A DNA stretch of 64,000 nucleotides from Candidatus Aenigmatarchaeota archaeon (GTDB taxonomy: Archaea > Aenigmatarchaeota > Aenigmatarchaeia > Aenigmatarchaeales > DAIDAN01). The notes under the pieces are model-generated. The model had not been told where the DNA came from and searched no databases. It saw nothing but the letters and a program-made list of their open reading frames with translations. Made by a program: the position numbers and the translations under genes. The stretch spans positions 1,135-65,134 of the forward strand of contig JBAQNA010000022.1 in assembly GCA_049303335.1 (NCBI GenBank), given 5' to 3'. Of the stretch, positions 1-64,000 are shown one piece after another (the stretch's first letter is position 1; every line of letters begins with the position of its first letter).

Positions 1-526
1 GCACTGCGGCGCGGACTGCAACACGCCGCTGACGAACATGGTGCTTTACTCGCTGCCGCTGACCGTGCTGTTCGCGGGTTTCGCCGGTTTTGTCGCAATC
101 CCGGCGTTCTTTTTGCGCACGGGAAGCGAGATAAAAGGCGGGCTCATCGGCGGCTTTGTAAAAAGCCAGTCGAAAAAAATGGGCATAAACGCGCCAAAAA
201 CTTATCTTGCAAAATCGGGCAGGGCTGTCGCGTTCTCTTTCAGGTCGGTCTTCTCCGCAATATTCGTCTCGGAAAAACTTTTGTCGATGCTGAACAGGAA
301 GGAGCTTGAGGCCGTTCTTCTGCACGAGCTCGCGCACATAAGCTCGAAGTCGTCTGTGTTCAAGGTGTCCGCGTTCCTGATGAGCTTCTCGCCGCTGTCC
401 ATATTCAAATCCTTCGGCAGCGACCTCACGCTCGAGGAAAAAAAGGCTGACGCGTTTGTTGTCAAATCGCAGAAAACCGGAAAACATCTTTTGTCAGCAA
501 AAAGGAAAATGGAAAAAGCGCAATGA
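1..526 (+). CDS. M48/HtpX-like zinc metallopeptidase, 5' partial at window edge
   Basis: HExxH motif LLHELAHI in a hydrophobic protein. The frame is open back to window position 2, so the N-terminus is upstream. Confidence 0.5.
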   Translation, partial: HCGADCNTPLTNMVLYSLPLTVLFAGFAGFVAIPAFFLRTGSEIKGGLIGGFVKSQSKKMGINAPKTYLAKSGRAVAFSFRSVFSAIFVSEKLLSMLNRKELEAVLLHELAHISSKSSVFKVSAFLMSFSPLSIFKSFGSDLTLEEKKADAFVVKSQKTGKHLLSAKRKMEKAQ

Positions 527-544
527 AAAAAAGGTGAATTAAAC

Positions 545-685
545 ATGTTCGGACTTCCTGTCAAATGTCCCGTCTGCAAAATGGAGATAAAGAAGGGAAA
601 AGGAATAAGCCGCTTCGGAAAGGTTTTCTGCTCCGAGGAATGCGCGAAAGAATACGGGAAGCAGCAGGCAAAGAAACAAAAGTAG
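545..685 (+). CDS. small TRASH-type zinc-finger (metal-binding) protein, 46 aa
   Basis: Translates to MFGLPVKCPVCKMEIKKGKGISRFGKVFCSEECAKEYGKQQAKKQK. C-x2-C ... F-C-S-x2-C is the TRASH domain pattern. Below the ORF-track length cut-off. Sits in the copper/redox neighbourhood. Confidence 0.55.
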   Translation: MFGLPVKCPVCKMEIKKGKGISRFGKVFCSEECAKEYGKQQAKKQK

Positions 686-771
686 CCTGCAAATATTTTT
701 TTTCCGAAAACGCCTTTTTATACTCCCGCAGCTGTAACCATTACATTGTTTGTAAAGCTTCTTGTGGTAAA

Positions 772-1212
772 ATGAAAAACACGTCTGCAAAAAAAGGAGG
801 CGGCGCGCAGGGAAAAGCGGTGGCGGGAATGAACGCGGCCGCCGGCGGAGCAAGCATAATAAGCGCGCACAACGTATGCCACGCCGTATGCGAAGGTCTG
901 GTCGGGATTGCCGCGGTTTTCGGGATAACAGGAATGGGAATGCCGCTCGCGTTTCTGACTGATTACAACATTTATTTCTGGGCGATGGCTCTCGCGTTCC
1001 TGCTGATCGGGCTCGCGCTGCTTGTCAGCAAAAGGTGCATATCGAAAAACATGATGATGTTCAACGGCGGAATCGTTTTGGCAGGAGTGCCGTTTGCATT
1101 CCTGTCGCCGGTTCTTCCGGTTTTCTGGGCGGGAGGTTCCGTCTTAATTTTATTTAGCGCATACAGGTTTTTGAAACAGAAAATGTCGAAGAAAAACAAA
1201 AACTCAAGGTGA
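772..1212 (+). CDS. membrane protein with H-x2-C-H-x2-C motif (possible metal-binding); start moved to internal ATG
   Basis: ORF 565..1212 overlaps the TRASH gene at its 5' end; a plausible start is MKNTSAKK at 772. Several TM helices and motif HNVCHAVCEG. Confidence 0.4.
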   Translation: MKNTSAKKGGGAQGKAVAGMNAAAGGASIISAHNVCHAVCEGLVGIAAVFGITGMGMPLAFLTDYNIYFWAMALAFLLIGLALLVSKRCISKNMMMFNGGIVLAGVPFAFLSPVLPVFWAGGSVLILFSAYRFLKQKMSKKNKNSR

Positions 1213-1535
1213 AAAATATGTCAAAAGAAAAATCAAGCAAGAAAATCAGCAAGGAGAACATGCTGCTTTACGTGATTGCCGCAGCGGCGGTCGCCATTCT
1301 CGCGTGGGCTGTTCTAAGCATTCTCGGCACGGGAGTCGGAAGCGCGAATTACAACTACTATCAGCAGGCGAACGCAGGCGGGTGCGGCGACCTGAACGAT
1401 GTCGCGAACGTCCAGCACCTGAGCCATCACCCCTCGCAGTATGCGGACTGCATAAGGCAGGTCTCGCCTGAAATGTTCAAACAGGCCGTCGGAACGGACA
1501 AAAGCGCGTTCATGCAGCAGAACGGGATAACGTAG
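1209..1535 (+). CDS. hypothetical small membrane-anchored protein
   Basis: N-terminal Lys-rich region followed by one TM helix; two Cys; no recognisable domain. Confidence 0.35.
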   Translation: MKNMSKEKSSKKISKENMLLYVIAAAAVAILAWAVLSILGTGVGSANYNYYQQANAGGCGDLNDVANVQHLSHHPSQYADCIRQVSPEMFKQAVGTDKSAFMQQNGIT

Positions 1536-1658
1536 GTTCGGCAATCTGCATGTGATGTTTTATTCGCAAACCAGAAAGGCTTATATACTTGCAAAGCTTT
1601 ACAAATGCTGTAAAGCTTTAAGCAATTATTCTGAATAGAAAAAATTGAAGATGATAAA

Positions 1659-2894
1659 ATGAATTCCATCCGCCACGGATTGAGAAATGTTTACAGGAAA
1701 AAATCAAGAAGCGCTGTTCTCGTGCTTGTTCTGGCTTTGAGCATAAGCGCATTTGTAACGATGACGGCCGTTGACGAGAGCGTAGGCAAGCGGCTGCAGG
1801 ATGTCCAGAAAAACATAGGCACCCAGCTTGAATTGAGACCTGCGGGCTCTTACGGCCTCGCGCATTCGAGCGATGACAAAACTGCGCGATACCTGTCCGC
1901 AGGCCTGGTGGATAATATTAGCGGCAAGGATTTTGTAACTTCCGCCAAAGGCTATCTTTCGATGATGGGAGATTTTGCGGGCGAGCATGTCATTGTAATG
2001 GGAATCGAGCCGAACGCGCAGCTTGCAATATTCGGCGGGACAACAGGAAAAATAATTTCCGGGGAATCTCTAAGCTCATACGGAAAAGATGAGCGCGTGG
2101 TTCTTATCGGGGAGGGGTATGCAAAAAGGCACAATGCAAATATCGGCGACTCCGTAAAGCTGAAGGATTCCGATGTCAGGGTTGTAGGCATTTTTTCAAG
2201 CGACACCAGTTACGGGGACCACGGCATATTCACTCCGCTCGGGACAATGCAGGAAATTTTTAATCTTGAGGGAAAATTGTCATCCATTTTTGTTGACGTG
2301 AATTCAATGAGCAATGTCGGCTCCGCGATAGGGGAAATAAAGAACGCGACTTCGGGCGTGGATATAGTTGACAAAGACAAGGCATCAAGGGAAGTTGTCG
2401 TGGCATCGCTTGGCAGCATACGGGCGTCAAGCAGCATAGGCGCAACCTTCTCGCTTTTAATCGGCTCCGCAATAATATTTTTTATAATGCTGCTTGTAAC
2501 GCGCGAAAGAAAAAAGGAGATAGGAACGCTGAAGGCGATTGGCGCGTCAAACGGCGGAATTTTGAAACAGTTCATGGCGGAAACCATGATAATCGCGCTC
2601 GCGGCCGCCGTTGTCGGCATCATATTCGCAGCGGCCGGAGGAAGCGCAATCTCATCCAAACTTTTTTCTCCCGGAAATATTTTAAGCAACGGGCAAAATA
2701 ACCTGGGAAATCTTGGCGTTTATGCGGGAAGCGTTGATACGTACGCCATGTTGGCCCCGATTTCGTTCAACTTTTCCGCGGCAAATCTTGCGTATGTGTT
2801 TGCAGCGGCTGTCATGCTCAGCATAATAGGGGTGATTTATCCCGCGGCGCAGATATTCAGGATGAATCCATCAGAGGCGTTAAAGCATGGATAA
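1659..2894 (+). CDS. ABC transporter permease, FtsX/MacB-like (N-terminal TM, large extracytoplasmic domain, C-terminal 3-4 TM)
   Basis: Topology and length typical of MacB/FtsX permeases; overlaps the downstream ABC ATPase by 8 nt (operon). Confidence 0.75.
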   Translation: MNSIRHGLRNVYRKKSRSAVLVLVLALSISAFVTMTAVDESVGKRLQDVQKNIGTQLELRPAGSYGLAHSSDDKTARYLSAGLVDNISGKDFVTSAKGYLSMMGDFAGEHVIVMGIEPNAQLAIFGGTTGKIISGESLSSYGKDERVVLIGEGYAKRHNANIGDSVKLKDSDVRVVGIFSSDTSYGDHGIFTPLGTMQEIFNLEGKLSSIFVDVNSMSNVGSAIGEIKNATSGVDIVDKDKASREVVVASLGSIRASSSIGATFSLLIGSAIIFFIMLLVTRERKKEIGTLKAIGASNGGILKQFMAETMIIALAAAVVGIIFAAAGGSAISSKLFSPGNILSNGQNNLGNLGVYAGSVDTYAMLAPISFNFSAANLAYVFAAAVMLSIIGVIYPAAQIFRMNPSEALKHG

Positions 2895-3567
2895 TATTAT
2901 TGATGTCAGGGATGTGACAAAGGAATACGTTTCGGGAGACGGCAAGGCAAAGGTTCTTGACGGAATAACTTTTTCCGTCCCGCGAAGCGGCAAGTTCATA
3001 ACAATAGCGGGGTCGAGCGGAAGCGGAAAAACAACGCTGTTGAGCATGATAGGCGCTTTGGACAAGCCGACTTCGGGGCAGATTTTTATTGAGGGAACCG
3101 ATGTGACAAAAATGGGCGAGAGGCAGCTCACCATGCTGAGAAGGAAAAAAATGGGTTTTGTTTTTCAAACTTTCAACCTTCTTTCAAACCTGACTGCGCT
3201 GGAAAATGTCATGCTTCCGATGGAATATAATCATGCGGATGCGGGCGCTTCCAAGAGCAGGGCGGAGAATCTTTTGAAGGATGTCAAGATGATCCACAAG
3301 GCGGCGCAGTTTCCAAGCAAGCTGAGCGGAGGAGAATCGCAAAGGGTTGCAATCGCCCGCGCCCTGGCGAACGACCCTGATATAATATTGGCTGACGAGC
3401 CCACAGGAAACTTGGATTCCGCCACGGGGAGGGAAATAATTAGCCTGCTGAAAAATTTGGCGCATGAAAAGAACAAGACGGTTATAGTTGTCACGCATGA
3501 CGAGGGGATTATGAATTTATCAGACATCAAATTCCACATAAAAGACGGGAAGATTGCCAAACTCTAA
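2887..3567 (+). CDS. ABC transporter ATP-binding protein (MacB/LolD-like)
   Basis: Walker [10 protein letters not shown], signature [15 protein letters not shown], Walker [13 protein letters not shown]-loop VVTHD. Confidence 0.9.
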
Positions 3568-3596
3568 CGCGATTTAAAACACAAATAATTTATGAG

Positions 3597-4199
3597 ATGA
3601 TTGAATTGAATGTAAATAAAAAAGTTTTTGCATCTGTGATTTTGGTAGGACTTTTTGCCGGCATTGCTGTGTACGCATTGTCAGGCGCAAACAAGATTTC
3701 GGATTCTCCGCCAACAGGCAAGTTCCTGTTCAGCCAAGCGGTCGGGCAGAAAGCCCCCGATTTCAGCTTGGAAGGCATAGACGGAAAAATCACAAAGCTG
3801 AGCGATTACAAAGGAAAAAATGTCGTCCTGTTTTTCAACGAGGGCAGCATGTGCTATCCAGCATGCTGGGACCAGATGGCTGAATTCGGAAATGATGAAA
3901 GATTCAGCAGCAATAATGCAGCAACATTCTCCATATTGGTGGATTCAAAGAGCGAATGGCAGAAAATAATTGCGCAGGTGCCAAAACTTGAGAAAGCAAA
4001 AATTTTGTTTGACACTTCAAAATCAGTGTCAAAATCTTATGATGTCCTCTCGCTATCATCTTCAATGCACCGCGGTTCCTTCCCCGGACACACTTATTTC
4101 ATCATCGACAAGGAAGGCGTCATACGCTACACTTTGGATGACATACAGATGGCAATAAGGAATGACAAGCTGGCTTCTGAGATAGCAAAACTTTCTTAA
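3597..4199 (+). CDS. membrane-anchored thioredoxin-fold redoxin (TlpA/AhpC-TSA-like thiol-disulfide oxidoreductase)
   Basis: N-terminal TM anchor. Motifs KAPDFSLEGIDGK...LSDYKGKNVVLFF and a C-x3-C motif (CYPAC) are typical of the redoxin family. Confidence 0.65.
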   Translation: MIELNVNKKVFASVILVGLFAGIAVYALSGANKISDSPPTGKFLFSQAVGQKAPDFSLEGIDGKITKLSDYKGKNVVLFFNEGSMCYPACWDQMAEFGNDERFSSNNAATFSILVDSKSEWQKIIAQVPKLEKAKILFDTSKSVSKSYDVLSLSSSMHRGSFPGHTYFIIDKEGVIRYTLDDIQMAIRNDKLASEIAKLS

Positions 4200-4210
4200 G
4201 AGTTGATGGC

Positions 4211-5128
4211 ATGGAACTTCTTATCGGGGCATCTTTTATAACATCCTTTATCGCCGGGGTTGCCGCGCTTTTCGCGCCCTGCTGCATAAGCGTTCTGCTG
4301 CCCGCGTATCTTGGCTCGATATTCAGAGAAAAGAAAACCGTCATATTGATGACGTTTGTGTTCTTCCTCGGGTTGCTTGCGGTATTCATGCCTCTGGGTT
4401 TGGGGGCTGCCGCGCTAGGCCAATTTTTTAGCGAGTATCATAATCTGATTTATACAATCGGAAGTTTGTTGCTGCTATCCCTTGGATTGTCATTGCTGCT
4501 TGGCAGGCATTTTTCCCTTCCGTTTTCAATTCATCCGAAAACAAACACCCAGAAAGTACAGAATACAGGCTCGGTTTTCGGGTTGGGGGTTTTTTCCGGG
4601 TTTGCAACGCTCTGCTGCGCCCCAGTTCTGGCCGGGGCTCTTGCCCTGTCTGTGTTGCCCGGCTCCGTTTTATTGGGCGGCCTGTATACGCTTGCCTATG
4701 TCATCGGAATGGTGTCCCCGCTGTTTATCATCGCCTACTTCCTTGACAAGACAGACTTTACAAAGAAATTCATAGCGTTCAGGAAACATTTCTCATATTC
4801 CATTGCAGGAAAGCAGATATCTCTAACGATAGCGGAAATGATAGCAGGCTTTACCTTTCTTTTCATGGGAATCTTAATACTTTATCTTGCCCAAACCAGC
4901 CAGCTTGCCATGGGCGGCGGGGATTACCAAGTAATGTTTAACATTTATATGTCAAATCTGACGGATTCGGTAAACGGATACTTGGGATGGGTTCCGTGGG
5001 AAATATGGGTTGCAATTATTATTGCCGCGCTTGTTTTGATAATTAGGGCCGTTTTTGCCAGGCGGAGGAATGAGTCGAATCAATCTTCTGTAAAGAATCT
5101 GCAAAGTCTCGAAGAAGCTTCCAAATAA
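4211..5128 (+). CDS. ccdA: cytochrome c-type biogenesis / thiol-disulfide transporter CcdA (DsbD family)
   Basis: Multi-pass membrane protein with the paired Cys motifs APCC and TLCCAPVLAG characteristic of CcdA/DsbD; immediately downstream of the redoxin. Confidence 0.7.
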   Translation: MELLIGASFITSFIAGVAALFAPCCISVLLPAYLGSIFREKKTVILMTFVFFLGLLAVFMPLGLGAAALGQFFSEYHNLIYTIGSLLLLSLGLSLLLGRHFSLPFSIHPKTNTQKVQNTGSVFGLGVFSGFATLCCAPVLAGALALSVLPGSVLLGGLYTLAYVIGMVSPLFIIAYFLDKTDFTKKFIAFRKHFSYSIAGKQISLTIAEMIAGFTFLFMGILILYLAQTSQLAMGGGDYQVMFNIYMSNLTDSVNGYLGWVPWEIWVAIIIAALVLIIRAVFARRRNESNQSSVKNLQSLEEASK

Positions 5129-5141
5129 GAAAGAACAAAGA

Positions 5142-5558
5142 TCAGTTTCTGAATCCTTTTGCGCAGTATTTGCAGCAGAATGCAAAGCTCTTGTCGCGAA
5201 TCTTTTTTACAAAGCCGCCCCCGAAAATTTTGCAGCCGCAGTGCGCGCATTGCGTAAGGCTCGGCTCGATTGCAAGCTCAATAAGGCTTGAGAATTTTAC
5301 GAGCATGTTCTTTACAAACTTTTTCCCGGACGGCGTAAGGACGTATGTCTTTTTCTCCCGCGTTCCAGAACTCTCCACTTTAATATAGCCGGCTTTCTTC
5401 AGCCTGTTCAGAAACGGGTAAATCTCGCCGGCGCTTATTCTCTTGTCCAGCTTTCCGCTTAACTCCTTTATCAGCTCGTAGCCGTGCTTCTTTTTTTCGG
5501 ACAGAAGAAGAAGGGCATACAATTTTACAATGTTTGTTATTTTTACACTATCTTGCAT
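5142..5558 (-). CDS. PadR-family transcriptional regulator with C-terminal TRASH metal-binding domain (CopR/CopT-like metal sensor)
   Basis: N-terminal PadR wHTH (LLLSEKKKHGYELIKEL...YPFLNRLKKAGYI). C-terminal CAHCGC...FAFCCKYCAKGF is a TRASH motif. Confidence 0.65.
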   Translation of the reverse strand: MQDSVKITNIVKLYALLLLSEKKKHGYELIKELSGKLDKRISAGEIYPFLNRLKKAGYIKVESSGTREKKTYVLTPSGKKFVKNMLVKFSSLIELAIEPSLTQCAHCGCKIFGGGFVKKIRDKSFAFCCKYCAKGFRN

Positions 5559-5634
5559 AAGGCTTATTAATTCCCGAATGATATAAATATATCATATTTT
5601 GATATATCAAGACATAAAAATAAAAGGTGGTTAG

Positions 5635-5886
5635 ATGAGTTTGAATGCAAAAGCACTCGCCCTGTCTGGGGGAATTGTGTGGGGTTTGACAATATTCGGA
5701 ACAACTTTGCTGTCAACGGCAACGGGATTTGGGAAAGCGATGATGGAAGTGTATGGAAGCATCCATCCGGGATATAGTATAAGCTATGGAGGTGCATTTG
5801 TCGGACTGGCTTATGCGTTTGCCTGCGCTGCCGTGGGGTTGTTCGTTTTCGCAAAAGTCTACAACTATCTGGAAAAAAGATTTTGA
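5635..5886 (+). CDS. small hypothetical membrane protein
   Basis: Two predicted TM helices, Gly/Ala-rich. Confidence 0.35.
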   Translation: MSLNAKALALSGGIVWGLTIFGTTLLSTATGFGKAMMEVYGSIHPGYSISYGGAFVGLAYAFACAAVGLFVFAKVYNYLEKRF

Positions 5887-5953
5887 ATAAACGATTTTTT
5901 TTATTTTTTTCATTTTATCTTTTGTTTTAATCCGTTGCAATCAGGATGGTAAT

Positions 5954-6274
5954 ATGAAAGAAACATGCTGTGATGTGCTTGGAAAGGAACTAAAAGCAGG
6001 AAAGAATTTTTTGACAAACAAGACTGCTTCGGGAGAAAAGTGGATTCCTGCGTTCGTGCAGAAGGTTGACGCGAAAAAATGCATCGGCTGCGGCTCTTGT
6101 GTGAAAGTCTGCCTTGGAAATTGCTATGAACTGAAGGATATATTAATCAACGGAAAGAGGAAAAAGGTCAGCGTTGTCGCGCATCCGGAAAACTGCCTTG
6201 GCGACTGCCATTGCCACAAAGTCTGCCCGATAATCGGCGGGGCAATGGTCTGCATGCCAAAGGAGATAAAGTAG
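5954..6274 (+). CDS. 4Fe-4S ferredoxin-like Cys-rich protein
   Basis: CIGCGSCVKVC...CYE and CLGDCHCHKVCP Cys clusters. Confidence 0.5.
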   Translation: MKETCCDVLGKELKAGKNFLTNKTASGEKWIPAFVQKVDAKKCIGCGSCVKVCLGNCYELKDILINGKRKKVSVVAHPENCLGDCHCHKVCPIIGGAMVCMPKEIK

Positions 6275-6286
6275 CGAAACAAAAAG

Positions 6287-7213
6287 GTGAAAAACATAGC
6301 AATGAAAAATCCGAATTATTGGAAAAGCCATTATGTTGTTGAAACGGATGCGGAAGAAATTGAAAGGAACATCAGGCTAACAAGCTTTAGCTCGGGCGAT
6401 AAAAATTTTGGATTGGTATGTTTTGAAAAGGGCAAGCGTGCTCCTAATATTCTGATTTCACCCGGCTCGGGAGGACATTCGTATGTTTTCGCAGAACTCG
6501 GCTATCTGATGCATAAAAAGGGATACAATGTTTTTATCATGCCAAGACACGGCAGCGCTACCATTAATGAGCTGATGCAACGACATGAAGATGCTCTTGA
6601 ACATATTGCAAATAATTTTAATGAAAATATAGGAGTATTCGCCGAGGGTCTTGGAAGCTATGCAGTTTTTTATTTGGCATTAGCTCATGGCCCGATGAAA
6701 AGCATGGTGCTTCAGAACGGGCCGGCAATACTTACCGAAGATGAATTTCAGAAAGCATTTAGTGAGGGCGGCGGCGCGGCCAGAAGGCGGAAGTTAATTC
6801 TTCCTTTTGCAAAATTTTTGGCAAAAATCTTTCCGAGCCTGCCAGTGCCCATATCGCTGTATCTGGATTACAAGGATCTCATAGACACGAAAGAGGAAAA
6901 CCGGAAATTGGAAACGCGTCTGGTAAAAGAGGGTTATCTTAAAGACCCGGATTTCAACAAGTGGAATGCATTGTCTGCGATTATGTCTCTTGTCCTGACG
7001 CCTCCGCCGAATCCTCTTTCGGAGTTAAAGACGCCCGTGATGTTTATAGTTCCCGCGAGGGGCATATACCCGTCTTACGAAAAAGATTTATTTGGCCGGC
7101 TTCCTGCTGTCAAGAAAAAACTGGCTGAAGTCGACGGAAGCGTTTTTTGGATGGTTTCCCATCCCAAAGAGGCGGCAAAAATAATATGCAAACGGTTTGA
7201 TGAAACGTTGTAA
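6287..7213 (+). CDS. alpha/beta-hydrolase fold protein
   Basis: Length and motif pattern (ILISPGSGGHSYVF, nucleophile-elbow-like GLGSYA) consistent with alpha/beta hydrolases. Confidence 0.45.
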   Translation: MKNIAMKNPNYWKSHYVVETDAEEIERNIRLTSFSSGDKNFGLVCFEKGKRAPNILISPGSGGHSYVFAELGYLMHKKGYNVFIMPRHGSATINELMQRHEDALEHIANNFNENIGVFAEGLGSYAVFYLALAHGPMKSMVLQNGPAILTEDEFQKAFSEGGGAARRRKLILPFAKFLAKIFPSLPVPISLYLDYKDLIDTKEENRKLETRLVKEGYLKDPDFNKWNALSAIMSLVLTPPPNPLSELKTPVMFIVPARGIYPSYEKDLFGRLPAVKKKLAEVDGSVFWMVSHPKEAAKIICKRFDETL

Positions 7214-7224
7214 GGTTGCTAACT

Positions 7225-7740
7225 ATGAAATCGGATAAACCCAAAATCTACGAGCGGCATTACGAAGACAGCGCGCTGATTCCCGCAGGCGCTGCAGAGA
7301 TATTCGCCTTTATAGATGATCATGCCCGCGTCATGTCGCATATGAACAAGCCGTCGTGGATGATGGGCGGCGGGCGAGGTGACATTTCGTTTGACGCCGG
7401 ACACGGCCAAAAGGTCGGTTCCCATATTCGCATGAGCGGCAAGGTCTTTGGGATTACTGTTTTTGTTGATGAAGTTATCACGCGCTATGAGCCGCCTCGC
7501 ATAAAAATCTGGGAGACGGTCGGGATGCCAAACCTTCTGGTCGTTGGTCATTACCGCATGAAAGTCGGGATAGAGCCGCAGGAGGATGAGTCGTTACTGC
7601 GCTTGTCCATAGACTATAATTTGCCGAAGACAAATGCTTGGCTGGGAAAACTGTTCGGCAGGTATTACGCGAAATGGTGCGTACAGCGTGTAATCAAAGA
7701 CACGCGCAGTTATTTTATAAAAAAACAAAAATTAAATTAA
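7225..7740 (+). CDS. SRPBCC (START/polyketide-cyclase-like) family protein
   Basis: About 170 aa with the alternating beta-strand pattern typical of SRPBCC. First ATG at 7225; the ORF track begins with TTG at 7216. Confidence 0.4.
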
Positions 7741-7741
7741 A

Positions 7742-10282
7742 ATGATTATTATGAAAGACCCTGTTTGCGGAATGGATGTTGGCGAGAAGGCGGTAAAGCT
7801 CGTGAAAGGCGGAAAGGCATATTATTTCTGCAGCAACAGTTGCAGGGACAAATTCTTTGGGAAGGGAAAAGATGATGAAAAAATAAATTCCAAATCAAGC
7901 CATAATGATTCCCAAACAAATACGCAAACAAAAAAATTCTCCTGCAACATAACGGGAATGCACTGCGCGAGTTGTGCCCAGAATATTGAAAAGAGACTTA
8001 AGGGTGAAGAAGGCGTGGCGAGCGCGAGCGTGAGCTATTCCGCAGGCAGGGCTTCCGCTGAGTTCGATCCGGAAAAGACGAGCGAGCAAAAGCTTGCCGG
8101 AACGATAAACAGGATGGGTTACAAGGCTTTTTTTGCGGCTCCCGAATCCGGGGGGTTTGCGACAGACCCTGTCTGCGGCATGCGCGTGAGCAAGGCGAAC
8201 TCCATAAAAAAACAGTTTGACGGCAGGATACATTATTTCTGCAGCGAGGAATGCGTGAGAAAGTTCGAGTCCCCGGAGGAGGAATTAAAGAGCATGAAAA
8301 AGCGGGTCATGATAGCCCTTTCAGGAGTGCTGCTGCTTGCAGCGCTTCGTGTAATAGCCATGTTAACTCTTGCTGCGGGGGCTACTCTGATATCATGGGC
8401 GCCAATCCCTTCGCTTCCCTGGTTTACATGGGGATATTGGCTGTTCATACTCACAACACCGATACAGTTCATAGGGGGTTGGACATTCTACAAGGGCGCC
8501 TATAACGCGCTCAAAAACAGGAGCCTGAACATGGACTTTCTTATTGCAATGGGCACTTTGACGGCGTGGACATTCAGCTCGTTCGTGCTTTTCTTCCCCG
8601 GAGTCCTGCCTGTGAAAGAGAGGGATGTTTATTTTGAAGTTTCAGCCGTAATTATAGCGTTCGTGCTTCTTGGAAAATTCATGGAGGACTACATAAAAAA
8701 ACGCACATCCGCGGCGGTGAGAAAGCTTCTTGACCTGCGCCCGAAGACAGCGCGCGTGATGCGCGAGGGAAAAGAGGTTGAGATACTTGCAGAGGAAATC
8801 ATGACAGGCGAAATCGTTGTTGTCCGCCCAGGCGAGAAAATTCCGGTGGATGGCTTGGTGATAGAAGGTGAAAGCTCCGTTGACCAGTCCGTGGTAACAG
8901 GCGAAAGCGTGCCCGTGCTAAAGAAAAAAGGCGACGAGGTAATCGGCGCAACTTTGAACAAGCATGGCATGCTGAAGTTCAAGGCAACAAAGGTCGGCTC
9001 GGAAACTACGCTAATGCAGATAGTTAAAATGGTTGAAGAGGCGCAGGCGTCGAGCGCGCCGATACAGCGGTTGGCTGACAAAGTCTCATCCTATTTTGTG
9101 CCTGCAGTAATCGCGATTGCTCTCGCTTCGTTTTTCGGATGGTGGCTTATCGGCGGAAACTTTACAATGGCAATACTTGCGTTTGTGGCAGTCCTTATAA
9201 TTTCCTGTCCCTGCGCCCTTGGAATAGCAACTCCTGCCGCGCTCATGGTGGGCGTCGGAAAAGGCGCAGAAGCAGGCATACTGATACGCGGCGGGGAATA
9301 TCTTGAGCGGGCGCACAAATTGCAGACAGTTGTTTTCGACAAGACCGGAACGCTTACGAAAGGAAAGCCCGTTCTCACTGATGTGGTTGCCTATAATGTT
9401 TCTGAAAAGGGAGTCCTGCACCTTGCCGCTATCGCCGAGAAAAATTCGGAACATCCTTTGGCGGAGGCGATAGTAAACGGCGCGAAAGAAAAGGGAATAA
9501 AGATAGAGGAGGCGCAGCATTTCAAGGCAATTCCGGGAATGGGAATAGAGGCAAAGTTCGGAAAGATAGAAATCCTTCTTGGAAACAGGAAACTGATGGC
9601 TGACAAAAAAATAAACGCGGAAAAAATCACAGGTGATATGGAAAAGCTTGAGGGTGAGGGAAAGACCGTGATGATTCTCGCGGCGGACAATGTGATTTTG
9701 GGGCTTGTGGCTGTTGCCGACACGCTCAAGGAGCATTCTGCCGAGGCAGTGAAGGAACTTGGCGCAATCGGTATAGAGTCCGTGATGCTCACGGGCGATA
9801 ACGAGCGGACTGCAAATGCGATAGCTGAGCAGGTTGGCATAAAGCGGGTGATAGCAAATGTTCTCCCGCAGGAGAAGCTTGAAGTCATAAAAAAACTCCA
9901 AGCTGAAGGAAAGGTTGTTGCAATGGTCGGCGACGGGATAAACGACGCGCCAGCTCTTGCGCAGGCGGACATCGGGATAGCCATAGGCTCCGGAAGCGAT
10001 GTGGCAAAGGAGACCGGCGGGATAATCCTGATAAAGGACGATTTGAGGGATGTTGTAAAAGGGATAAAGCTCAGCAGGCTGACAATGAAAAAAATAAAGC
10101 AGAATCTTTTTTGGGCGCTCGCTTACAACACCGCGGCGATACCGCTTGCGGCTTTCGGTTTCTTGAATCCGATAATAGCCGCGGCCGCGATGGCGATGAG
10201 CTCGCTTACGGTTGTGATAAATTCCGCGCTCCTGAAAAGGATTAAAATGGAAAAACGGGAGCTTGCAGCGCCGGCGGCATAG
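7742..10282 (+). CDS. copA: copper-translocating P1B-type ATPase CopA with N-terminal TRASH-HMA-TRASH metal-binding domains
   Basis: Two TRASH motifs (DPVCGM...YYFCSNSC and DPVCGM...HYFCSEEC), an HMA motif GMHCASCA, the CPC ion motif ISCPCALG, phosphorylation site DKTGTLT, the HP motif and GDGINDAP. Confidence 0.95.
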
Positions 10283-10294
10283 GAGTGATTAAGC

Positions 10295-11080
10295 ATGGGA
10301 CTCATAGAAGAATATTTCTCCGGCGTGATGGGGCATCATTATACGGCGGTAGGAATTCTTTCTTACGGAATAATTTTTGCAGCGGCAGTTTATCTTGTCT
10401 ACGAATATCTTTTGAAGAGAATCGGCTTCAGGATTGACAGCAAATTCATGCTGTCCCTTGTGCCGTTCATCATATTCGGCGGCATCACGCGGGCGCTGAA
10501 GGACACGAACTTTTATCAGGGATTCTTTTTCATGTCGCCGGGAATATACATAACAATATTTTTCATAACGCTTTTGTCTTTGCTGCTGTCTATAGCCGCG
10601 GAAAAAAGATTCAAAAAACCTTACTGGATTTTCATGCTTGGTATAGGAGGCGCGCTTGTTTTGTTTGACATGATTCAGGTTGCTCTTATAGGGATAGAAA
10701 ATTGGACAGCGGTAGTAATGATTCTTGGCTTGTTTGCAGCTTGGGCTGCTGTTTTTGCAGGCGCGCATTTTCTGCTTCCAAAATTCAGCAAGATAAACGC
10801 GGGAATCGCATTCTCGCATGCTATGGACGCTTCGCAGAATTTTGTCGGCGTTGCCGTTTTCGGGTACTCGGCGCAGATGCCTTTGAATTTTGCCGCGGAA
10901 AGCTTTTTCGGCTCTTGGATAATCTTTCCGATAAAAATAAGCGTTGTGCTTGCCGTGCTGCTGCTCATAGACAAATATTCAAGCGACAAGGAATTCAACA
11001 CATGGCTCAAGCTTGCGATACTGATTCTCGGCTTGCCGATGGGATTCCGCGGAATGCTCAGGGTTGGAATGGGGGTGTGA
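10295..11080 (+). CDS. archaeal multi-pass membrane protein, DUF63-like
   Basis: About 7 TM helices, no catalytic motifs; resembles the archaeal DUF63 family by size and hydropathy. Confidence 0.4.
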   Translation: MGLIEEYFSGVMGHHYTAVGILSYGIIFAAAVYLVYEYLLKRIGFRIDSKFMLSLVPFIIFGGITRALKDTNFYQGFFFMSPGIYITIFFITLLSLLLSIAAEKRFKKPYWIFMLGIGGALVLFDMIQVALIGIENWTAVVMILGLFAAWAAVFAGAHFLLPKFSKINAGIAFSHAMDASQNFVGVAVFGYSAQMPLNFAAESFFGSWIIFPIKISVVLAVLLLIDKYSSDKEFNTWLKLAILILGLPMGFRGMLRVGMGV

Positions 11081-11084
11081 TTGT

Positions 11085-11217
11085 AAACTGCCGGCGTGCT
11101 CTATCCTTTCACCGGTTTCTGCTCAATCCGATAATCGCGGCCGCGGCGATGGCTTTCTCGTCAGTGTCCGTTGTCGGCAACTCCCTTCTCATGAAAAAGT
11201 GGAAACCGAGATTATGA
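11085..11217 (+). pseudogene. frameshifted remnant of a CopA-like P-type ATPase C-terminus
   Basis: Encodes AGVLYPFTG, then after a frame change [33 protein letters not shown]. Compare the intact CopA C-terminus [31 protein letters not shown] at about 10160-10260. The DNA is clearly paralogous. Confidence 0.6.
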
Positions 11218-11269
11218 ACTTTTTTTTGAGTGCGCGATAGATTTAAAAAGTTTTAGGCATTCATTTAAA

Positions 11270-11647
11270 ATGATTTTTATGACTAAACCCCAGAAATTGA
11301 GAAAGATCTTGGCTGAAGCCTATAGAGAACTCGGATATGGAAACCATAAACTGGAAATATTTGGGATCAATGGGCTGCCTGTTGCATCATTTGGAGTGAA
11401 AAGGGATGACATGCTTACTGTTTCTGGAAACATGTCTGCTTTTTATGATGATGCAAAAATAGCAGCACGAAGATTATTGCATCAGGATGCAGAATCTGTT
11501 GCCATAGAAATTGAAGACGGAAGCAGGTATTATGCAAAAATGATCGGAGGCAATAATATTCTTGGAATAGTTTCTGATTTGAAAAGTTTTGACGCTGTTA
11601 AGACCGTCTTGAATAAATATTCTTCGAAATTTATTGGAATCTTGTAG
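11270..11647 (+). CDS. hypothetical protein (possibly roadblock/LC7-like)
   Basis: 125 aa alpha/beta protein; weak resemblance only. Confidence 0.3.
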   Translation: MIFMTKPQKLRKILAEAYRELGYGNHKLEIFGINGLPVASFGVKRDDMLTVSGNMSAFYDDAKIAARRLLHQDAESVAIEIEDGSRYYAKMIGGNNILGIVSDLKSFDAVKTVLNKYSSKFIGIL

Positions 11648-11680
11648 CATATTTAACTTCTTCTTTTACAATATTAATTT

Positions 11681-12754
11681 ATGAGAGACCCTGAATGCGT
11701 TCTCGTGCGGCTCGGAGAGATAGCGCTGAAAAGCCCGCAGGTGCAGAGAAGGATGTTTGGAATGCTTTTGGACAACGTAAAAGCCGCTTTGGATGGGATA
11801 GAATACAAAATGGAGACAAATCCGAACAGAATTTTCATCTATACGAAACAGATTGATGAAGCAATGGAACGGATAAAAAAGATTTTTGGCGTTACATCAG
11901 TATCGCCTTGCTGGACTTGCTTCTCGGGTCTGAACGACATCCGAATGATTGCTTCGGACATGGCTTCCGATGTTTTGAAAATCAGCGAGAAGAATTCTTT
12001 CGCGATTCGCGCGCACCGCGTGGGAAGGCACAAATTTTCTTCAAAAGAGATAGCTGAGGAAGCCGGCGCGGCTGTGAAGCGCGTAACCGGGGCGCGCGTA
12101 GACCTTTCAAACCCCGACAGGGAAATATTCATCGAGGCGCGCTCGCGCAAGACTTATGCATTTGTTGAAAAGATCCCTGCCGTGGGCGGAATGCCAGTCG
12201 GCGTGAGCGGAGGAATAATCTCAATAATTGAAAGTCCGAACGATGTGATAGCATCCTGGCTAATGATGAAGCGCGGCTGCGAAATCATGGCGATAACAGA
12301 TGAAGAAAACATGAAGCTTGCTCAAAAACTGAAAGATTGGGACAAGCAATTGAATATTCTAACTTATGAAAAAAATATTTTGGAAAATTACCTGGCGAAT
12401 ATTCCCAGTGCGAAAAAAACATCTGCACGGAAAATCCTTTTAATAATGCTCGCTTCCCTTGTCGCGGAAAAGGAAGGCGCTCTCGGAATAAGCTCCGGAA
12501 TAGCTTCAGGTGCAAACCTGGGATTTATTGGACAGGTGAATGGAACATCAAGTGTGCCCGTGTACATGCCGCTTCTGCTTTATCCGGAAAAGGAATTGAA
12601 AGAAATTATGAAGATGATAGGGATAAAGGCAAAATCAATAAAAGAAAAACTTCAGGAGATTGATTTGGAAAAAATGAGCGCCGATATTGGAAATACTGCG
12701 GAACAAATGCTTAAATCTCTGAAAGAAGAAAATGTAGAGCATGAGGCAGGATGA
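11681..12754 (+). CDS. ThiI-like tRNA sulfurtransferase (THUMP domain plus adenylation domain with degenerate PP-loop)
   Basis: The N-terminal region looks THUMP-like. It carries VSGGIISIIESPNDVIASWLMMKRGCEI, whereas canonical ThiI has SGGIDSPVAAWLMMKRG. The Asp of SGGIDS is replaced and there is an insertion. Confidence 0.55.
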   Translation: MRDPECVLVRLGEIALKSPQVQRRMFGMLLDNVKAALDGIEYKMETNPNRIFIYTKQIDEAMERIKKIFGVTSVSPCWTCFSGLNDIRMIASDMASDVLKISEKNSFAIRAHRVGRHKFSSKEIAEEAGAAVKRVTGARVDLSNPDREIFIEARSRKTYAFVEKIPAVGGMPVGVSGGIISIIESPNDVIASWLMMKRGCEIMAITDEENMKLAQKLKDWDKQLNILTYEKNILENYLANIPSAKKTSARKILLIMLASLVAEKEGALGISSGIASGANLGFIGQVNGTSSVPVYMPLLLYPEKELKEIMKMIGIKAKSIKEKLQEIDLEKMSADIGNTAEQMLKSLKEENVEHEAG

Positions 12755-13175
12755 ATATCTAGAGAAGGGAAATGCGGAAACATCTTCTGGTTCTGAAGAT
12801 GACGGACAGAAGAAAATCACAGACGAGGAAATAAAATCCGCAATATTGTCGGTGATGAAAAAGCGCATTTCTGTCAGGTCACAGGAAGAGCTGGCTTCCC
12901 TTGTCGCAGACGAAATCAACGAAAACGTGCAGCCGCAGAAAATCAGGGTTCTCGCGCTCGAACTGCCGCAAATAGAGGTTCGCGTTCTCACGAAAAAGTC
13001 CAACCGCGAAAAGCCTTCAAACTGCCCTTCCTGCGGCAAGCTTCTGAAAGCGCTTTACGCGAAAAACCTTCTTGACCAGAAAGTTGTCGTTGGGCTGGAG
13101 TGCGAACGCTGCCTCTACCGCGGCACCCTGAAAAGCTTCGCTCCCTTCAGGTACGAGTTCGCGATAAAGAAATAG
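12741..13175 (+). CDS. hypothetical protein with C-terminal C-x2-C ... C-x2-C zinc ribbon
   Basis: CPSCGK...CERC near the C-terminus; acidic N-terminus. Confidence 0.4.
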   Translation: MRQDEYLEKGNAETSSGSEDDGQKKITDEEIKSAILSVMKKRISVRSQEELASLVADEINENVQPQKIRVLALELPQIEVRVLTKKSNREKPSNCPSCGKLLKALYAKNLLDQKVVVGLECERCLYRGTLKSFAPFRYEFAIKK

Positions 13176-13226
13176 AAATTTGTCAAACTTTATAAACCGC
13201 CTTTCACCTTCTTATTTGGGATAAAA

Positions 13227-13526
13227 ATGTTCGAAGCGGAAGGTAGCATCGGGATTTTTCTTTGGGGAGCCATACTCGGCTGGGTGCTGATTTTCTTCAT
13301 CACAAGGAACAAGAACGACATCAAGGGCGCGGTTCTTCTCATCGGGGCGATAGGCGGAACCACGGTTTTTACGTGGCTGAACGGCGGAATATTTGACGAA
13401 TATTTTCTCGGATTGTTTGCAGGCTTCGTCGCTAACATCATAGTCCGCGTGATAGGAAAGAAAATCGGAGGGAAGGCGGGTGAAGCAGTCGCGGAAGTGA
13501 CCGTGTACAGAAATCTGAGAATTTAA
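13227..13526 (+). CDS. small hypothetical membrane protein
   Basis: Two or three TM helices. Confidence 0.35.
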   Translation: MFEAEGSIGIFLWGAILGWVLIFFITRNKNDIKGAVLLIGAIGGTTVFTWLNGGIFDEYFLGLFAGFVANIIVRVIGKKIGGKAGEAVAEVTVYRNLRI

Positions 13527-13554
13527 ATTCTTGACATACAATCATATTATGATG

Positions 13555-13800
13555 CCGTCGTAGCGAAGCTCGGCTCAACGCGCCCGCCTCGAATAAGGTT
13601 TTCTTCTCGAAGAAAACCTTAAGCAAAAGAAGGAATATACAAACATATTATGAGAAAGCGGGTGTGCGCAAGCACACGCAGGTGAGCCCTTTTCTTTTCG
13701 GTGCGAAAGTGAAAAAGAAAAGCGCTCAAGCGGAAAAGAAAAAACAAGAAAAGGGCTCTGCGAATTCGAATTCGGGAAGAAATTCCTGCCGACGGCGCCA
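13555..13800 (+). ncRNA. highly structured intergenic element (candidate ncRNA, identity unknown)
   Basis: Contains a perfect hairpin aaggttttcttc-tcga-gaagaaaacctt, a GNRA hairpin gtgtgc-gcaa-gcacac, a long purine/pyrimidine hairpin gcccttttctttt...aaaagaaaagggc, and a cgaattcgaattcg palindrome. Same hairpin style as the rRNA/tRNA insertions. Confidence 0.3.
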
Positions 13801-13820
13801 AAAAATATAAAACGATTTTT

Positions 13821-14216
13821 ATGAAAAATAAAGTTGTTATCTGCAATAGCGCAATATTCCATAAAGACGCGGAAAAGTGGAAAGAAAAGTTGGAAGAAGG
13901 AGGATATGAAGTCATAAAAATACCGGAGCATGATATAAATTCCCTTAAAGACTATCGGAATGGCCATACGGAACATTACAGGAAAATCGCGGAAGCCGAC
14001 ATTCTGTTTGTCCTGAATCTCGAAAAGAGCGGAATCGCGAATTACATCGGTCCGAGCGTATTCGCGGAAATGGCGTTTGCAATCGGCTTGAACATAACGC
14101 TCGGGAAGAATATAGAAATTTTTTGCCTGAATCCGCTGCCGAAAAATCTTCCTTATTCGGACGAGCTGAACAAGTGGAAAGAACTTGGATGGATAAAATT
14201 CTGGAAAGAATGCTGA
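13821..14216 (+). CDS. nucleoside 2-deoxyribosyltransferase-like protein
   Basis: Rossmann-like MKNKVVICNS...ADILFVLNL...NYIGPSVFAEMAFAIGL resembles the Nuc_deoxyrib_tr family. Confidence 0.45.
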   Translation: MKNKVVICNSAIFHKDAEKWKEKLEEGGYEVIKIPEHDINSLKDYRNGHTEHYRKIAEADILFVLNLEKSGIANYIGPSVFAEMAFAIGLNITLGKNIEIFCLNPLPKNLPYSDELNKWKELGWIKFWKEC

Positions 14217-14235
14217 TAATAATTTATTTGTCTTA

Positions 14236-14499
14236 TCAAATGCTTCTTATCTTCTTTAGAAAATCCTCGCCTTTTTTTGTCAATTTGTAATGATTTTCAT
14301 ATCTATTTTTTACCAAGACAGGCATCACGTCTATCAAGCCGTTCTGCCTCAATATGTTGAGCTTTTTGGAAAGCGTTCTTTCGTTTTTGCATATGTCTTT
14401 CAGCTCGCTGAACCGTTTATGCTTCGCTAATGCGTTCAAAATTTCTAGAATATAAGGCTGCCCTACAAGCCTGATTGTTTCGATGTTGCCTTTATTCAT
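14236..14499 (-). CDS. HxlR-type winged-helix transcriptional regulator
   Basis: GQPYILEILNALAKHKRFSELKDICKNERTLSKKLNILRQNGLI is an HxlR-like wHTH. The start was moved to the internal ATG (MNKGNIETIRL); the longer ORF-track N-terminus is low-complexity. Confidence 0.55.
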   Translation of the reverse strand: MNKGNIETIRLVGQPYILEILNALAKHKRFSELKDICKNERTLSKKLNILRQNGLIDVMPVLVKNRYENHYKLTKKGEDFLKKIRSI

Positions 14500-14582
14500 A
14501 CTATAGTAAGCTATAGCAATAAAGTATAATGTATCGAAAAGTATAGTAAGCTTTATATTAGTATAGTTAGAAATTACTTGAT

Positions 14583-15299
14583 ATGTCAGATAAACAAGCC
14601 GGAAACAAGAAGATGAAAATCCTTGACGTCGGCTGCGGTTCAAACAAATCCAAGTCGGAAGGAGATGAAGTTATAGGAATAGATTTTGACAAAAGACTTA
14701 AGCCGGACGTCGTTTGGGATTTGAACAATATTCCTTATCCCTTCAAGGACAGCGAATTTGACGAGATAACAAGCACTCATTGCATTGAGCATCTGAACTA
14801 TTCCTCAAAAGACCCGGATGATATTTTGAAAGAATTATGGAGAATTACAAAACACAACGGCTTGATAAAAATAAAGGTTCCGCATTTTTCGAGCACAGCC
14901 GCTTGGGGGCATTGGCAGCACAAAAGGCCGTTTGCGGCATTCGCCTCAATTCTTCACATTAATGACAAGTTAAAAGATTATTTCAAGATTGAAAAAATGG
15001 AGCTGCATTACGCAACAACTTACTCGACAGATGCAAAGAAAACTCTTTCCAAAGTTATCGACTTTTTTGCAAATATGAATCTGTGGTTTTGCGAAAGAAT
15101 GTGGCTTTATTATGTCGGAGGCTTTCAGGAAGTTGAAATGTGGCTGAAAGTCAGAAAATCCGATGAAACGGACAAATGCGAAGCAAACGAAAAGGCGTGG
15201 AAATACCACAGAGGCTGCCCGAAAAGGTGGAGTTGCAAAAGAATGAATTCAGAACAGTGCAACGAGACTTATGCAGAAATGAAAAGCAGAATTTATTAA
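14583..15299 (+). CDS. class I SAM-dependent methyltransferase
   Basis: Motif I ILDVGCGSN and motif II-like VIGIDFD, followed by a Rossmann fold. Confidence 0.65.
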   Translation: MSDKQAGNKKMKILDVGCGSNKSKSEGDEVIGIDFDKRLKPDVVWDLNNIPYPFKDSEFDEITSTHCIEHLNYSSKDPDDILKELWRITKHNGLIKIKVPHFSSTAAWGHWQHKRPFAAFASILHINDKLKDYFKIEKMELHYATTYSTDAKKTLSKVIDFFANMNLWFCERMWLYYVGGFQEVEMWLKVRKSDETDKCEANEKAWKYHRGCPKRWSCKRMNSEQCNETYAEMKSRIY

Positions 15300-15308
15300 A
15301 TTCAATCT

Positions 15309-15581
15309 TCACATCGGCACGCCGAACGCGTCTGATAGTTTTTCAATCTTCTTTATCTCGGAGACGAACTTCTCGCCTTTCTTGGTTATCCTGTAGACGA
15401 TTCCCTTTCCCTCCACAGCCTCGATGAATCCGCCCTCAATCAGAGTGGCAAGGTGCTTTTTCATCCTCGGGTGCGAGAGGTTTGCCTTGTAAAGAATGTG
15501 CGTGGGCTTCACCCCGCCGCCGTCCCTGACAATCTTCAGTATGTCCGCGAGTATCGAAAGCCTCGACCTTTTAACGTTCAA
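15309..15581 (-). CDS. small winged-helix DNA-binding protein
   Basis: 90 aa with a helix-turn-helix and wing pattern (ILADILKIV...HILYKANLSHPRMKKHLATLIEGGFIE). Confidence 0.45.
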   Translation of the reverse strand: MNVKRSRLSILADILKIVRDGGGVKPTHILYKANLSHPRMKKHLATLIEGGFIEAVEGKGIVYRITKKGEKFVSEIKKIEKLSDAFGVPM

Positions 15582-16194
15582 TCTTATTCACCCTCGTGAG
15601 CATTGCAAGAAGCGACACAAATCCGGAAAGAAGCGATATCTGCGCGACTACGTACACGAACGCGTTGTGCGAAGTGAACAGCGAAAGCAGGTGGTATGCC
15701 CCCATGAGCGCGAACGCCAGCATCACCAGAAGCGCGTTCGTGTTCCTGTTGAGCGCGTAATTCGCGGCGCTCTTGAATACCACATACGAAAGAATGAAAA
15801 GCGACAGGACCTGGAAATACGGGAAGCCTATGCTCCAGAACGGAAGGAATATCGGGAACTTCAGCTTTTCCGGAAGGTACATCACCGCAAGGAGCCCGTA
15901 CGCAAAAATGGAGCTCGCGTAATAAATCCAGAAGCCGAAATCGTCGGCCCAGGACGCGCCATCCTCGAATACCGATGCGCTTGATGTCGAGAGCGTCAGC
16001 AGCGTTGTTATGCCGAGCGTAAGCAGCCCCATGCCAAGAACCGCAAAGCTCGCGTGAAGATAGAAATGCGGTTTTTTCGATGTTACGTTGTAGAGCTTGA
16101 ACGCGTTAAAGCTGACAAGAAACGCGATCGCCGCGGAAAGAATGTACATGACGGAGTCGAATCCGAAAAACCACGACGGCACGAGTATGATCAT
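15571..16194 (-). CDS. hypothetical multi-pass membrane protein
   Basis: 6-7 TM helices, no motifs. Confidence 0.4.
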   Translation of the reverse strand: MIILVPSWFFGFDSVMYILSAAIAFLVSFNAFKLYNVTSKKPHFYLHASFAVLGMGLLTLGITTLLTLSTSSASVFEDGASWADDFGFWIYYASSIFAYGLLAVMYLPEKLKFPIFLPFWSIGFPYFQVLSLFILSYVVFKSAANYALNRNTNALLVMLAFALMGAYHLLSLFTSHNAFVYVVAQISLLSGFVSLLAMLTRVNKIER

Positions 16195-16497
16195 TCATTA
16201 TCACTGTTTTCAGATGTGAAGGCTGACGTATTTGCCTTATGAACCTCAAGTCCAGATTTCCGTTTCACAAGCGGCTTATATGCCTTTTGCGAATTCTCTA
16301 ATACTGAAATGCCACCTGCCAAAAAACAAAACGGGGTGATGAACAAGATATGGCGGAAAAGATTCCGCCAAAAACAACTCGCAGCTTCGTTCCAAGTCCC
16401 TCTTCACGGAGGGACTCTAATCGCTTAATTTTCTTGCTTCTTCAAAGTATTTAAAAATTAATTCTGACGCCCAGAAAGCCATAAAAATAAAAAAAAT

Positions 16498-16571
16498 TGG
16501 TGCGCCGGACGGGATTTGAACCCGTGTCGCGAGCTTGGCAAGCTCGTATCCTGCCACTAGACTACCAGCGC
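16498..16571 (-). tRNA. tRNA-Gly (GCC), CCA encoded
   Basis: The minus strand reads GCGCUGG UA GUCUAGUGGCAGGAUACGAGCUUGCCAAGCUCG...GGGUUCAAAUCCCGUCCGGCGCACCA. The anticodon loop is UUGCCAA and the T-loop is canonical. Confidence 0.85.
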
Positions 16572-16642
16572 ATTGCTAGATAAATTATCTATGAAACTTA
16601 AATAAATACGCATTTGAATTTGAAATCTTTTTATTCCGGAAA

Positions 16643-17518
16643 ATGCAGAATAAGACCATGAAAAACCTGAAAATCATCGACGTTAACACGCATCCCTCCT
16701 TCTCGGAAAACGACTTCAAGACGGACGCGAAACAGATAGGCATAGACTTCACGCTTAACGGGCTCCTGAAGGATTTCAAGAAATACAACGTTTACCGCGC
16801 GGTAGCGATGCCGAGATTTTCGCACAACTGCGTCGGCGAGAGGATTTCCCACACCGACCGCAACGACGAAATAATCCAGATTGTGAAAAAACATCCGGAC
16901 AAATTCTTGGGCGTTGCCACGCTGCAGCCGAGCGAGTTCGCGGAAAAGGATATGGAGACCATAGAGAAAGGAATCAACGACGGATATTTCAAGGCGCTGA
17001 AGCTTTATCTCGGCTACGAATATTTCTATCCGAACAGCGAGGAATGCGCGCCGATATACGAGTTTGCGCAGAGGATGGGCGTGCCCGTATTCTTCCATAC
17101 GGGCGACACCTGGAGCAAATTCTCGCGCGTGAAATACGCGCACCCGCTTGCGATAGACGACGTCGCGTGCTCCTTCCCGAAGGTGAAGCTCGTCATCTGC
17201 CATTTCGGGAATCCCTGGATAGCGGATGCGACGGAAGTCATTTACAAAAACAGCAACGTCTTCACCGACCTTTCCGGGCTGGTGGTTTACAGCAACAGCG
17301 TGTACAGGAAGCAGTACGAAAAGCTGAAAATCCGGCAGGTTTCCGAGGCGATATATTTTGACGACAACAATGCCAACAAGGTCATGTTCGGAACCGACTA
17401 TCCGATCGTCGGGTACGAATATTACACAAAACTCATTTCAAGGCTGGAAATTGGAAAGAAGGACTTGAGAAAAATATTCTTCGAGAACGCGCGGAAGCTG
17501 TTCGGGCTGAAAAAATGA
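16643..17518 (+). CDS. amidohydrolase-2 family metal-dependent hydrolase (TIM barrel)
   Basis: IIDVNTHP...FFHTGD...AHP...VICHFGNPW...FGTDYP is the His/Asp metal-ligand pattern of Amidohydro_2. Confidence 0.65.
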   Translation: MQNKTMKNLKIIDVNTHPSFSENDFKTDAKQIGIDFTLNGLLKDFKKYNVYRAVAMPRFSHNCVGERISHTDRNDEIIQIVKKHPDKFLGVATLQPSEFAEKDMETIEKGINDGYFKALKLYLGYEYFYPNSEECAPIYEFAQRMGVPVFFHTGDTWSKFSRVKYAHPLAIDDVACSFPKVKLVICHFGNPWIADATEVIYKNSNVFTDLSGLVVYSNSVYRKQYEKLKIRQVSEAIYFDDNNANKVMFGTDYPIVGYEYYTKLISRLEIGKKDLRKIFFENARKLFGLKK

Positions 17519-18864
17519 TTTTTCCGAAGATGCAACAGCGCCAACAAAATTATTCTGATAATATGCCAAACAAGAAAAGAACAAAACGAAAGGGCCTGAA
17601 GTTCCTGATTGTCGATGCCGAGGGGCTGATGTCTGACATGGCAAGGCAGCTGAAAGGGGAGGGCAACGAAGTCAGGATGCACATAACGCAGAAAAAATGG
17701 CAGGACATAGCGGGCGGGATCGCAGAGAAAGTGGATGACTGGAAAGCCCATAAGGACTGGGCTGACGTGATTCTTTTTTCATACTGCGGGTTTGGAAAAG
17801 AGCAGGAAGAGCTGAGAGGGAAAGGCTGCAAAGTTGTTGGAGGCTCCTCGCTGGAAGTTATAGAGACGGACAGGCACGAGGGCGTCAGGATGCTGGAGCG
17901 GATCGGGATAAAGCCAATCCCGTCCGCGGAATTCGAATCTTTCAAAAAGGCAAGGGAATTTATAAGACAGAACCCCGCAAGGTACGTGTTCAAGCCGTGC
18001 GGCGTAATGGAGGATGACAAGGAATCGACATTCGTGGGAAGGGAAAATGACGGCTCCGACGTGCTGCATGCGCTGAACAAGTTCGAGAAGATATGGAAAG
18101 GAAAAGCCTGCTTCATGCTCCAAAGATTCGTGGAAGGCATAGAAGTCGGCGTGGCCTGCTATTTTAACGGGAAAAACTGGGTCAAGCCCGTGCACATAAA
18201 TTTCGAGCATAAAAAGCTGATGCCTGGAGAGATAGGACCGAATACGGGGGAACAAGGAACGGTTTTTTATTTTGTGGATGACTGCCCCTTGTTTGACATG
18301 ACGCTGAATAAAATGACAGAAATCCTGAGAGAGAAAAATCACGTCGGGATTGTGGATCTGAGCATGATTATAAACGAAAAGGGCATTCACCCGCTCGAGT
18401 TCTGCATCAGGAACGGCTATCCCGCGTTACAGATTGAGGCGGCATCCCTTGACATTCCGTGGGGAAAATTTTATTCAGGCTTGTCCGACGGAAAAGACGC
18501 AAGATTCAAAGTCAGAAAACCTTTTTCCGTCGGCGTCGTAGTTTCGGTTCCGCCATATCCTTACGAAAGCAGGGAATTGTTCGAAAAAATTTCAGCGGGG
18601 CAGGCAATCCTCGTCAAGGAGAAAGAAAAATTTGTCAGGTACGCGGATGTCAAAATAAAAAACGGAAGTCTGGTTCCCGCGGGCGATATGGGTTATTTGC
18701 TTGTCTGTGTGGGAATCGGGAATACGCTTGAGCAGGCCATAAATGATGCGTATGATACGGTTGGGAAGGTGGACGCGAAAGACATGATGTACAGGAACGA
18801 CATAGGAAAGAAAGTTGTTGAAGGAAAGTGGATTGACAAGCTGAGGAAATGGAAATATTTATGA
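17515..18864 (+). CDS. ATP-grasp enzyme related to phosphoribosylamine--glycine ligase (PurD-like)
   Basis: NFEHKKLMPGEIGPNTGEQG matches the PurD motif (D/E)HKR-x4-GPNTGGMG. The N-terminal pre-ATP-grasp region has a Rossmann fold. ATGA start/stop overlap with the upstream amidohydrolase. Confidence 0.55.
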   Translation: MIFPKMQQRQQNYSDNMPNKKRTKRKGLKFLIVDAEGLMSDMARQLKGEGNEVRMHITQKKWQDIAGGIAEKVDDWKAHKDWADVILFSYCGFGKEQEELRGKGCKVVGGSSLEVIETDRHEGVRMLERIGIKPIPSAEFESFKKAREFIRQNPARYVFKPCGVMEDDKESTFVGRENDGSDVLHALNKFEKIWKGKACFMLQRFVEGIEVGVACYFNGKNWVKPVHINFEHKKLMPGEIGPNTGEQGTVFYFVDDCPLFDMTLNKMTEILREKNHVGIVDLSMIINEKGIHPLEFCIRNGYPALQIEAASLDIPWGKFYSGLSDGKDARFKVRKPFSVGVVVSVPPYPYESRELFEKISAGQAILVKEKEKFVRYADVKIKNGSLVPAGDMGYLLVCVGIGNTLEQAINDAYDTVGKVDAKDMMYRNDIGKKVVEGKWIDKLRKWKYL

Positions 18865-18926
18865 GATGACTTATAGCCGGGAGCAAAGCCCTTTATATCC
18901 AAAAACATTAAATACTTACTTTTAGA

Positions 18927-19421
18927 ATGAAAATAGAAAGGGTTGTTCTTATGCCGTTCTGGTCAAAGCCGCAAAAGAAGGATATCGAGGCAGTGAAGCA
19001 GGCTGTTGTCCCGCAGGAAAGGCCGCAGCCAATGGATATGCCGAAGTTCGACCTCGGGAAACTTCCCGAGAGGCCGCGCTTTGCCCCGCTTTTTATCAAG
19101 ATTGACAGGTATCAGGAAATCCTTAATTCCATTGAAAATCTGAAGTCAATACTGCTCGGCGTGCGCGACTTGCTGAACCTGATGCAGCAGCTTGACAGGA
19201 TAAAAATCGAGTCCGAGACGCTTCTCAACAAGAACATACAGGAAGTCATCCTGATTATTTCCAACATGGACAAGGAATTCATCAGGCCGAAAGGCGTCAG
19301 CGTGGAGGATTCCGTGCAGGATGCGCGCGACAGCGCGGGGTATGAAAAAGTCGGGAACTACATAGGCGACCTGCAAAGGGAGCTTGACAACCTCAAGTCG
19401 CAGCTGCAGGATCTAAGATAA
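18927..19421 (+). CDS. hypothetical coiled-coil protein
   Basis: ORF with a heptad-rich C-terminus; no motif. Confidence 0.35.
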   Translation: MKIERVVLMPFWSKPQKKDIEAVKQAVVPQERPQPMDMPKFDLGKLPERPRFAPLFIKIDRYQEILNSIENLKSILLGVRDLLNLMQQLDRIKIESETLLNKNIQEVILIISNMDKEFIRPKGVSVEDSVQDARDSAGYEKVGNYIGDLQRELDNLKSQLQDLR

Positions 19422-19627
19422 TTTCTTTTTCCGCCTTTCAGTTAGTTTTAAATTCTTCTAAAAGTAAGGTGTTTTTGATTAAACTTTTTTCACCTGGGCA
19501 CGAAAACGTTTTACGTTTTCGGCTCCGCCAAAAATGCGCAGCATTTTTGTGCGTGAGCAACAGCAATATTAGTATGCGAAGCATCAATAATATCAACTGC
19601 TGCTAACTTTCACTAAAAAAAGTTTAC

Positions 19628-19809
19628 GCGGAGATAGCCAATCACCCTTTTTTGCTGGCGCAAAAAAGCGCGACCGGAAAAGGGCGGACAAAGCCAGGTC
19701 TAAGGCGCAAGGCTTAGGAACAGGTTTCCTTTTCGTGCGAAGCTCAGAGACCTGAATTGAGACACCTTGTGGGTTAGTCCCTTCGTCAGTTCAAATCTGA
19801 CTCTCCGCA
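19628..19809 (+). tRNA. tRNA-like gene (about 180 nt) with internal insertions; encoded CCA; identity unresolved
   Basis: The 5' GCGGAGA pairs perfectly with 3' TCTCCGC, followed by A-CCA. A canonical T-arm (cgtcag ttcaaat ctgac) is present and a long variable-arm-like hairpin suggests Leu/Ser type. It contains the hairpin cccttttttgctggcgcaaaaaagcgcg, which is also present in RNase P RNA. Confidence 0.4.
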
Positions 19810-19869
19810 CCAATTGATTTTGCAGGAACATCTTATGCTTTTTATATTCTTTGCGTTGCATTATATTTT

Positions 19870-20143
19870 GCAGAAGATGGCCGCGGTGGTGTAACGGCAT
19901 CGGGTGAAAACCCTGCACGTTAAAGCACAAGAGCCTGTGGAAAACCTTTTCTTTTTAAAAAGAAAAGGTTTATCAAAAGAAAACAAAATAGAAAAAAGGC
20001 TTTATCATGCACAAAAAACTGAAAGTTTTTTGGCACGCCGAAAATCTTTCAGATTTTCGTGCGAAAAAGAAACAGTATTGTTTCGGAATATTACAGAAAG
20101 CTCTTAGACCGAGTTCGAATCTCGGCCGTGGCCCCACTCACAT
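19870..20143 (+). tRNA. intron-containing tRNA-like gene (about 180-nt insertion), CCA encoded; identity unresolved
   Basis: The 5' GCCGCGG pairs with 3' CCGTGGC (one G-U), then C-CCA. T-arm ccgag-ttcgaat-ctcgg; the 5' part resembles an archaeal D-arm. The insert is the purine-rich hairpin type. Its 3' exon lies 14 nt upstream of cmk. Confidence 0.45.
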
Positions 20144-20156
20144 TGAAAGTGTTTTT

Positions 20157-20702
20157 ATGAAAAACGTGATATGCATATCCGGGCAGCCCGCATGCGGCAC
20201 AAGCACGGTCGCAAGGATTATCGCCGAGAAATTGGGATTGGAATATTTTTCTCCGGGGCAGTATTTCAAGAAGCATTCTTCGGGAAAGGAGACGGAGTCC
20301 GCAATAAACGTATGGAAAACGGAGAAAGGCTCAAGCAAGGATTTTCACAACGATATTGACAGGATTCAGTCGGAAATTGCCGAAAAAGGGAATGTTGTCA
20401 TAGACGGGAAGCTTTCAATAAGGATGATAAAGAACGCGGACCTAAAGGTCTGGCTGAAGGCTGACATTGACAAGAGGGCTGGAAGGGTTGTCAAAAGGGA
20501 TTTCATAAGTCTTGAATCGGCGCTCGCAAAGGTGAAAGAGCGAGAGGAATTGGAGAGAGTTAACTGGAAGAATATCTACGGCTTTGACTATTTCGAGCAG
20601 GAGAATGAGGCCGACCTGGTCGTTGACAACACCGAGCTTTCCGCGGAGGAAACCGCGCAAAAGATTCTGGAGTTCTGGGAAAGCAGGACGGAAAGGATTT
20701 AA
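20157..20702 (+). CDS. cmk: archaeal-type cytidylate kinase
   Basis: P-loop ISGQPACGTSTVARIIAEKLG, with the length and pattern of archaeal CMP kinases. Start set at 20157, because the longer ORF-track frame runs through the tRNA exon. Confidence 0.75.
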   Translation: MKNVICISGQPACGTSTVARIIAEKLGLEYFSPGQYFKKHSSGKETESAINVWKTEKGSSKDFHNDIDRIQSEIAEKGNVVIDGKLSIRMIKNADLKVWLKADIDKRAGRVVKRDFISLESALAKVKEREELERVNWKNIYGFDYFEQENEADLVVDNTELSAEETAQKILEFWESRTERI

Positions 20703-20725
20703 AGATTAAAGGCTTTAATAAAGCC

Positions 20726-21340
20726 ATGAATGAAGAATCTGTTCTTGCTGGTTATTGCCTGCCTGATTCCGAAATAAAGGAATTGATGAAAAATGGCGTA
20801 ATAACAAACGGTAGCGCGAACTTGGTTGAACAGTCCGGCGTTGACCTGACATTATATAAAATATACGGATATTCTGGTCCTGGCTTTATAGGAAAAAATG
20901 AAAGGATACTTCCTGAAAAAAAGGAGATTGAGCCCGTTGGAGGAAAATATGAACTGATGAAAGGCAAATATTATGACATAATCTTCAATGAGGGATGCAA
21001 ATTTCCAAACAATATTTCCGCGATAATAAATCCAAAGAGCAGCACAAACAGATGCGGCACTTGGGTAACGAGAAGATTCTTGGATAAAGAATATACAATA
21101 ACAAGCGGCTTTTATGATCCCGGCTACAAAGCCGACCATATAGCGGCACTGTTGATAGTTAACAATGATTATGATTTTAAAACAGAGACCGGAGCCCCGC
21201 TCGCCAAAATGATGTTTTTTAAATCATTAACACCTGTCATAAAGTCGTATAACAAAAAGAGAACGAAATCCAGTAATGGCGAGATAGCGACAGATGGGTG
21301 TAAAATCCTTAATATGCAAAAAACTATGGATGATTTCTAG
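20726..21340 (+). CDS. dCTP deaminase/dUTPase-superfamily protein
   Basis: Overall resemblance to archaeal Dcd (SGVDLTL...; GFYDPGYKADHIAALLIVNND resembles GWIDAGFKG...). Not verified. Confidence 0.45.
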   Translation: MNEESVLAGYCLPDSEIKELMKNGVITNGSANLVEQSGVDLTLYKIYGYSGPGFIGKNERILPEKKEIEPVGGKYELMKGKYYDIIFNEGCKFPNNISAIINPKSSTNRCGTWVTRRFLDKEYTITSGFYDPGYKADHIAALLIVNNDYDFKTETGAPLAKMMFFKSLTPVIKSYNKKRTKSSNGEIATDGCKILNMQKTMDDF

Positions 21341-21676
21341 CAGCCGCGATAGAAATAGCGCTGGATAAAACAGGGCTCTCGACTTCTGAAAACCTTTAAA
21401 AGGTTCGGCGAAACCTATTTAAATATGTATCTTCATCAAAGGATACTACTTCACGGGTGTATTGCGGCCGGAGCGAGACAAGATTTTTGTCTGCAATGAA
21501 AAACCATCCTTGCATCCCGAGGAATCGGCTGCGCACAAAGGCGCGGTGTGGCAAACATGAGGATTAAATTATGTTTTTTCCGATGTGGGCGAAAGATTGG
21601 TGATACTCTGTTTAGTAGATTAGCAGGGATTCATAAAAACAAGTTGTAATTCACAACTTAGTGTGTTCTTTAACTA

Positions 21677-23848
<2,172 letters not shown>

Positions 23849-23947
23849 AAATTTAATAATGTGTACTGCTAACAGAGCACTAAATAAAACTTTCAGAATT
23901 AGACATAAAAAGAGTTGGAATTTTTACACAAATAAGAAGGTGATAAA

Positions 23948-24202
23948 ATGTTGGATGTTGAAAATTATGATGTAATATACAAATTGGGAGGAATAGCCGC
24001 AAGTGCTGTAACGGCATATTTTGCAGCCCAAATAATTAATTACAATCTTACAAAAAATTTTATGCCAAAGGATTCAGGAGTAGCAATAGGAGAAGCTAAA
24101 AAATTGCTAGAAGAAAGAAATACAAACATAGATAAAATATTGAGATTAAGCGAAAGAATGTTTTATAAACAATTCTTGAAGAAAAACAATATTGATTTTT
24201 AG
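23948..24202 (+). CDS. small ORF in the 16S-tRNA spacer (hypothetical)
   Basis: 84 aa, AT-rich, one hydrophobic segment; it could instead be non-coding spacer. Confidence 0.2.
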   Translation: MLDVENYDVIYKLGGIAASAVTAYFAAQIINYNLTKNFMPKDSGVAIGEAKKLLEERNTNIDKILRLSERMFYKQFLKKNNIDF

Positions 24203-24292
24203 TAATCCGTTTTTTATTATTTTGTTTTTTCTGAAGTTTCATCATACCAGTCCGTGTATATTTAAATCTTGAATTGCAAAACAATTTTCAAT

Positions 24293-24461
24293 GGGCTGGT
24301 AGATCAACGGAAGCAACCCTTTCCGCTCGCTTTGCTCGCGCAAAGCGTTGACGGAAATTTCCGATATCGCTACCCTTGCAAGGTAGAGGTTCTGGGTTCA
24401 AATGAGTTTTTCTAAAAAGCTCAAGCAAAAATATGCTGTGAAAATCCCAGCCAGTCCACCA
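24293..24461 (+). tRNA. tRNA-Ala (TGC) in the rRNA spacer, interrupted by two insertions (D-loop and T-loop), CCA encoded
   Basis: Acceptor GGGCTGG/CCAGTCC with G3-U70. Anticodon stem ctacc/ggtag with loop cttgcaa. T-stem ctggg/cccag, with a roughly 40-nt insertion between the T-loop and the 3' T-stem strand. Ends A-CCA. Confidence 0.6.
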
Positions 24462-24899
24462 TATGCTTAAATAGCTGCGATATGAAACTAATCTTGCCGA
24501 ATATTTTGCGGTGAATTTGTATGCGTAACAAAACATCTTGCATTGGCGCGCTTTTCTAGAAATCTTCACCGAATTTATCGGATTTTTTCAGAACCGGTTT
24601 TTCTGTTGGAAATAATCTTTCGCTCACATCCTGCTCTTCATTTATCATATTCATTTTTTGGAAATGCGTGCACATCGCTGCTTTCGCGGCGGTGGAAGTG
24701 TTGATGGCAATGATTGCTTTCCCGAAAAGGGAGGGCACAATTGAACACCTATTGAATCCGAAAGGATTATGAAAAAACGGTTATCCATTGAGCCGCGCCA
24801 AATTTATTTGGCAAAGCGAAAAATTTATTTTTCGCGATGAAACTGGCAAAGGCAAGGACTGGCAGACGCAGCGACATTAAGTTGTTGCTCGCCTGCCGG

Positions 24900-27800
24900 T
24901 CAGGTCTGTGGGATAAGAATTGAAACAATAAGCCGTATGGCGGATGGCTTGGCTCTGAACAACGATGAAGGCCGCAGCAAACTGCGATAAGCACGGGGTA
25001 GGCGTATGCAGCCTTCGAACCCGTGATAGCCTAATGCGACTTCGCGCCTGCTTCGGCAGGCATTCGCGGAAGAGATTGCATCAAGCCTGCGAAAGTGAAT
25101 CCGCCGGATTAAAGCATTTAAGTAAGCGGAAGAAGAGAAAGAAAATCGATTCCGTTAGTAAGGGCGACTGAAAGCGGAACAGGACAAACCGAACCCGCCC
25201 GGAAACGGAGCGGGAATGTGGAGTTTGGACTCGGGCACTTCTTAACTTTCCAGCCCAAAGTTCCCTGGAATGGGACGCGACAAAGCGTGACAGCCGCGTA
25301 GGGGGACGGGAGAAAGAAGATTCCGGGTATCCAGAGTATCGTTCTTCGGATATAGAGCGAGAAGGCGGGTGCCATCAGTACCCAATCCTAAATATGTCCA
25401 GAGTCCGATAGCGCAATAGTAAGGTGACTGAAAGCTGAAAAGTACTCTTCACCGAGGGTGAAAAGAACCTGAAACCATACGGCGATAGTCTTTTATGGCA
25501 TGGAAGGTGCGCCTGCGAATGAACGCACCGCGAGGTGCAAGTAAGAGCGGGCGCTTACAGTGTCATAGAATTCGTTTCGAAACACGAGGCAGGGAGTTTG
25601 TTTCTGTGGCGAGGTTAATCCGGTTAGCGGAGAAGCCAAAGCGAAAGCAATAGGCGCGTAGCCGCGCAAGCGGCGTGGCGCGAGGTCTGAAAGGGCCTGC
25701 AGTCACAGGGACAAGACCCGAAACCGCTTGATCTAACCCTGGATAGGGCGAAGCGCGACGAAAGTTGCGTGGAGGCCCGGTACCGATGTTGGGCGCAACC
25801 ACTCGGGTGATTTGGGGTTAGGGGTGAAAAGCCAATCGAAAGCGGTAATATCTGGTTCCTTCCGAAATGCATATAGTGCAGCCTCATCCGAGGCAGCTGG
25901 CGGGGTAAAGCACTGATTGGGGAGTTAAGGAGCGAAAGTTCCGGCTTTCCTGTCAAACTCATAATCCGTTAGCGCCGTAGACGATGGGAGTGAGGGCACT
26001 GGGGTAAGCTCGGTGTCCGAAAGGGGAACAACCCAGCCTAAGGTTAAGGTCCCTAAATCTTAGCTAAGTCGCGAAAGTGGTGCTGGTTCAAAAACAGGAG
26101 GGGCGTAGGCTTAGAAGCAGCCATCGCATAATCAACGCGTAAAGCCCTTTTCTTTTTTGGTAACGAACTTGTAAAAAAGAAAAGCGCTTGCGGAAAAGAA
26201 AAACAAAAAAAAAGAAAAATCGGAAATAAAAACAAATAAAATCTTTTCCGGAAAGCGCGAAAGAAAAAGGCTCGCGAAACAGCGGACCTCTCGAGAATCA
26301 GTGCGCTGAAAATGGACGGGAGTAAGTTAAGTACCGATACCTTAGATATCGAAAGATATAGCGTAGGAAGGCGCTCCGTGCGGGCAGAAGCATCTGCGAG
26401 AGCGGGTGTGGACCGCATGGAGATGAAAATCCTGCCGGTAGTAGCAGCAACAGTTAGGTGAGAATCCTAATCGTCTAAGAGGCAAGGTTTTCCCGGCAAC
26501 GTTTTTCGGCCGGGAGTTAGTCGATCCTAAGTCCAATCTTAACTGAACTGGACGAAAGGGAAGCAGGTTAATACTCCTGCACCACGGGCATACGCGCGGT
26601 AACGCAAGTCCGAGCGCGGACGCTTCCGGACAAGCCGGCGCAAGTTAAGCGTTTAAATCCGGGGAGTTTCGTCATGAAGAGAACCGGATGAAGGCGTTAA
26701 CAGCTCTGCTGTATTGCGGAGTCCGGCCCATTTCAGGAGCCCATGAAAACGCGCGCGGAAAGAATTGCTCGTGTCCGTACCAAGAACCAACACAGGTGCC
26801 CTACGCTGAGAAAGCGAAGACGTCTCGGGATACACCATTTTAGGGAACTCGGCAAATTAGCTCCGTACCTTCGGTATAAGGAGTGCCTGGCCAGGGATTG
26901 GCCAGGTTTCAATAGCATGGGAGGAGCGACTGTTTAACAAAAACGCAGCCGACTGCTAAAGAGAAATCTTGCGTACAGTCGGTGAGGCCTGCCCAGTGCG
27001 AGTGTGTTAAAACCGGTTTCAACCGGTCCAAGCCCTCGTAAACGGCGGCGGTAACTCTGACCGTCTTAACGTCGGTCATTTTAGTCGCGAAAGCGGCGAT
27101 GAAAAAAATCAATCAATGCCGATTGAGATATAGGTAGCGTAAATGTTAGGTCCTAAATCCGAAATTATCAAATCGGGAATTTTCAGAATTGGAATTAACA
27201 GTCGGAGATGGACAGAGTTTTGCTCAACAGAAGCCACGAAAGCGGAAACGACTGTGTTATTAGAATCTCTTTTTTAAAAGAGACCTAACAGCGCATTCCC
27301 TTGTCGATTAATTGTCGACCCGCATGAATGGCTTAACGACTCCTCTACTGTCCCAAGATGGAACCCGGCGAACCTGCTATTGTGGTGAATAGGCCACAGA
27401 CCCTCAGAGGGAAGAGAAGACCCCGTGGAGCTCTGCGGCAGCCTGTCGTTGCTGTGCGGTCGCGGTCTCATAGCGTAGGCAGGAGCCGTTAAGCGTTGGA
27501 TTTCGGTCCAACGATAGGCGACAATGTAACACTGCCATCTCGTGACTGTATGGCTAACCTCGTTTTCGGGGAACACCGATTGGTAGGCCGCTCGGCTGGG
27601 GCGACGCGAACAAGTAGGAAATTATACCATTAAAATCCATTACCTGTTTGTCGCGCCTTATGTACGCCCTTGAGAGGAAAAAAGCTTTTTTCTTTTGAAA
27701 GAAAAAAGCTTTATCAAAAAAGAAACATTATACCTTATATCAAGGGCGCCCAAAGTTCTGCTCATTCCGGTCAGAAATCGGAAGTAGAGTGTAAGCGCAA

Positions 27801-29190
27801 AAGCAGGACTGACTGGATTCCGCACATCAAGGAATCCAGAGACGAAAGTCTGGGCTAACGATACGCCGAGTGTTCCTGATGGATTTCGGTGACTTCAGAA
27901 AAGCTACCCCGGGGATACGGGTTGGCGCGGAGCAAAGCGGGTCTTCTTGGAAAAAAATATTAATCTTAAATAGATTTATCGCTAGTTGTAAGATGGTGAA
28001 CAATATGTGTAAAGAATGCGGTGTAACTCTAAATGAATATGAAGAAGCATTAAGAACTATTGAAAGAGTAAAACCTAATTTATTGGAGATGAGCGATACT
28101 GCTCGCGCGGCAGATACAAATTTGCAATTATTGCAAAAACAACATATGAGTCATATCACAACAAAAGATAATTTTTCTTTTTTCACATTTTTCCAGGAAG
28201 GCCCGAAGCCCGTACCAACCCGCCAAATAACCGAGTCGTGGCGGGCGAGAGCTCCTAATTCTCACATCTCTAGATGTATTTCACAGAGAGATGGCAATGA
28301 GCAAATCGACTTTTTGAAATGGGTGATTTTCCGGCTGTTTAACGATGAGCGCATATTCGATTTAGCGAGTTAAACGAATTTTGAAGTAACTGATTTATTT
28401 TTAGAAGTTTTCAGATTTAGAAATACAAGAAATAAGGCAGTTATAGAGAAAATGATAGAAATAATTATGTTAGCCGGAATCCTATTTCAAGACGAGAACC
28501 CGCGCGTTGCTACCTCGCTGTCGGCTCCCCCTCTCCTGGTCGTGCAGTAAGCCCTTTTCTGTATCGAGCGTGCAAAAAGCGCTTGCGGAAAAGGTCCTGA
28601 ATGCGACCAAGGGTACAGGTGTTCACTGGTTAAAAGGGGACGTTAGCTGGGTTCAGAACGTCGTGATTCGTTGTGGGTTTTCATTTTACATGCGAAAGCA
28701 ATATTTCCGGTAAGGCGTGAGCATAATGACTTTACCGTCCCAAAATGAGCGGCACTAGCCGCGATGAATTTAGGAGTAGCTTATGAGTGCTGCCAATTTC
28801 CAGGCAACACGCTTTACCTTTTCAAACTTTCCTGGAATTCAGATGCGATTATCCACATCGAACGACATAGACAGTTCGGTCTTTATCTTCCGAGGGTGCA
28901 AAACCTGACCCGAAGGATGCCCAAGTACGAAAGGAACGTGCATCCGTGGCCACTGGTTGACCGGTTATCGTAATGGTAACGCCGGGCAGCTACGCCATAA
29001 TCGTTAACCGCTGAAGGCATGACAGCTGGAGCTAAATGTTCGGCTGTGCCGAACTAAGCGGGAAACGATCGGGAAAAATAGGTGGATGCTGACGGATAGA
29101 TCATCCGTTTAATGGGGCAGTGGTGTACGCACGAAGCCAAAAGCGACGTGTTCAGCCTTCTGCTCCCAATAGCGCAGTTTCAATTCTCTC
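24900..29190 (+). rRNA. 23S rRNA, about 4.3 kb (ends approximate), with multiple insertions
   Basis: Begins GGCGGATGGCTTGGCTC..GATGAAGG..GCGATAAGC. Conserved blocks recognised: GGAAAGACCCCGTGGAGCT, the CCCCGGGGATA region, GCTGGGTTCAGAACGTCGTGA and CGAACTAAGCGGGAAAC. Insertions at about 26140-26290, 27080-27300, 27660-27740 and 27935-28480. Confidence 0.8.
27993..28373 (+). CDS. ORF inside the 23S domain-V insertion (possible degenerate intron-encoded protein)
   Basis: A roughly 550-nt low-GC insert interrupts the 23S right after the conserved CCCCGGGGATA block. Its longest frame begins MVNNMCKECGVTLNEYEEALRT. No LAGLIDADG motif was recognised. Confidence 0.25.
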   Translation: MVNNMCKECGVTLNEYEEALRTIERVKPNLLEMSDTARAADTNLQLLQKQHMSHITTKDNFSFFTFFQEGPKPVPTRQITESWRARAPNSHISRCISQRDGNEQIDFLKWVIFRLFNDERIFDLAS

Positions 29191-29420
29191 AAAATGAGCT
29201 TTTCTTTTTACGCACGAAAACTTCGTTTTCGGCGCCCCTAAAAAGCTTCGCTTTTTATGGGAAAAGAAAAGCTCAAGCAAAAGAAAACATTTTGAAAAAG
29301 CTTGAGCAAAAAGAAAACTCTAAAAACGACCTGACCAATCGCGCGAAAGCGCGAGTCCTTGCCTTTGCCAGTTAATTTTTTCTTTAGAATTTTCTGGGTT
29401 AGCGGTAGCTGTATAAAATA

Positions 29421-30548
29421 TTATGATGGTAGTCTTAGGTTAAAAAATCTATAGACCTTAAAAGTTAAGAAAACTATTACAAATCTTGTTATTAATTCGG
29501 CAATTTCAAATATCGGGTCTTCTAAAGGGGAGAAATATAAACTTAATAAAAATACAGGCATATAGCTTATGAAATGCGTTGCAGATAATCTTATAAAATC
29601 ATTTTTGATTCGTATTTTCAATAAATCAATAATTGCTTTTCCTAACAAAAACATAATTACTCCATTAAATAAAATACCGAATAACCAAGTATCTATGACT
29701 TCAAACTCTCCGGCAACTATTGTAACACTAATGGCATAAAATATACCCCAGAAAAACCCGAATTTTATATATTTAAGATAATTTTTAAACCAACCACTTT
29801 CTCCAACATCTTCAAAAGATGAAATCTTTCTTTCAGATGATAAATTAGATTCTAGTATGTTAAGAATCTTATCAATCTCATTTTTTTCAAGTCTAATCCT
29901 ATTTTTCTTATTCTCAATAACTTTACATAAGTCTCCTATCTTAACAATATCGGATTGCGTTTTTTCAATTTGTAAATTTGCATCAGGATTTGTAAAAACC
30001 ACAATTGTGTTAATCCAAGGCTTGAATTTTTCAGAAAATATATTTTTCTCGGAAATAAACTCTTTTAATCTTACGGCATTTCTATCTGCTTGTTTTATTG
30101 GATTTTTCAAATCTGATACGTAATACCCGCCTTTAAGATTCATCTTTTCTTGCGTCCATTTGCCATTTTCATATTTTATGTTTCCTTTATGATTCTTTGT
30201 CTCGATTACAAAAATACCATTTTTACCTATAACTATATGGTCTATATTTCCTTCTGTATTTGGTAATCTGACATCATTTAATACGAAGAAATCTTTATCC
30301 AGTTTCTTTAATTCATCTATAACAGCTTCCTCTCCTTTTGCGCCCAAATTCCATGTGATATATTTGCTAAAATAAACTAACGATATGAAGAAAAATATTA
30401 AGCCTGAAAATAATCCATATAATGCAATAGGATAGTCGGAAATTAACCCAAAAAATGCAGTCAATATCGCAAATAAAAACAAGAATAAACCACGGTTTCT
30501 ATTTAGATTGGAAAATGTTCTTGAGAATAATTCATGATTGTTTGACAT
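29421..30548 (-). CDS. membrane-anchored NERD-domain (nuclease-related) protein
   Basis: NERD signature GEEAVIDELKKL...DFFVLNDVRLP...GNIDHIVIGKNGIFVIETKNHKG; TM helices at the N- and C-terminal ends; low-GC gene. Confidence 0.65.
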   Translation of the reverse strand: MSNNHELFSRTFSNLNRNRGLFLFLFAILTAFFGLISDYPIALYGLFSGLIFFFISLVYFSKYITWNLGAKGEEAVIDELKKLDKDFFVLNDVRLPNTEGNIDHIVIGKNGIFVIETKNHKGNIKYENGKWTQEKMNLKGGYYVSDLKNPIKQADRNAVRLKEFISEKNIFSEKFKPWINTIVVFTNPDANLQIEKTQSDIVKIGDLCKVIENKKNRIRLEKNEIDKILNILESNLSSERKISSFEDVGESGWFKNYLKYIKFGFFWGIFYAISVTIVAGEFEVIDTWLFGILFNGVIMFLLGKAIIDLLKIRIKNDFIRLSATHFISYMPVFLLSLYFSPLEDPIFEIAELITRFVIVFLTFKVYRFFNLRLPS

Positions 30549-30613
30549 AATATTAAACTGTTATTCTTACTTATCAATGTAACCTTTTTATACTTCACAC
30601 GCGAACTTCTTTT

Positions 30614-30894
30614 TAATGAGTTGGAAAGACAGCTGTCGCGGCTTTTTTCCGCCGGCCCTTTTTGCTGGCGCAAAAAGCGCCGTGAGGTCAAGTTCCGTCC
30701 ACCGAAACCCCGATTCTGTCGGGGCTGCTGCCCAGTTGAAAAATGAATCGGCAGGGTGCAAGACCAAGTAGGCTGCGATGACCAAAGAGCAGCGGGTAGG
30801 TTGCTTAGACGAATGCTGTCCATGGCGGTTGAAAGAAGGTTCCGTTTGGAGCCGGACTCGCCGAACACAAGACGGGCTAATTCCAACTCATTAA
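30614..30894 (+). ncRNA. rnpB: RNase P RNA (compact, archaeal type)
   Basis: P1 helix ttaatgagttggaa / ttccaactcattaa. GGAAAG near the 5' end. GGGTAGGTTGCTTAGACGAATGCTGTCCA resembles the GGGUAGGCUGCUUGAG...AGAUGAAUGACUGUCCAC block. Contains the hairpin ccctttttgctggcgcaaaaagcgcc. The overlapping minus-strand ORFs were rejected. Confidence 0.6.
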
Positions 30895-30916
30895 TTTCTT
30901 TCAATATCTAATACAA

Positions 30917-31975
30917 TTATATTATCTGCTTCATCACAACCGTGTCGTCGGGCGCGAATGCCTTGCTCCAGATGCGAACCTCGTCGATTGTGCCGTTGAA
31001 ATAAGCTACGAAGTAACTCGCCCCAATTTTTAATGAAGCGTTTGAAGCATATAATCCCGAAGAATATGGCACAGGCGTTTTGTCAACAACGCCATTTACA
31101 TAAAGATTTATTACAGTTCCATCATAAGCCGCAATTATATTTTTCCATATATTGTCTGATATATTTGTAGTTCCTGTTATGTATTTGTCCCACGTTGTGC
31201 CTGTGGCGCTAAATCCCATTTTTGCCAATCCGCTGGAATCTATTTGCAATCCCCAACTCCTCTGATTTCCTGCTGGGAGAGCTTTATTCATAATATCTAT
31301 ATTTGATTTATTAGTTTTAACCCACACACTCACCGTAATCGCATTTGTGATATTAAGGCTCGCCGCATTCCCCGCATTAACATAATCGTTTGCGCCGTCA
31401 AATTGCAATCCTTCTCTGAACCTTCCTTCAGCCCAGCCGCTTGTCGCGTTTCCAGTCGTGTTCATGTTGGTCAATGCTCCGACATTTCCATTTCCCGAAT
31501 TGTCATAAGTTATTGCGCCAGTTCCTTCGTCAAAGTTCCACGAACCGGCAAGTCCGTCGGGATTCGGTATTATCTCGACAAGCGCCAGCGCAACCGCGGC
31601 GCCGTTTGTTATTTTCAAACTATGCTTTCCGAACGGCACCTGCCACAGTCCCGAAACATTCACAACACTCGAGTTTCCCTCCATTATCGTGTTTGTGCTC
31701 GCGTCCAGTGCGACATCATCAATCATCACAACCAGCGACTTGTTCTCAATCACCCCTTTCCCGCAATTTCTCAGCGTTATCTGGTTTCCGATTATGTTGT
31801 CAACCTGCATGCACATCGAGAGCTGTGCCGTTAACTGCGAAGCCTGCTCCGAGCCGGAAGAAGTTGTTTGCGAAGCCATTGTCGAGGAGAAAACATAGAA
31901 CACTCCAACCAGAGAAACGGTGATCATTAATAACATGACGGTGGCGATGACGGCGGAGATGGCTTTTGATTGCAT
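30917..31975 (-). CDS. archaeal type-IV-pilin-like surface protein with concanavalin-A-like (LamG) domain
   Basis: N-terminus MQSKAISAVIATVMLLMITVSL is a class III signal peptide. Thr/Ser/Asn-rich; the LamG-like C-terminus ends ...GTIDEVRIWSKA. Confidence 0.55.
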   Translation of the reverse strand: MQSKAISAVIATVMLLMITVSLVGVFYVFSSTMASQTTSSGSEQASQLTAQLSMCMQVDNIIGNQITLRNCGKGVIENKSLVVMIDDVALDASTNTIMEGNSSVVNVSGLWQVPFGKHSLKITNGAAVALALVEIIPNPDGLAGSWNFDEGTGAITYDNSGNGNVGALTNMNTTGNATSGWAEGRFREGLQFDGANDYVNAGNAASLNITNAITVSVWVKTNKSNIDIMNKALPAGNQRSWGLQIDSSGLAKMGFSATGTTWDKYITGTTNISDNIWKNIIAAYDGTVINLYVNGVVDKTPVPYSSGLYASNASLKIGASYFVAYFNGTIDEVRIWSKAFAPDDTVVMKQII

Positions 31976-32085
31976 AAAGAAAGAAATAAAGAAGGGAAAA
32001 TATAAAGATTAATATTGAACAAAACAAAAGAATTTAAACCAAAGAAACAAAGTAGAATATAATATAAAATGCAAAAGGTTTTCAT

Positions 32086-32385
32086 ATGGCGGAACAAAGG
32101 GAGGCCGCGCCTTCGGGAATCGGCGGGCTCGTCAGGTACGAGGAGGAGAAGAGCAAGGTGCTCATGAAGCCCGATTATATTTTCGCGGCGGTTGCGGTCA
32201 TATCCGAAGTCGAACTTGTCATTCAGGGGCTGTTTTTCATAGCCGCGGCGTTCGGCGTCCTGTTCGGCCTGATGTTCTATTGGATGTACAAGGGCAGGAT
32301 TGAGAAAACGCATCCTGTCAAGGTTCAGACCGCTGTAAGTGCGCCTGCGCCGCAGCAGCCGGCTCAGCAGAATTCCGTGCAATAA
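32086..32385 (+). CDS. preprotein translocase Sec61-beta (archaeal SecG)-like protein with C-terminal extension
   Basis: GGLVRYEEEKSKVLMKPDYIFAAVAVI plus a TM helix matches the Sec61-beta core motif (GLVRYxxEE...P...). Confidence 0.5.
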   Translation: MAEQREAAPSGIGGLVRYEEEKSKVLMKPDYIFAAVAVISEVELVIQGLFFIAAAFGVLFGLMFYWMYKGRIEKTHPVKVQTAVSAPAPQQPAQQNSVQ

Positions 32386-32414
32386 TAGAACTTTTAAATC
32401 TAAAGAAACAATAA

Positions 32415-32858
32415 TTGCATATGAGAATTTTTATAAGTTTTTCTAAAGAAGGTATAAAATATGCAGAGAAAGTAAATACTTTTTTCGAAGTAAACGGATG
32501 TAGTCCGTTTCTAGCAACAAAAAATATCGCTCCTGGAGAATTTGGGTGGATAAGAATTGGAAAAGAAATAAATAGTTCAGATTTAATTATATTTATAATC
32601 ACAGAAAGTAGTCAAAGTTCCACAAGCCAAATGTCTGAAATTTCGTTGTCTATGAATTTAGGAAAGCATATTATATCTTGTGTTAAAGATGGAATTGAGT
32701 TATCTGAACTAATTATTCTAGAAGCGCGTAATATTCTCAAGTTTGAAGATTCAAATCTAGAGTCAATATGTCATAAGATCTTATCTAATATAAACAATGG
32801 AAGATATTCTAAAGAAATAAAACCATCTTCTTCCTTACCAGAAGGTAAAGAGGTGTGA
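32415..32858 (+). CDS. TIR-domain protein (ThsB-like, stand-alone)
   Basis: RIFISFSKEG ... LIIFIITESSQSSTSQMSEISLS follows the TIR pattern (a beta-A IFISYS-like motif and a beta-C/alpha-C Ser/Glu region). 147 aa; low-GC gene. Confidence 0.6.
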   Translation: MHMRIFISFSKEGIKYAEKVNTFFEVNGCSPFLATKNIAPGEFGWIRIGKEINSSDLIIFIITESSQSSTSQMSEISLSMNLGKHIISCVKDGIELSELIILEARNILKFEDSNLESICHKILSNINNGRYSKEIKPSSSLPEGKEV

Positions 32859-33625
32859 ATATGATAGATGAAAATGAAATAAGAGAGTTTTCAGAAGCAA
32901 TTATTGAGACCTACAAGAATTTATCAATATTAAAAGAAATCAGTCAGATTATTGAATATTCTGACGGAATTAAATGTGATTTCATTCAGATAGGGGAAAG
33001 AGTATTGTTGCCTAAAGAATTCTTTAAGAAGGGCAATAATATTGATAATAGATTTTTAGGTGGTGATTTTGCTAGGTCTGTTATATGGGGTGAGGAAAAT
33101 TTCATAATTAATCAATTGACAGAGTTAGCAGAAAAAGGCAAAATACTCTCAGTTCAGATAAAAGATTTCTCTTATCCTACTATTGTTCAATATATCTTGC
33201 GTGTTGATAATCCTACTGATATATTCATACCTATAGACCTTGAACCCTATTATATGAAAGTTCATGATTGGATAAAAGAAGGAAATGCTGGATATGAAGG
33301 AAGTCAATTATATATATTTGCTGGAGAAAAAAAAATAAGAGTACATTGGTCAACAAAATATACACCTTTTGACAGTATTATCGTACTAGATAGAGATGGT
33401 GTTAAAATAGTACAAAAAAGGTTTGAAGATATAAAAATACCAAAAGAGTTTATAACTCCAATATATAGTTATAAAAAGAGTGAACCTTTTAGAATTGATT
33501 TTGCAGAATCTGATAAACCGGATCATTTTGACTGTTATATTAGAAGTGTATTCGCTATATATGAAATAGAAAAAGAATCTATTTATGTAATAAAGTTGCC
33601 TAAGGATGAAAAATCTAAAAAGTAA
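32855..33625 (+). CDS. hypothetical protein translationally coupled to the TIR gene (candidate effector/sensor)
   Basis: ATGA start/stop overlap with the TIR gene; same low-GC composition; 256 aa, no motif recognised. Confidence 0.45.
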   Translation: MNMIDENEIREFSEAIIETYKNLSILKEISQIIEYSDGIKCDFIQIGERVLLPKEFFKKGNNIDNRFLGGDFARSVIWGEENFIINQLTELAEKGKILSVQIKDFSYPTIVQYILRVDNPTDIFIPIDLEPYYMKVHDWIKEGNAGYEGSQLYIFAGEKKIRVHWSTKYTPFDSIIVLDRDGVKIVQKRFEDIKIPKEFITPIYSYKKSEPFRIDFAESDKPDHFDCYIRSVFAIYEIEKESIYVIKLPKDEKSKK

Positions 33626-33673
33626 ATATATAGTACATTTTTCTTTTTATCTTACTTCTCCTAATTCTTCTTT

Positions 33674-34495
33674 ATGAAACCGCTCATCAAGCTCGGCACC
33701 GCCGGCATTCCCCTTTCTTGCGAAAAGCGCGACACTGTTTCGGGAATAAAAAAAGTCGCGGAGCTCGGCTTGCAGGCGCTGGAGGTCGAGTTCGTGCGCG
33801 GCGTGAGCATGTCGCTGCCAAAAGCCAAGGAAGTCGGGAAAGCCGCGGCAGAATCCGGAATCGGGCTTTCAATCCACGCGCCGTATTACATAAACCTTGC
33901 GAGCGGGGAAAAAGCGATAATCGCGGCGAGCAAGAAGCGCGTTCTCGATTCGCTGGAGCGCGGCGCCGCGATGGACGCGAAAATCGTGGTGGTTCACGCG
34001 GGCTATTACGGAAAAAATCGCGATGAAGCCGTGAAAATGATAGCCGAAGCCTGCGCAGAGATTGCGGAAAGGATAGAAAAGAACAAATGGGACATAATTT
34101 TCGGGATCGAAACGAGCGGGAAGCAGGGGCAGTTCGGGCCGCTGGAGGAGATTGTTGCGTTGTGTGAAAAATCAAAGCATTGCGCGCCGGTGATAGATTT
34201 TGCGCACCTGTTCGCGCGGCAGGCGGGAATCATTGATTACGGGAAAGTTCTTGATTCTGTAAAACATTACAGGCACTTGCACTGCCATTTTTCGGGAATA
34301 AATTACAGCGTTGTCGGAGTTGGAAAAGGAAACGAGCGCAACCACGAGCCGATCGGGAAGCCGCCGTTCGAACCGCTCGCGGAAGAGCTTTTGAAGCGCG
34401 GCGCGGACATCACGATAATCTGCGAAAGTCCGTTGCTTGAGAATGACGCGCTGAAGATGAAGAATGCACTTGAGAAATTGGAACACTCGTTTTGA
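33674..34495 (+). CDS. nfo: endonuclease IV (Nfo) family AP endonuclease, TIM barrel
   Basis: LGTAGIPLSC...LEVEF...HAPYYINLAS...VVHAGYY...DFAHL matches the Nfo metal-ligand His/Glu/Asp pattern. Confidence 0.75.
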   Translation: MKPLIKLGTAGIPLSCEKRDTVSGIKKVAELGLQALEVEFVRGVSMSLPKAKEVGKAAAESGIGLSIHAPYYINLASGEKAIIAASKKRVLDSLERGAAMDAKIVVVHAGYYGKNRDEAVKMIAEACAEIAERIEKNKWDIIFGIETSGKQGQFGPLEEIVALCEKSKHCAPVIDFAHLFARQAGIIDYGKVLDSVKHYRHLHCHFSGINYSVVGVGKGNERNHEPIGKPPFEPLAEELLKRGADITIICESPLLENDALKMKNALEKLEHSF

Positions 34496-34603
34496 CGCCG
34501 CGTCAGGCTTATAAATGGGTGAAACGAATTGTTTTTTGCGAGAGGCTGTTTTATACGAACCGCGCTCTGGCAGCAAAACTAATTCCTTGTTAAAGCTGGT
34601 CTT

Positions 34604-35425
34604 ATGGTTATGGAATACATTTCGCAGGCTTGGGACGCGTACAAAAGAAACTTCTGGCAGATAATCGGCGGACTGCTTCTTGTCATGCTCATAACTTTCG
34701 GAATAATCATAATCGGCGCGCTGCCGCTTCTTGCAAGCTTCATACAATATTACGGCGGAGTTTCTTCCCCGACAACCGCGGCATTTGCAAACTTTATTTC
34801 GGACAGCGCCGCGCAGATAGCGATATTCATTGCAGGCATACTGGCGGCTTTCATGGCTGCGGTTGCGCTTAACGCGGGATATGTAAAAATGCTTGCGGAT
34901 TCGCTGAAAGGCAAGGCCGAGATAAGCACGATATTCGAGACTGCGAAAGAGAAGTTCTGGACAATACTCGGGGCGAACATTCTCACATTGCTTATAGTTT
35001 CTGCGCTGGCGCTCGTCCTGCTGGTTCCGCCTTTCCTGATTATGGCATCGTCTTCAATCGAAACGTCCGATGTCTCGGGGATTTTCGCGGTTTTGGGCGC
35101 GCTTCTATGGTTTTTTGCGGGCTTGATAATTTTTATACTCGCGGTGCTGCCGTTTACCCTGGTAGAACAGGCGGTTGTGATAGGAAATCACGGCGTTGTC
35201 GATTCCGTGAAGAAAAGCTTTTCCGTCGTGAAAGGCAACTATCTGCAATTCCTTGCGTTGGTTGTCATTTTGGGCGTAGTAAGCGGCGTTGTCTCGCTGG
35301 TTCCGCTGATGGGCGACTTGATAAACCTCTTTGTGGTAACGCCCATTATGCTGCTGTCTTACACGATTTTCTATCTGGCGAAAACGGGAAAAACCGGAGC
35401 AAGAAAACCGAAACGGAAGCGATAA
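34604..35425 (+). CDS. hypothetical multi-pass membrane protein, tandem paralog 1
   Basis: N-terminus YISQAWDAYKRNFWQIIGGLL; paralogous to the next gene along its whole length. Confidence 0.5.
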   Translation: MVMEYISQAWDAYKRNFWQIIGGLLLVMLITFGIIIIGALPLLASFIQYYGGVSSPTTAAFANFISDSAAQIAIFIAGILAAFMAAVALNAGYVKMLADSLKGKAEISTIFETAKEKFWTILGANILTLLIVSALALVLLVPPFLIMASSSIETSDVSGIFAVLGALLWFFAGLIIFILAVLPFTLVEQAVVIGNHGVVDSVKKSFSVVKGNYLQFLALVVILGVVSGVVSLVPLMGDLINLFVVTPIMLLSYTIFYLAKTGKTGARKPKRKR

Positions 35426-35426
35426 T

Positions 35427-36308
35427 ATGGTAACAAGATACTTGTCGGAATCGTGGGACGCGTACAAAAGAAACTTCTGGCAGATAGTCGGTGGACTGCT
35501 TATTATTACATTGGTGATGTCCGGGATAATCATAGTCAGCGCGCTGCCCATCGTTGCAAAGCTCATAGGATATTTATCAGCGTCTTCCAACGTGCAGTCG
35601 GCATTGTTTCAGTTTCTCATGGACGGCGGCGTGCAGTTTTCCGCTGCCTTGCTTGTCGCAGGCGTAATAGTCGCATTGATAATAAGCACCGCGCTTGAAG
35701 CCGGATTTGTAAGAATGCTTGCGGACGCGCTGAAGGGAAAAGCCGAGATAGGCGTCATGATTTCCACGGCAAGGGAAAAATTCTGGACGATAATCGGCGC
35801 TAACGTTCTTGCCGGCGTGGCAAGGTTTGCGCTTTTCCTTGTTTTTATATTTCCGCCGTTTATGGCGATAATGTATGAGTCTGTTTATAATCTCAGCAAT
35901 TATCTTTATGCTCCTGATATCGGCACGATGCTCTGGTTTTACGGAGGCTTGGTAATCTATATGCTTCTTGTTTTGCCTTTTACCCTCGTGAATCAGGCGG
36001 TTGTTGTAGGAAATCATAATGCCGTTGATTCCGTAAAGAAAAGCTTTTCCGTCGTGAAAGCGAATTACCTGCAGTTCCTCGGGCTGACCGTTCTCGTGTC
36101 CCTGATAGCTATGTTGGTTGCGATTGTTCCCGTATTGGGCTCGCTCGCAAACTTCTTTGTGGTAACGCCTGTTGCGGCGCTCGCCTACACCGCGTTCTAT
36201 CTTGCAAAGGCGAGGGAATCCGGAAGAGCTGCAATCGGAAAAAGAGGAACCGCAAAAAGAAATTCTGTAAGGGGAAGAAAGAGAACCGGCAGAGCGAAAA
36301 GGAAATGA
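35427..36308 (+). CDS. hypothetical multi-pass membrane protein, tandem paralog 2 (Arg/Lys-rich tail)
   Basis: N-terminus YLSESWDAYKRNFWQIVGGLL; shares the blocks MLADxLKGKAEI and VVIGNHxxVDSVKKSFSVVKxNYLQF with paralog 1. Confidence 0.5.
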   Translation: MVTRYLSESWDAYKRNFWQIVGGLLIITLVMSGIIIVSALPIVAKLIGYLSASSNVQSALFQFLMDGGVQFSAALLVAGVIVALIISTALEAGFVRMLADALKGKAEIGVMISTAREKFWTIIGANVLAGVARFALFLVFIFPPFMAIMYESVYNLSNYLYAPDIGTMLWFYGGLVIYMLLVLPFTLVNQAVVVGNHNAVDSVKKSFSVVKANYLQFLGLTVLVSLIAMLVAIVPVLGSLANFFVVTPVAALAYTAFYLAKARESGRAAIGKRGTAKRNSVRGRKRTGRAKRK

Positions 36309-36372
36309 TTTTTGCGGCATATGAGCAGAATATAGTAACGCAAAATCTTAGCAGCTTGACAGGTTAATCATA

Positions 36373-37161
36373 TCAGTTTTCTTTATCGTTTTCATTTTCC
36401 TTGCTTGCTTCAGCCGGGCTTTCCTTGTTTTCGTTTTTGTTCTCCGCAGGTTTTTCCCCGCTTTTCAGCTCCACCATTATCTCCTGGAAAAGCTCGCCCT
36501 GCTCGTAGCCTATCTTTCCTTCCTGCGCGAGGTGGAGCATAGGCATCAGCGTCTTCACGATTTTCTCGCGCTTCCAGTCCGCGACAAGCTTTGAGAATTC
36601 CACCTTGCCGTTTTCCAGCTCCGAAAGGATTCCCTTTATCTGCGCGAGCAGCTTGTCAATCCTTTCGTTGATGTCATCGGGCTCGATTGCGAGCACTTGG
36701 CCGACTATCGCCTTTTGCCTGTCCTTTCTCGCTGTCCTGCGCTCCTGCACATCGAAAGCCTTTCTCAAAGCGCCGATCAGTTCCGTGAGGCTGACGTTTT
36801 TCAGCGGCACCCTTTTTATCGGCGGGTCAAGCGGCGGAACCCCGGCGAGCTGGCGGAGCAAGTCCGCTTCTTTCTGGTTCTTGTCCGGCGACTCGGGTAT
36901 CAGTATTTTCAGCTCCTTCTCCGCGAGAATGTCCGACTTCATCCGAAGCAGGATTGCAGCTATCAGTATGAACCGCGCGGGCACGCGCAGGTCGTTTTCC
37001 ATCTTTTGGATGTGCTCGATATAGAAAGAGAAGGCGTCCGCGAGCTTCACGATGTCAATCGACCACGGCTCCATTCCCTCCTCTGCCACGATTTTGACAA
37101 TCACGTCCTCCCAGCTCGGCTCGACAACCATCAGCCTTATCATCTGCTCGTTGGATAACAT
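36373..37161 (-). CDS. scpA: segregation and condensation protein A (kleisin ScpA)
   Basis: N-terminal ScpA motif (EGMEPWSIDIVKLADAF, RFILIAAILLRMKS), a winged-helix C-terminus and an acidic tail. Confidence 0.7.
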   Translation of the reverse strand: MLSNEQMIRLMVVEPSWEDVIVKIVAEEGMEPWSIDIVKLADAFSFYIEHIQKMENDLRVPARFILIAAILLRMKSDILAEKELKILIPESPDKNQKEADLLRQLAGVPPLDPPIKRVPLKNVSLTELIGALRKAFDVQERRTARKDRQKAIVGQVLAIEPDDINERIDKLLAQIKGILSELENGKVEFSKLVADWKREKIVKTLMPMLHLAQEGKIGYEQGELFQEIMVELKSGEKPAENKNENKESPAEASKENENDKEN

Positions 37162-37233
37162 AACATCTTTTCGGGTTAAGAAGTTAAAAAGGTTTCAAGA
37201 AAACATTTTAATAAGCGTTGTCATAATTATGCT

Positions 37234-37554
37234 ATGAATCTTGACGAATTGAAAATCAGGCTGAAAGAGTATAAGCCAGAAGACATTATTTTTTCGCATC
37301 ATGCTGAAATCAGGCTGCTTCAAAGAAACATTCCGAGAAAGATTATGGAAGACAGCATAACAAATCCAGTAAACCTGATAGATTTTATAGAGGAAGAACC
37401 AGAAAGGCAGAAATACAGGCTTATATTTGAATTAAGCCATAACAGGAATCTCATAGTTGTTGCCGCGCTCGGCGCAAGAATAAGCGTCATAACCGCGCTA
37501 ATCAGGTATAGAAAATGGATGAGACCTATAAATTTAAAGGATAGAAAACAATAA
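37234..37554 (+). CDS. DUF4258-like small protein (putative toxin of a TA-like pair)
   Basis: 106 aa; pattern IIFSHHAEIRLLQRNI...; adjacent to a DUF2283-like gene. Confidence 0.4.
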   Translation: MNLDELKIRLKEYKPEDIIFSHHAEIRLLQRNIPRKIMEDSITNPVNLIDFIEEEPERQKYRLIFELSHNRNLIVVAALGARISVITALIRYRKWMRPINLKDRKQ

Positions 37555-37558
37555 GTTA

Positions 37559-37891
37559 ATGGTTAAAAATATGATAAAAGAAACTTATTTTGACTATGAC
37601 AGGGAGAACGATTCTTTGTTCATTTACAAGAAAGAGACTGTAAAGGGCAGCATTGATGTCGGGAATTATGTGGTGGACTTCACGCACGAGGGCAATGTCG
37701 CCGGAATAGAGATAATGAACGCCAGCGAGGTTATGAGAAACCTGAAAGTGGAAAATATCGAAAAGTTTCTGGAGAACATAAAACAGATCACAATCAAGTC
37801 GGTGCAGAAGCGCGATTCCGTTGTTATCTATTTTGCCATTTCTTCCGACACGCAGATAAGTTCGTCAATAGCGATTCCCGTTTGCAGATGA
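37559..37891 (+). CDS. DUF2283-like small protein (putative antitoxin partner)
   Basis: YFDYDRENDSLFIYKKE...GIEIMNAS resembles DUF2283; 4-nt spacing from the upstream gene. Confidence 0.4.
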   Translation: MVKNMIKETYFDYDRENDSLFIYKKETVKGSIDVGNYVVDFTHEGNVAGIEIMNASEVMRNLKVENIEKFLENIKQITIKSVQKRDSVVIYFAISSDTQISSSIAIPVCR

Positions 37892-37912
37892 AATTGAAAT
37901 ATTATTAAATTT

Positions 37913-38401
37913 ATGAAACTTTCCATCGAGCTTGTGCCGTCAACATCTTGGTATAACAATCTTCGGAAAGCCCTCCCGAAAGAGGAGTGGGACAGAATCA
38001 GGAAGAAGTGTTATGCCAACGCAGGCTTCAGGTGTGAGATTTGCGGAGCGAAAGGAATGTTGAACTGCCACGAAATATGGAAGTATGACGATGCGAATAA
38101 TATTCAGAAATTAGAAGGCTTTATCGCGCTCTGCGAATTATGTCACCATATCAAGCATATCGGGCTTTCCAATATTCTTGCTTCCGAGGGAAAGTTGGAC
38201 ATGAAAAGGGTTATCGCGCATTTCATGAAAGTGAACGGCTGCGACAGAGGGGCTTTTGAAGCGCACGAGAAAGAGGCGTTCGGCGAATGGGAAAAGCGTT
38301 CAGCGCACGACTGGAAAGTCGTGCTGGGAGAATATGAAGGAATGATAAGCGGGAAAGAAAATGAAAAAGAAAACAAAGATTCGCTGAAGAGATTTTTGTG
38401 A
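37913..38401 (+). CDS. HNH-like zinc-finger protein
   Basis: CEICGAKGMLNCHEIW...LCELCHHIKH is a CxxC...H...CxxCH arrangement like the HNH/His-Me finger. Confidence 0.4.
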   Translation: MKLSIELVPSTSWYNNLRKALPKEEWDRIRKKCYANAGFRCEICGAKGMLNCHEIWKYDDANNIQKLEGFIALCELCHHIKHIGLSNILASEGKLDMKRVIAHFMKVNGCDRGAFEAHEKEAFGEWEKRSAHDWKVVLGEYEGMISGKENEKENKDSLKRFL

Positions 38402-38469
38402 TTTTCATTTCACGGCTTCTTTATAGCAAAGCAGATATTTTTATAATCTAATATACAATATCATTAACT

Positions 38470-39105
38470 ATGAACAAAAAACATCTCTGGGTTTTGGCAA
38501 GGCTTATGATAATCGTCATACCTGTTATTCTTGCATTTTTCATTTTATTTAATCCCTATGAAAGGATACCTTTGTCTAGAGAAAAAATTTTAGAAAATGT
38601 TACAATGATTAAGGTATCAGAAGATGTAATATTTCAACCATCACTTAAAAATGCAATTCGTGGAGTTTTTGATGTTCCTTTTGATTTAAAATGGTATGAC
38701 ATTTGTTTTGTAAATAATGATACAAAAATAATTTTTGAGAATGGAGAGACGGATAAAAATGTAAGTGTTTCTCTTAATTTTAACTATAATCAAACAATTC
38801 TTATCATTCCTTATGGAGAAACCAAATGTATACTTTACAAGTTTAATAAAGATTTTACATATTATTGGAGATTTGAAGCTCCTATTAATTTTACTAGAAT
38901 AGCAGAAACTTCAAAAGAAGAGCGTATTTACATAAACGAAACCCATTATCTTAAACGAAAAGGGACATGGTCTTTGCATCCTGATGTTGATTCATATGCA
39001 AAACCTGAGATGAGTAGTATAATTGTTAAAAATATTTTATTTTTCTTCGCATGGTTTAGTTTTTATAATGATAGAAATTATAAATTTTGTAAGATTTGGA
39101 ATTAA
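38470..39105 (+). CDS. hypothetical membrane-anchored protein (low-GC island)
   Basis: N-terminal TM helix, Asn/Lys-rich; GC visibly lower than the neighbours. Confidence 0.35.
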   Translation: MNKKHLWVLARLMIIVIPVILAFFILFNPYERIPLSREKILENVTMIKVSEDVIFQPSLKNAIRGVFDVPFDLKWYDICFVNNDTKIIFENGETDKNVSVSLNFNYNQTILIIPYGETKCILYKFNKDFTYYWRFEAPINFTRIAETSKEERIYINETHYLKRKGTWSLHPDVDSYAKPEMSSIIVKNILFFFAWFSFYNDRNYKFCKIWN

Positions 39106-39133
39106 TAAGAAGAAATAAGAATTATATATTTGA

Positions 39134-40651
39134 TTGTTTATTATTCATATTATGAATAATAAATTTTATAAGGATTTAGATAAAGTAAACGAAGAGATGA
39201 TAAAGTTTCTTAACAGCTATTCAAAGTCAAATATCCTTCAGAAGTTTTATATTTCAAGTTTTAAATCATTTTTTTATGGAAATTTGATAAATGCTTTTTT
39301 TACCAATTTGAATGCAGAAAATATTGAGGAACTTCAATTGCCGAAAGACAAAGTTTTGGAAATTAAAAAGAAATACAGAAACGTAATAAAACAAATTAAA
39401 TTAGCAACATCTTTAAAATTAAACAAAATAGATGAAAAATATTACAATGCATTCAAAAATCAGATAAAAAAGGATTTTCCAGTATTTGTAAAATTAATTG
39501 ATAGAATCGAGAGAAGCATTAACATAAATAAAGCGAAAAATTTCTTAAAGAAAAAAGAGAAAAAGATTAAAAAATCAGGAAACTCCAATAGTGATATTAA
39601 TTCTTTTTTTATAATCAAATCTTTAGAAGCATGTATTAAAAAGGAAAGAGGTCTTCCAAACATAAATAAAATAGACAGAATAATGAGAGTTTTTATCAAA
39701 AAACTTTTGCCTAAATTCTCCAAAGCAGTAGTGAAAAATCTAAAAAAGAACAGTAAAGAAATGTTAAATTCACAGAGAACTTATCAAGGTGGATTTGAAT
39801 ATAAACTTTATGTTCGGTGGAAGGAATCAATTGATTTACTAGAATGTTTAATCAGAATCTCAATGGAATCTGGAGAAGAACATAGAAACAAAATATCTAA
39901 ATCAAATGATAAAACAAATGATTATAAAAGAGTAGCTTTAATAAAAATTCATGCGAGAGCTGTTCATATTGCAAATGAAATTCTTATATTATTAAAATCC
40001 GGATATCCTGATGGCGCCAATGCGAGATGGCGAACACTTCATGAGTTGGCAGTAATTTCTTTTTTCTTATCTGCTAATAATAGCGAAGTGTCGCAAAGGT
40101 ATCTTGAACATGAAATGATAAAGAAATTCAAAGAGGCAAAAGATTATAGAAATTATTATAAAAAATTAGGGTTTCCTTCATTTGGGAGAAAAGATTTTAA
40201 TAGATTGAAGAAAGAGAAAGAAAAATTATGTAATAAATATAACGATAAATTTCAAGGAGAATACGGATGGATTCCGAGTAAAATATTGTCAGACAGAAAT
40301 TTTAGAACATTAGAGAAGCATGTAAGATTAGATAGGCTTCATCCATTTTATAATCTTTCCAATGATGCTGTCCATGGTGGTCCTAAAGGATTCTATCGTT
40401 TAGGGCTTATGAATGCATGGCAAGATAAATTACATTTAGTTGGTGCAAGCAATTATGGTCTTGCATTACCCATTCAAAATACTGTGATTTCTCTGTTGCA
40501 CGTAACTGTCTGTTTGCTTGGTTTAGAACCAGATTTCGAGAGTCTTATGCAAATGCAAATCATATGTATTTATGTCGATGAAATATGTCCCATTGCAGCT
40601 AAAATTCAAAAACAAATAGAGAAAGAAGAAGCTTCTAAGATTTCACCATAA
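39134..40651 (+). CDS. hypothetical 505-aa protein with possible HEPN-like Rx4H motif (Abi-like candidate)
   Basis: Very Lys-rich N-terminal half. The C-terminal half has ANARWRTLHELAVISFF (R-x4-H). Low-GC gene. Confidence 0.4.
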   Translation: MFIIHIMNNKFYKDLDKVNEEMIKFLNSYSKSNILQKFYISSFKSFFYGNLINAFFTNLNAENIEELQLPKDKVLEIKKKYRNVIKQIKLATSLKLNKIDEKYYNAFKNQIKKDFPVFVKLIDRIERSININKAKNFLKKKEKKIKKSGNSNSDINSFFIIKSLEACIKKERGLPNINKIDRIMRVFIKKLLPKFSKAVVKNLKKNSKEMLNSQRTYQGGFEYKLYVRWKESIDLLECLIRISMESGEEHRNKISKSNDKTNDYKRVALIKIHARAVHIANEILILLKSGYPDGANARWRTLHELAVISFFLSANNSEVSQRYLEHEMIKKFKEAKDYRNYYKKLGFPSFGRKDFNRLKKEKEKLCNKYNDKFQGEYGWIPSKILSDRNFRTLEKHVRLDRLHPFYNLSNDAVHGGPKGFYRLGLMNAWQDKLHLVGASNYGLALPIQNTVISLLHVTVCLLGLEPDFESLMQMQIICIYVDEICPIAAKIQKQIEKEEASKISP

Positions 40652-40700
40652 AAAATAAATTAAAAGATTTTATTGATACCTTTTCATAGAAATTCTTTTC

Positions 40701-43184
40701 CTATCCCGGCATCTTTATCCCGACCAGCTTGCTCTCGCCGTTTTCCATTGAGACGCCGTAGACGCAGTCCGCCTGCTGGATTGTCAGGTCGTTGTGGCTT
40801 ATCATTATGAACTGCGCGCCTTCCGCGTATTTTTTCACAAGCTCCACGATTTTCCGCGAGTTGGGCTTGTCAAGCGCTGCGTCAACCTCGTCAAGAATGT
40901 AGAAAGGCGCTGGCCTGAAGCGCTGCACAGCGAAAAGGAACGCGAGCGCCACGAGCGTTTTTTCGCCGCCTGACATTGAGTCGATGTTCAGCAGCCTTTT
41001 TCCCGCGGGCGAAGCTTCTATCACAAGCCCGGAATCGAGGCTGTCCTCCTCGAGATGCAGGTCTGCCTCCCCGCCCGTCAAATCGTGGAACACGGTCTTG
41101 AATTGTTCCGAGACCGCGGCAAGAGTTTTCGAGAAAGTTTCCTTGCGCTTGCTTTCTATTTCAATCATTATGTAAAGAATCTTGTCCCTTTCCGCGGAAA
41201 GCTTGTCCACCCTTTCCTTCAGTTCGTTGTAGACCGCGCTCTGCTGCGCGAACTCCTCCACGGCCTTCATGTTTATGGGTCCCAACCTTTGTATCGCTGT
41301 AAACGTCTCCCGCAGCTTCGCCTCAAGAATCTCAATCTTTTCCTCCAGGATATTTTCTTTCTTGTAATTGTTGAACTCGAGCTTCAAATTGTCAAGCTCC
41401 GCCTCCAGCCTTGCCTTCTGGATTTTCAGCCTGTTGATGTCTGACTGTATGATGAGCCGCTTTTCATAAACCGCCTTCCTTTTTTCCCTTGTGCTTTGCA
41501 TTTCCTTTGAAAGCGATTCGCGCCGCTTCTCAATGTCCGAGAATTCCGTGCTTCCTTTTTCCTCCTCGTTTTGCAGGAGGCGAAGCTGTTTTTCCAATCC
41601 TGCAAGTCCTTCATCAATTTTTGCAGTCTCGTCTTCCAATACTTCTTTCTGCGTCTGGTATTTTTTCATCTCCCCTGCCTCGAAAAACGATTTCCTGTCC
41701 TTGTGATAGAAGCCGCCTATCATCGCGCCGCTTTTTTCCACGAGGTCGCCGTCAAGCGTCACATACCTTTTTCCGAAGCCCAGCTGCTTGGCGGTCTCAA
41801 TCCTGTCAACGATTACGGTGTCCCCGAAAATGAAAGAGAATGTGTTGGAATATTTTTGGTCAAAATCAACCAGATTAATTGCCAAGTCAATGACGCCGTC
41901 GCCTTTCGGCAATTCCCCAAATCTCGGCTTTATCTTGTCCAGCGGAAGGAAAGTCGCCCTGCCGATTTTGTTCTGCTTAAGGAATTTTATGCACTCCACA
42001 GCGATAGCGCTGTCCGCGACAACAATGTCGTGCAAATGCGCTCCTGCGGCAACTTCTATCGCAGTCTGGTATTCGGAAGAAACTTTTGAAAGGCTTGCAA
42101 TCGTTCCATAAACTCCGGTCCTTCCCATTCTCATTATCTCCTGCACGGGCCTGCTCGCTGATTGTTCCAAACTTCTTTGCTGCAGCATGTTCAGCTTCTC
42201 AATGATGTTGTTTATCCTTTCAATCTCAATCTTGTTGCTCTCGATCTTGTTTTTCTTCAGAAGTATTTCCGAGCGCAGCTTTTCCACTTCCTTTATTATC
42301 GAAATGTCTTTCGAGCGGTTGAACATCTTTTTTTCAAGCTCCCCCAATTCCTTTTCCTTTTCCGAGAGCCCGTTTTCCTCGCCCTGGAATTCCTTGTCCA
42401 ATTCGGCGGACGATGCTTCCTTTTCCTTTATTTTCCCGTCAAGAAGATTCATCGCGCTCTCGGCCTCGCTAAGCTTTTTGTGCGCCACTGACGCGCGAAA
42501 AACGTCAAGCTCCTTTGAAAGCTTTTGGTATTCTTCTGCGGCTTTGCTCTCCTGCTCAAGTTTTGATATCTGCGCTGCGCGCTCCGTCAGCACGATGGAC
42601 GACTCCTTCAGCCTGTTCTCGACCGTGAGAAGCTCGCGCTGCGCCTTCGTGCGCTTGTCGTCAAACTCCGCTATTCCGGAAATCTCGTCAATAATTTCTC
42701 GCCGCCCGAGCGGAGACATCTCTATTATTTCCGTCACGTTTCCCTGCAGGATTATGTTGTGTCCGTCCGGTTGGATGTTCGCGGCGTGCAGAACCTCGAG
42801 GATCTTTTCCCTTGTAACCGTGTGCCCGTTCAACTTGTAAATCGAGACGCCTTTCCTGTTTATTTTTCTTGAGACAACTATCTGCGCGTCCTCCATCGGG
42901 AATTTTTTGTCCGAGTTGTCAAAGAATATCGCGACCTTCGCGAACTCCGCGGCTTGCTTTCCCTTTCCGCCGTTGAAAATCACTTCAAGCATTTTGTCAG
43001 CGCGCAAACCCTTTGCGGAACTGCGTCCGAGAACGAAGCAGACCGCGTCAGCGGTGTTGCTCTTGCCGGAGCCGTTCGGCCCGCATATTGTGGAAAAATT
43101 GCTCGGGAAAGTCATCAGCGTCTTCTTCGCGAACGACTTGAATCCCTGCATCTCGATTTTGTCAATACGAACCATGATTACCAC
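40701..43184 (-). CDS. smc: chromosome segregation protein SMC (compact, 827 aa)
   Basis: Walker A GPNGSGKSN; hinge GVYGTIASL...ATFLPLDKI; signature LSGGEKTLVALAFLFAV; Walker B FYILDEVDAALD. The coiled-coil arms are shorter than in canonical 1150-aa SMC. Confidence 0.85.
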   Translation of the reverse strand: MVIMVRIDKIEMQGFKSFAKKTLMTFPSNFSTICGPNGSGKSNTADAVCFVLGRSSAKGLRADKMLEVIFNGGKGKQAAEFAKVAIFFDNSDKKFPMEDAQIVVSRKINRKGVSIYKLNGHTVTREKILEVLHAANIQPDGHNIILQGNVTEIIEMSPLGRREIIDEISGIAEFDDKRTKAQRELLTVENRLKESSIVLTERAAQISKLEQESKAAEEYQKLSKELDVFRASVAHKKLSEAESAMNLLDGKIKEKEASSAELDKEFQGEENGLSEKEKELGELEKKMFNRSKDISIIKEVEKLRSEILLKKNKIESNKIEIERINNIIEKLNMLQQRSLEQSASRPVQEIMRMGRTGVYGTIASLSKVSSEYQTAIEVAAGAHLHDIVVADSAIAVECIKFLKQNKIGRATFLPLDKIKPRFGELPKGDGVIDLAINLVDFDQKYSNTFSFIFGDTVIVDRIETAKQLGFGKRYVTLDGDLVEKSGAMIGGFYHKDRKSFFEAGEMKKYQTQKEVLEDETAKIDEGLAGLEKQLRLLQNEEEKGSTEFSDIEKRRESLSKEMQSTREKRKAVYEKRLIIQSDINRLKIQKARLEAELDNLKLEFNNYKKENILEEKIEILEAKLRETFTAIQRLGPINMKAVEEFAQQSAVYNELKERVDKLSAERDKILYIMIEIESKRKETFSKTLAAVSEQFKTVFHDLTGGEADLHLEEDSLDSGLVIEASPAGKRLLNIDSMSGGEKTLVALAFLFAVQRFRPAPFYILDEVDAALDKPNSRKIVELVKKYAEGAQFIMISHNDLTIQQADCVYGVSMENGESKLVGIKMPG

Positions 43185-43250
43185 TGGAATATTGTTTCCG
43201 GACTATAATAAATCCGATACAGAAATAATATTGCAGTTTATCTCTTTTAA

Positions 43251-43808
43251 GTGTTTTTTGTAAAAGCTAAAAATCCCCGTCAAAAAGCATTTAAGCCTGA
43301 AATTTTATCTTGTTCTATGGTTAACAGCGAGTCCGTGTCGGGATGGACCATAATAAACTCCACGATGGTTGCGGTTTCTTTGACGCTGCTAGTTCTTGTT
43401 ATCGGCTTGATTGACAGGGTGCCGAAAATATCGCTGTATCTTATGCTTCCGAGTTTCGTCATGTTCTTGAACGCGATTTTTGCGAACAATAAAATTCTTG
43501 AGAAGATTTCGGACAAAAAGCACGCGCAGAAATGGGACGATTTCGCAACCGCCTGCTTTGACGCTGGACTGACTTTCCTGATTTCCGCGTTCGCGGTCTT
43601 GAGCTACAAGGTCGTGGACATAGTCTCCGCCGCGATATTCCTCGCGTTCGTCTGGGGCGTCGCGATAGCCTTCAACGTCTACAACGGCATGAGGGGAAAA
43701 TACCTCCTGAAAAGGTTCTCGAGAAACCACATCATCGTCTGGTTCGCGATAGAATTCTTTTTCTTGCTGCTCATTCTGGCGGACTATTTCGGGATGGCGG
43801 TACTTTAG
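43251..43808 (+). CDS. hypothetical membrane protein
   Basis: 4-5 TM helices; no motifs. Confidence 0.35.
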   Translation: MFFVKAKNPRQKAFKPEILSCSMVNSESVSGWTIINSTMVAVSLTLLVLVIGLIDRVPKISLYLMLPSFVMFLNAIFANNKILEKISDKKHAQKWDDFATACFDAGLTFLISAFAVLSYKVVDIVSAAIFLAFVWGVAIAFNVYNGMRGKYLLKRFSRNHIIVWFAIEFFFLLLILADYFGMAVL

Positions 43809-43874
43809 GGAAGCCAACGTTCGCAGGGTGAAATCTTTATATTTGGTTCTGACAAAACTTCAGAATAAGAAGAG

Positions 43875-44102
43875 GTGTGCTTTTTGGCGGACTTGATTTC
43901 ATTGATTGCGGGGCTTGACCAGTATGCCTTGGCAGCGCTTGCCGTTTCCGTCCTTTTGAGAGGGCTTCTTTTGCTTGTTTTTCCGAAACATACTGCTGAC
44001 ATAGCTGTAAAACTTGCTAAAATGAAAACCGGGAAAATGAGAATCCTGGGACTCGTCAGCGCGACAATCGGCATCATCGCGCTTTACATCGCGGCGGCGT
44101 GA
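43875..44102 (+). CDS. small hypothetical membrane protein
   Basis: 75 aa, two TM helices. Confidence 0.3.
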   Translation: MCFLADLISLIAGLDQYALAALAVSVLLRGLLLLVFPKHTADIAVKLAKMKTGKMRILGLVSATIGIIALYIAAA

Positions 44103-44242
44103 AGGGAAAGAAGCGCCGCTTTTTTTAAAACGTATTCCGCAGTTGTTTTATTTTCCGAACTTTCTTGGCTGCTTGCAAAACATACAAGCATTTCACATGT
44201 TCAAGAATCATTCTTAAATACTTCTGCTGAAAAGTTAGTTTT

Positions 44243-45949
44243 ATGAGAATCGCGATAATCGATTACGAGAAGTGCAAGCCGGAGTCGTGCGGAAAGGAGT
44301 GCGAAAGCTTTTGCCCGCGCGTGCGCGCAGGCGACGAGACCGTAAAATTCGGGGAAAACGGAAAGCCTGTCATCGACGAGGGAAGCTGCATAGGCTGCGG
44401 CATCTGCGTGAAAAAGTGCCCGCGCGACGCGATAAAAATCGTCAACACCCCGGAACAGCTGAACGAGCAGCCCCTGTACAGGTTCGGGAAAAACAGCTTC
44501 GCGCTGTTTAGATTGCCGTTTCCCGTGAAAGGCGAAGTCGTTGGCTTGCTCGGTCAGAACGGTCTCGGAAAAACTTCTGCGCTGAAGATTCTCACGGGCG
44601 ACATAAAGCTCGTGCAAACTCACGAGAGCCTTGCGAGAATGTTCCGCGGAACCGAGCTTCAGGAATATCTGGAGAAAATGTTCTTGAAAAAGCTGAAAAC
44701 CGTGCTGAAACCGCAGATGCTTTTCTCGAACAGCAAGAGCATTGTCTCGGATGTCCTGCAGAAAAGCGACGAGCGGGGAATGATGAAAGAAATAGTCGGC
44801 GCGCTCGAGCTGCAAAGCTTTCTGGACAGGAAAATAGAAAACCTTTCCGGCGGGGAATTGCAAAGGCTCGCCATAGCGTCTGCCGCGCTGCGCAAAGCGG
44901 ACGTGTACTATTTTGACGAGCCCTCGTCTTTTCTTGACGCGAGGCAGAGGATTAACGCTGCGAAAATAATTCGCTCGCTCGCGAAGGATGCAGCTGTTAT
45001 GGTCGTCGAGCACGACTTGGCATCGCTCGATTTTTTGGCTGACAAGATTCACATATTCTACGGCGAACCCGGCTGCTATGGAATCGTGTCGAAGCCTTAC
45101 GGCGTGAGAGTGGGGATAAACGCGTTTCTTGACGGCTTTATCCGCGAGGACAACGTGAGGATTCACGAGCCCGTTGATTTCTCGTTCACGAAAAACGTGG
45201 AGCAGACCGAAAGATATCTTGAGTTCGGAGAATTGAAAAAGAAGCTTGACGGATTCTCGCTGATTGTGGAAGGCGGTGAAATAAGGAAAAAGGAGATTAT
45301 CGGGATATTCGGCGCGAACGGCTTGGGAAAGACCACCTTCGCGAGAATTCTTGCTGGAGAAATAAAACCTGACGCGGGGGAAGTTGAAGGAATAAGCATC
45401 TCATATAAACCGCAATACCTTTCTTCAGAATTTGACGGAACCGTTCTTGAACTCTTGGAATCAACAGTCCGCCTGTCTGATGATTTCAAATCCGCTGTTC
45501 TGCGCCCGCTCGGCATTGACGGGCTTTTCGAGAACAGCGTGAAAAACCTTTCCGGCGGCGAAATGCAGAGGCTCGCGATAGCGCTCTGCCTCGGGAAGGA
45601 AGCCGACCTTTACCTGCTGGACGAGCCTTCCGCCTATCTTGACTCGATGCAGAGAATGGTAGCCGCGAAAATCATCAGGAGAATTGCGGAGAAAAGCGCC
45701 GCGGTCGTGATTGACCACGATTTGCTTTTCCTGAACTACATTTCCGACAGGGCAATGCTTTTCACGGGCGAATCGGGAAAGTCCGGCTTTGCAAAGCAGT
45801 GCAATCTCGCCGACGGAATGAACGAGTTCCTGAAAACGCTTGACATAACTTTCAGGAAGGAGAAGGAAACGGGCAGGCCTCGCGCAAACAAGCCGGGCTC
45901 GCAGAAGGATGAGGAGCAGAAGGCGAAGGGAAATTATTTTCTGGGCTGA
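44243..45949 (+). CDS. abcE1: ribosome recycling ATPase ABCE1 (RNase L inhibitor homolog)
   Basis: N-terminal FeS domain (CKPESCGKECESFCP...CIGCGICVKKCP) plus two ABC cassettes (GQNGLGKTS and GANGLGKTT; two LSGGE signatures). Confidence 0.9.
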   Translation: MRIAIIDYEKCKPESCGKECESFCPRVRAGDETVKFGENGKPVIDEGSCIGCGICVKKCPRDAIKIVNTPEQLNEQPLYRFGKNSFALFRLPFPVKGEVVGLLGQNGLGKTSALKILTGDIKLVQTHESLARMFRGTELQEYLEKMFLKKLKTVLKPQMLFSNSKSIVSDVLQKSDERGMMKEIVGALELQSFLDRKIENLSGGELQRLAIASAALRKADVYYFDEPSSFLDARQRINAAKIIRSLAKDAAVMVVEHDLASLDFLADKIHIFYGEPGCYGIVSKPYGVRVGINAFLDGFIREDNVRIHEPVDFSFTKNVEQTERYLEFGELKKKLDGFSLIVEGGEIRKKEIIGIFGANGLGKTTFARILAGEIKPDAGEVEGISISYKPQYLSSEFDGTVLELLESTVRLSDDFKSAVLRPLGIDGLFENSVKNLSGGEMQRLAIALCLGKEADLYLLDEPSAYLDSMQRMVAAKIIRRIAEKSAAVVIDHDLLFLNYISDRAMLFTGESGKSGFAKQCNLADGMNEFLKTLDITFRKEKETGRPRANKPGSQKDEEQKAKGNYFLG

Positions 45950-46227
45950 ATAATTTTGTAAAGATTTTCGAGGCTCTGTTTTTCCAATTCGAATCTTCCT
46001 GTTCCGACTTGAGAGCTGATGCGGTTGGAACAGTAATGCCTGCCACCGCGCATGTAACAATGAAACCAGTTCAATTTCAATTCTTTCAGACCTTCCGAAA
46101 TGTATTGGTCTGAAAACTCTATGAAAAAGTCATTATCGATGCTTTTAAAAACTGTTGCATATTTTTTCATTAAGCCGCAATCTACCAAGAAATACTTCTT
46201 TCTAATGCTCAAAATTGCAGATTTCAT
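45934..46227 (-). CDS. hypothetical small protein (low GC), convergent with and overlapping the abcE1 3' end
   Basis: 97 aa; HCYMRGGRHYC Cys/His cluster; low GC. Confidence 0.25.
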   Translation of the reverse strand: MKSAILSIRKKYFLVDCGLMKKYATVFKSIDNDFFIEFSDQYISEGLKELKLNWFHCYMRGGRHYCSNRISSQVGTGRFELEKQSLENLYKIIQPRK

Positions 46228-46272
46228 AATATCACATATTTATTAACAACCGCAAAGCATTTATTTGTTCGC

Positions 46273-46644
46273 ATGCAGAGTAAAGGAGGCGCTAATATGG
46301 ACACAATCAAAAAACCCGCGGATAACAGGCAAACCATGATGAAGAAGCGGCTTCCCGCGAAGGAAAAGCTCGTCTCTGAAATCCGGCAGAACGACATACG
46401 GGTGCGGATTCTCGGGACAGTAATAGACAAGAGCGAGGGTGCGATAGTGCTTGACGACGGCTCGGGAAGGCTTGAAGTGGTGACCGAAGGGCAGGCTCCG
46501 GAGATGGGAAAGATGGTGAGAGTTATAACGAGAATTCTGCCAATGACCGGCGGGTTCGAGGCGCGGGCGGAGTGCGTGCAGGACATGACCGGCTTTGACG
46601 TGGAGCTTTACAGGCGCGCGCGGGACGTTGCGAACAGGGTTTGA
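46273..46644 (+). CDS. OB-fold nucleic-acid-binding protein
   Basis: IRVRILGTVIDKSEGAIVLDDGSGRLEVV is a classic OB-fold anticodon-binding/RPA-like strand pattern. Confidence 0.45.
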   Translation: MQSKGGANMDTIKKPADNRQTMMKKRLPAKEKLVSEIRQNDIRVRILGTVIDKSEGAIVLDDGSGRLEVVTEGQAPEMGKMVRVITRILPMTGGFEARAECVQDMTGFDVELYRRARDVANRV

Positions 46645-46845
46645 GGCGATTTAATGGGCAAAATAGAAAGACTGTTTTTCAGACCTGGTGGATGGTATTC
46701 TCCCAAACAGGCAGTTGCTTATTATTTTTTTAAGCAATTTGAGGATTATTTACTGAAAAACGCTGACGGGAAAACAAAATCATCTTGATTTTAAATACTT
46801 GAGCGTGCAAAAAGACAAAGACGAGAAAACACAAGACGGGATTCT

Positions 46846-47079
46846 ATGTCATATATGTTTGAAGTATTGGAAAAAATACGGATGCAGATATATCCTACTG
46901 GAACAAACGCTTCTAAAACAGTTTATAATAAAGGCAAACCTGAAGAAAAACCGTTTGCATCAATAGAAGGAAGAACAAGGAAAGAAATAGTCGATGATGC
47001 GATTGAAGCTATAAAAAAATACGGCTTAATCGAGATAGGGGTTGGAGCGATGGTAAAAAATATTAGCGCTGGAGATTAA
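46846..47079 (+). CDS. hypothetical small protein
   Basis: 77 aa, low GC, no motif. Confidence 0.25.
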   Translation: MSYMFEVLEKIRMQIYPTGTNASKTVYNKGKPEEKPFASIEGRTRKEIVDDAIEAIKKYGLIEIGVGAMVKNISAGD

Positions 47080-47124
47080 GAATTAATGATTAATAATTAT
47101 TAAAATTCCTAAAAAGGTGGTTTT

Positions 47125-47871
47125 ATGTTCAATGCGGAGCTTTCGGATGCAAAGGTTTTGAGGGACAGCATAGACGCGATTTCGCAGATTATCGACGAGG
47201 GAAGCTTCAAGCTAAAGAAGGACGGCATCGAGCTGCTCGCGACTGACAGGGCGATGGTCGCCGCGGTGAATTTCCGCCTCGCATCGTCGGCATTTAACAA
47301 GTACGAGTGCGACAAGGAAACGTCGATAGGACTGAACCTCTCGAACTTTTTGATGGTTCTGAAGCGCGCTTCCGGCTCGGTGGGAATGAAGCTGAACGAG
47401 GACGCGAGCAAGCTCGAGCTGACGGTAACGGGCGACTCCGTGAGAAACTTTTCAATACCGCTTTTAACGCTTTCTTCGGATGATATCCCGCCGATAACGC
47501 AGCTGGAGTTTCCCGCGTCGGCGGAAATAAAGTCCGCAATACTGGAGGACGGCATAGCGGACGCTGACATAATCGCGGACTCGATTGTCATAGAGATGAG
47601 CGCGAACGGCCTGCAGATGCGCGCAGAGGGCGACTCGTCGAAGACTGACTTGAACGTCGAGAAGGGCAATGAATCGCTGATAAGCATTGACGCGAAAGAC
47701 ACGGTGAAAGCGAGATATCCGCTCGACTACCTGAAGAAGTTCATCAAGGCTGCGAAAATCGCGGACACGGCGAAAATCCAGTTCGGGAACGACTTCCCGA
47801 TGAAGCTCGAGCTGAAAGGCGGCGACGTCTATCTCGCGATGGTTCTGGCGCCGAGAGTCGAGGAGGCGTGA
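47125..47871 (+). CDS. pcn: DNA polymerase sliding clamp PCNA
   Basis: 248 aa; two-domain beta-clamp pattern and an acidic C-terminus; resembles archaeal PCNA along its length. Confidence 0.85.
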   Translation: MFNAELSDAKVLRDSIDAISQIIDEGSFKLKKDGIELLATDRAMVAAVNFRLASSAFNKYECDKETSIGLNLSNFLMVLKRASGSVGMKLNEDASKLELTVTGDSVRNFSIPLLTLSSDDIPPITQLEFPASAEIKSAILEDGIADADIIADSIVIEMSANGLQMRAEGDSSKTDLNVEKGNESLISIDAKDTVKARYPLDYLKKFIKAAKIADTAKIQFGNDFPMKLELKGGDVYLAMVLAPRVEEA

Positions 47872-47911
47872 AAAGCGGGCGATAATATGTAAATAATAAG
47901 GGTGATAAAAA

Positions 47912-48088
47912 ATGGCAAAGGTTGATGTAGGTTTGTATGTTGTTATGGCTATTCTTGGTATAGGATTTATTTTATCACTTCAAGAAACATTGAAAAATCC
48001 TACACAGATAAACTTGTATATTACGGCAGGAACGTTTGTTGGTACAGCAATTCTTGTAGCTATTGCAATAATAAAAGGTAAAAGATAA
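47912..48088 (+). CDS. small membrane protein (58 aa)
   Basis: MAKVDVGLYVVMAILGIGFILSL...; two TM helices; below the ORF-track cut-off. Confidence 0.25.
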   Translation: MAKVDVGLYVVMAILGIGFILSLQETLKNPTQINLYITAGTFVGTAILVAIAIIKGKR

Positions 48089-48128
48089 TCAACCTCAAGA
48101 AACACTGAAGAGCCACAGAATTGTTTTT

Positions 48129-49358
48129 TCACTCGGCTTTTCCTTCCAAAAGCTCTTCAACCGTCCTTAAAATGATTTCCAAACCGTCCTGATTTTTCAC
48201 TCTCGCAACTTCTTCGCGAGCGCCTTTTCCAAAAGAATATGCTGCGATATATCCCTTCTTCTTTTTTATCCTTCGCATCGCGGTCTCGAAATTATCCACA
48301 ACATTCCTCCCCACGCCTTCGCTTTGCTTGACTTGAATCGGATAGCCTCCTAAAAGCTGCGGCGTAAAGCCGTCTATTCCCATATCCCCGCTTTTCTTGT
48401 CGCTTACCCTGCCTAAAAATTTGCCTGCTACAACCCAGTTCTGGAACTCGAAAGGCGGAAGGCGTTTTACATAATTCAAATCAACATTTCCTCTTATCAG
48501 GTTTGCATCCATATTACATTCTCTCTGCAATCTTTTTTTGATTAGTTTGCAGGCTGTGGGACTTATGTCTATGCCAATCCATTTTCTTCCAAATTTTTGC
48601 GCTGAAATTATTGTAGTTCCGCAGCCGCAGAACGGGTCTAAAACAATATCGCCATCGTTGCTTGCCGCTTTGATAATTCTCTCAAGAAGCGTTAGCGGTT
48701 TTTGAGTAGGGTAGCCTGTTCTCTCTCTTGCCGCAGGATTTATTGCCTGAATGTCCGTCCACCAATCATTAGGCAGAGTCCCTTTGTCCAAATAGTAGCG
48801 ATATTCTTTTCCGAGCTTGATATTTCTCTGATATTGCCTGCCTTTTTCATCGGTAAGAATTGTTTCATGCATTGTGGAAGGGTCTCTTGGCAGAGCAACA
48901 GCATTATAATAAAAATTATATTTTTCCGTTTTGGAATACCAAAAAATAGTGTCATGTTTCTTTGGAAAAAAACCGGTTGCCCTTCCGCCTGTTTCATAAC
49001 ACCAAATTATCTCATTTACAAGATTATTATTGAATATTTTATCCAACAAAATCCGAAGGTGCGCGTTAGCGTGCCAGTCACAGTGCAAAAATAATGAGCC
49101 TGTTTTTTTCAATATTCTATGGCATTCCCTCAAGCGCGGCTCCATCCATGAGATATAATGCTCAACCCCGCCTTTCCATCTGTCCTGAAAAGCGCGAATC
49201 TCTGCGCCATCTTTCCATATCACTTCATATTGTCTATTTGAGAAAAACGGAGGGTCCGCGTAAATCAGGTCTATGCTTTCGTCGGGAAACTTGCTCATAA
49301 TTTCCAGATTATCGCCTTCGTAAATGCTGTTTATTTCCATAAAATCACTGCAAAACAA
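48129..49358 (-). CDS. DNA methyltransferase (beta-class N6A/N4C, DPPF motif) fused to a C-terminal Mrr-like PD-(D/E)xK nuclease domain
   Basis: Motif IV IYADPPFF is followed by motif I DPFCGCGTT (beta-class order). The C-terminus GDMGIDGF...IQVKQSEG fits Mrr_cat D...(D/E)xK. Confidence 0.7.
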   Translation of the reverse strand: MFCSDFMEINSIYEGDNLEIMSKFPDESIDLIYADPPFFSNRQYEVIWKDGAEIRAFQDRWKGGVEHYISWMEPRLRECHRILKKTGSLFLHCDWHANAHLRILLDKIFNNNLVNEIIWCYETGGRATGFFPKKHDTIFWYSKTEKYNFYYNAVALPRDPSTMHETILTDEKGRQYQRNIKLGKEYRYYLDKGTLPNDWWTDIQAINPAARERTGYPTQKPLTLLERIIKAASNDGDIVLDPFCGCGTTIISAQKFGRKWIGIDISPTACKLIKKRLQRECNMDANLIRGNVDLNYVKRLPPFEFQNWVVAGKFLGRVSDKKSGDMGIDGFTPQLLGGYPIQVKQSEGVGRNVVDNFETAMRRIKKKKGYIAAYSFGKGAREEVARVKNQDGLEIILRTVEELLEGKAE

Positions 49359-49466
49359 TTAATAATACCTATTTAATATAGCTGATGCTGGTTTAAATAT
49401 TTTTAAGACTGCCTGCTGAAAATCAGAAACGCAGTTGTTTTTAAGTTTTAAAATCATATTATTCTT

Positions 49467-50807
49467 ATGTTCAAGTTCCAGATTCTCAAGTATTACTCGC
49501 AGCCGTTCGTCCAGCAAAAAATATCCGAGTTCTCGAAAGGGCGCGAAGTTGTCGGCAGGCTGGAGGACGACCGCTATGCGCGGCGCCCCGACGTGATTCT
49601 TTATCCGCGCGACGTTTCCGAAAAGGTGAAGCAGGGCGCGGTAAGCTTCCACTGCTCGGTCGAGCGGTGGCACAACCCCATGCAGCTTTCCTCCGAGATG
49701 CGCGAGCCGGAAATGCGCGAGCTGCGCAGCGGCTGGGATTTCATAATCGACATCGACGCGAAGGCGAAGCTGGAGCACGCGAGGATTGCGGCGCAATCAG
49801 TCATTTCTTTTCTGAAGGATTTTGGAATAACACCAACGATAAAGTTCTCGGGAAGGCGCGGTTTTCATATCGGAGTGTCCGGCGAAGCGTTCCCGAAAAA
49901 AATGGATTTCTTGGAAGTGTCAAAATCCTATCCGGAGGCTCCGCGCGCGATGGCCGGCTTTATCAGGGAAAAGATTTCCGACAGGCTTATGGATTCCTTG
50001 GTAGGAATGGAGGGCGGCGTTGCCGCGCTGATGAAGACCGCGGACGCAAAGACGCTCTCGCCTTACGAGTTCATTGACATAGAAAAGGAATGGGGAAACC
50101 GCCACCTCTTCAGGATGCCGTATTCGCTGCACGAGAAGACCTGGCTCGCTTCGGTGCCGCTTTCGGAAAAACAGCTGAAAACTTTCGAGCCCTCGCAGGC
50201 AAAGCCGGAGAGCATAAAAAAATTCGACTCCGTATTCTTGAAAAACAAGGAAGGTGAAGCATCCGAGCTTCTGATGCAGGCGCTCGAATGGCAGTCAAAA
50301 ACGGTTCAGCCTGCATTGGTTCAGAAAAATGACAGGAAGCATTCCGAAATAAAGGCCGAGATTCCGGAGCAGTTTTTCCCGCCCTGCGTAAAAAATATTC
50401 TGGCGGGAATAGGCGACGGGAGGAAGCGCTCCGTTTTCACGCTGTCCGCGTTCCTGAAATACATGAACTGGACGCCGGAGCACATCGAGAAACGCGTGGA
50501 GGAATGGAACGGAAAAAACCCGTCTTCGATAAGCAACGCGACCATAAGGAGCCAGCTCAAGTGGCACCTGCGCCAGAACAGAAAAATATTCCCCGCGAAC
50601 TGCGACAGCGATTTGTTCTACAAGTCCATAGGCGTGTGCAATCCGGACAACACGTGCCATGGACTGAAGAACCCGATTAATTACGCGTTCCGAATGTATA
50701 GAAAACAGTTCAAGACAGCCGACATCGCGATAAAGAAGGACAGGAAAGTATTAAGGAGAGTCAGAAAGAAAAAAGAAGATAAAACTAATCAAATAACCCA
50801 GTCTTGA
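49467..50807 (+). CDS. fused DNA primase PriS-PriL (small catalytic subunit plus large-subunit Fe-S domain in one polypeptide)
   Basis: AEP motifs WDFIIDIDAK and KFSGRRGFHIG, with RMPYSLHEKT. The C-terminal domain carries the PriL-CTD motif FFPPCVKNIL...RKRSVFTLSAFL and downstream Cys residues CDSD...C...C. Confidence 0.7.
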   Translation: MFKFQILKYYSQPFVQQKISEFSKGREVVGRLEDDRYARRPDVILYPRDVSEKVKQGAVSFHCSVERWHNPMQLSSEMREPEMRELRSGWDFIIDIDAKAKLEHARIAAQSVISFLKDFGITPTIKFSGRRGFHIGVSGEAFPKKMDFLEVSKSYPEAPRAMAGFIREKISDRLMDSLVGMEGGVAALMKTADAKTLSPYEFIDIEKEWGNRHLFRMPYSLHEKTWLASVPLSEKQLKTFEPSQAKPESIKKFDSVFLKNKEGEASELLMQALEWQSKTVQPALVQKNDRKHSEIKAEIPEQFFPPCVKNILAGIGDGRKRSVFTLSAFLKYMNWTPEHIEKRVEEWNGKNPSSISNATIRSQLKWHLRQNRKIFPANCDSDLFYKSIGVCNPDNTCHGLKNPINYAFRMYRKQFKTADIAIKKDRKVLRRVRKKKEDKTNQITQS

Positions 50808-50976
50808 AATCCTGTTTTAATTTTTCAAAATCGCTTATGCCATACTTTCTTGCTAAGACTTTTTCATATGCTTTTATTGTTTCCTTAGAATAGCCTTTGT
50901 CCAAGCCTTCAAAATATTCTCTTGCAATGTCCCCCAACCCGCCAACGATGCCCATTTTCTTTTCTTCCCCTCGCAA
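50785..50976 (-). CDS. hypothetical small protein
   Basis: 63 aa; overlaps the primase 3' end. Confidence 0.2.
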   Translation of the reverse strand: MRGEEKKMGIVGGLGDIAREYFEGLDKGYSKETIKAYEKVLARKYGISDFEKLKQDFKTGLFD

Positions 50977-51024
50977 CCTTTTTCTTGAAAGATAATTTGC
51001 AAAGTACTAATGCGCCGGCACGCT

Positions 51025-51105
51025 TATAAACTTATCGCTTTCCGCGGCTTTGCTCCTAAACTCGGTTCTGCTCCTAATGTCGGAGTTTTGCTCCTAAAGT
51101 CGTTA
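51025..51105. repeat. triple tandem approximately 18-bp repeat (ttGCTCCTAAAnTCGG) preceded by the 16-mer CGCTTTCCGCGGCTTT; left boundary of the RM/IS island
   Basis: Reads ctttgctcctaaactcgg / ttctgctcctaatgtcgg / agttttgctcctaaagtcg. The 16-mer cgctttccgcggcttt recurs at about 57015. Confidence 0.5.
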
Positions 51106-51396
51106 GAGTTTTAATTTCGCTGGGTCAATACCAGCTTCCCTCATTCTTTTCAGTATTGCTTCTCTATCTATCGGCTTACCTTCTTTAAGCCGCTTTCTTA
51201 TTTCCTCTTTTGTTTTGTGGCAATTAGGGCAATCTTCCAGAACTTCATAGACTTCTTTTGATGTGTGATAGCCGCGAACCGCACCCATTGTTGCGGTGCG
51301 TGTTGTTTTCGTTGATATGACAGATGGCTTATGCCTAACCTTGATTTTAGCCTTCTCACAAAATGGGCAATCCATTAACAGTTCTTGTTCTAACAT
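51103..51396 (-). CDS. zinc-ribbon protein (CPFC ... CPNC)
   Basis: 97 aa; two CxxC pairs; basic residues. It is the first gene inside the island. Confidence 0.4.
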   Translation of the reverse strand: MLEQELLMDCPFCEKAKIKVRHKPSVISTKTTRTATMGAVRGYHTSKEVYEVLEDCPNCHKTKEEIRKRLKEGKPIDREAILKRMREAGIDPAKLKL

Positions 51397-51443
51397 AATT
51401 TTCTAATCAATTTTAAAGAATATAAGATTAATGAGCATGGCTT

Positions 51444-52385
51444 TTAGATATTTGAACTATAAGATAAGGATTTTATATAATCTTCCATAAATTTCCAGTC
51501 AGGGTCTCCTTTTTTATCTATAGGTAATTCTATTTCATCAAAATCTAATCTTTGCAGTCTTACTTGTCTACCAAAATTATATTTATATTGCAGTTCTTTT
51601 AGAATTGTTGCTAAAAATAAGCAAATATACTTATTGAGAGAAAGACTTTTTGGAATTAAAGTATGAACATTATCATCACTAAAATATTCATAATTATGAT
51701 AGAATACATTAAAAAACATATCAATTGTTAATTTATCTCTGAAAATCTTTTTACTGTCTTTAAATTCATCATAAGAAATATAATCAACAACCCCGTTATT
51801 TTCAGACGTTGCAGTAATTAGTGGGATTTTACCTTCTATTCTTTCTTCTTTTACCAATCTTTCACCTTTTTTAATGTTAAATAAATCAACAATCTTAAAA
51901 TTTTTCCAAGTTTTAACATTTAATTCAATTTTCTTAGAGATAATCGGTTCTTTTTTCAATTCATTGATTTTTAATGAATATATCCAAGAAGGAATTTTTT
52001 CTTTAGATGGAATTTCTAAATCTTTTAGTGTTTTATTAGCTTGTCTTCCATAAGAATATTTCCATGCATTTTGTTTTAAACACATACAATAATACCATAA
52101 TTCGCGTTCATTTAATTTTATTTTTGGTGTTAAGTATACTATATGAAACCCGCTATAATACGGTTCTTTTTGTAAAAAACTCGCCATCACAGAACCACCA
52201 CAAGAAACCGAAATAGTATTTGCAGGATTTGGCGTAATCCCTTCAATTAATTTGACTTTGCCAACAACACCATTATTTTTTTCAGTTCGGGCTACAAATG
52301 GAATACCATTAGAATCTTCTTCCATATTGGAAAATTCTAAATTAACACCATATTTTAAATTAAAATAGTCTTTTACTTTGACCAT
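51444..52385 (-). CDS. restriction-modification specificity subunit (HsdS/BcgIB-like, two short TRDs)
   Basis: Two repeated TRD-like halves (YFNLKYGVNLEF...IPFVARTEKNNGVVGKV and WKNFKIVDLFNIKKGERL...IPLITATSENNGVVDYI). 1-nt spacing to the upstream gene. Low GC. Confidence 0.65.
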   Translation of the reverse strand: MVKVKDYFNLKYGVNLEFSNMEEDSNGIPFVARTEKNNGVVGKVKLIEGITPNPANTISVSCGGSVMASFLQKEPYYSGFHIVYLTPKIKLNERELWYYCMCLKQNAWKYSYGRQANKTLKDLEIPSKEKIPSWIYSLKINELKKEPIISKKIELNVKTWKNFKIVDLFNIKKGERLVKEERIEGKIPLITATSENNGVVDYISYDEFKDSKKIFRDKLTIDMFFNVFYHNYEYFSDDNVHTLIPKSLSLNKYICLFLATILKELQYKYNFGRQVRLQRLDFDEIELPIDKKGDPDWKFMEDYIKSLSYSSNI

Positions 52386-54404
52386 TTAATCACCCGTATT
52401 TAAAAATTTAAAAGCAACAAAATCTTTTAATGTTTTCTCAAAATCTTTTTCATTTAATTTAGAATAATCTGTTTCCATATATGCTTCAACACACCATTCA
52501 TCATTGGCGGTTACATATTTCTTAACACTAAACCCTTCAATTTCTTCTTTATTTCTATAATTTTCTAACCAATATTTTTTTATTTCATTCCATTTATTTT
52601 TATAATCATCTCTTCCAGATTTTCTTTTTATAAATCCGTCATCTTTCCAATAACCAAAATAAGTCTTATAATTTGTTGGATGTTTTTCTTTTGCCTTAAA
52701 TACCATAATACAAGTATTAACCCCAACATTAGAGTTATGAAACAACTCTGTTGGCATAGAAAAAACGGCTTCCAGAGTATTTTCTCTTAACAATTTTTCT
52801 TTAAGTTCCAAACCGGTACCGCTTTGAGCTAAAGCACAGCTCATAGGAACAATAGCAATACATAAAGAACCCTTTTCAAGTAAATATAAATTATTTAATA
52901 CAAATTCTAACTCTTCTGGGTCAGTTTTAGTTGATTTGTATGGAGGATTAAGAAAGCCCGTATTAGGTTTAAATGTTTTTATTTTGTTAATTGTTTTTTC
53001 ATTGAAACATGAACCTTTAATCAAGTTACTTCTCCCATCTCCGTGAATAAACATATTAGAACATACCAAAGCAAAAATATCATGCTGAAACTCAACACCA
53101 ATTATTTGTTTATGTTTTATAATTTCTTCTTTCTTTGTATCTCCTGCGGCGTCCTCAATCATTTTTCTCATAGCACTTATCAGGAAACCCCCAGTTCCAC
53201 AGCAAGTATCTAAAACCACACTATCTTTATTTATATTGGCTATCTCCGAAAATAATTCGGTGATGTGTGGAGGAGTTAAAACAATTCCTAAACCCTTATC
53301 ATTATTAGCATATCTTAAAAATTCTATATAAAATTGTCCAAGAGTATCAAAATATTGATATGTTTTATTAAAATTATTTATCCTCAAATCTACTTCGGTT
53401 ATAATATCTCTTAATTCATTTTCTTCTTTTGAAAGTATTGTATGAGTTTTTATGAAACTGTATGTAGTTATAATATCAACTATATGTTCGTTTTGAACGT
53501 TTGTTAATTTATTTTTTATAGTATTGACAAGGCTTTCAGATAATTCTTTTGGTTTCTGAAATTTATAAGAATTACAAAAAGCTTTATCTTGTAATGCTAT
53601 AAGTATTCCGCTAATTAACAAACTCCTATTAGCTTCTGGAACTTTTATGGCGTGAAGTTTATCATTTAATATTTTTGAATATCTTAACAGTTCTTGAAAA
53701 TCTTGATTAAACTTCTTCTCATCTGATTTGTAGCCATTTATATAATCATACAAGGAAAAAAGTTTATCTTCTTTAAATATAGTATTTGCTTCTTTAACTC
53801 CTTTCAGTTGTAAAAAATGAGAAATTCTTATATTAGATTTTTCTTCTCCACTAATTGCTATAGACAAAACATCATACTCTTTAGAAAGAAAAGAAGAATA
53901 TAATAAAGCTCCATCAACAGCATAATCTTTATATTTATCTCCTTCTTTAGATTTATGATATTTTGTATTAGCTTTACATTCAACAACTATTATAAAATCT
54001 GGAATTTCTTTAAATTGAATTATAAATTCTGGGTAACCCTTCCCATTTCCACTTTTTGAAGCATTTTTTAATAATTTATCAATCTTTATATTTTTAGTGG
54101 CTTGTTCTTCAAATATTATGCTGTTAAACATCCCATCATTCTTAAAATGAGTTCTTACAAAGTCTTCAGTAATTCTTTCGTTTCTCATTTTTTCCCCCTC
54201 TTTAGATACTCTTCTATTGAGATTTGTATGACTTTCGACCTGTCTGTTGGGGCTGGTTTTGTTTGAGAACAATATTCGTCTAATTCTTTTAGAACTTGTT
54301 TGCTTATAGAAATAGTTGCCCTTGCCTTTACAACTTCTTTTTTCATGTAATAATTGAGAAGATTGTGACTTATAATCTTTAGTATGATTAGTATTACTTC
54401 TCAT
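52386..54404 (-). CDS. Type IIB/IIG restriction-modification enzyme A subunit (N-terminal PD-(D/E)xK nuclease plus gamma-class N6-adenine methyltransferase, BcgIA-like)
   Basis: Motif IV FLNPPYKS (NPPY) and motif I LDTCCGTGGFLISA. The N-terminus has PDFIIVVECK, a nuclease (E)xK-like pattern. Together with the 313-aa S subunit this matches BcgI A/B architecture. Confidence 0.7.
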   Translation of the reverse strand: MRSNTNHTKDYKSQSSQLLHEKRSCKGKGNYFYKQTSSKRIRRILFSNKTSPNRQVESHTNLNRRVSKEGEKMRNERITEDFVRTHFKNDGMFNSIIFEEQATKNIKIDKLLKNASKSGNGKGYPEFIIQFKEIPDFIIVVECKANTKYHKSKEGDKYKDYAVDGALLYSSFLSKEYDVLSIAISGEEKSNIRISHFLQLKGVKEANTIFKEDKLFSLYDYINGYKSDEKKFNQDFQELLRYSKILNDKLHAIKVPEANRSLLISGILIALQDKAFCNSYKFQKPKELSESLVNTIKNKLTNVQNEHIVDIITTYSFIKTHTILSKEENELRDIITEVDLRINNFNKTYQYFDTLGQFYIEFLRYANNDKGLGIVLTPPHITELFSEIANINKDSVVLDTCCGTGGFLISAMRKMIEDAAGDTKKEEIIKHKQIIGVEFQHDIFALVCSNMFIHGDGRSNLIKGSCFNEKTINKIKTFKPNTGFLNPPYKSTKTDPEELEFVLNNLYLLEKGSLCIAIVPMSCALAQSGTGLELKEKLLRENTLEAVFSMPTELFHNSNVGVNTCIMVFKAKEKHPTNYKTYFGYWKDDGFIKRKSGRDDYKNKWNEIKKYWLENYRNKEEIEGFSVKKYVTANDEWCVEAYMETDYSKLNEKDFEKTLKDFVAFKFLNTGD

Positions 54405-54494
54405 ACTAATACATATTGTATCATACTATTAATACTAATCATACTATATATTTTCGCAGAAATTCTTATCTTAAAAACTTTTCAGAAATACAAC

Positions 54495-54644
54495 TCACGC
54501 TTTTTTCTTCATCTCCTCGTCTATCTTTTTCTGGACGAAGTGGGAGAGGTTGATGTAGTGGTCTTCTATATATTTGGCTTGATGAGGGAATAATGTTATG
54601 TTCTTTTTGACCGCCTTTTCTTCCTCTTTTTTCTTCTTTGTCAT
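54495..54644 (-). CDS. small basic protein (possible RHH/regulator) adjacent to the transposase
   Basis: MTKKKKEEEKAVKKNITLFPHQAKYIEDHYINLSHFVQKKIDEEMKKKA. The upstream extension in the ORF track is a Tyr/Thr low-complexity artefact of TA-rich repeats. Confidence 0.25.
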   Translation of the reverse strand: MTKKKKEEEKAVKKNITLFPHQAKYIEDHYINLSHFVQKKIDEEMKKKA

Positions 54645-54760
54645 ATTATACGTATAATAGGTATGAGTATATATACTTGTGTATGTATACATATAATACG
54701 TATTATGTGTATAATAGAAATACAGAAACATAACAATCAAAAAACAAAAGAGGCGATTTA

Positions 54761-55972
54761 ATGCAAAACCAAAATTCAGCTAACATGACAAGAGAGCAGA
54801 AAGGATTAGAGATAGCAAAAACTTCCCAAATAACAAAGAATGAAAAGGGATATTGGAAAGTGCCAAGCCAGTCGGGGCATGGCTACTATCTTGTGAATCT
54901 TAACAAGCATGAGCCAGAATGTTCTTGCCCAGACTGCGAATTAAGAAAGCTGAAATGCAAGCACATTTTCGCGGTAGAATTTTATCTGAAAAGGGAAATT
55001 GACAGCACGGGCAACATGACAGAAACAAAGGCAGTAAAGATAACTTATTCGCAGAATTGGGAAGCATACAACAAAGCACAAACAAGCGAGTTAAGGCTCT
55101 TTGATGTTCTGCTTAAAGACTTGGTTAATGATGTGGAAGAGCCAAAACAGCACATGGGAAGAAAGAGATTAGACATTAAGGATACCATGTTTTGCGCAAT
55201 ACAAAAAGTCTATTCCCAGCTTTCAAGCAGAAGGGCATACTCGCTTTATGCAAACGCAAAAGAAAAGGAAAAGATAAAGAACGCTCCGAATTTCAACGCA
55301 ATAAACAAGTTCCTTAACCGCGAGGATATAACGCCGATACTACACAATTTGCTGACATTAACGGCTTTGCCTCTAAAAAGCGTGGAAACGACTTTTGCCC
55401 CAGACAGTTCTGGTTTCAGAACCACACAATTTAACGAATACTGCAAAGAAAAGCATGGCACGGACAAATATCATATATGGGTAAAGGCGCATATCCTTGT
55501 CGGGACTAAAACAAATATCGTGGCGAGTGCAAGAATAACCGAAGGGGAAAGTGCTGATTGTCCGCAGTTCGCACCTATGGTTAATGAAGCCCATGACAAC
55601 GGCTTTGAGATAAAAGAGATAACAGCGGACAAGGCTTATTCAAGCCGTGATAACTACTCTTTGGCTCAAAGCATAGGAGCAACCGCCTTTATCCCTTTTA
55701 AATCAAACGCTACGGGAAAATCAAGAGGCTCTATGATTTGGGGGCAGATGTATCACTACTTCATGTATAGGCATGATGAGTTTATGCAACACTACCACCA
55801 GCGAAGTAATGTAGAAAGTGCCTTCAACATGATTAAGGCGAAATTCGGCGACAAGTTAAGAAGCAAAAATTATGTGGCACAACAAAATGAACTTTTATGC
55901 AAACTGATAGCCCACAATATCGTTGTGCTGATACATGAGATACACGAACTCGGGATAAAGCCCGAGTTCTGA
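54761..55972 (+). mobile_element. IS4/IS5-like DDE transposase with N-terminal SWIM zinc finger (IS element ORF)
   Basis: SWIM CSCPDCELRKLKCKHIFAV. DDE region ...ADKAYSSRDN... and the C-terminal YHQRSNVESAFNMIKAKFG (conserved E) are typical of DDE_Tnp_1. TA-rich imperfect repeats lie upstream at 54400-54760. Confidence 0.7.
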
Positions 55973-56042
55973 AAGGCATTTTTAAATTATATACTCTAAA
56001 CTATATATTACATTATAAAAACTGTCTTAATACGGCGAACAT

Positions 56043-56387
56043 ATGGTTTATAAAGCTTTAAAAGGGTTAGATTCTAAACGAAAGTATAAATTAAGTATAG
56101 TCAAGGTTTTAAAGATGCAAACACCAGAACAAATAGAGAAACTCACAAAGAGTATTGATATTGAATTAGTAAATTCTGAAGATTTAAGAGCTGATATTAG
56201 AGATGGTTGGGATTTACCAGCTACTGGATTGGTTATAAAAAAAACAACAAGAAATTCTCCAGGAATGCCAGATTATACTTTTATAGGAGTAGATGGCACT
56301 GCTTTTATAAAAAACATTGAAGCTTTAGCTTCTAAAATTAATGTTGCAAAGCTTTGCGAGGATTTACGTAAAGAATTAATAAAATGA
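56043..56387 (+). CDS. hypothetical protein (island cargo)
   Basis: 114 aa, low GC. Confidence 0.3.
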   Translation: MVYKALKGLDSKRKYKLSIVKVLKMQTPEQIEKLTKSIDIELVNSEDLRADIRDGWDLPATGLVIKKTTRNSPGMPDYTFIGVDGTAFIKNIEALASKINVAKLCEDLRKELIK

Positions 56388-56419
56388 TACTCTTATTCTC
56401 ATTATTTTGAAGTGATACT

Positions 56420-56938
56420 GTGTTTATCTTTATTATTTCTCCAGATATTTTGATAGACTTATTACACGGGGGAGAAACTGAAAGAATTTTTACTGTATTG
56501 GCTGCATTAGAAAGGCGTAGAAATTGCACGACAGAAACGAAGAAATTTAGATGTTTTGTTCCGCAAAATATTCATAATAAGGTTTTAGTTTTAAGAGCTA
56601 TGAATGTTATGAGTGATGCAATGGATGACACAACAAATATGATTTTCAAAAACGAATTGGAATATATATCAACCGTTTTTTTCGGTTTGGAAAAATCAGA
56701 GGATGGCATTCCAAGCACTTCAGATGCATATTATATATCAACAATAGAACTTGCAAGAGACTTTTCTGATAAAGCAAATGTCGAAGTCTTTATTGTATCA
56801 TCAGAGCATGATAAGGTTACAACAGCAATTAAAACCATTTCAGCAGAACTTACACAATGGATGAAAGCTCATAAAATTGGAAATTTATCATTTACGAGCA
56901 TTGATATCAGCGAAACAATTCTTAAGATGCAAAGTTAA
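56420..56938 (+). CDS. hypothetical protein (island cargo)
   Basis: 172 aa, low GC, no motif recognised. Confidence 0.3.
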   Translation: MFIFIISPDILIDLLHGGETERIFTVLAALERRRNCTTETKKFRCFVPQNIHNKVLVLRAMNVMSDAMDDTTNMIFKNELEYISTVFFGLEKSEDGIPSTSDAYYISTIELARDFSDKANVEVFIVSSEHDKVTTAIKTISAELTQWMKAHKIGNLSFTSIDISETILKMQS

Positions 56939-56949
56939 AAAGTAATTAT

Positions 56950-57045
56950 TCTGCACCTAAAGTCCGAAATCTGCACTTTTAGTCGTGGTTTTTGGCTACT
57001 TTAAGTGCAAAGCCGCTTTCCGCGGCTTTTGCCGCTTTGCAAAAG
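56950..57045. repeat. right-boundary repeat array (ctgcacctaaagtccg / ctgcacttttagtcgtgg / ...) ending with the 16-mer CGCTTTCCGCGGCTTT
   Basis: Shares the exact 16-mer cgctttccgcggcttt and a tgcNcctaaagtcCg unit with the 51025-51105 array. Confidence 0.5.
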
Positions 57046-57074
57046 ATTATAAAATCGCGAGTTCAACTGATATT

Positions 57075-58754
57075 ATGAAAAAATCCGAAAGCGGAAGTAC
57101 CAGCCAGATAAAAACGGAAATCGAGAAAGCGCTTGAGAAAGCCGTCGGCAAGAAGCTCGCGCTGCAGGAAGCCGCGGAAGGCCACGGCGATTTTGCGCTG
57201 CCCTGCTTCGAGCTCGCGCGCGAGCTGCGAAAAAGTCCGCAGGCGATAGCCGAGGATTTTGCAAAAAAGATAAAAATGCCGAGCGCGGCGGTGAAAGCCG
57301 AAGGCGGATATTTGAACTTTTACATCGATTGGAAAATTTTCGGGCAGGAACTTCTGGAAAGCGTCGGCGAGAAATACGGCTCGGGAAACGGCGGAAAAAA
57401 GATTCTCATTGACACATTTCAGCCAAATCCGTTCAAGGCTGTCCATATCGGGCACTTAAGGAACGGCTCGGTGGGCGACAGCATAAGAAGGATACTGGAA
57501 TTCGAGGGAAACAAAGTTTCGACGGTCAGCTTTATGGGCGACGTGGGCGCGCATATAGCGAAATGGCTTTGGTATTACAACAAGTTCCACAACGGTAAAG
57601 TTCCGGAAAAAAACGTCAGCAAATGGGCGGGGGAAATCTATGCGACAGCGACAAAAAAAATGGAGGAAATGGAAGAATACGAGAAAGAGGTGAAGGAAGT
57701 AAACAAAAAGCTGGACGGCAGGGAGCCGAAACTCACAAAGCAGTGGAAAGAACTAAGGGATGTTTTCTTTCAGGATTTTCTGAGAATAGCGAAAGAGCTC
57801 GGCCTGAGGCTTGACGATTACATACCGGAAAGCGTGTCCGAGGAGCCGGGAAAAAAACTGGTGATGAAGTTTTTCAGTGAAGGCAGGCTGAAGAAAAGCG
57901 ACGGCGCGATTGTAATCGACTTGGAAAAATGCGGACTCGGCGTTTTTATCCTGCTGAAGAGCGACGGCACCGCGCTTTATTCGACGAAGGATTTCGGGCT
58001 GTTCGAGCTGAAAAGGAAGAAGTTCAAGTTTGACAAGTCACTGTATGTTGTCGCGTCCGAGCAGGATTTTTATTTCAGGCAGCTTTTCAAGGCTTTCGAG
58101 TTTTTGGAAATGCCCGGCTGGGAAAAATGCTTTCACGTGTCCCACGGAATCGTGAAGTTGCAGGAGGGAAAAATGTCCTCGCGGCTCGGCACGGTTGTGC
58201 TCTACGAGGACCTGCGGGACGAGGCGATAAAAAGGGTTCTGAAAATTATAGAGGAAAAAAATCCGGAGCTGCCGAATAAAGAAGCGGTTGCGAAGAAAAT
58301 AGCGCTTGGGGCGCTGAAGTTCGCGATGCTTTTCGTTGAAAACTCGCGCGACATAGTTTTCGACTGGGAACGCGTGCTCGACTTTGAGGGAAGAAGCGGG
58401 CCGTATCTGCAGTACACTTATGCGAGGGCTTGCGGAATATTGCGGGACGCGTCCCTGCCGAAGAAATTCGACGCGAAGCTGCTCGCGGACGATGCCGAAG
58501 TGGCGCTAATGAAAAAGATTGCGCAGTTCCCGAACGCCGTAGCGGACGCAGCGAAGGATTATTCGCCGCACATAATCGCAAACTATGACATAGAGCTCGC
58601 GCAGGCTTTCAACACTTTCTACAACAAGCTGTCCGTGCTGAAAGCGGAAAGCAAGGAACTGCGCGATGCGAGGCTGAAGATTGTTGACGCGGCGAGAACC
58701 GTGCTGAAAAGCGGGCTGCAGCTGCTCGGGATTGACGCGCTCGAGAGGATGTAA
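57075..58754 (+). CDS. argS: arginine--tRNA ligase
   Basis: HIGH motif PFKAVHIGHLRNGSVGD; class-I Rossmann fold; KMSK-like GKMSSRLG; C-terminal DALR anticodon-binding region. Start set at 57075; the ORF-track N-terminal extension reads through the repeat array. Confidence 0.9.
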   Translation: MKKSESGSTSQIKTEIEKALEKAVGKKLALQEAAEGHGDFALPCFELARELRKSPQAIAEDFAKKIKMPSAAVKAEGGYLNFYIDWKIFGQELLESVGEKYGSGNGGKKILIDTFQPNPFKAVHIGHLRNGSVGDSIRRILEFEGNKVSTVSFMGDVGAHIAKWLWYYNKFHNGKVPEKNVSKWAGEIYATATKKMEEMEEYEKEVKEVNKKLDGREPKLTKQWKELRDVFFQDFLRIAKELGLRLDDYIPESVSEEPGKKLVMKFFSEGRLKKSDGAIVIDLEKCGLGVFILLKSDGTALYSTKDFGLFELKRKKFKFDKSLYVVASEQDFYFRQLFKAFEFLEMPGWEKCFHVSHGIVKLQEGKMSSRLGTVVLYEDLRDEAIKRVLKIIEEKNPELPNKEAVAKKIALGALKFAMLFVENSRDIVFDWERVLDFEGRSGPYLQYTYARACGILRDASLPKKFDAKLLADDAEVALMKKIAQFPNAVADAAKDYSPHIIANYDIELAQAFNTFYNKLSVLKAESKELRDARLKIVDAARTVLKSGLQLLGIDALERM

Positions 58755-58785
58755 AAGATTTAAATAGTATAGCTACAATTACATT

Positions 58786-59037
58786 TTGCGAGATGTGACA
58801 ATTATGGCAACAAACGTAAAAATCAGGGAGCTTCTCGGAAAGCCGATCATTTCGGACAGCGGAAGGAAGTTCGGAATTGTCGGCGACGTGGAATTTATCA
58901 CGGAATCCGGCGAGCTGATGAGCGTGAAAATCGTGGAATCGGGCGCGAAGGGAAAGGATGGCGACAAGAAAATACCTTTTTCCGCGGTAAAGAGCGTAGG
59001 CGACTTCGTGGTAATCTCGGAGAAGGATTTGGAATAG
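58786..59037 (+). CDS. PRC-barrel domain protein
   Basis: LLGKPIISDSGRKFGIVGDVEFITESGELMSVKI is the PRC-barrel pattern. Confidence 0.45.
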   Translation: MRDVTIMATNVKIRELLGKPIISDSGRKFGIVGDVEFITESGELMSVKIVESGAKGKDGDKKIPFSAVKSVGDFVVISEKDLE

Positions 59038-59084
59038 AATATTTTCAAAATACTAATCCTGTTTGTTTAAATAATTTTCTAAAA

Positions 59085-59735
59085 TTAAAGTTCCAGACTT
59101 TTCCACAAAATACGGCATGCATATGTGCGATATGGTGACCACTTCTTTGCGATTTCTTCAATCTCGTTTTTTGCGGCATCCTTGTCCAGCGAGTATAATT
59201 TTACTATTGCCTTTCTGAGGCCGAGGTCGCCGTGCGAAAACACATCCTCCCTTCCGAGCGTGAACATAAGGAACATTTGCGCGGTCCAAGGCCCGATTCC
59301 TTTCACTTGCATTAGCTTTTCAGCCGCCTGCGAATCATCCAGACGCTTTATGCTTTTTAAATCCAGTGTGCCGTCCGCGACTTTCTGCGCAAGGTCTTTG
59401 ACGAAGCCTGCCTTCGACCAGGAAGCGCCGGCGTTCCGTATCGCCTCTTCGGACAATTTGAGCGCGTATTCCGGCGTAATCTTTCCGTTTGGAAAGAGAT
59501 TTTCAAACCTGCCGAAAATCGTGCGCGCCGCATTTTTTGCAAGCTGCTGGCCGATGATTTCGTAGCACAATGAGCGGAAATATTCGCTTGTCTTGCGGAG
59601 CTCTATCGGCTCGATGACAACCTTTTTCGCAATGGAGAAAAGAACCTTGTCCTTTTTCTGAAAATGAGCGAGCGCCGCGCGAATTCTCGGATTCATAATT
59701 CTCATTGTACTGCGATTTATAAAAAGTTTCTTCAA
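59085..59735 (-). CDS. HhH-GPD superfamily DNA glycosylase (AlkA/3-methyladenine DNA glycosylase II-like)
   Basis: Helix-hairpin-helix LMQVKGIGPWTAQMFLMFTLGREDVFSHGDLGLRKA with the catalytic Asp position. Confidence 0.65.
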   Translation of the reverse strand: MKKLFINRSTMRIMNPRIRAALAHFQKKDKVLFSIAKKVVIEPIELRKTSEYFRSLCYEIIGQQLAKNAARTIFGRFENLFPNGKITPEYALKLSEEAIRNAGASWSKAGFVKDLAQKVADGTLDLKSIKRLDDSQAAEKLMQVKGIGPWTAQMFLMFTLGREDVFSHGDLGLRKAIVKLYSLDKDAAKNEIEEIAKKWSPYRTYACRILWKSLEL

Positions 59736-59740
59736 AGAAT

Positions 59741-60919
59741 TTATGCTGCAGCGATGGCAGGTCTCTTGACGCGATAATCCGGAAGCCGATTTAGCAAGCC
59801 GCCTTCCATATTCTCCATTATTGCGCTCGCGATGGAATATTCCATTTGATCTTTTTCTTTATCGCTCAATTCAGGAATGCCCAGTTCTGTCATTCCTTCA
59901 CTTCCGATTTTCGGGCAAAGTCCTGTCCAGACGTATTTAAACGGCAAATCTTCAACGTCTTTCGGTTTTATTATCTTGCTATTTTCGGCCATTTTATACA
60001 AATGTCCGTGAACATTATCTTTGCTCAAACCCAAGCCGGACAGGTCGCGGTCTATCCTTAACGGCGCCAAGATAGGAACATTCTCCAGCGAATTATTCAC
60101 AACCGGTATGACTAAATCAAGGAGAACGTCAGCGCCAACAGAAGGACCTGCCCCCTCGAGATGCTCATTGTATAATGCTCCCATTTTTCTTACTTCATTG
60201 CAGATTTGATTAACATTTTCTCCCCCCAACACTTCTTTGATCGGTTCCCCTCCGACGGTGCTGCAGTCCATTGCATGAACCATGGTATCATCATGCCCTC
60301 CGCACACGCCTTTGAAAGCAATGTCATATCTTGAATATTTTCCTTTCAAGTCAGGGTCGTTATCAATAAAGTCGCATATGGTCCCTTCAGTCCTCATCCA
60401 ATCCAGTCCGGCGCCGAATGAAAATATATTGTTCGGATTTGCTTCTTTTCCATATGCTTCCTCCATCCGCTCAAGCACATAAGGGCTGAGGCAGCCTACG
60501 CCGTTTACAAGGTTTCCTATCTTAGAATTTTTCAGCGAAATGTTATGATTCGGACAGTATTCCGTAATAAATTTCTTAATAGGTATGGAATTGTCTTTTG
60601 ACATTTTGCTTCTGGTCTCTCCAGGCAGCCTTTGGCGCCCCGTTGTTATTATTGTGATGTCCGGGTTTGGAACATTATCCGGGCCCGAATAAACGCGATA
60701 TTCTCTTCCAAGCGCCCTTCCGCTGTCCCTGAACTCTTTCGCCAGAAGCTCCGCTTTTCTTCTTTCCGGCTCCCCATGTTTCGGCTCCTTTGTATCCAAT
60801 AAATATATTTCTACATCTTCCTTCAGCATGTCAGGATTGGACAAGATAGTTCCTACTATATGCGTGGCAGTCTTTCCAACGCCGGCTATTGCGATATGAA
60901 CACTTGGCATACAAATCAT
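59741..60919 (-). CDS. lactate/malate dehydrogenase-family NAD-dependent oxidoreductase (long variant)
   Basis: Rossmann HIAIAGVGKTATHIVG; substrate-loop ITTGRQRLPGETR (compare ITAGxxRKPGMTR); catalytic His block GVCGGHDDTMVHAMDCSTVGGEPI (compare IGGHGDTMVPL...GG). 392 aa, with insertions. Confidence 0.55.
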   Translation of the reverse strand: MICMPSVHIAIAGVGKTATHIVGTILSNPDMLKEDVEIYLLDTKEPKHGEPERRKAELLAKEFRDSGRALGREYRVYSGPDNVPNPDITIITTGRQRLPGETRSKMSKDNSIPIKKFITEYCPNHNISLKNSKIGNLVNGVGCLSPYVLERMEEAYGKEANPNNIFSFGAGLDWMRTEGTICDFIDNDPDLKGKYSRYDIAFKGVCGGHDDTMVHAMDCSTVGGEPIKEVLGGENVNQICNEVRKMGALYNEHLEGAGPSVGADVLLDLVIPVVNNSLENVPILAPLRIDRDLSGLGLSKDNVHGHLYKMAENSKIIKPKDVEDLPFKYVWTGLCPKIGSEGMTELGIPELSDKEKDQMEYSIASAIMENMEGGLLNRLPDYRVKRPAIAAA

Positions 60920-61226
60920 CTTGAAAATCGTGAATCATCGGCGCGTGTCTTGCTTTCCGGTTACGGCAGTTATGTTCCAATCTTTAAATGCCTTTCGGCG
61001 ATGCCGCGCGCGTCAATAATGGAAAGTCGGCTCTGCAGAAATCCTGCATCATGCATTGAACTTCCATATCAGAACGGCTTTCTCGGCGATTCAGATGGGC
61101 GTCGATACCAACGTTCCTGATTTTTTCGTCCATAACGTGAATTTCCGCAGAGCCCGGAAAATCAAAACGCTTAAATAGACTTCTTCCGATATCTGTTTTT
61201 ACTGAATAATTTTTACCGGTGTCAAT

Positions 61227-63419
61227 ATGGTGGCGAAAGACGAGTATGTCGAGAAAGTGCAGGGTCTGATGAGCAACCCGAAGAACATCAGGAACATAGG
61301 CATAGTCAGCCACATCCACCACGGCAAGACAACGCTTACGGACAACCTCGTAGCCGGAGCGGGAATGATTTCATCGGAGCTCGTCGGGGAAAGGATGCTC
61401 ACCTGGATTGACGACCAGGAGCGCGAGCGCTTGATGACTATATACGGCGCAACCGTGACAATGGCCCACGAATTCGAGGGGCAGAAATATCTTATCAATC
61501 TTCTTGACACTCCGGGGCACGTTGACTTCGGCGCGGACGTGACGCAGGCGATGCGCGCTGTCGACGGAGCAGTCGTGATGGTCTGCGCTGTCGAGGGAAT
61601 AATGCCGCAGACCGAAACCGTTTTGAAGCAGGCGCTTGTCGAAAAAGTGAAGCCCATTCTTTTCATCAACAAGGTTGACCGCGCCATCAAGGAATTGAAG
61701 CTCACGCCGGAGCAGCTGCAGAAAAGGCTCGCCGCGATTGTCGTCGAGGTTAACAAATTTATCCAGCGCCACGTGCCGCCGGAATTCAAGGACAAGTGGA
61801 TTCCGCGCGTGGAAGACGGCTCGGTGGCGTTCGGCTCCGCTTACAAGAAGTGGGCGATCTCCGTGCCGTTCATGCAGAAATCTAAAATCACTTTCAAGGA
61901 AATTATCGAGCTGTGCGCGCAGGAAAAGGACGAGGAGCTCGCGCTGAAGGCGCCGATGCACAACGTTGTCCTCGACATGGTCATCACTCATTTGCCTTCG
62001 CCGCTGCAGGCGCAGCCTTACAGGGTCGGGAAATTGTGGAAGGGCGACATAAATACGGAAGTCGGGAGGCAGCTTTCCAACGCGGACCCGAACGGAAAGC
62101 TCGGCGCGGTGATAACGAAAATAGTTTACGACCCGCACGCGGGAATGATTTCGACCGCAAGAATTTTCTCCGGAAAAATTACCAAGGGCCAGGACATTTA
62201 TATGGTCAGGGCGAAGCGCATCGTGAAAGTCCAGCAGGTTACAACTTTTATAGCGGAGAAGCGCGTGCCCGTTGACGTTGTGCCCGCGGGAAACGTTGTC
62301 GGCTTGGTCGGATTGGCTGATGTGATAGTTGGCGAAACCATTTGCGACCCGTCGCAGCCGATTGAGGAGTTCGAGGCGATTAAACACATATTCGAGCCAG
62401 TTGTGACAAAATCAATCGAGCCGAAAAATCCGCAGGACCTGCCGAAGCTCATCAATATTCTCAAGACGCTCGGGAGGGAGGACCCGACTTTGAAAATTCA
62501 GATTAACCAGGAAACCGGCGAGACGCTTGTGTCCGGATTGGGCGAGCTCCATCTTGACGCGAAAGTGGAAAGGAAAATCCGCGAGAAAGGCGTTGAGATA
62601 AACGTGTCGCCGCCCATCGTGGTTTACCGCGAGACCATAAGCAAGCCTTCGCCCGTTGTCGAGGGAAAGAGCCCGAACAAGCACAACAAGTTCTATCTCG
62701 CGGTTGAGCCCGTTCCGGAGGCGCTTTACAAGGCGATGATAACGAACGACGTCCGCGATATGGAGGTGAAGGGGAAGAACGTGGAGCTGATAAAGAAGTT
62801 CCAGGACCTGGGGCTGAGCAAGGACGATTCGAAAGACGTGATGATGATTTACAACCACTGCCTGCTGCTTGACACCACGAAAGGATTGCAGTACATCAAC
62901 GAGGCGATGGAGCACATAAAGACCGGATTCCGCGAGGCGATTGACAACGGCCCGCTCGCAAAGGAGCCTGTAGCTGCGATAATGGTAAAGCTCTCGGACG
63001 CGAGCCTTCACGAGGATGCGGTTCACCGCGGTCCCGCGCAGGTCATACCGGCTGTTCGTTACGGAATCCAGCAGGCCATCCTGAAGGCGCAGGCAACGCT
63101 GCTTGAGCCGAAGCAGATTTTGAGGATTGACACTCCGCAGGATTATATCGGAAACGTGTCGGGCGAAGTGAGCAACAAGCGCGGCGAGATAATAGACGTT
63201 GAGCAGGAGGAATACTCGGCTGTCATAACGGTCAAGCTGCCGGTCGCGGAAATGTTCGGCTTCGAGTCCGCGCTGAAAAGCGCGACCGCGGGCAAGGGAT
63301 TCCAGAGCATGATGGACGTCGTTTTCGAGAGGCTGCCCAACGACATCAAGGAGTCCGTGATAATGAAAATCCGCGAGCGCAAGGGTCTCTCAAAGGAAGT
63401 GCCGAAAGCGGAGATATAG
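61227..63419 (+). CDS. fusA: translation elongation factor 2 (aEF-2)
   Basis: G1 HIHHGKTTLTD; G3 DTPGHVDF; G4 NKVDR; the diphthamide-region VHRGPAQVIPA; 730 aa. Confidence 0.95.
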   Translation: MVAKDEYVEKVQGLMSNPKNIRNIGIVSHIHHGKTTLTDNLVAGAGMISSELVGERMLTWIDDQERERLMTIYGATVTMAHEFEGQKYLINLLDTPGHVDFGADVTQAMRAVDGAVVMVCAVEGIMPQTETVLKQALVEKVKPILFINKVDRAIKELKLTPEQLQKRLAAIVVEVNKFIQRHVPPEFKDKWIPRVEDGSVAFGSAYKKWAISVPFMQKSKITFKEIIELCAQEKDEELALKAPMHNVVLDMVITHLPSPLQAQPYRVGKLWKGDINTEVGRQLSNADPNGKLGAVITKIVYDPHAGMISTARIFSGKITKGQDIYMVRAKRIVKVQQVTTFIAEKRVPVDVVPAGNVVGLVGLADVIVGETICDPSQPIEEFEAIKHIFEPVVTKSIEPKNPQDLPKLINILKTLGREDPTLKIQINQETGETLVSGLGELHLDAKVERKIREKGVEINVSPPIVVYRETISKPSPVVEGKSPNKHNKFYLAVEPVPEALYKAMITNDVRDMEVKGKNVELIKKFQDLGLSKDDSKDVMMIYNHCLLLDTTKGLQYINEAMEHIKTGFREAIDNGPLAKEPVAAIMVKLSDASLHEDAVHRGPAQVIPAVRYGIQQAILKAQATLLEPKQILRIDTPQDYIGNVSGEVSNKRGEIIDVEQEEYSAVITVKLPVAEMFGFESALKSATAGKGFQSMMDVVFERLPNDIKESVIMKIRERKGLSKEVPKAEI

Positions 63420-63421
63420 AA

Positions 63422-63829
63422 TTATTTTTCTTTATTCTTTTTCTCCCAGACACTTTTCATAAAATCCGGATTCCAAGGTTTCAATCCTTCCGAGAGGACA
63501 GATTCGGATAATTTCGCAATCTCCTCAAAAGAAGTGTCCTGCGGAAAAGCTTCGGCGGCGGCCTTTACTCCGCCGAGTTGAATGTTTATTTCGTTGTATG
63601 AAGAAAATAAATTTTCTTTAGTGAATTCTATTCCTTTCTTTTTGTAGTAATCAAGAACGTATTTTGCTGCGTGTATGGACGGATTAATATTTTGCAGAGG
63701 TTTATTTTCCAGAATTATTTTCGAGACAAAACCCAGAAAGAACGTGTAGCCGTTGTGCTTGTCCAAGTCGCGCAGATAATTTTCCGCGACTTTTTTATCG
63801 TATTCGAAATAGTCTATCATAACAAACAT
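63422..63829 (-). CDS. hypothetical protein
   Basis: 135 aa, Lys-rich, no motif. Confidence 0.35.
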   Translation of the reverse strand: MFVMIDYFEYDKKVAENYLRDLDKHNGYTFFLGFVSKIILENKPLQNINPSIHAAKYVLDYYKKKGIEFTKENLFSSYNEINIQLGGVKAAAEAFPQDTSFEEIAKLSESVLSEGLKPWNPDFMKSVWEKKNKEK

Positions 63830-63842
63830 TCATTGCCAAATT

Positions 63843-64000
63843 TTATATCCTTGAATTCTTGTCCAGCTTTTTATACATCTCCTCGACGCTTTTGCTGTTT
63901 ATTCTTTTTCCGAAGCAGAAGTGCGGCACGAGCGCGCCGCTGAAGGTTTTCGGGATGTGCATCAGCTCGTGAATCAAAATCTTGTCCTGCTCCACCTTGC
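63843..64000 (-). CDS. HExxH metal-dependent peptidase-like protein, 5' partial (runs off window)
   Basis: The minus-strand frame reads ...VEQDKILIHELMHIPKTFSGALVPHFCFGKRINSKSVEEMYKKLDKNSRI*; HELMH is a zincin-like motif. Confidence 0.4.
   Translation of the reverse strand, partial: KVEQDKILIHELMHIPKTFSGALVPHFCFGKRINSKSVEEMYKKLDKNSRI

Follow-up and report, generated by a model that had tools for sequence, protein, structure and literature searches.

The window is the whole stretch of 64,000 nucleotides analysed here, with gene calls taken from its list of open reading frames and families assigned by Pfam profile searches; regulatory and biochemical roles are predicted throughout from domain families only. 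Homologous loci of relatives are designated L001, L002 and so on. The start of the window cuts a gene for a BlaR1-like M48 membrane metalloprotease, leaving its C-terminal part (38..526, forward strand; Peptidase_M48, 37.3 bits), which is homologous to positions 2325-2839 of L001, where a Penicillinase_R gene (BlaI/CopY family) lies upstream. The next gene encodes a stand-alone, four-cysteine TRASH-like protein of 46 aa (545..685, forward strand; C-X2-C-X17-C-X3-C, with an FCSEEC motif). Its Pfam scores are all sub-threshold (YHS 16.5, zf-FLZ 20.1 and prokaryotic metallothionein 22.2 bits), and it aligns on C11/F28/C29/C33 to the YHS modules of the resident CopA and to the C-terminus of the PadR regulator described below; the L001 homologue has 43 aa and is 74% identical. 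By analogy, the protein is a candidate copper chaperone of the CopM type. Further right on the forward strand lie a MacB-type ABC exporter (1659..3567; permease 1659-2894, ATPase 2887-3567; MacB_PCD, FtsX and ABC_tran), a membrane-anchored redoxin of the AhpC/TSA fold (3597..4199; AhpC-TSA 73.7 bits, Redoxin 57.8 bits) and a CcdA/DsbD-type transmembrane thiol-electron transporter (4211..5128; DsbD_TM, 39.9 bits). Judging from the families present, electrons would pass from CcdA to the membrane redoxin for the re-reduction of copper-oxidised surface thiols, and the exporter would be a further module of this thiol-repair part.

A PadR winged-helix regulator with a C-terminal TRASH motif (C-X2-C-X20-C-X3-C) is encoded on the reverse strand (5142..5558), divergent from the copA-side genes. 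It scores 57.6 bits for PadR and 21.1 bits for Arc_trans_TRASH, the latter below the cut-off of 27, and it is kept in L001, L002 and L009; no mention of PadR together with TRASH was found in the literature searched. By analogy with archaeal CopR and CopM, this candidate copper sensor would detect Cu(I) and control the divergent copA-side genes, with the 46-aa protein acting as chaperone. A BlaI/CopY-like operator motif was also observed in the island: the palindrome TTACA-N5-TGTAA occurs twice in 64 kb (0.02 expected), both times between called genes within the island and with no strand assigned, at 741..755 and, in the MacB promoter region beside the TATA-like AAGGCTTATATAC, at 1599..1613. 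It recurs in relatives: L001 has it upstream of both MacB and the BlaI-like gene, L013 upstream of MacB, and L006 downstream of DUF63. The MacB/thiol module is probably under a BlaI/CopY-family repressor acting through these predicted sites.

The forward-strand block 5635..7740, whose order is also found in L008, encodes an 83-aa membrane protein, a 4Fe-4S ferredoxin (5954-6274), an alpha/beta hydrolase (6287-7213) and an SRPBCC protein (7216-7740). It is followed by the resident copA (7742..10282, forward strand), encoding a P1B-1 Cu(I) ATPase in which YHS was matched in two stretches (74.6 bits) together with HMA (50.4 bits) and E1-E2 (205.8 bits), so that the N-terminus is YHS-HMA-YHS. The CPC, DKTGT, YN and MxxSS motifs are present in the translation, from which the pump would export Cu(I), and its homologues across DPANN archaea are 66-94% identical. 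Only 12 nt separate its end from a DUF63 gene (10295..11080, forward strand; PF01889, 160.6 bits over the full length), a membrane protein of the family now named AliA/AliB, to which PMC12462473 assigns a role in archaeal lipoprotein lipidation. The first-pass annotation had described a copper/thiol homeostasis cluster, and the profile searches agree: the redoxin-CcdA pair, the ferredoxin, the ABC exporter and the PadR part of the reverse-strand PadR-TRASH regulator were all matched to families. It had also counted three uses of the TRASH domain: the TRASH/YHS fold does occur in three contexts, but the CopA modules (DPVCGM, three Cys) are by their Pfam assignment YHS, related to TRASH but not strict TRASH.

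At 11090..11217 (forward strand) lies a stub of a second copper ATPase gene, copA2, which covers the M5-M6 loop and the M6 helix with MxxSS. It starts 808 bp past the copA stop codon and reads AGVLYPFTGF (11090-11119), a 1-nt deletion, and then 32 protein letters to 11217; a T8 run (11220..11227, forward strand), an oligo-T stretch that may act as an archaeal-type terminator, directly follows its stop codon. A frameshifted CopA C-terminal remnant about 800 bp downstream of the intact copA, after DUF63, had been noticed before, and it is recovered here as 45 codons. When the CopA C-terminus was searched against the window by tblastn, the stub was matched at 71% identity over 28 aa (E = 2.5e-7). 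The frame-corrected 45-aa peptide retrieved CopA C-termini from 5.8 billion proteins with E down to 3e-14, and from 1.84 billion representatives the 31-aa in-frame part alone drew 264 matches (E <= 1e-3), many of which fall at the C-terminus of proteins of 700-785 aa. AAFG(F/L)LNP is read in every one of the 120 close homologues of the resident CopA, whereas AAGVLYPFTGFLLNP is read in the stub and in CopA fragments of Aenigmarchaeota, Woesearchaeota and Nanoarchaeota. By its sequence, the stub is therefore not a paralogous copy of the resident 3' end, as had been proposed, but the 3' end of a different CopA subtype with the classical GVLYPFTGF loop, which is absent from the resident pump. A second, different copA was thus formerly present at this site, and the earlier suggestion of a P-type ATPase that is now mostly gone holds. 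Among the stub copies compared, no conserved start codon was found in the stub frame, hence no usable ORF. The backbone genes to the right of the island (11270..12754, forward strand; Pfam) are a fast-evolving 125-aa ORF, with homologues at 27-44% identity, and a ThiI/THUMP-like gene (11681-12754), the latter present to the right of the stub at every stub-bearing locus. The window belongs to a Candidatus Aenigmatarchaeota MAG: its CopA is 100% identical to an NCBI protein listed under that name, and it contains an archaeal rRNA operon (21.7-28 kb).

Homologous stubs were found in L001/L002, L008 and L013, with three different left junctions. In L013, KIKQN..FWALACNTAGIPIVAGILYPFFGFLLNP... (~62 codons) comes after the stop codon of CcdA; in the window, DUF63 is followed by 14 nt of its own spacer and then by 45 codons; in L001/L002/L008, 25 codons come after the TAG stop of DUF63. 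The 14 nt (11078-11091), of which 11081..11091 (forward strand) lie past the called gene, are the remains of the native 3' spacer of DUF63, since homology with L013 continues to 11091, and in L013 and L006 this spacer runs on into the MacB promoter; L006 bears no stub. The copA-DUF63 pair occurs in four lineages (window, L001/L002, L008 and L013), but the order is copA-DUF63-MacB-ABC-redoxin-CcdA-stub in L013 and MacB-ABC-redoxin-CcdA-PadR...copA-DUF63-stub in the window. From the observed identity and subtype of the stub, its three junctions and its substitution pattern, we infer the following order of events. The copA2 gene, with the classical loop, would once have stood at the right edge of the island, adjoining the ThiI-like backbone gene, where it would be redundant beside the resident YHS-type copA. 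About 2.2 kb of it would have been removed by deletions tied to rearrangement of the island, the left limit of each being set by the upstream gene that had to remain intact, and copA2 would have been truncated separately in different lineages, after its alleles had diverged as working genes. No intact copA2 was found at this position among the relatives examined, and the ancestral arrangement is therefore one that we infer. This overall reading, of a copper/thiol-repair island bordered by a copA2 stub that arose separately in different lineages from rearrangement-linked deletions, is given a probability of about 0.7.

A chance or low-complexity origin of the resemblance, through an alanine run, has practically no probability: the DNA is most alike in a GC-rich stretch that encodes AAAA, but the alignment to CopA tails spans 28-35 aa and takes in LNPII, MxxSS, VV.NS and the basic tail, a neighbouring frame supplies another 10 aa (AGVLYPFTGF) identical to the family consensus, and four other contigs also carry the stub in conserved form. 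The tblastn and database matches to CopA tails thus extend the similarity far beyond such a run, the alternative that the first-pass annotation had itself raised. Its proposal that DUF63 was inserted into the second ATPase gene, or alone replaced most of it, is not sustained and is given a very small probability. In the window, L001/L002 and L008, DUF63 is indeed the immediate left neighbour of the stub, and the homology of L006 is limited to the DUF63 ORF. In L013, however, the stub comes after CcdA, with DUF63 3.7 kb upstream and its native spacer leading into the MacB promoter; the window retains 14 nt of that spacer, and upstream of DUF63 there is no 5' piece of copA2, the resident copA ending 12 nt before. 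The variable left neighbour of the stub and the movement of copA-DUF63 as a pair both argue that DUF63 was not inserted. It is also conceivable, though unlikely, that a mobile copper island landed here: it would have recombined into the 3' end of a resident copA2, much as islands use tRNA genes, and the tail of the recipient's copA2 would remain at its right edge as the stub. Junctions that vary by lineage, stubs that diverged as coding sequence, and a synonymous divergence from L013 that is lower in island genes (MacB 0.31, DUF63 0.51) than in the adjacent ThiI-like gene (1.33) are consistent with such mobility, as are the 66-94% identity of the CopA family across DPANN archaea, its 74% identity with a Patescibacteria protein and an IS200-type Y1 transposase upstream of copA in L003-L005. 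Against this, neither an integrase gene nor a matching repeat at the left end was seen, the window beginning within the island; at only 72-83% identity, the stub and the 3' end of the resident copA offer no recent crossover site, and the block order of the window and L013 fits internal rearrangement better than repeated integration.

The substitution pattern bears on whether the stub is used today. Over 25 codons, the window and L001 stubs differ synonymously in 8 codons and non-synonymously in 2 (dN 0.045, dS 0.60, dN/dS 0.075), with a dS equal to that of the flanking genes (copA 0.60, DUF63 0.64, ThiI 0.70); random placement of an equal number of changes gives so few amino-acid changes at P ~0.0005-0.001. 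Differences between the window and L013 stubs are distributed 5/1/9 by codon position (omega 0.15), all of these rate estimates resting on 16-41 codons. Such values would suit a stub under present-day selection, either as a small membrane peptide (e.g. the 22-aa MAFSSVSVVGNSLLMKKWKPRL) or as an extension of the DUF63 C-terminus made by a -1 frameshift at a G-run before the stop, which would act on CopA or AliA as small peptides regulate other P-type ATPases. Every copy has its stub frame at -1 to that of DUF63, with a GGGG(G) run ahead of the stop codon; the window, L001/L002 and L013 retain the ATG of MxxSS, the junction length difference of 60 nt is a multiple of three, and intact CopA-tail ORFs of 42-48 aa occur on other DPANN contigs. 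We nevertheless consider this quite improbable. The start codon is not conserved (L008 has none before MKKWK), the canonical X XXY YYZ slippery site is absent (L001 reads ATC GGG G), 22 aa are too short for a membrane span, and the changes in the L008 and L013 stubs are spread evenly over the three codon positions. Furthermore, the coding-like pattern also holds over a set of 16 codons, among them those that the window copy has out of frame, and is thus historical rather than a sign of present translation. Since the alleles differ mainly at synonymous sites, their divergence came first, in intact genes, and truncation followed. One result is inconsistent with this deletion reading: L001 and L008 share one junction and are therefore expected to have spent equal time as stubs, but at a synonymous divergence of ~0.6 between these lineages, 75 nt of stub carry ~4 lineage-specific changes in L001 and ~12 in the decayed L008 copy. 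The barely decayed L001 stub has changed more slowly than neutral decay predicts; selection may have acted on it, or recombination with intact alleles may have refreshed it.

Enterococcus hirae CopY binds a 'cop box', TACAnnTGTA, and BlaI/MecI/CopY repressors are found with BlaR1-type M48/M56 sensor proteases. A Penicillinase_R-family gene and an M48 protease likewise stand at the left end of the island in L001 and beside copA in L014, the repressor gene lying outside the window; TACA/TGTA half-sites, as candidate binding sites, occur in intergenic and promoter regions of the island, 5 nt apart instead of the 2 of the cop box. In Salmonella, ScsABCD is a copper-tolerance thiol system that combines a DsbD/CcdA membrane reductant conduit with thioredoxin-fold proteins. 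The island resembles it in pairing a CcdA-type transporter with an extracytoplasmic redoxin in a copper locus, where a similar function may be presumed, but it is archaeal, its redoxin is of the AhpC/TSA fold and it has no ScsA, ScsC or ScsD homologue. The DUF63 protein is a full-length member of AliA/AliB (arCOG02177), a family reported in DPANN archaea (PMC12462473). In the window, as in L013, L014 and L016, the gene lies inside copper/thiol islands, beside copA, DsbA-like or DUF411 genes, a linkage not found in the available text of that paper. The stub itself resembles the deletion stubs of redundant paralogues or xenologues in streamlined genomes, being a 3' fragment with a frameshift and no start codon that abuts a neighbouring gene; unlike the usual ones, its alleles in two lineages still show almost exclusively synonymous differences.

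The archaeal cop paradigm consists of a TRASH regulator, a TRASH chaperone and CopA (PMC7830388), and TRASH was proposed from the start for sensors, chaperones and transporters (Ettema 2003/2006, as summarised in PMC7830388). As predicted from its domains, the layout of the cluster matches this paradigm, with a PadR DNA-binding domain instead. Like the clusters of Saccharolobus, Thermococcus and Pyrococcus (CopR/CopT with HTH and TRASH, CopM, CopA), the island combines a Cu(I) P1B-ATPase and a small TRASH-type protein that stands alone with a TRASH transcription factor oriented divergently to the genes on the copA side. It differs in its PadR-type domain, that of CopR being an Lrp-like HTH, in the shorter spacer (X17) of its chaperone candidate, in ATPase modules that are YHS and not strict TRASH, and in its additional MacB, redoxin-CcdA, ferredoxin, hydrolase, SRPBCC and AliA genes. 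Its role would be copper resistance and repair of extracytoplasmic thiols. The region 545-11217 is an archaeal copper-resistance gene cluster of a familiar type, followed by the leftover of a deleted second copper pump; the loss of copA2 is ordinary genome turnover, and the stub is nevertheless genuine.

Genes were considered as encoding P1B-1 Cu(I)/Ag(I) ATPases (CopA) when their products carried CPC (transmembrane helix 4), YN (helix 5) and MxxSS (final helix), a DKTGT phosphorylation site, and one or more N-terminal metal-binding domains. By its translated motifs (the last reading AMAMSS) and Pfam profiles (E1-E2_ATPase 205.8 bits, Hydrolase 137, HMA 50.4), the resident gene at 7742-10282 is a copA of this class. 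The window belongs to a Candidatus Aenigmatarchaeota MAG, and its CopA matches an NCBI protein under that name at 100% identity; exact-sequence look-ups of the window CopA and DUF63 returned no record of either. It is followed by a DUF63 gene (10295-11080) and, straight after it, by a stub in which AGVLYPFTGF is encoded in one frame (11090-11119), followed by a 1-nt deletion and 32 residues in the next frame, ending at 11217. A tblastn search of the window with the CopA tail recovered this stub at 71% identity over 28 aa (E = 2.5e-7). Searched against 5.8 billion proteins, the frame-corrected 45-aa peptide matched CopA C-termini with E values as low as 3e-14, and the 31 in-frame residues gave 264 matches at E <= 1e-3 in a representative library, many of them at the extreme end of proteins of 700-785 aa. 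These searches show that the frameshifted CopA-like remnant reported downstream of copA by the first-pass annotation is real. All that is left of a complete P1B-1 ATPase is the M5-M6 loop and helix M6, the final transmembrane helix, whose MxxSS motif belongs to the copper site. The 1-nt deletion interrupts this piece, and no ATPase sequence was found upstream; the stub is classed as a remnant rather than a gene.

The stub is not a paralogous copy of the resident copA, as had been proposed. The 120 homologues listed for the resident pump all have AAFG(F/L)LNP at the point where the stub has the classical longer loop AAGVLYPFTGFLLNP, also found in CopA fragments of Aenigmarchaeota, Woesearchaeota and Nanoarchaeota. 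From this difference it follows that a second copA of another subtype (copA2, with the tail ...AMAFSSVSVVGNSLLMKKWK) was once present, so that the suggested second P-type ATPase gene is borne out. Gene conversion from the 3' end of the resident copA was rejected on the basis of an identity of only 72-83% and the loop indel. No full-length near-identical donor was found in the representative library, where the 31-aa matches are all at 83% identity or less. Intact ORFs of 42-48 aa consisting of a CopA tail only (GVLYPFTGFLLNP...MAFSSVSVV...) occur in other DPANN contigs (L010 5998-6129, L011 4474-4605, L012 4081-4227); none adjoins a copA, one sits 45 nt past a NiFe-hydrogenase large-subunit gene, and their recurrence was obtained by a search designed to find such stubs.

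Gene orders were compared between the window and loci fetched from relatives (L001-L019). The order copA-DUF63-stub-ThiI was observed in L001 and L002 (CopA 94% identical) and in L008 (91%), with an additional 124-aa ORF before ThiI in L008 only; in these three loci the stub, shorter by 60 nt, starts immediately past the DUF63 TAG. In L013 the order is copA-DUF63-MacB-ABC-redoxin-CcdA-stub-126-aa ORF-ThiI, and the stub, of about 62 codons with one frameshift near its start, begins immediately past the CcdA stop codon. L006 has DUF63 but neither copA nor stub. In L003-L005, copA is present, DUF63 and the stub are both missing, and a Y1 transposase of IS200 type lies upstream of copA (IS200/IS605-type genes directly upstream of copA at 5247-5696 in L003 and 1355-1804 in L004). 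The 14 nt past the DUF63 stop codon in the window (11078-11091) are homologous to the DUF63 spacer of L013, a spacer that leads into the MacB promoter in L013 and L006. This shared spacer and the gene orders indicate that DUF63 retained its own 3' flank. The compared loci thus identify copA-DUF63 as the moving unit, the left neighbour of the stub being variable and its right neighbour, a ThiI-like gene (window 11681-12754), constant; the blocks MacB...CcdA and PadR...copA-DUF63 are in swapped order between the window and L013.

The insertion of DUF63 into the ATPase, as first suggested, is contradicted by the DUF63 3' spacer, by the position of the L013 stub after CcdA and by the copA-DUF63 pairing. 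The first-pass observation is accordingly confirmed and its interpretation kept in part, with the lost second pump retained and the insertion discarded. A junction within the last DUF63 codon, with GTGATTG as the copA2 "VI" codons, was also rejected, because L013 shows the spacer to be native to DUF63. The spacer and the variable left gene support a scenario in which most of copA2 would have been deleted as the island was rearranged; the stub is the relic of this deleted second copper pump. Its three junctions, after CcdA (about 62 codons left), after DUF63 and its spacer (45) and directly after DUF63 (25), are best read as separate, later truncations. The comparison of synteny with relatives, proposed as a check for a second copA, recovered stubs of the same type and, by CopA- and DUF63-based look-ups in L001-L019, no intact copA2 beside the ThiI-like gene. 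Genome and metagenome scans for an intact copA2 at this position returned one locus each, neither informative, and the best Aenigmarchaeota copA2 fragment (P0125) adjoins eIF-1A and is not syntenic.

Other features were recorded around the junctions. The DUF63 gene of L008, the locus with the most decayed stub, has one extra G in a G-run (position ~5385, about 12 codons in) that shifts its frame and is either a real pseudogene mutation or an assembly error. A 125-aa ORF without Pfam match (window 11270-11647) lies between the stub and the ThiI-like gene; it is very fast evolving (27-44% identity), with counterparts in L008 (6272-6646), L013 (5295-5675) and L003 (12236-12427, 63 aa, truncated), and is absent in L001. 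The 21-nt starts of copA (7749-7769, ATGAAAGACCCTGTTTGCG) and of the ThiI-like gene (11679-11699, ATGAGAGACCCTGAATGCG) are 86% identical, probably by chance since L001 lacks this match.

A further reading is that the stubs would be kept through use, either as a translated micro-peptide or frameshift extension providing a copper-binding MxxSS helix, or as a homology arm for copper-island exchange between DPANN lineages. Such use would explain the survival of the stub flush against three upstream genes in very compact genomes, the recurring intact CopA-tail ORFs in unrelated DPANN contigs, and the almost exclusively synonymous changes between the window and L001 copies. Over 25 codons, these two copies have 8 synonymous and 2 non-synonymous codon differences (2/0/8 by codon position; dN 0.045, dS 0.60, dN/dS 0.075), and so few amino-acid changes would arise with P ~0.0005-0.001 if an equal number of changes were placed at random; the stub dS matches that of the flanking genes (copA 0.60, DUF63 0.64, ThiI 0.70). 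A neutral remnant was defined by substitutions even over codon positions and a dN/dS near 1 since inactivation; changes are even over the three positions in stub comparisons involving L008 or L013 and uneven between the window and L001. The 5' stretch of 16 codons compared with L013, which includes the out-of-frame part of the window stub and served as the deciding internal control, gave 5/1/9 by codon position and an omega of 0.15. Since an out-of-frame stretch has the same coding-like bias, this bias points to divergence of intact copA2 alleles before truncation and inactivation. An independent small ORF at the stub was rejected, its start codon not being conserved and L008 having none. A -1 programmed frameshift from DUF63 into the stub, with which the frame relation fits, was likewise rejected: no canonical slippery heptamer was found, and L001 lacks even the G5 run. 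Retention through use is considered improbable.

History accounts for most of the odd conservation of this relic of a deleted pump, but one inconsistency is left. L001 and L008, which have the same junction, show about 4 and 12 lineage-specific changes, respectively, in 75 nt, with a synonymous divergence of ~0.6 between their lineages; dividing the 16 changes 4:12 falls short of significance by itself, but the L001 count is below what neutrality predicts. Lineages that occur together may recombine, and this could add to the low count, because the identity profile is mosaic; another contribution could come from an intact copA2 at some other place in the genome, by which the stub would be refreshed. 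For annotation, a fragment with a low dN/dS is not necessarily functional, the out-of-frame part having the same signature.

The gene inventory of the island (545-11217) given by the first-pass annotation was borne out by ORF listing and Pfam scans. An M48 protease fragment (38-526; Pfam and ORF listing) precedes a four-cysteine 46-aa protein (545-685; ORF listing, with sub-threshold Pfam matches only). Pfam matches then identify a MacB-type permease with an ABC ATPase (1659-3567), a redoxin of AhpC/TSA fold (3597-4199), CcdA (DsbD_TM, 4211-5128), a PadR protein on the minus strand (5142-5558), whose C-terminal TRASH motif was read from its cysteine signature, a 4Fe-4S ferredoxin (5954-6274), an alpha/beta hydrolase (6287-7213) and an SRPBCC protein (7216-7740), followed by CopA and DUF63. 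No Rfam match at gathering score was found within the island region; farther along, 21.7-28 kb is occupied by an archaeal rRNA operon. Its SSU match (21677-23664) covers 1988 nt for a 1478-nt model and its LSU match is close to model length, so the 16S gene may contain some 500 extra nt as an insertion or an intron.

Modules were considered as TRASH when they had the cysteine signature, reportedly given by Ettema in 2003 as C-X2-C-X19-22-C-X3-C, and a TRASH-profile score above the cut-off (27). The PadR C-terminus has C-X2-C-X20-C-X3-C and scores of 21.1 (Arc_trans_TRASH) and 20.3 bits (TRASH_HVO_1752_C), both below 27. The 46-aa protein has C-X2-C-X17-C-X3-C, with a spacer 2 residues below the published range; it was matched by no TRASH model in the Pfam scan (YHS 16.5 and zf-FLZ 20.1 bits, both sub-cut-off) and can be aligned to the window's YHS and TRASH modules. 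YHS modules were defined by a profile score above gathering and the DPVCGM...FCS..C motif. By these features the two CopA N-terminal modules, which flank the HMA domain, are YHS (PF04945; 74.6 bits in two stretches, cut-off 30.3; DPVCGM in both); the strict TRASH model gave 26.5 bits on them, below 27. All four modules share the C/F-C/C columns in the alignment, which bears out a single fold put to three uses. The three TRASH uses first described thus stand as one fold in three contexts, with the CopA modules reassigned to YHS and the PadR C-terminus and the 46-aa protein as candidate TRASH modules; the HMM search advised for TRASH gave no score above cut-off. The first CopA YHS module (7742-7925) is variable: the window, L008 and L009 have it; relatives 92-94% identical without it begin at the HMA domain (window compared with L001 and L003), and DNA homology of the window copA to these two starts at 7926.

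In the archaeal cop paradigm, the pump CopA is accompanied by a TRASH chaperone, CopM, and by CopR, which combines an HTH with TRASH, and sensors, chaperones and transporters were all proposed as TRASH roles from the outset (PMC7830388). The layout is the same here, except that the DNA-binding domain of the regulator is PadR and not Lrp-like, a pairing with TRASH that was not found in the literature searched. The cluster is a variant of this known TRASH-based copper locus.

Two copies of the palindrome TTACA-N5-TGTAA are present in the 64 kb of the window (741-755 and 1599-1613; 0.02 expected), both between called genes inside the island. Its placement is conserved in relatives, where it lies upstream of MacB (L001, L013) and of a gene of the BlaI/CopY (Penicillinase_R) family (L001) and follows DUF63 (L006); copies were recorded at positions 1358, 3121 and 4035 of L001, 1394 of L013, 4272 of L006, 7430 of L009 and 2656 of L016. 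A BlaI/CopY-type operator was defined as a TACA...TGTA palindrome bound by a Penicillinase_R-family repressor in the promoters it controls. Judged by its sequence and placement, the palindrome is probably a putative operator of a BlaI/CopY-family repressor, and the MacB-redoxin-CcdA module is probably controlled by such a repressor with an M48 partner. The divergent spacer between PadR and an 83-aa ORF (5581-5609) contains AT-rich palindromes, GATATAAATATATC and TGATATATCA, which are candidate PadR-TRASH operators.

The DUF63 product matches PF01889, now named AliA_AliB in Pfam, with 160.6 bits (residues 11-261; profile positions 14-269 of 269). By this match it is a member of the AliA/AliB family with a putative role in lipidation; AliA and AliB are described in Haloferax as archaeal lipoprotein-lipidation components, and the family is reported in DPANN (PMC12462473). 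The gene recurs in the copper/thiol islands of the clade, adjoining copA in the window, L001, L008 and L013 and lying near DUF411, DsbA-like and copA genes in L014 and L016. These last homologues are distant (53-59% identical; L014 4194-8232, L016 4538-8786, where a cysteine-desulfurase-like gene is also present), so that the linkage of AliA to copper genes is older than this island. Synonymous divergence between the window and L013 is 0.31 for MacB, 0.51 for DUF63 and 0.82 for CcdA, versus 1.33 for the neighbouring ThiI-like gene, and identity within the CopA family is 66-94% among DPANN phyla and 74% for a protein of Patescibacteria. Taken together, these values suggest horizontal exchange of the island or its genes. 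Exchange of pump genes seems to be widespread in DPANN archaea.

The current understanding of copper homeostasis is unchanged by the locus or the stub. The locus exemplifies, in a DPANN genome, the archaeal TRASH-based layout of copper defence with PadR in place of an Lrp-like regulator, together with a putative extracytoplasmic thiol-repair module and a putative lipoprotein-lipidation gene, AliA, physically linked to the copper genes. The stub and its three junctions can be read as a record of a small symbiont-type genome exchanging copper pumps and then trimming the redundant one.

Follow-up and report, generated by a model that had tools for sequence, protein, structure and literature searches.

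Directly upstream of cmk, an archaeal stretch of 64,000 nucleotides (hereafter the window, i.e. the whole stretch of DNA that was analysed) carries two tandem loci that resemble tRNA genes interrupted by large insertions. Do these loci encode functional tRNAs from which introns are spliced, or are they genes broken by inserted elements? We give a probability of about 0.85 to the first answer: two functional, independently transcribed Aenigmatarchaeota tRNA genes, for tRNA-Leu(UAG) and tRNA-His(GUG), each with one intron at position 37/38 and another in the D-loop that would be removed by splicing.

The window is archaeal. Directly downstream of both tRNA loci, Rfam places archaeal rRNAs: an SSU at 21677-23664, which contains insertions of 279, 77 and 54 nt, and an LSU. 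Exact-match scans of public genomes and metagenomes with the 26-nt second exon of tRNA-Leu returned contigs of Candidatus Aenigmatarchaeota, and the best homologs of cmk include Aenigmatarchaeota. The host is a DPANN archaeon, Candidatus Aenigmatarchaeota, and the G+C content is 44%. The downstream neighbour cmk (20157-20702, + strand) encodes an archaeal cytidylate kinase of 181 aa, with homologs that are also 181 aa long and carry PF13189 (Cytidylate_kin2). The ATG at 20007, inside the second intron of tRNA-His, is not the start of cmk. A dCTP deaminase gene follows cmk, and an ORF of 164 aa with no assigned function lies upstream of both tRNAs. Pfam scans of 50 ORFs of the window returned no EndA, RtcB or homing endonuclease, and no match for a 164-aa ORF located in a 23S rRNA insertion.

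Identity and exon structure of the two genes

Automatic searches of the raw sequence pass over both loci. ARAGORN and Rfam (at the gathering threshold) found a single tRNA in the raw window, a tRNA-Gly at 16498-16571, and the intron options of ARAGORN (-i, -i0,300, -io and -if) called neither tRNA-Leu nor tRNA-His. In sensitive mode, Rfam missed the tRNA-His locus entirely and returned a partial alignment of the tRNA-Leu locus (19684-19809, 30.2 bits), which begins within the D-loop insert, at an imperfect second GCGGACA, and leaves out 48 nt of the anticodon loop. As a control for chance matches, we searched the 64-kb window on both strands for intact T-arms followed by 7 nt that can pair with a 7-mer at most 600 nt upstream. 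The search returned exactly the tRNA-Leu locus, the tRNA-His locus and the tRNA-Gly already known, each with a CCA behind it. Hence, there were no false positives.

The tRNA-Leu(UAG) gene spans 19628-19812 on the + strand (185 nt including the CCA). Its acceptor strands, GCGGAGA (starting at 19628) and TCTCCGC (starting at 19802), pair at 7/7 positions, its T-arm reads GTCAG-TTCAAAT-CTGAC, and its discriminator A at 19809 is followed by an encoded CCA. Exon 1 (19628-19641, GCGGAGATAGCCAA) comprises positions 1-14, i.e. the 5' strand of the acceptor, U8 and A9, the 5' strand of the D-stem, and A13 and A14; it is the same in every relative and is joined directly to exon 2 in six lineages. The first intron (19642-19692, 51 nt) interrupts the D-loop at position 14/15 and has a relaxed BHB motif. 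Exon 2 (19693-19718, 26 nt) provides positions 15-37, with the remaining D-loop, the 3' strand of the D-stem, the 5' strand of the anticodon stem and the anticodon UAG at 19714-19716. The second intron (19719-19763, 45 nt) lies at the canonical position 37/38 and has a canonical BHB. Exon 3 (19764-19812) runs from position 38 through the variable arm to the discriminator A73 and the CCA at 19810-19812. Class II tRNA-Leu molecules are defined by a Leu anticodon, a long variable arm, A73, and a 3-bp D-stem with a long D-loop. The gene has all of these features: the UAG anticodon, the long variable arm TGGGTTAGTCCCTTC, A73 and a D arm that reads GCC-AAGCCAGGTCTAA-GGC. When spliced in silico, it is called by ARAGORN as a tRNA-Leu(tag) of 89 nt with a long variable arm and a clean cloverleaf. 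Membership in the Rfam family RF00005 implies a cloverleaf (a 7-bp acceptor stem and D, anticodon and T arms) and a covariance score of at least the gathering score of 29 bits; natural alleles of tRNA-Leu without the D-loop intron score 44.7, 38.4 and 35.3 bits, aligned from exon 1 on.

The tRNA-His(GUG) gene spans 19879-20136 on the + strand (258 nt including G-1 and the CCA). Its acceptor strands, GCCGCGG (starting at 19880) and CCGTGGC (starting at 20126), also pair at 7/7 positions, one of them a G-U, and the T-arm reads CCGAG-TTCGAAT-CTCGG, with the discriminator C at 20133 and an encoded CCA. Exon 1 (19879-19898, GGCCGCGGTGGTGTAACGGC) is identical in all relatives and comprises the encoded G-1 at 19879 and positions 1-20. 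The first intron (19899-19923, 25 nt) interrupts the D-loop at position 20/21, exon 2 (19924-19940) provides positions 21-37 with the anticodon GTG at 19937-19939, the second intron (19941-20098, 158 nt) occupies the canonical position 37/38, and exon 3 (20099-20136) runs from position 38 to the discriminator C73 and the CCA at 20134-20136. Both introns have a canonical BHB. The identity elements of tRNA-His are in place, namely the GUG anticodon and a G-1 that precedes GCCGCGG and pairs with C73. ARAGORN calls the spliced sequence as a tRNA-His(gtg) of 74 nt with a clean cloverleaf. The case for the spliced tRNA-His consists of this call, the BHBs and the identity elements; both introns are retained in every natural allele, and for this reason the alleles provide no covariance-model score for the spliced form.

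Gene identity and exon-intron boundaries are thus directly supported at both loci. These results agree with much of an initial annotation of this DNA, which had described two tandem intron-containing tRNA genes directly upstream of cmk, 7-bp acceptor pairings, T-arms and encoded CCAs at both loci, and a first gene of the Leu or Ser type. Its estimate of the spans was close for the first gene (about 180 nt, measured 185) but too large for the second (about 270 nt, measured 258). Inserts are present as described; it counted one per gene, but each gene has two, the D-loop introns having been overlooked. The insert of about 180 nt in the second gene exists but is 158 nt long and is accompanied by the 25-nt D-loop insert. 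The anticodons, which had been judged impossible to assign by eye, can be read as UAG and GUG after intron removal. The checks proposed at the time also favoured the annotation: ARAGORN calls a tRNA in both sequences after in silico intron removal, the anticodon arms of both genes are reconstituted when the inserts are removed at the BHB sites, and the Rfam tRNA model yields 35-45 bits on the natural tRNA-Leu alleles that lack the D-loop insert.

Splice motifs and alleles in related lineages

We gathered the same locus from about 12 related lineages using homologs of cmk, homologs of the upstream ORF, and exact-match scans of public genomes and metagenomes. We scored BHB motifs as a 4-bp helix H between two 3-nt bulges, with an outer helix h, an inner helix h' and cuts placed two bases 3' of each strand of H. 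Three of the four introns have a canonical BHB in every allele. In the window, these are Leu 37/38 ([CTTA]GG^A...[TGAG]AC^A, where brackets enclose the strands of H and ^ marks the cut; H 4/4, h = 7), His 20/21 ([AACG]GC^A...[CGTT]AA^A; H 4/4, h = 4 bp, which is the D-stem) and His 37/38 ([CTGT]GG^A...[ACAG]AA^A; H 4/4, h = 6, h' = 2). Substitutions in H3' between relatives keep the pairing (TGAG/TAAG in Leu 37/38, and ACAG/ATAG), which gives direct support to the BHB geometry. Every allele has a His 20/21 intron, which belongs to one of two unrelated sequence types (25-27 nt or 35-38 nt) with the same H3', and the variants of its inner hairpin show compensatory changes. Non-canonical introns at position 20/21 have been documented (PMC4090602). 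When both loci and the rRNA operon were scanned for BHBs without constraints, there were 71 matches, against 41-64 in shuffled sequence. Such a scan is too noisy to be relied on by itself, and hence we only used matches at independently defined junctions.

We infer from these motifs how splicing would proceed. The precursors would fold such that each pair of exon-intron boundaries lies within a BHB motif, an archaeal EndA would make its cuts two bases beyond the 3' end of either strand of the 4-bp central helix, an RtcB-type ligase would join the exons, and RNase P and 3' trimming would complete the ends.

The remaining intron, in the D-loop of tRNA-Leu, has a different motif. It is present in the window and in three relatives (L004, L018 and L021) and absent in six lineages (L002/L003/L010, L007, L009, L012, L013 and L016/L017). 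These six read GCGGAGATAGCCAAGCCAGG, which is the predicted spliced junction (GCCAA^GCCAGG), and one of them (L013) lacks the D-loop intron yet has a 37/38 intron identical to that of the window. With the window and L004 alone, the junction is ambiguous over three registers, each with at most 2/4 pairs in H. The intron of L021 ends in T, not in A. As a consequence, the invariant A14 is preserved by a single cut, GCCAA^T...(A/T)^GCCAGG, and this places the junction at 14/15 (19642-19692). The inner helix h' (C-G, A-T, C-G, C-G, C-G, T-A and further pairs) extends from cut+2 to cut-6, at canonical spacing, in 4/4 alleles. The central helix H (AxA, G-C, CxA, C-G) has 2/4 pairs and is invariant in the four alleles, such that covariation cannot support it, and there is no outer helix h. 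When pairs were counted over the four alleles, we observed one compensatory pair in the inner hairpin, a value reached by 141/500 shuffles and therefore not significant. We read this intron as a relaxed BHB intron, with a strong inner helix at the correct spacing and two G-C pairs in the central helix; its removal would require an EndA of broad specificity, such as those described from DPANN.

Several other arrangements were tried for this intron and rejected. A canonical H in any of the three precise registers, an imprecise excision (by +2, +4 or +9 nt) and a nested or two-step excision gave no consistent motif yielding a valid tRNA. The tail GGAC of the intron was also paired with exon 2 (GTCT) and with the leader (GTTT), again with no consistent motif, and L004 does not conserve a pairing between the hairpin loop (TGGC) and GCCA of exon 1. 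An origin by target-site duplication of the tail GCGGACAAAGCCA, which is similar to exon 1, was set aside, because the likeness is weak (p ~0.006), stems mostly from a shared family core and decays in L021.

Could the 14/15 insert leave the precursor by a route other than EndA and BHB, or stay in the mature tRNA as an extra arm? This would account for a central helix with 2/4 pairs and no outer helix, and it fits with two other sequences that also lack a convincing BHB, a member of the same family in a 23S hairpin loop (28549-28598) and a piece of about 13 nt in the T-arm of a candidate tRNA-Ser. We regard it as very unlikely. Both cut sites stand at exactly the canonical spacing from h' in 4/4 alleles, a full BHB is present in the homologous variable-arm element, and the alleles without the intron are precise deletions of exactly 19642-19692. 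If retained, 51 nt between A14 and position 15 would disrupt conserved tertiary contacts of the tRNA. Finally, relaxed motifs (HBh' and BHL) are known to be cleaved by broad-specificity EndAs (PMC5829648).

Conservation in the relatives bears on a second alternative, that one or both genes are pseudogenes recently disrupted by insertions of mobile elements. Across about 12 lineages, the two tRNAs do not differ at all in their exon blocks (100% identity), despite introns that vary in length and sequence, neighbouring proteins that have diverged (77-91% identity for cmk and 68-98% for the upstream ORF) and flanking intergenic DNA that has also diverged substantially. Gene order varies too, and tRNA-Leu is inverted in several relatives. 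Such invariance has a cost, since these relatives give no covariation support for the cloverleaf. It is hard to reconcile with genes that were recently broken, as is BHB pairing that survives substitutions. The D-loop insert itself coexists with intact exons in four lineages, where the upstream ORF is just 68-84% identical to that of the window, and neither the window nor any of the collected loci showed a second gene for Leu(UAG) or His. Disruption would be suggested by the several inserts that belong to repeat families also found between genes, by the Leu D-loop insert without a canonical BHB, and by the polymorphism of the inserts between relatives; against such conservation, we consider it very unlikely.

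This presence/absence polymorphism is directly supported by the alleles. Intron-less alleles of the Leu 37/38, His 20/21 and His 37/38 introns were not found among the relatives, in which the His 37/38 intron is 67-158 nt long. Other introns are present in relatives and lacking in the window: one of 47-120 nt in the variable arm of tRNA-Leu (L001, L002, L004, L009, L010, L013, L014 and L021), one of 86-104 nt in the T-arm of tRNA-His (L004 and L016/17) and one in the T-loop of tRNA-His (L015). There are up to three introns per gene in the group.

The relatives also point to independent transcription of tRNA-His. A conserved A/T-rich block upstream of this gene (19838-19878, + strand) is a putative archaeal TATA-type promoter, with TTTATATT at 19842-19849. 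The same TTTATATT is found about 30-37 nt upstream of tRNA-His in several relatives, and the block GCTTTTTATATTCTTTGCGTTGCATTATATTTTGCAGAAGATG is nearly identical in L001, L002, L012 and L013. It is kept even where tRNA-Leu is inverted, which suggests that tRNA-His may have its own promoter at this place.

A third alternative concerns the start of tRNA-Leu, which would be at 19684, with GCGGACA as the 5' strand of the acceptor, 19628-19683 as a leader removed by RNase P, and no D-loop intron. It dispenses with splicing at a site that lacks a canonical BHB, Rfam aligns 19684-19809 above the gathering score (30.2 bits versus 29), ARAGORN accepts this version once the 37/38 intron is removed, and the tail of the insert matches exon 1 at 6/8 positions (p ~0.006 in that register). 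We nevertheless find it highly improbable, since it implies a short D-loop that lacks A14, an A8 in place of U8 and a C6xC67 mismatch, and since the version starting with exon 1 reaches 44.7 bits in natural alleles, 14.5 bits more. The sequence of exon 1 does not change among the four alleles with the D-loop intron or among any of those without it, whereas the tail is not conserved (GTGGACA in L004 and L018, ATGGACA in L021, with 1:72 and 6:67 mismatched) and owes its likeness to exon 1 mostly to a family core common with the variable-arm intron.

Group I and homing-endonuclease introns, which are recognised by a catalytic RNA core detectable with Rfam or by a LAGLIDADG ORF, can be dismissed: there was no Rfam match to a group I intron at the gathering threshold or in a sensitive scan of 19400-20300, and the introns are 25-158 nt long, have no conserved ORF and differ in length by numbers that are not multiples of three.

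Intron families and a nested element

The preferred reading, of functional genes with spliced introns, leaves the origin of the introns to be explained. The initial annotation had assigned the large insert of tRNA-His to a 'purine-rich hairpin' family; the inserts are indeed members of families, and what it overlooked is that these intron families are common to the rRNA genes. The D-loop intron of tRNA-Leu is identical at 38/51 columns to the variable-arm intron of L009 (z = 7.9) and is related to the 23S insertion at 28549 (z = 5.5). The relative L004 holds both the D-loop copy and the variable-arm copy in its tRNA-Leu, and the variable-arm copies have a full BHB. The candidate tRNA-Ser mentioned above is probably a Ser(CGA), and its T-arm was not cleanly parsed.

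A second relationship involves the 37/38 intron of tRNA-His, with a 5' module that is homologous to the 16S and 23S insertions of the window. For example, the 5' module of this intron in L004 is identical at 45/49 positions to the 16S intron of the window at 22431-22499 (score of 76 versus a null of 15 +/- 2.5). The 16S intron has a perfect BHB ([GTGC]CA^A...[GCAC]AT^G), it interrupts the 515F primer site, and its removal restores GTGCCAGCCGCCGCGGTAA. The BHB of another 16S insertion, at 23400-23492, has an outer helix of 8 bp. Direct-repeat families further link the tRNA and rRNA inserts. The family relationships are thus directly supported: as expected of a mobile tRNA intron family, significantly similar introns occur at different positions and in different host genes. 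By sequence comparison, the introns belong to a few families of ORF-less BHB introns that are common to tRNA and rRNA genes and are polymorphic between relatives. These families would have spread to several tRNA positions and to the 16S and 23S rRNA genes, with gains and losses between close relatives.

The second intron of tRNA-His contains an element of its own. At 20007-20064 (+ strand), about 58 nt form two adjacent hairpins and correspond to a clean indel relative to the intron of L009. Copies of this twin-hairpin element occur in the intergenic DNA upstream of tRNA-Leu (about 19495-19553, a clean insertion that is absent in L002), in a 23S insertion (about 29209-29262), in the His intron of L002 and in the Leu variable-arm intron of L004. 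The 158-nt length of the His intron is largely due to this nested element. The GC content of this intron is 0.28, and a candidate ORF in it was rejected because no ORF is conserved. An unusually long 37/38 intron in an archaeal tRNA is reminiscent of the tRNA-Trp of Euryarchaeota, where the intron encodes a C/D box guide RNA. Such an RNA has a C box (RUGAUGA) and a D box (CUGA) near the ends of the intron. Unlike that of tRNA-Trp, the His intron has no C box and a single, internal CUGA in its 158 nt, and its extra length comes from the nested repeat element.

Taken further, the families point to a broader proposal, which we put forward tentatively and at somewhat less than even odds. Aenigmatarchaeota may have actively mobile families of ORF-less BHB introns that move between the anticodon loop, D-loop, variable arm and T-arm of tRNAs and conserved sites of the 16S and 23S rRNA. 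A degenerate central helix would be tolerated at some of these sites, such as position 14/15 of tRNA-Leu, and the introns would in turn host a 58-nt twin-hairpin element that also inserts between genes. The mechanism of this mobility is itself something that we infer from the distribution of the copies.

Relation to known systems and implications

Archaeal tRNAs with multiple introns, and the transposition of their introns, are already known. In Thermoproteales, both multiple-intron tRNA genes and tRNA intron transposition have been described (Sugahara et al. 2008; Fujishima et al. 2010; reviewed in PMC4033280 and PMC4090602). As in that group, similar introns recur here at different positions and in different genes, with gain and loss between close relatives. 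The present case differs in the host, which belongs to Aenigmatarchaeota (DPANN) and not to Crenarchaeota, in families that are also found in 16S and 23S rRNA, in a 14/15 intron with a degenerate central helix, and in a nested twin-hairpin element that is also intergenic.

The closest parallel in intron arrangement is the pre-tRNA-Glu(UUC) of Methanopyrus kandleri, which has one canonical intron and one relaxed (HBh') D-loop intron and is cleaved in vitro (PMC5829648). Both genes of the window likewise combine a 37/38 intron with a D-loop intron, and the relaxed one is in tRNA-Leu. Unlike in M. kandleri, where cleavage was observed in vitro, our case is made from sequence, and the D-loop intron of tRNA-His is fully canonical. 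Disrupted tRNA genes are also known in DPANN, together with broad-specificity EndAs of the ARMAN-2 epsilon2 type and of L3-loop alpha4 types (PMC3239211, PMC5829648), and DPANN EndAs with an L3 loop are associated with increased disruption of tRNA genes (PMC5829648). Our genes come from the same superphylum, and in both cases non-canonical or multiple introns escape standard finders, with incomplete tRNA sets having been reported. We found no description of these tRNA genes and intron families in the searchable literature on DPANN disrupted tRNAs.

For rRNA, short hairpin-type BHB introns have been reported in the 16S rRNA genes of Thermoproteales (PMC4496867), and BHB introns in the rRNA genes of DPANN (PMC6125680). 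Those of the window are similar in being ORF-less BHB introns at conserved rRNA sites. They differ in that one of them is identical at 45/49 positions, over the 5' module, to an anticodon-loop intron of tRNA-His from a relative; a link of this kind between tRNA and rRNA introns was not described in the searchable literature. What goes beyond the routine at this locus is therefore the relaxed motif at 14/15, the families common to tRNA and rRNA with abundant presence/absence alleles, and the nested twin-hairpin element.

These observations have practical consequences. Of the four tRNA genes of the window, at least three escape standard annotation. As a consequence, genomes of this phylum will seem to be short of tRNAs for Leu(UAG), His and probably Ser(CGA). 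Their 16S genes are interrupted at sites used by universal primers. With this locus, Aenigmatarchaeota join the lineages that have multi-intron tRNAs. The locus also provides unusually clear natural evidence of intron gain and loss: identical exons with and without an intron, one element at two positions of the same tRNA, and one family in both tRNA and rRNA genes. The relaxed 14/15 motif is a concrete substrate on which the specificity of DPANN splicing endonucleases can be tested. If the families are actively mobile, this lineage would be a natural system for the study of BHB intron transposition and of the limits of EndA recognition, with many alleles at hand in public metagenomes.

A candidate tRNA-Ser and the encoded CCA

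A candidate for a fourth tRNA gene in the window is tRNA-Ser(CGA) at 13554-13800 on the plus strand, which was called by neither ARAGORN nor Rfam. It presents a 7-bp acceptor pairing (GCCGTCG/CGACGGC), a long variable arm and an encoded CCA. Two insertions are associated with bulge-helix-bulge (BHB) motifs, written here with the central-helix strands in brackets and bars at the cuts: a 63-nt intron at the canonical anticodon-loop position 37/38 (13594-13656; [CTCG]AA|T...[TGAG]AA|A), and a family element of about 82 nt in the T-arm ([GCAG]GT|G...[CTGC]GA|A). About 13 further nt (TCGGGAAGAAATT), lacking a BHB, precede the 3' strand of the T-stem, and the T-arm does not parse cleanly.

The 3' CCA is encoded in all four tRNA genes of the window, i.e. 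tRNA-Gly (16498-16571), tRNA-Leu (CCA at 19810-19812), tRNA-His (20134-20136) and the candidate tRNA-Ser (13798-13800), and also in the tRNA genes of the relatives. A scan of 50 window ORFs turned up no CCA-adding enzyme. Among the other genes of the window, at 11681-12754 and 48129-55972, are a ThiI-like gene (tRNA s4U8 synthesis) that combines THUMP and ThiI domains, genes for type I restriction-modification, a DNA methylase with a fused Mrr-like domain and, at 54761-55972, a DDE transposase.

Variable-arm introns and the region upstream of tRNA-Leu

Four alleles of the locus in related lineages (L001, L002, L010 and L013) carry tRNA-Leu variable-arm introns of the AAGCC(C/T)TTTT subfamily. 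Their best canonical BHB, [TGGG]TA|A...[TCCA]AA|T, leads to a predicted mature variable loop GGGTATTAGTCCC, which is 2 nt longer than the GGGTTAGTCCC of alleles lacking this intron, such as that of the window. This points to either a shift of the cut sites or a 2-nt difference between the mature tRNAs.

The approximately 70 nt located 5' of tRNA-Leu (19560-19627; AACAGCAATATTAGTATGCGAAGCATCAATAATATCAACTGCTGC...AAAAAGTTTAC) are strongly conserved between the window and L002, where the counterpart is the reverse complement of about 2557-2625. This block travels with tRNA-Leu upon inversion. It is lacking in L004 (another related allele) and L013, where the region upstream of tRNA-Leu is short and different. 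The block could be a promoter, a leader or another small RNA.

Insertions in the rRNA genes

The 16S rRNA gene (21677-23664) holds several insertions. One of 69 nt (22431-22499) has a perfect BHB and splits the universal 515F primer site (GTGCCA^GCCGCCGCGGTAA), and another of 93 nt (23400-23492) has a BHB whose outer helix is 8 bp long. A third, of about 279 nt, lies near 21939-22218 (approximate boundaries). Insertion lengths vary between lineages: the site with 279 nt in the window has 146 and 189 nt in relatives, and a site with 77 nt has 61 and 63 nt.

The 23S rRNA region spans 24916 to about 29150. Although the LSU ends at 27968 according to Rfam, sequence typical of conserved 23S regions (gctgggttcagaacgtcgtga and the sarcin-ricin-like gtacgaaaggaac) resumes at about 28470-29150, which suggests that a large insertion, starting near 27950, interrupts the gene. 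This putative insertion presents a candidate BHB (27948-28200) with a 7-bp inner helix, and a 164-aa ORF (27879-28373) that has no Pfam match. Further family elements are found at about 26142, 27680, 28549 and 29195-29330.

A twin-hairpin element

An element of about 58 nt, with the layout GCAC-GAAAAC..GTTTTC-GGCNCC-GAAAAT..ATTTTC-GTGCG, occurs three times in the window (about 19495-19553, 20007-20064 and about 29209-29262), as well as in the His intron of L002 and the Leu variable-arm intron of L004. It shows clean presence/absence insertion, within introns and in intergenic DNA, in the manner of a miniature mobile element.

Follow-up and report, generated by a model that had tools for sequence, protein, structure and literature searches.

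In a Candidatus Aenigmatarchaeota archaeon, the spacer that separates the 16S and 23S rRNA genes holds all the parts of an alanine tRNA, yet these parts are separated by inserted sequence, and the locus raises a straightforward question: is this a working tRNA gene from which introns are spliced, or something else? An earlier note on this DNA had described a spacer tRNA-Ala(TGC) with two non-canonical insertions, one of them in the T loop. We examined the locus within a 64,000-nucleotide (nt) stretch of genomic DNA, hereafter called the window. That description holds up well: removal of both inserts restores the cloverleaf, a central helix paired at four of four positions can form at each insert boundary, and the available relatives agree. 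On this comparative and structural evidence, the segment is very probably a functional tRNA-Ala(UGC) gene with two BHB-type introns removed by protein-mediated splicing, one of 52 nt at tRNA position 22/23 and one of 42 nt at 59/60 (Table 1).

The acceptor stem, the anticodon stem-loop, and both halves of the T stem had been reported as present, and all of them were found. Read from the sequence, the ends of the gene are exact, with 24293 as the G1 of the acceptor stem and 24461 as the final A of an encoded CCA. The acceptor stem comprises 7 bp (GGGCTGG/CCAGTCC) and includes G3:U70, the base pair that is the identity mark of alanine tRNAs. The anticodon arm reads CTACC-CTTGCAA-GGTAG, with the anticodon TGC at 24377-24379, and the two T-stem halves are CTGGG, which is followed by TTCAAA, and CCCAG. 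Both inserts stand as well, with their sizes and sites corrected. The first, previously given as about 55 nt in the D-loop region, is 52 nt long and separates G22 from A23 within the 3' strand of the D stem. The second, previously given as about 40 nt between the T loop and the 3' strand of the T stem, is 42 nt long and interrupts the T loop itself, separating A59 from U60, 1 nt ahead of the 3' T-stem strand.

Table 1. Features of the tRNA-Ala(UGC) gene, its predicted introns, and the neighboring RNA genes (window coordinates)
Feature	Position	Strand	Details
tRNA-Leu(UAG) gene	19628-19812		
tRNA-His(GUG) gene	19880-20136		Encoded G-1; C73
16S rRNA gene, insert-rich, upstream of tRNA-Ala	21677..23847	+	Rfam; true 3' end GGATCACCTCCT at 23836-23847
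TATA-like box GTATATTTAAATC	24256..24268	+	26-33 nt upstream of the tRNA 5' end; the box ends 25 nt ahead of it
tRNA-Ala(UGC) gene, whole	24293..24461	+	3 exons, 2 introns; encoded CCA 24459-24461
Exon 1 GGGCTGGTAGATCAACGGAAG	24293..24313	+	Acceptor 5' strand, D-stem 5' strand, D loop, G22
BHB 1 central helix, 5' strand CGGA	24308..24311	+	5' bulge A-G/C at 24312-24314
Intron 1, 52 nt, tRNA position 22/23	24314..24365	+	Removal restores D stem GATC/GATC
BHB 1 central helix, 3' strand UCCG	24360..24363	+	3' bulge A-U/A at 24364-24366
Exon 2	24366..24402	+	Remainder of D stem, anticodon arm, variable loop, T-stem 5' strand, T-loop 54-59
BHB 2 central helix, 5' strand UUCA (T loop 54-57)	24397..24400	+	5' bulge A-A/U at 24401-24403
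Intron 2, 42 nt, tRNA position 59/60	24403..24444	+	Conserved 5' hairpin GAGUUUUUC-UAA-AAAAGCUC
BHB 2 central helix, 3' strand UGAA	24439..24442	+	3' bulge A-A/U at 24443-24445
Exon 3 TCCCAGCCAGTCCACCA	24445..24461	+	U60, T-stem 3' strand, acceptor 3' strand with U70, discriminator A73, CCA
23S rRNA gene, insert-rich, downstream of tRNA-Ala	24916..29173	+	Rfam

Standard tools do not recover the gene in its unspliced state. ARAGORN, run with or without the intron option and with lowered thresholds, made no call at 24293-24461, and Rfam returned no match to the same interval at either the gathering score or E<=10; the sole ARAGORN tRNA call in the unspliced 64-kb window was a tRNA-Gly at 16498-16571. 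When both inserts were cut out in silico, ARAGORN called a 75-nt tRNA-Ala(tgc). The spliced product forms a cloverleaf with stems of 7, 4, 5, and 5 bp, a 7-nt D loop containing A14, G18, G19, and A21, and the T loop TTCAAAT, and its identity and tertiary-interaction nucleotides are all intact.

We scored BHB motifs in a register in which the 5' exon ends at p, the 3' exon begins at q, and positions p-5 to p-2 pair with positions q-3 to q-6. This register is fixed by the canonical 37/38 intron, in which tRNA positions 32-35 form the 5' strand of the central helix (PMC4090602). At the boundaries of both inserts, where BHB-competent structures had been anticipated, we found a 4/4 central helix (H) with 3-nt bulges, each time in a relaxed form. 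For intron 1, the CGGA:UCCG pairs have probabilities of 0.72-0.79 in the unconstrained ensemble, and the motif scores H 4/4 with an outer helix (h) of 1 and an inner helix (h') of 2; beyond the inner helix come a 3-nt bulge and a further 6 bp. The minimum free energy (MFE) structure of intron 1 extends the central helix by A:U and G:U pairs, which leaves a 6-nt bulge, and the strict BHB conformation costs about 5 kcal/mol. The motif is therefore relaxed, of a near-HBh' class, and short of the strict hBHBh' form. Only short motif matches to intron 1 occur elsewhere in the window.

Repeated A/T residues leave intron 2 with five sequence-equivalent registers, from 56/57 to 60/61. The register 24402/24445 is the only one in which H is 4/4 and the T stem serves as a 5-bp outer helix; the other four reach only 1-2/4. 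The UUCA:UGAA pairs have probabilities of 0.69-0.85 in the unconstrained ensemble, and the MFE structure already shows this helix together with the T stem and the 3-nt bulge on the 3' side of the intron. The score is h 5, contributed by the T stem, and h' 0, with the intron hairpin directly adjoining the 5' splice site. This motif too is relaxed: it is of the hBH type, lacks the inner helix, and differs in this respect from the strict hBHBh' form. A 16-nt exact match to intron 2 lies in the 23S trailer.

Two tests proved unsuitable as evidence for the junctions. A generic BHB scan, considered as stand-alone evidence, returned 9 candidates for the real sequence where shuffled versions gave 10.05 +/- 4.4, and brute-force splicing as a means of placing the junctions was not discriminating, with ARAGORN accepting 1500/5550 variants. 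On the sequence data, the case for the junctions lies in two things: the motif coincides with the splice points needed for a cloverleaf, and the related loci agree. We carried out a blind search that took all BHB-like pairs in the 169 nt and all splice combinations and kept those that ARAGORN accepted from end to end; the proposed junctions were its sole solution with a normal D arm. The insertion sites at 22/23 and 59/60, like the 20/21 site discussed below for a relative and for tRNA-His, are documented archaeal positions, all three appearing among the listed sites of non-canonical introns (PMC4090602, Yoshihisa 2014).

These data also bear on whether the gene might be a real intron-bearing tRNA-Ala in which at least one junction differs from ours, for instance 24306/24363 or another T-loop register, or in which recognition does not depend on a BHB motif at all. 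The BHB candidate at 24306/24363 (H 4/4, h 2) yields an ARAGORN call as well, the relaxed intron 1 motif is not the MFE conformation, and the T-loop site is ambiguous in sequence over its five registers. The product of 24306/24363 is, however, a 71-nt molecule essentially without a D loop, whereas the 24313/24366 join, and no other, restores a proper D arm (GATC-AACGGAA-GATC, with a 4-bp stem and a 7-nt loop), which is exactly the D arm obtained from a related contig; and within the T loop only 24402/24445 has H 4/4, at the same position that ARMAN-2 uses. We consider different junctions improbable, and we proceed with those of Table 1.

Comparison with relatives provides further evidence. We searched GTDB genomes and JGI metagenomes for an exact pattern extending from the anticodon loop through the sixth base of the T loop, a pattern that did not require an intron, and recovered 11 loci representing 7 distinct alleles. 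Two of these are close to the window. One, L001, belongs to a Candidatus Aenigmatarchaeota MAG whose 23S gene is 86-98% identical to that of the window; the other, L010, is a metagenome contig that is 89.7% identical to the window over the spacer and the 5' end of the 23S gene. L010 carries an identical 52-nt intron 1, and as it is the sole other copy of this intron, covariation is absent for intron 1; it also carries a 40-nt variant of intron 2. L001 is without the 52-nt intron and has in its place, two nt upstream, a 13-nt insert at 20/21, for which a separate helix (AACG:CGUU) pairs at 4/4 and the D stem provides an outer helix of 4 bp. Its intron 2 is a 42-nt variant, homologous to that of the window and marked by substitutions. 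In the hairpin stem of intron 2, both substitutions at paired sites preserve the pairing (U:G to C:G and G:C to G:U).

When the window, L010, and L001 are spliced at the junctions predicted from their BHB motifs, they yield one identical 75-nt tRNA. Exon 1 shows no difference among the three as far as the L001 junction, exon 2 is unchanged across their alignment, and in total none of the 75 exon positions differs, against about 86-90% identity in the flanks and introns that vary. The strongest support for the predicted intron 1 junctions in the window comes from L001, because that contig, with a different intron, attains the same mature D arm by another route. At the DNA level the pattern is beyond chance, judging from the folding z score of the unspliced 169 nt (z = -4.99 versus shuffles) and from the single predicted mature sequence given by three independent contigs.

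The same comparison speaks to the idea of a pseudogene in decay, in which two insertions have broken what was once a spacer tRNA-Ala and no working tRNA is made any longer. Its rejection by standard tRNA finders would fit such decay, as would the richness of the surrounding rRNA and neighboring tRNA genes in insertions. A pseudogene would hardly be expected, however, to keep 75/75 exon positions identical in three contigs with flanks about 86-90% identical and introns that differ, nor to keep the helix-forming UGAA by the 3' junction in every allele; the nucleotides needed for identity and tertiary interactions are undamaged, and the surrounding rRNA genes score as full-length. We regard decay as very unlikely, and a functional, spliced tRNA-Ala(UGC) gene remains the reading that we adopt.

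The 59/60 insert extends well beyond these close relatives. All 7 of the 7 distinct alleles have an insert at this site that ends in UGAA-NN/U before CCCAG, including alleles whose intron sequences are otherwise unrelated. The remaining alleles come from Nanoarchaeota-type contigs, one of which bears the label Methanosarcinales. The Nanoarchaeota-type contigs encode a different tRNA-Ala(UGC), located close behind the 16S gene and free of any D-arm intron; their 59/60 inserts are 28-33 nt long and unrelated in sequence to intron 2 of the window, and three of these alleles add an inner helix of 2-8 bp. The order 16S, tRNA-Ala, 23S is common to the window, L001, L003, L004, and L005. An upstream dCTP deaminase-like protein, used as a synteny query, matched only itself at E<=1e-20. 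The product of the gene upstream in the window has 100% identity with an NCBI protein of a Candidatus Aenigmatarchaeota MAG, and this match settles the lineage of the source.

Might the inserts instead stay in the mature molecule, as expansion segments that enlarge the D arm and the T loop? The inserts form stable hairpins, and the rRNAs of this organism may carry expansion-like inserts too. All elongator tRNAs require the elbow formed between G18/G19 and the T loop, and 42 nt in the T loop together with 52 nt in the D stem would destroy it. The close relative L001, moreover, has just 13 nt, at a different D-arm site, and the junction geometry fits a splicing motif. Retention of the inserts is thus extremely improbable. 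Still less credible is an origin of the inserts as self-splicing or other mobile elements, such as group I or group II introns or a miniature transposon. Group I introns are known from DPANN rRNA genes, including one Aenigmarchaeota 23S gene (PMC6125680), and the window has further motifs that resemble portions of both introns; against this, 52 and 42 nt are far below the size of ribozyme introns, no Rfam intron family matched the locus even at E<=10, terminal inverted repeats and target duplications are absent, and the junctions match BHB geometry. We therefore return to excision of both inserts as protein-spliced BHB introns.

The tRNA-Ala gene is not the only interrupted RNA gene in this genome. 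A T-arm search of the window led us to two further tRNA genes in the nominally intergenic interval 19421-20165. The tRNA-His(GUG) gene has a 25-nt intron at 20/21, where the helix AACG:CGUU scores H 4/4 and the outer helix is the D stem; its second intron is a canonical one of 158 nt at 37/38 (H 4/4, h 6, h' 2). The tRNA-Leu(UAG) gene has a 45-nt canonical 37/38 intron (H 4/4, h 7) and a D-loop insert of about 51 nt, for which a strict BHB motif was tried and set aside, the best fit reaching only 3/4. Two inserts each are found in 3/4 of the tRNA genes of the window, and from these gene sequences the organism would clearly depend heavily on the BHB splicing pathway. As a separate observation, intron 1 of tRNA-Ala resembles the D-loop insert of tRNA-Leu, possibly an echo of intron sharing between tRNAs; more broadly, there are signs of intron families common to several tRNAs and of turnover between 22/23 and 20/21 in close relatives.

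The rRNA genes, too, are rich in inserts. Relative to the Rfam model, the 16S gene contains inserts of 279, 77, 54, and 22 nt, and there are probably more than these four, since the true 3' end of the gene, at 23847, lies beyond the end of the Rfam hit at 23664. The last third of the 23S gene alone contains inserts of 563, 204, 61, 59, and 55 nt. Pairwise MAFFT alignment of the rRNA genes with those of an insert-poor relative gave rough insert boundaries, which were worst at the 3' end of the 23S gene. At least two rRNA inserts have strong BHB junctions: the 16S insert 23400-23492 scores H 4/4, h 8, and h' 3 exactly at its alignment-defined boundaries, and the 23S insert 28666-28868 scores H 4/4 and h' 4. 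Our reading of the tRNA-Ala gene is made more secure because the same window holds these further tRNA and rRNA inserts with BHB junctions.

The location of the gene also invites comparison with rRNA operons. The claim of the earlier note that the tRNA occupies a spacer position is correct: the gene lies between the 16S and 23S genes, all three on the + strand, with spacers of about 445 nt from 16S to tRNA and 455 nt from tRNA to 23S. By an exact-complement search, a 20-bp processing stem flanks the 23S gene (24841-24860/29354-29373), and the same search gave no convincing processing stem for the 16S gene; long-range duplex folding, also applied to the processing stems, gave structures that could not be interpreted. 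Just upstream of the TATA-like box there are T-runs at 24205-24235, and the ATTTAAAT core of the box is invariant in the window, L010, and L001 despite their differing flanks. The spacing of the box fits that of an archaeal TATA box, and the tRNA may have its own promoter. Because T-runs and then the TATA-like box precede it, the tRNA-Ala may be transcribed alone or together with the 23S rRNA, and these two features, as sequence signals, hint against its co-transcription with the rRNAs and its release in the course of pre-rRNA processing, a role that the earlier note had drawn from the spacer position.

Archaeal tRNA splicing proceeds through EndA and RtcB (PMC4090602, PMC7714728), and the anatomy of the locus suggests how that pathway would act here. 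In the precursor, the two strands at each junction pair would be brought together around the 4-bp helix, with the 3-nt bulges on either side. By analogy with the known archaeal pathway, EndA would cut after the second nucleotide of each bulge, that is, at G22/C, U/A23, A59/U, and A/U60. A ligase of the RtcB type would then join the three exons and the introns would be released. The 5' and 3' ends would presumably be trimmed, the CCA being encoded already, and the product would be a 75-nt tRNA bearing the G3:U70 alanine identity pair and the encoded CCA. The D-loop/T-loop elbow would be blocked until both introns are out, which suggests that splicing probably precedes or gates the rest of maturation.

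Because both BHB motifs are relaxed, the EndA of this organism is expected to be among the broad-specificity forms known from DPANN. Narrow-specificity EndA enzymes cleave hBH substrates poorly, and greater disruption of tRNA genes goes along with alpha4 DPANN EndAs that carry the L3 loop (PMC5829648). An hBH intron at 59/60 in ARMAN-2 is cleaved in vitro by an epsilon2 EndA (PMC3239211). Among the 27 window ORFs scanned, there was no Pfam match to EndA (tRNA_int_endo) or RtcB.

Intron positions of this kind had been described as rare and confined to a few archaeal lineages; "rare" is fair, and the lineages include DPANN (PMC3239211). Non-canonical or multiple tRNA introns are documented from Thermoproteales, Nanoarchaeum, Korarchaeum, Methanopyrus, and ARMAN-2. 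The closest parallel is ARMAN-2, likewise a member of DPANN, in which the T-loop site 59/60 is used, the T stem is the outer helix of a relaxed hBH motif, several non-canonical introns can occur in one tRNA, and the size of the mini-introns matches that of the 13-nt D-loop intron of L001 (PMC3239211). Our case differs in that the tRNA is tRNA-Ala, the organism belongs to Aenigmatarchaeota, the partner intron lies in the D arm at 22/23, and the location is a 16S-23S spacer. The two also differ in their evidence, the ARMAN-2 intron having been cleaved in vitro (PMC3239211) and the present one being predicted from sequence.

Among Thermoproteales, the tRNA-Pro(UGG) of Pyrobaculum islandicum is interrupted at three sites, 25/26, 37/38, and 56/57 (Sugahara et al. 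2007/2008, as relayed in PMC4090602). The same source describes tRNAs with as many as three introns of the BHB, HBh', or hBH type, recurring sites that include 20/21, 22/23, and 59/60, disruption of many tRNA genes, and similar introns common to different tRNAs (PMC4090602); our case resembles these, in the last point only as a possible echo. Thermoproteales belong to another superphylum, and their endonuclease is of the (alpha-beta)2 kind and has the crenarchaeal loop. The rRNA spacers of Thermoproteales are not known to contain a tRNA-Ala. In Methanopyrus kandleri, the pre-tRNA-Glu(UUC) has an HBh' intron at 20b/21 in the D loop and a canonical intron (PMC5829648). Like our tRNA-Ala, it carries two introns and has a relaxed D-region motif of a kind that needs a permissive enzyme (PMC5829648); it differs in that its second intron is the canonical 37/38 one, whereas the tRNA-Ala here has no canonical intron.

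Spacer tRNA-Ala(UGC) genes are familiar from euryarchaeal operons, in which the tRNA is released in the course of EndA-dependent pre-rRNA processing (PMC7714728, PMC10351888). The likeness is considerable: the same tRNA lies on the same strand between 16S and 23S genes, and a processing stem surrounds the 23S gene. The locus described here departs from that arrangement in its long spacers and in the conserved TATA-like box ahead of the tRNA. Euryarchaeal spacer tRNA-Ala genes are not known to be interrupted. A literature search found no published 59/60 intron in a DPANN spacer tRNA-Ala, which is weak evidence given that strings denoting positions search poorly; nor did it find a published level of tRNA disruption in Aenigmatarchaeota, again weak evidence.

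As judged from these comparisons, the predicted splicing mechanism is not new, and the locus fits the documented class of archaeal introns in every sequence feature compared here except the strict hBHBh' form. Many documented introns are relaxed as well, and the near-HBh' and hBH classes are known from archaea that have permissive endonucleases. A broader proposal, which we put forward only tentatively and consider unlikely, is that the 59/60 intron of the spacer tRNA-Ala(UGC) is an old, selectively retained feature of DPANN rRNA loci, as opposed to a neutral insert of recent origin, and may tie tRNA maturation to the pre-rRNA endonuclease, as a form of ordering or quality control, and that tRNA disruption in Aenigmatarchaeota reaches the level of ARMAN-2 and Thermoproteales. 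The age and retention of the intron are suggested by its presence in every recovered allele, even though the search pattern did not require an intron.

The finding has consequences for how these genomes are read. ARAGORN and the Rfam tRNA model miss the tRNA-Ala and at least two other tRNA genes in 64 kb, and as standard tools miss such genes, the completeness and the codon-reading capacity of MAGs from Aenigmatarchaeota and other DPANN would be underestimated without intron-aware searches. Heavy disruption of tRNA genes, known in Thermoproteales and ARMAN-2, would be extended to another DPANN phylum and to a tRNA of the rRNA locus. The presence, among close relatives, of a 52-nt intron at 22/23 in one gene and of a 13-nt intron at 20/21 in another, with identical exons, offers material for the debate on how non-canonical introns are gained and lost.

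Two hidden tRNA genes, encoding tRNA-Leu(UAG) and tRNA-His(GUG), are interrupted by inserts (see the table below). The unspliced tRNA-His gene returned no match from ARAGORN or Rfam, and its spliced product is identified by ARAGORN as tRNA-His(gtg). The gene has an encoded G-1 at 19879, discriminator C73, and an encoded CCA. A cytidylate kinase-like open reading frame (ORF; 20007-20702) overlaps the tRNA-His gene through its ~43 N-terminal codons (within 20007-20165); its Pfam match starts no earlier than residue 54, and its true start codon probably lies farther downstream. In the tRNA-Leu gene, the junctions of the D-loop insert gave no strict fit to the bulge-helix-bulge (BHB) splicing motif, the best reaching 3/4. 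This insert resembles intron 1 of the spacer tRNA-Ala(UGC) gene, both carrying ACCCTTT..GCGCAAA..AGCG..GAC(C)GGAAA, a likeness at the sequence level that may be the sign of an intron family.

Features of the window with coordinates, strand, and BHB pairing (H, central helix; h, outer helix; h', inner helix)
Feature	Position	Strand	Size	Details
tRNA-Leu(UAG) gene, hidden	19628-19812	+		long variable arm
tRNA-Leu D-loop insert	~19642-19692		~51 nt	
tRNA-Leu canonical intron	19719-19763		45 nt	H 4/4, h 7
tRNA-His(GUG) gene, hidden	19880-20136	+		
tRNA-His intron at 20/21	19899-19923		25 nt	H AACG:CGUU 4/4; outer helix = D stem
tRNA-His canonical intron	19941-20098		158 nt	H CUGU:ACAG 4/4, h 6, h' 2
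16S rRNA gene, insert-rich	21677-23847	+	~2.17 kb	
23S rRNA gene	24916-29173	+		
Trailer repeat resembling part of tRNA-Ala intron 2	~29195			TGAGCTTTTC
Trailer repeat resembling part of tRNA-Ala intron 2	29267-29282			AAAAGCTCAAGCAAAA; 16-nt exact match, E 8e-4
Trailer repeat resembling part of tRNA-Ala intron 2	~29298			AAAAGCTTGAGCAAAAA
NERD-domain protein	29421-30548	-		directly after rRNA locus
DNA methylase fused to Mrr-like nuclease domain	48129-49358	-		
N6 DNA methylase	52386-54404	-		
DDE transposase with SWIM finger	54761-55972			

Inserts also extend through both rRNA genes. Relative to the Rfam model, the 16S gene contains inserts of 279, 77, 54, and 22 nt; the Rfam match stops at 23664, and the true 3' end is GGATCACCTCCT at 23836-23847. 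Junctions forming a strong BHB (H UCAU:AUGA 4/4, h 8, h' 3) bound the 16S insert 23400-23492 and coincide exactly with the boundaries obtained by alignment to L003, an insert-poor Nanoarchaeota-type relative. The 23S gene ends at ~29173, where the initial Rfam call had suggested 27968, and inserts of 563 (~27936-28498), 204, 61, 59, and 55 nt lie in its last third. A further BHB (H GUCG:CGAC 4/4, h' 4) is found at the 23S insert 28666-28868, flanked by GUCGUG and AGACAG. An ORF of 167 aa (27870-28373) overlaps the 563-nt insert and gave no Pfam match. The 23S gene of L001, a locus from another Candidatus Aenigmatarchaeota MAG, is 4754 nt long and therefore insert-rich too.

A perfect 20-bp complement, AACTGGCAAAGGCAAGGACT, lies on both sides of the 23S gene (24841-24860/29354-29373) and is likely its processing stem; a second complement of 9 bp (24898-24906/29328-29336) sits inside it, and no comparable stem was found flanking the 16S gene. 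In the 23S 3' trailer (29190-29330) are repeats similar to halves of tRNA-Ala intron 2, and a hairpin, CACGAAAAC..GTTTTCGGCG, is repeated at ~19497, ~20043, and ~29211. Immediately upstream of the tRNA-Ala gene, T-runs (24205-24235) precede a TATA-like GTATATTTAAATC (region to 24268); a conserved CTTAAATAG stands directly 3' of the gene (24466-24475), and a similar ATTTAAATAT (21417-21426) lies ~250 nt before the 16S gene. Each of the three genes (16S, tRNA-Ala, and 23S) may have a promoter. Farther along the window, the low-GC stretch at 48129-55972 (0.32 at 52-56 kb), with its methylases and transposase, is probably mobile or defence DNA, as is the NERD-domain protein noted alongside it.

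In the Nanoarchaeota-type contigs L002-L009 and L011 (e.g., L003, 2048-2147), the spacer tRNA-Ala(UGC) gene is a different one: its intron, 28-33 nt long, occupies the same 59/60 site, and it lacks a D-arm intron; some of these 59/60 introns match the strict BHB form with both outer and inner helices (hBHBh'). One of these contigs, L002, is labeled an "uncultured Methanosarcinales" MAG, yet its tRNA-Ala gene and flanks resemble a Nanoarchaeota MAG locus and are identical to those of L006, L009, and L011; the contig may be mis-binned. In L001, the spacer tRNA-Ala gene (7451-7577, minus strand) has a 13-nt mini-intron at 20/21, whereas the window has a 52-nt intron at 22/23, and the exons of the two genes are identical. 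The difference amounts to turnover of introns within a single tRNA among close relatives.
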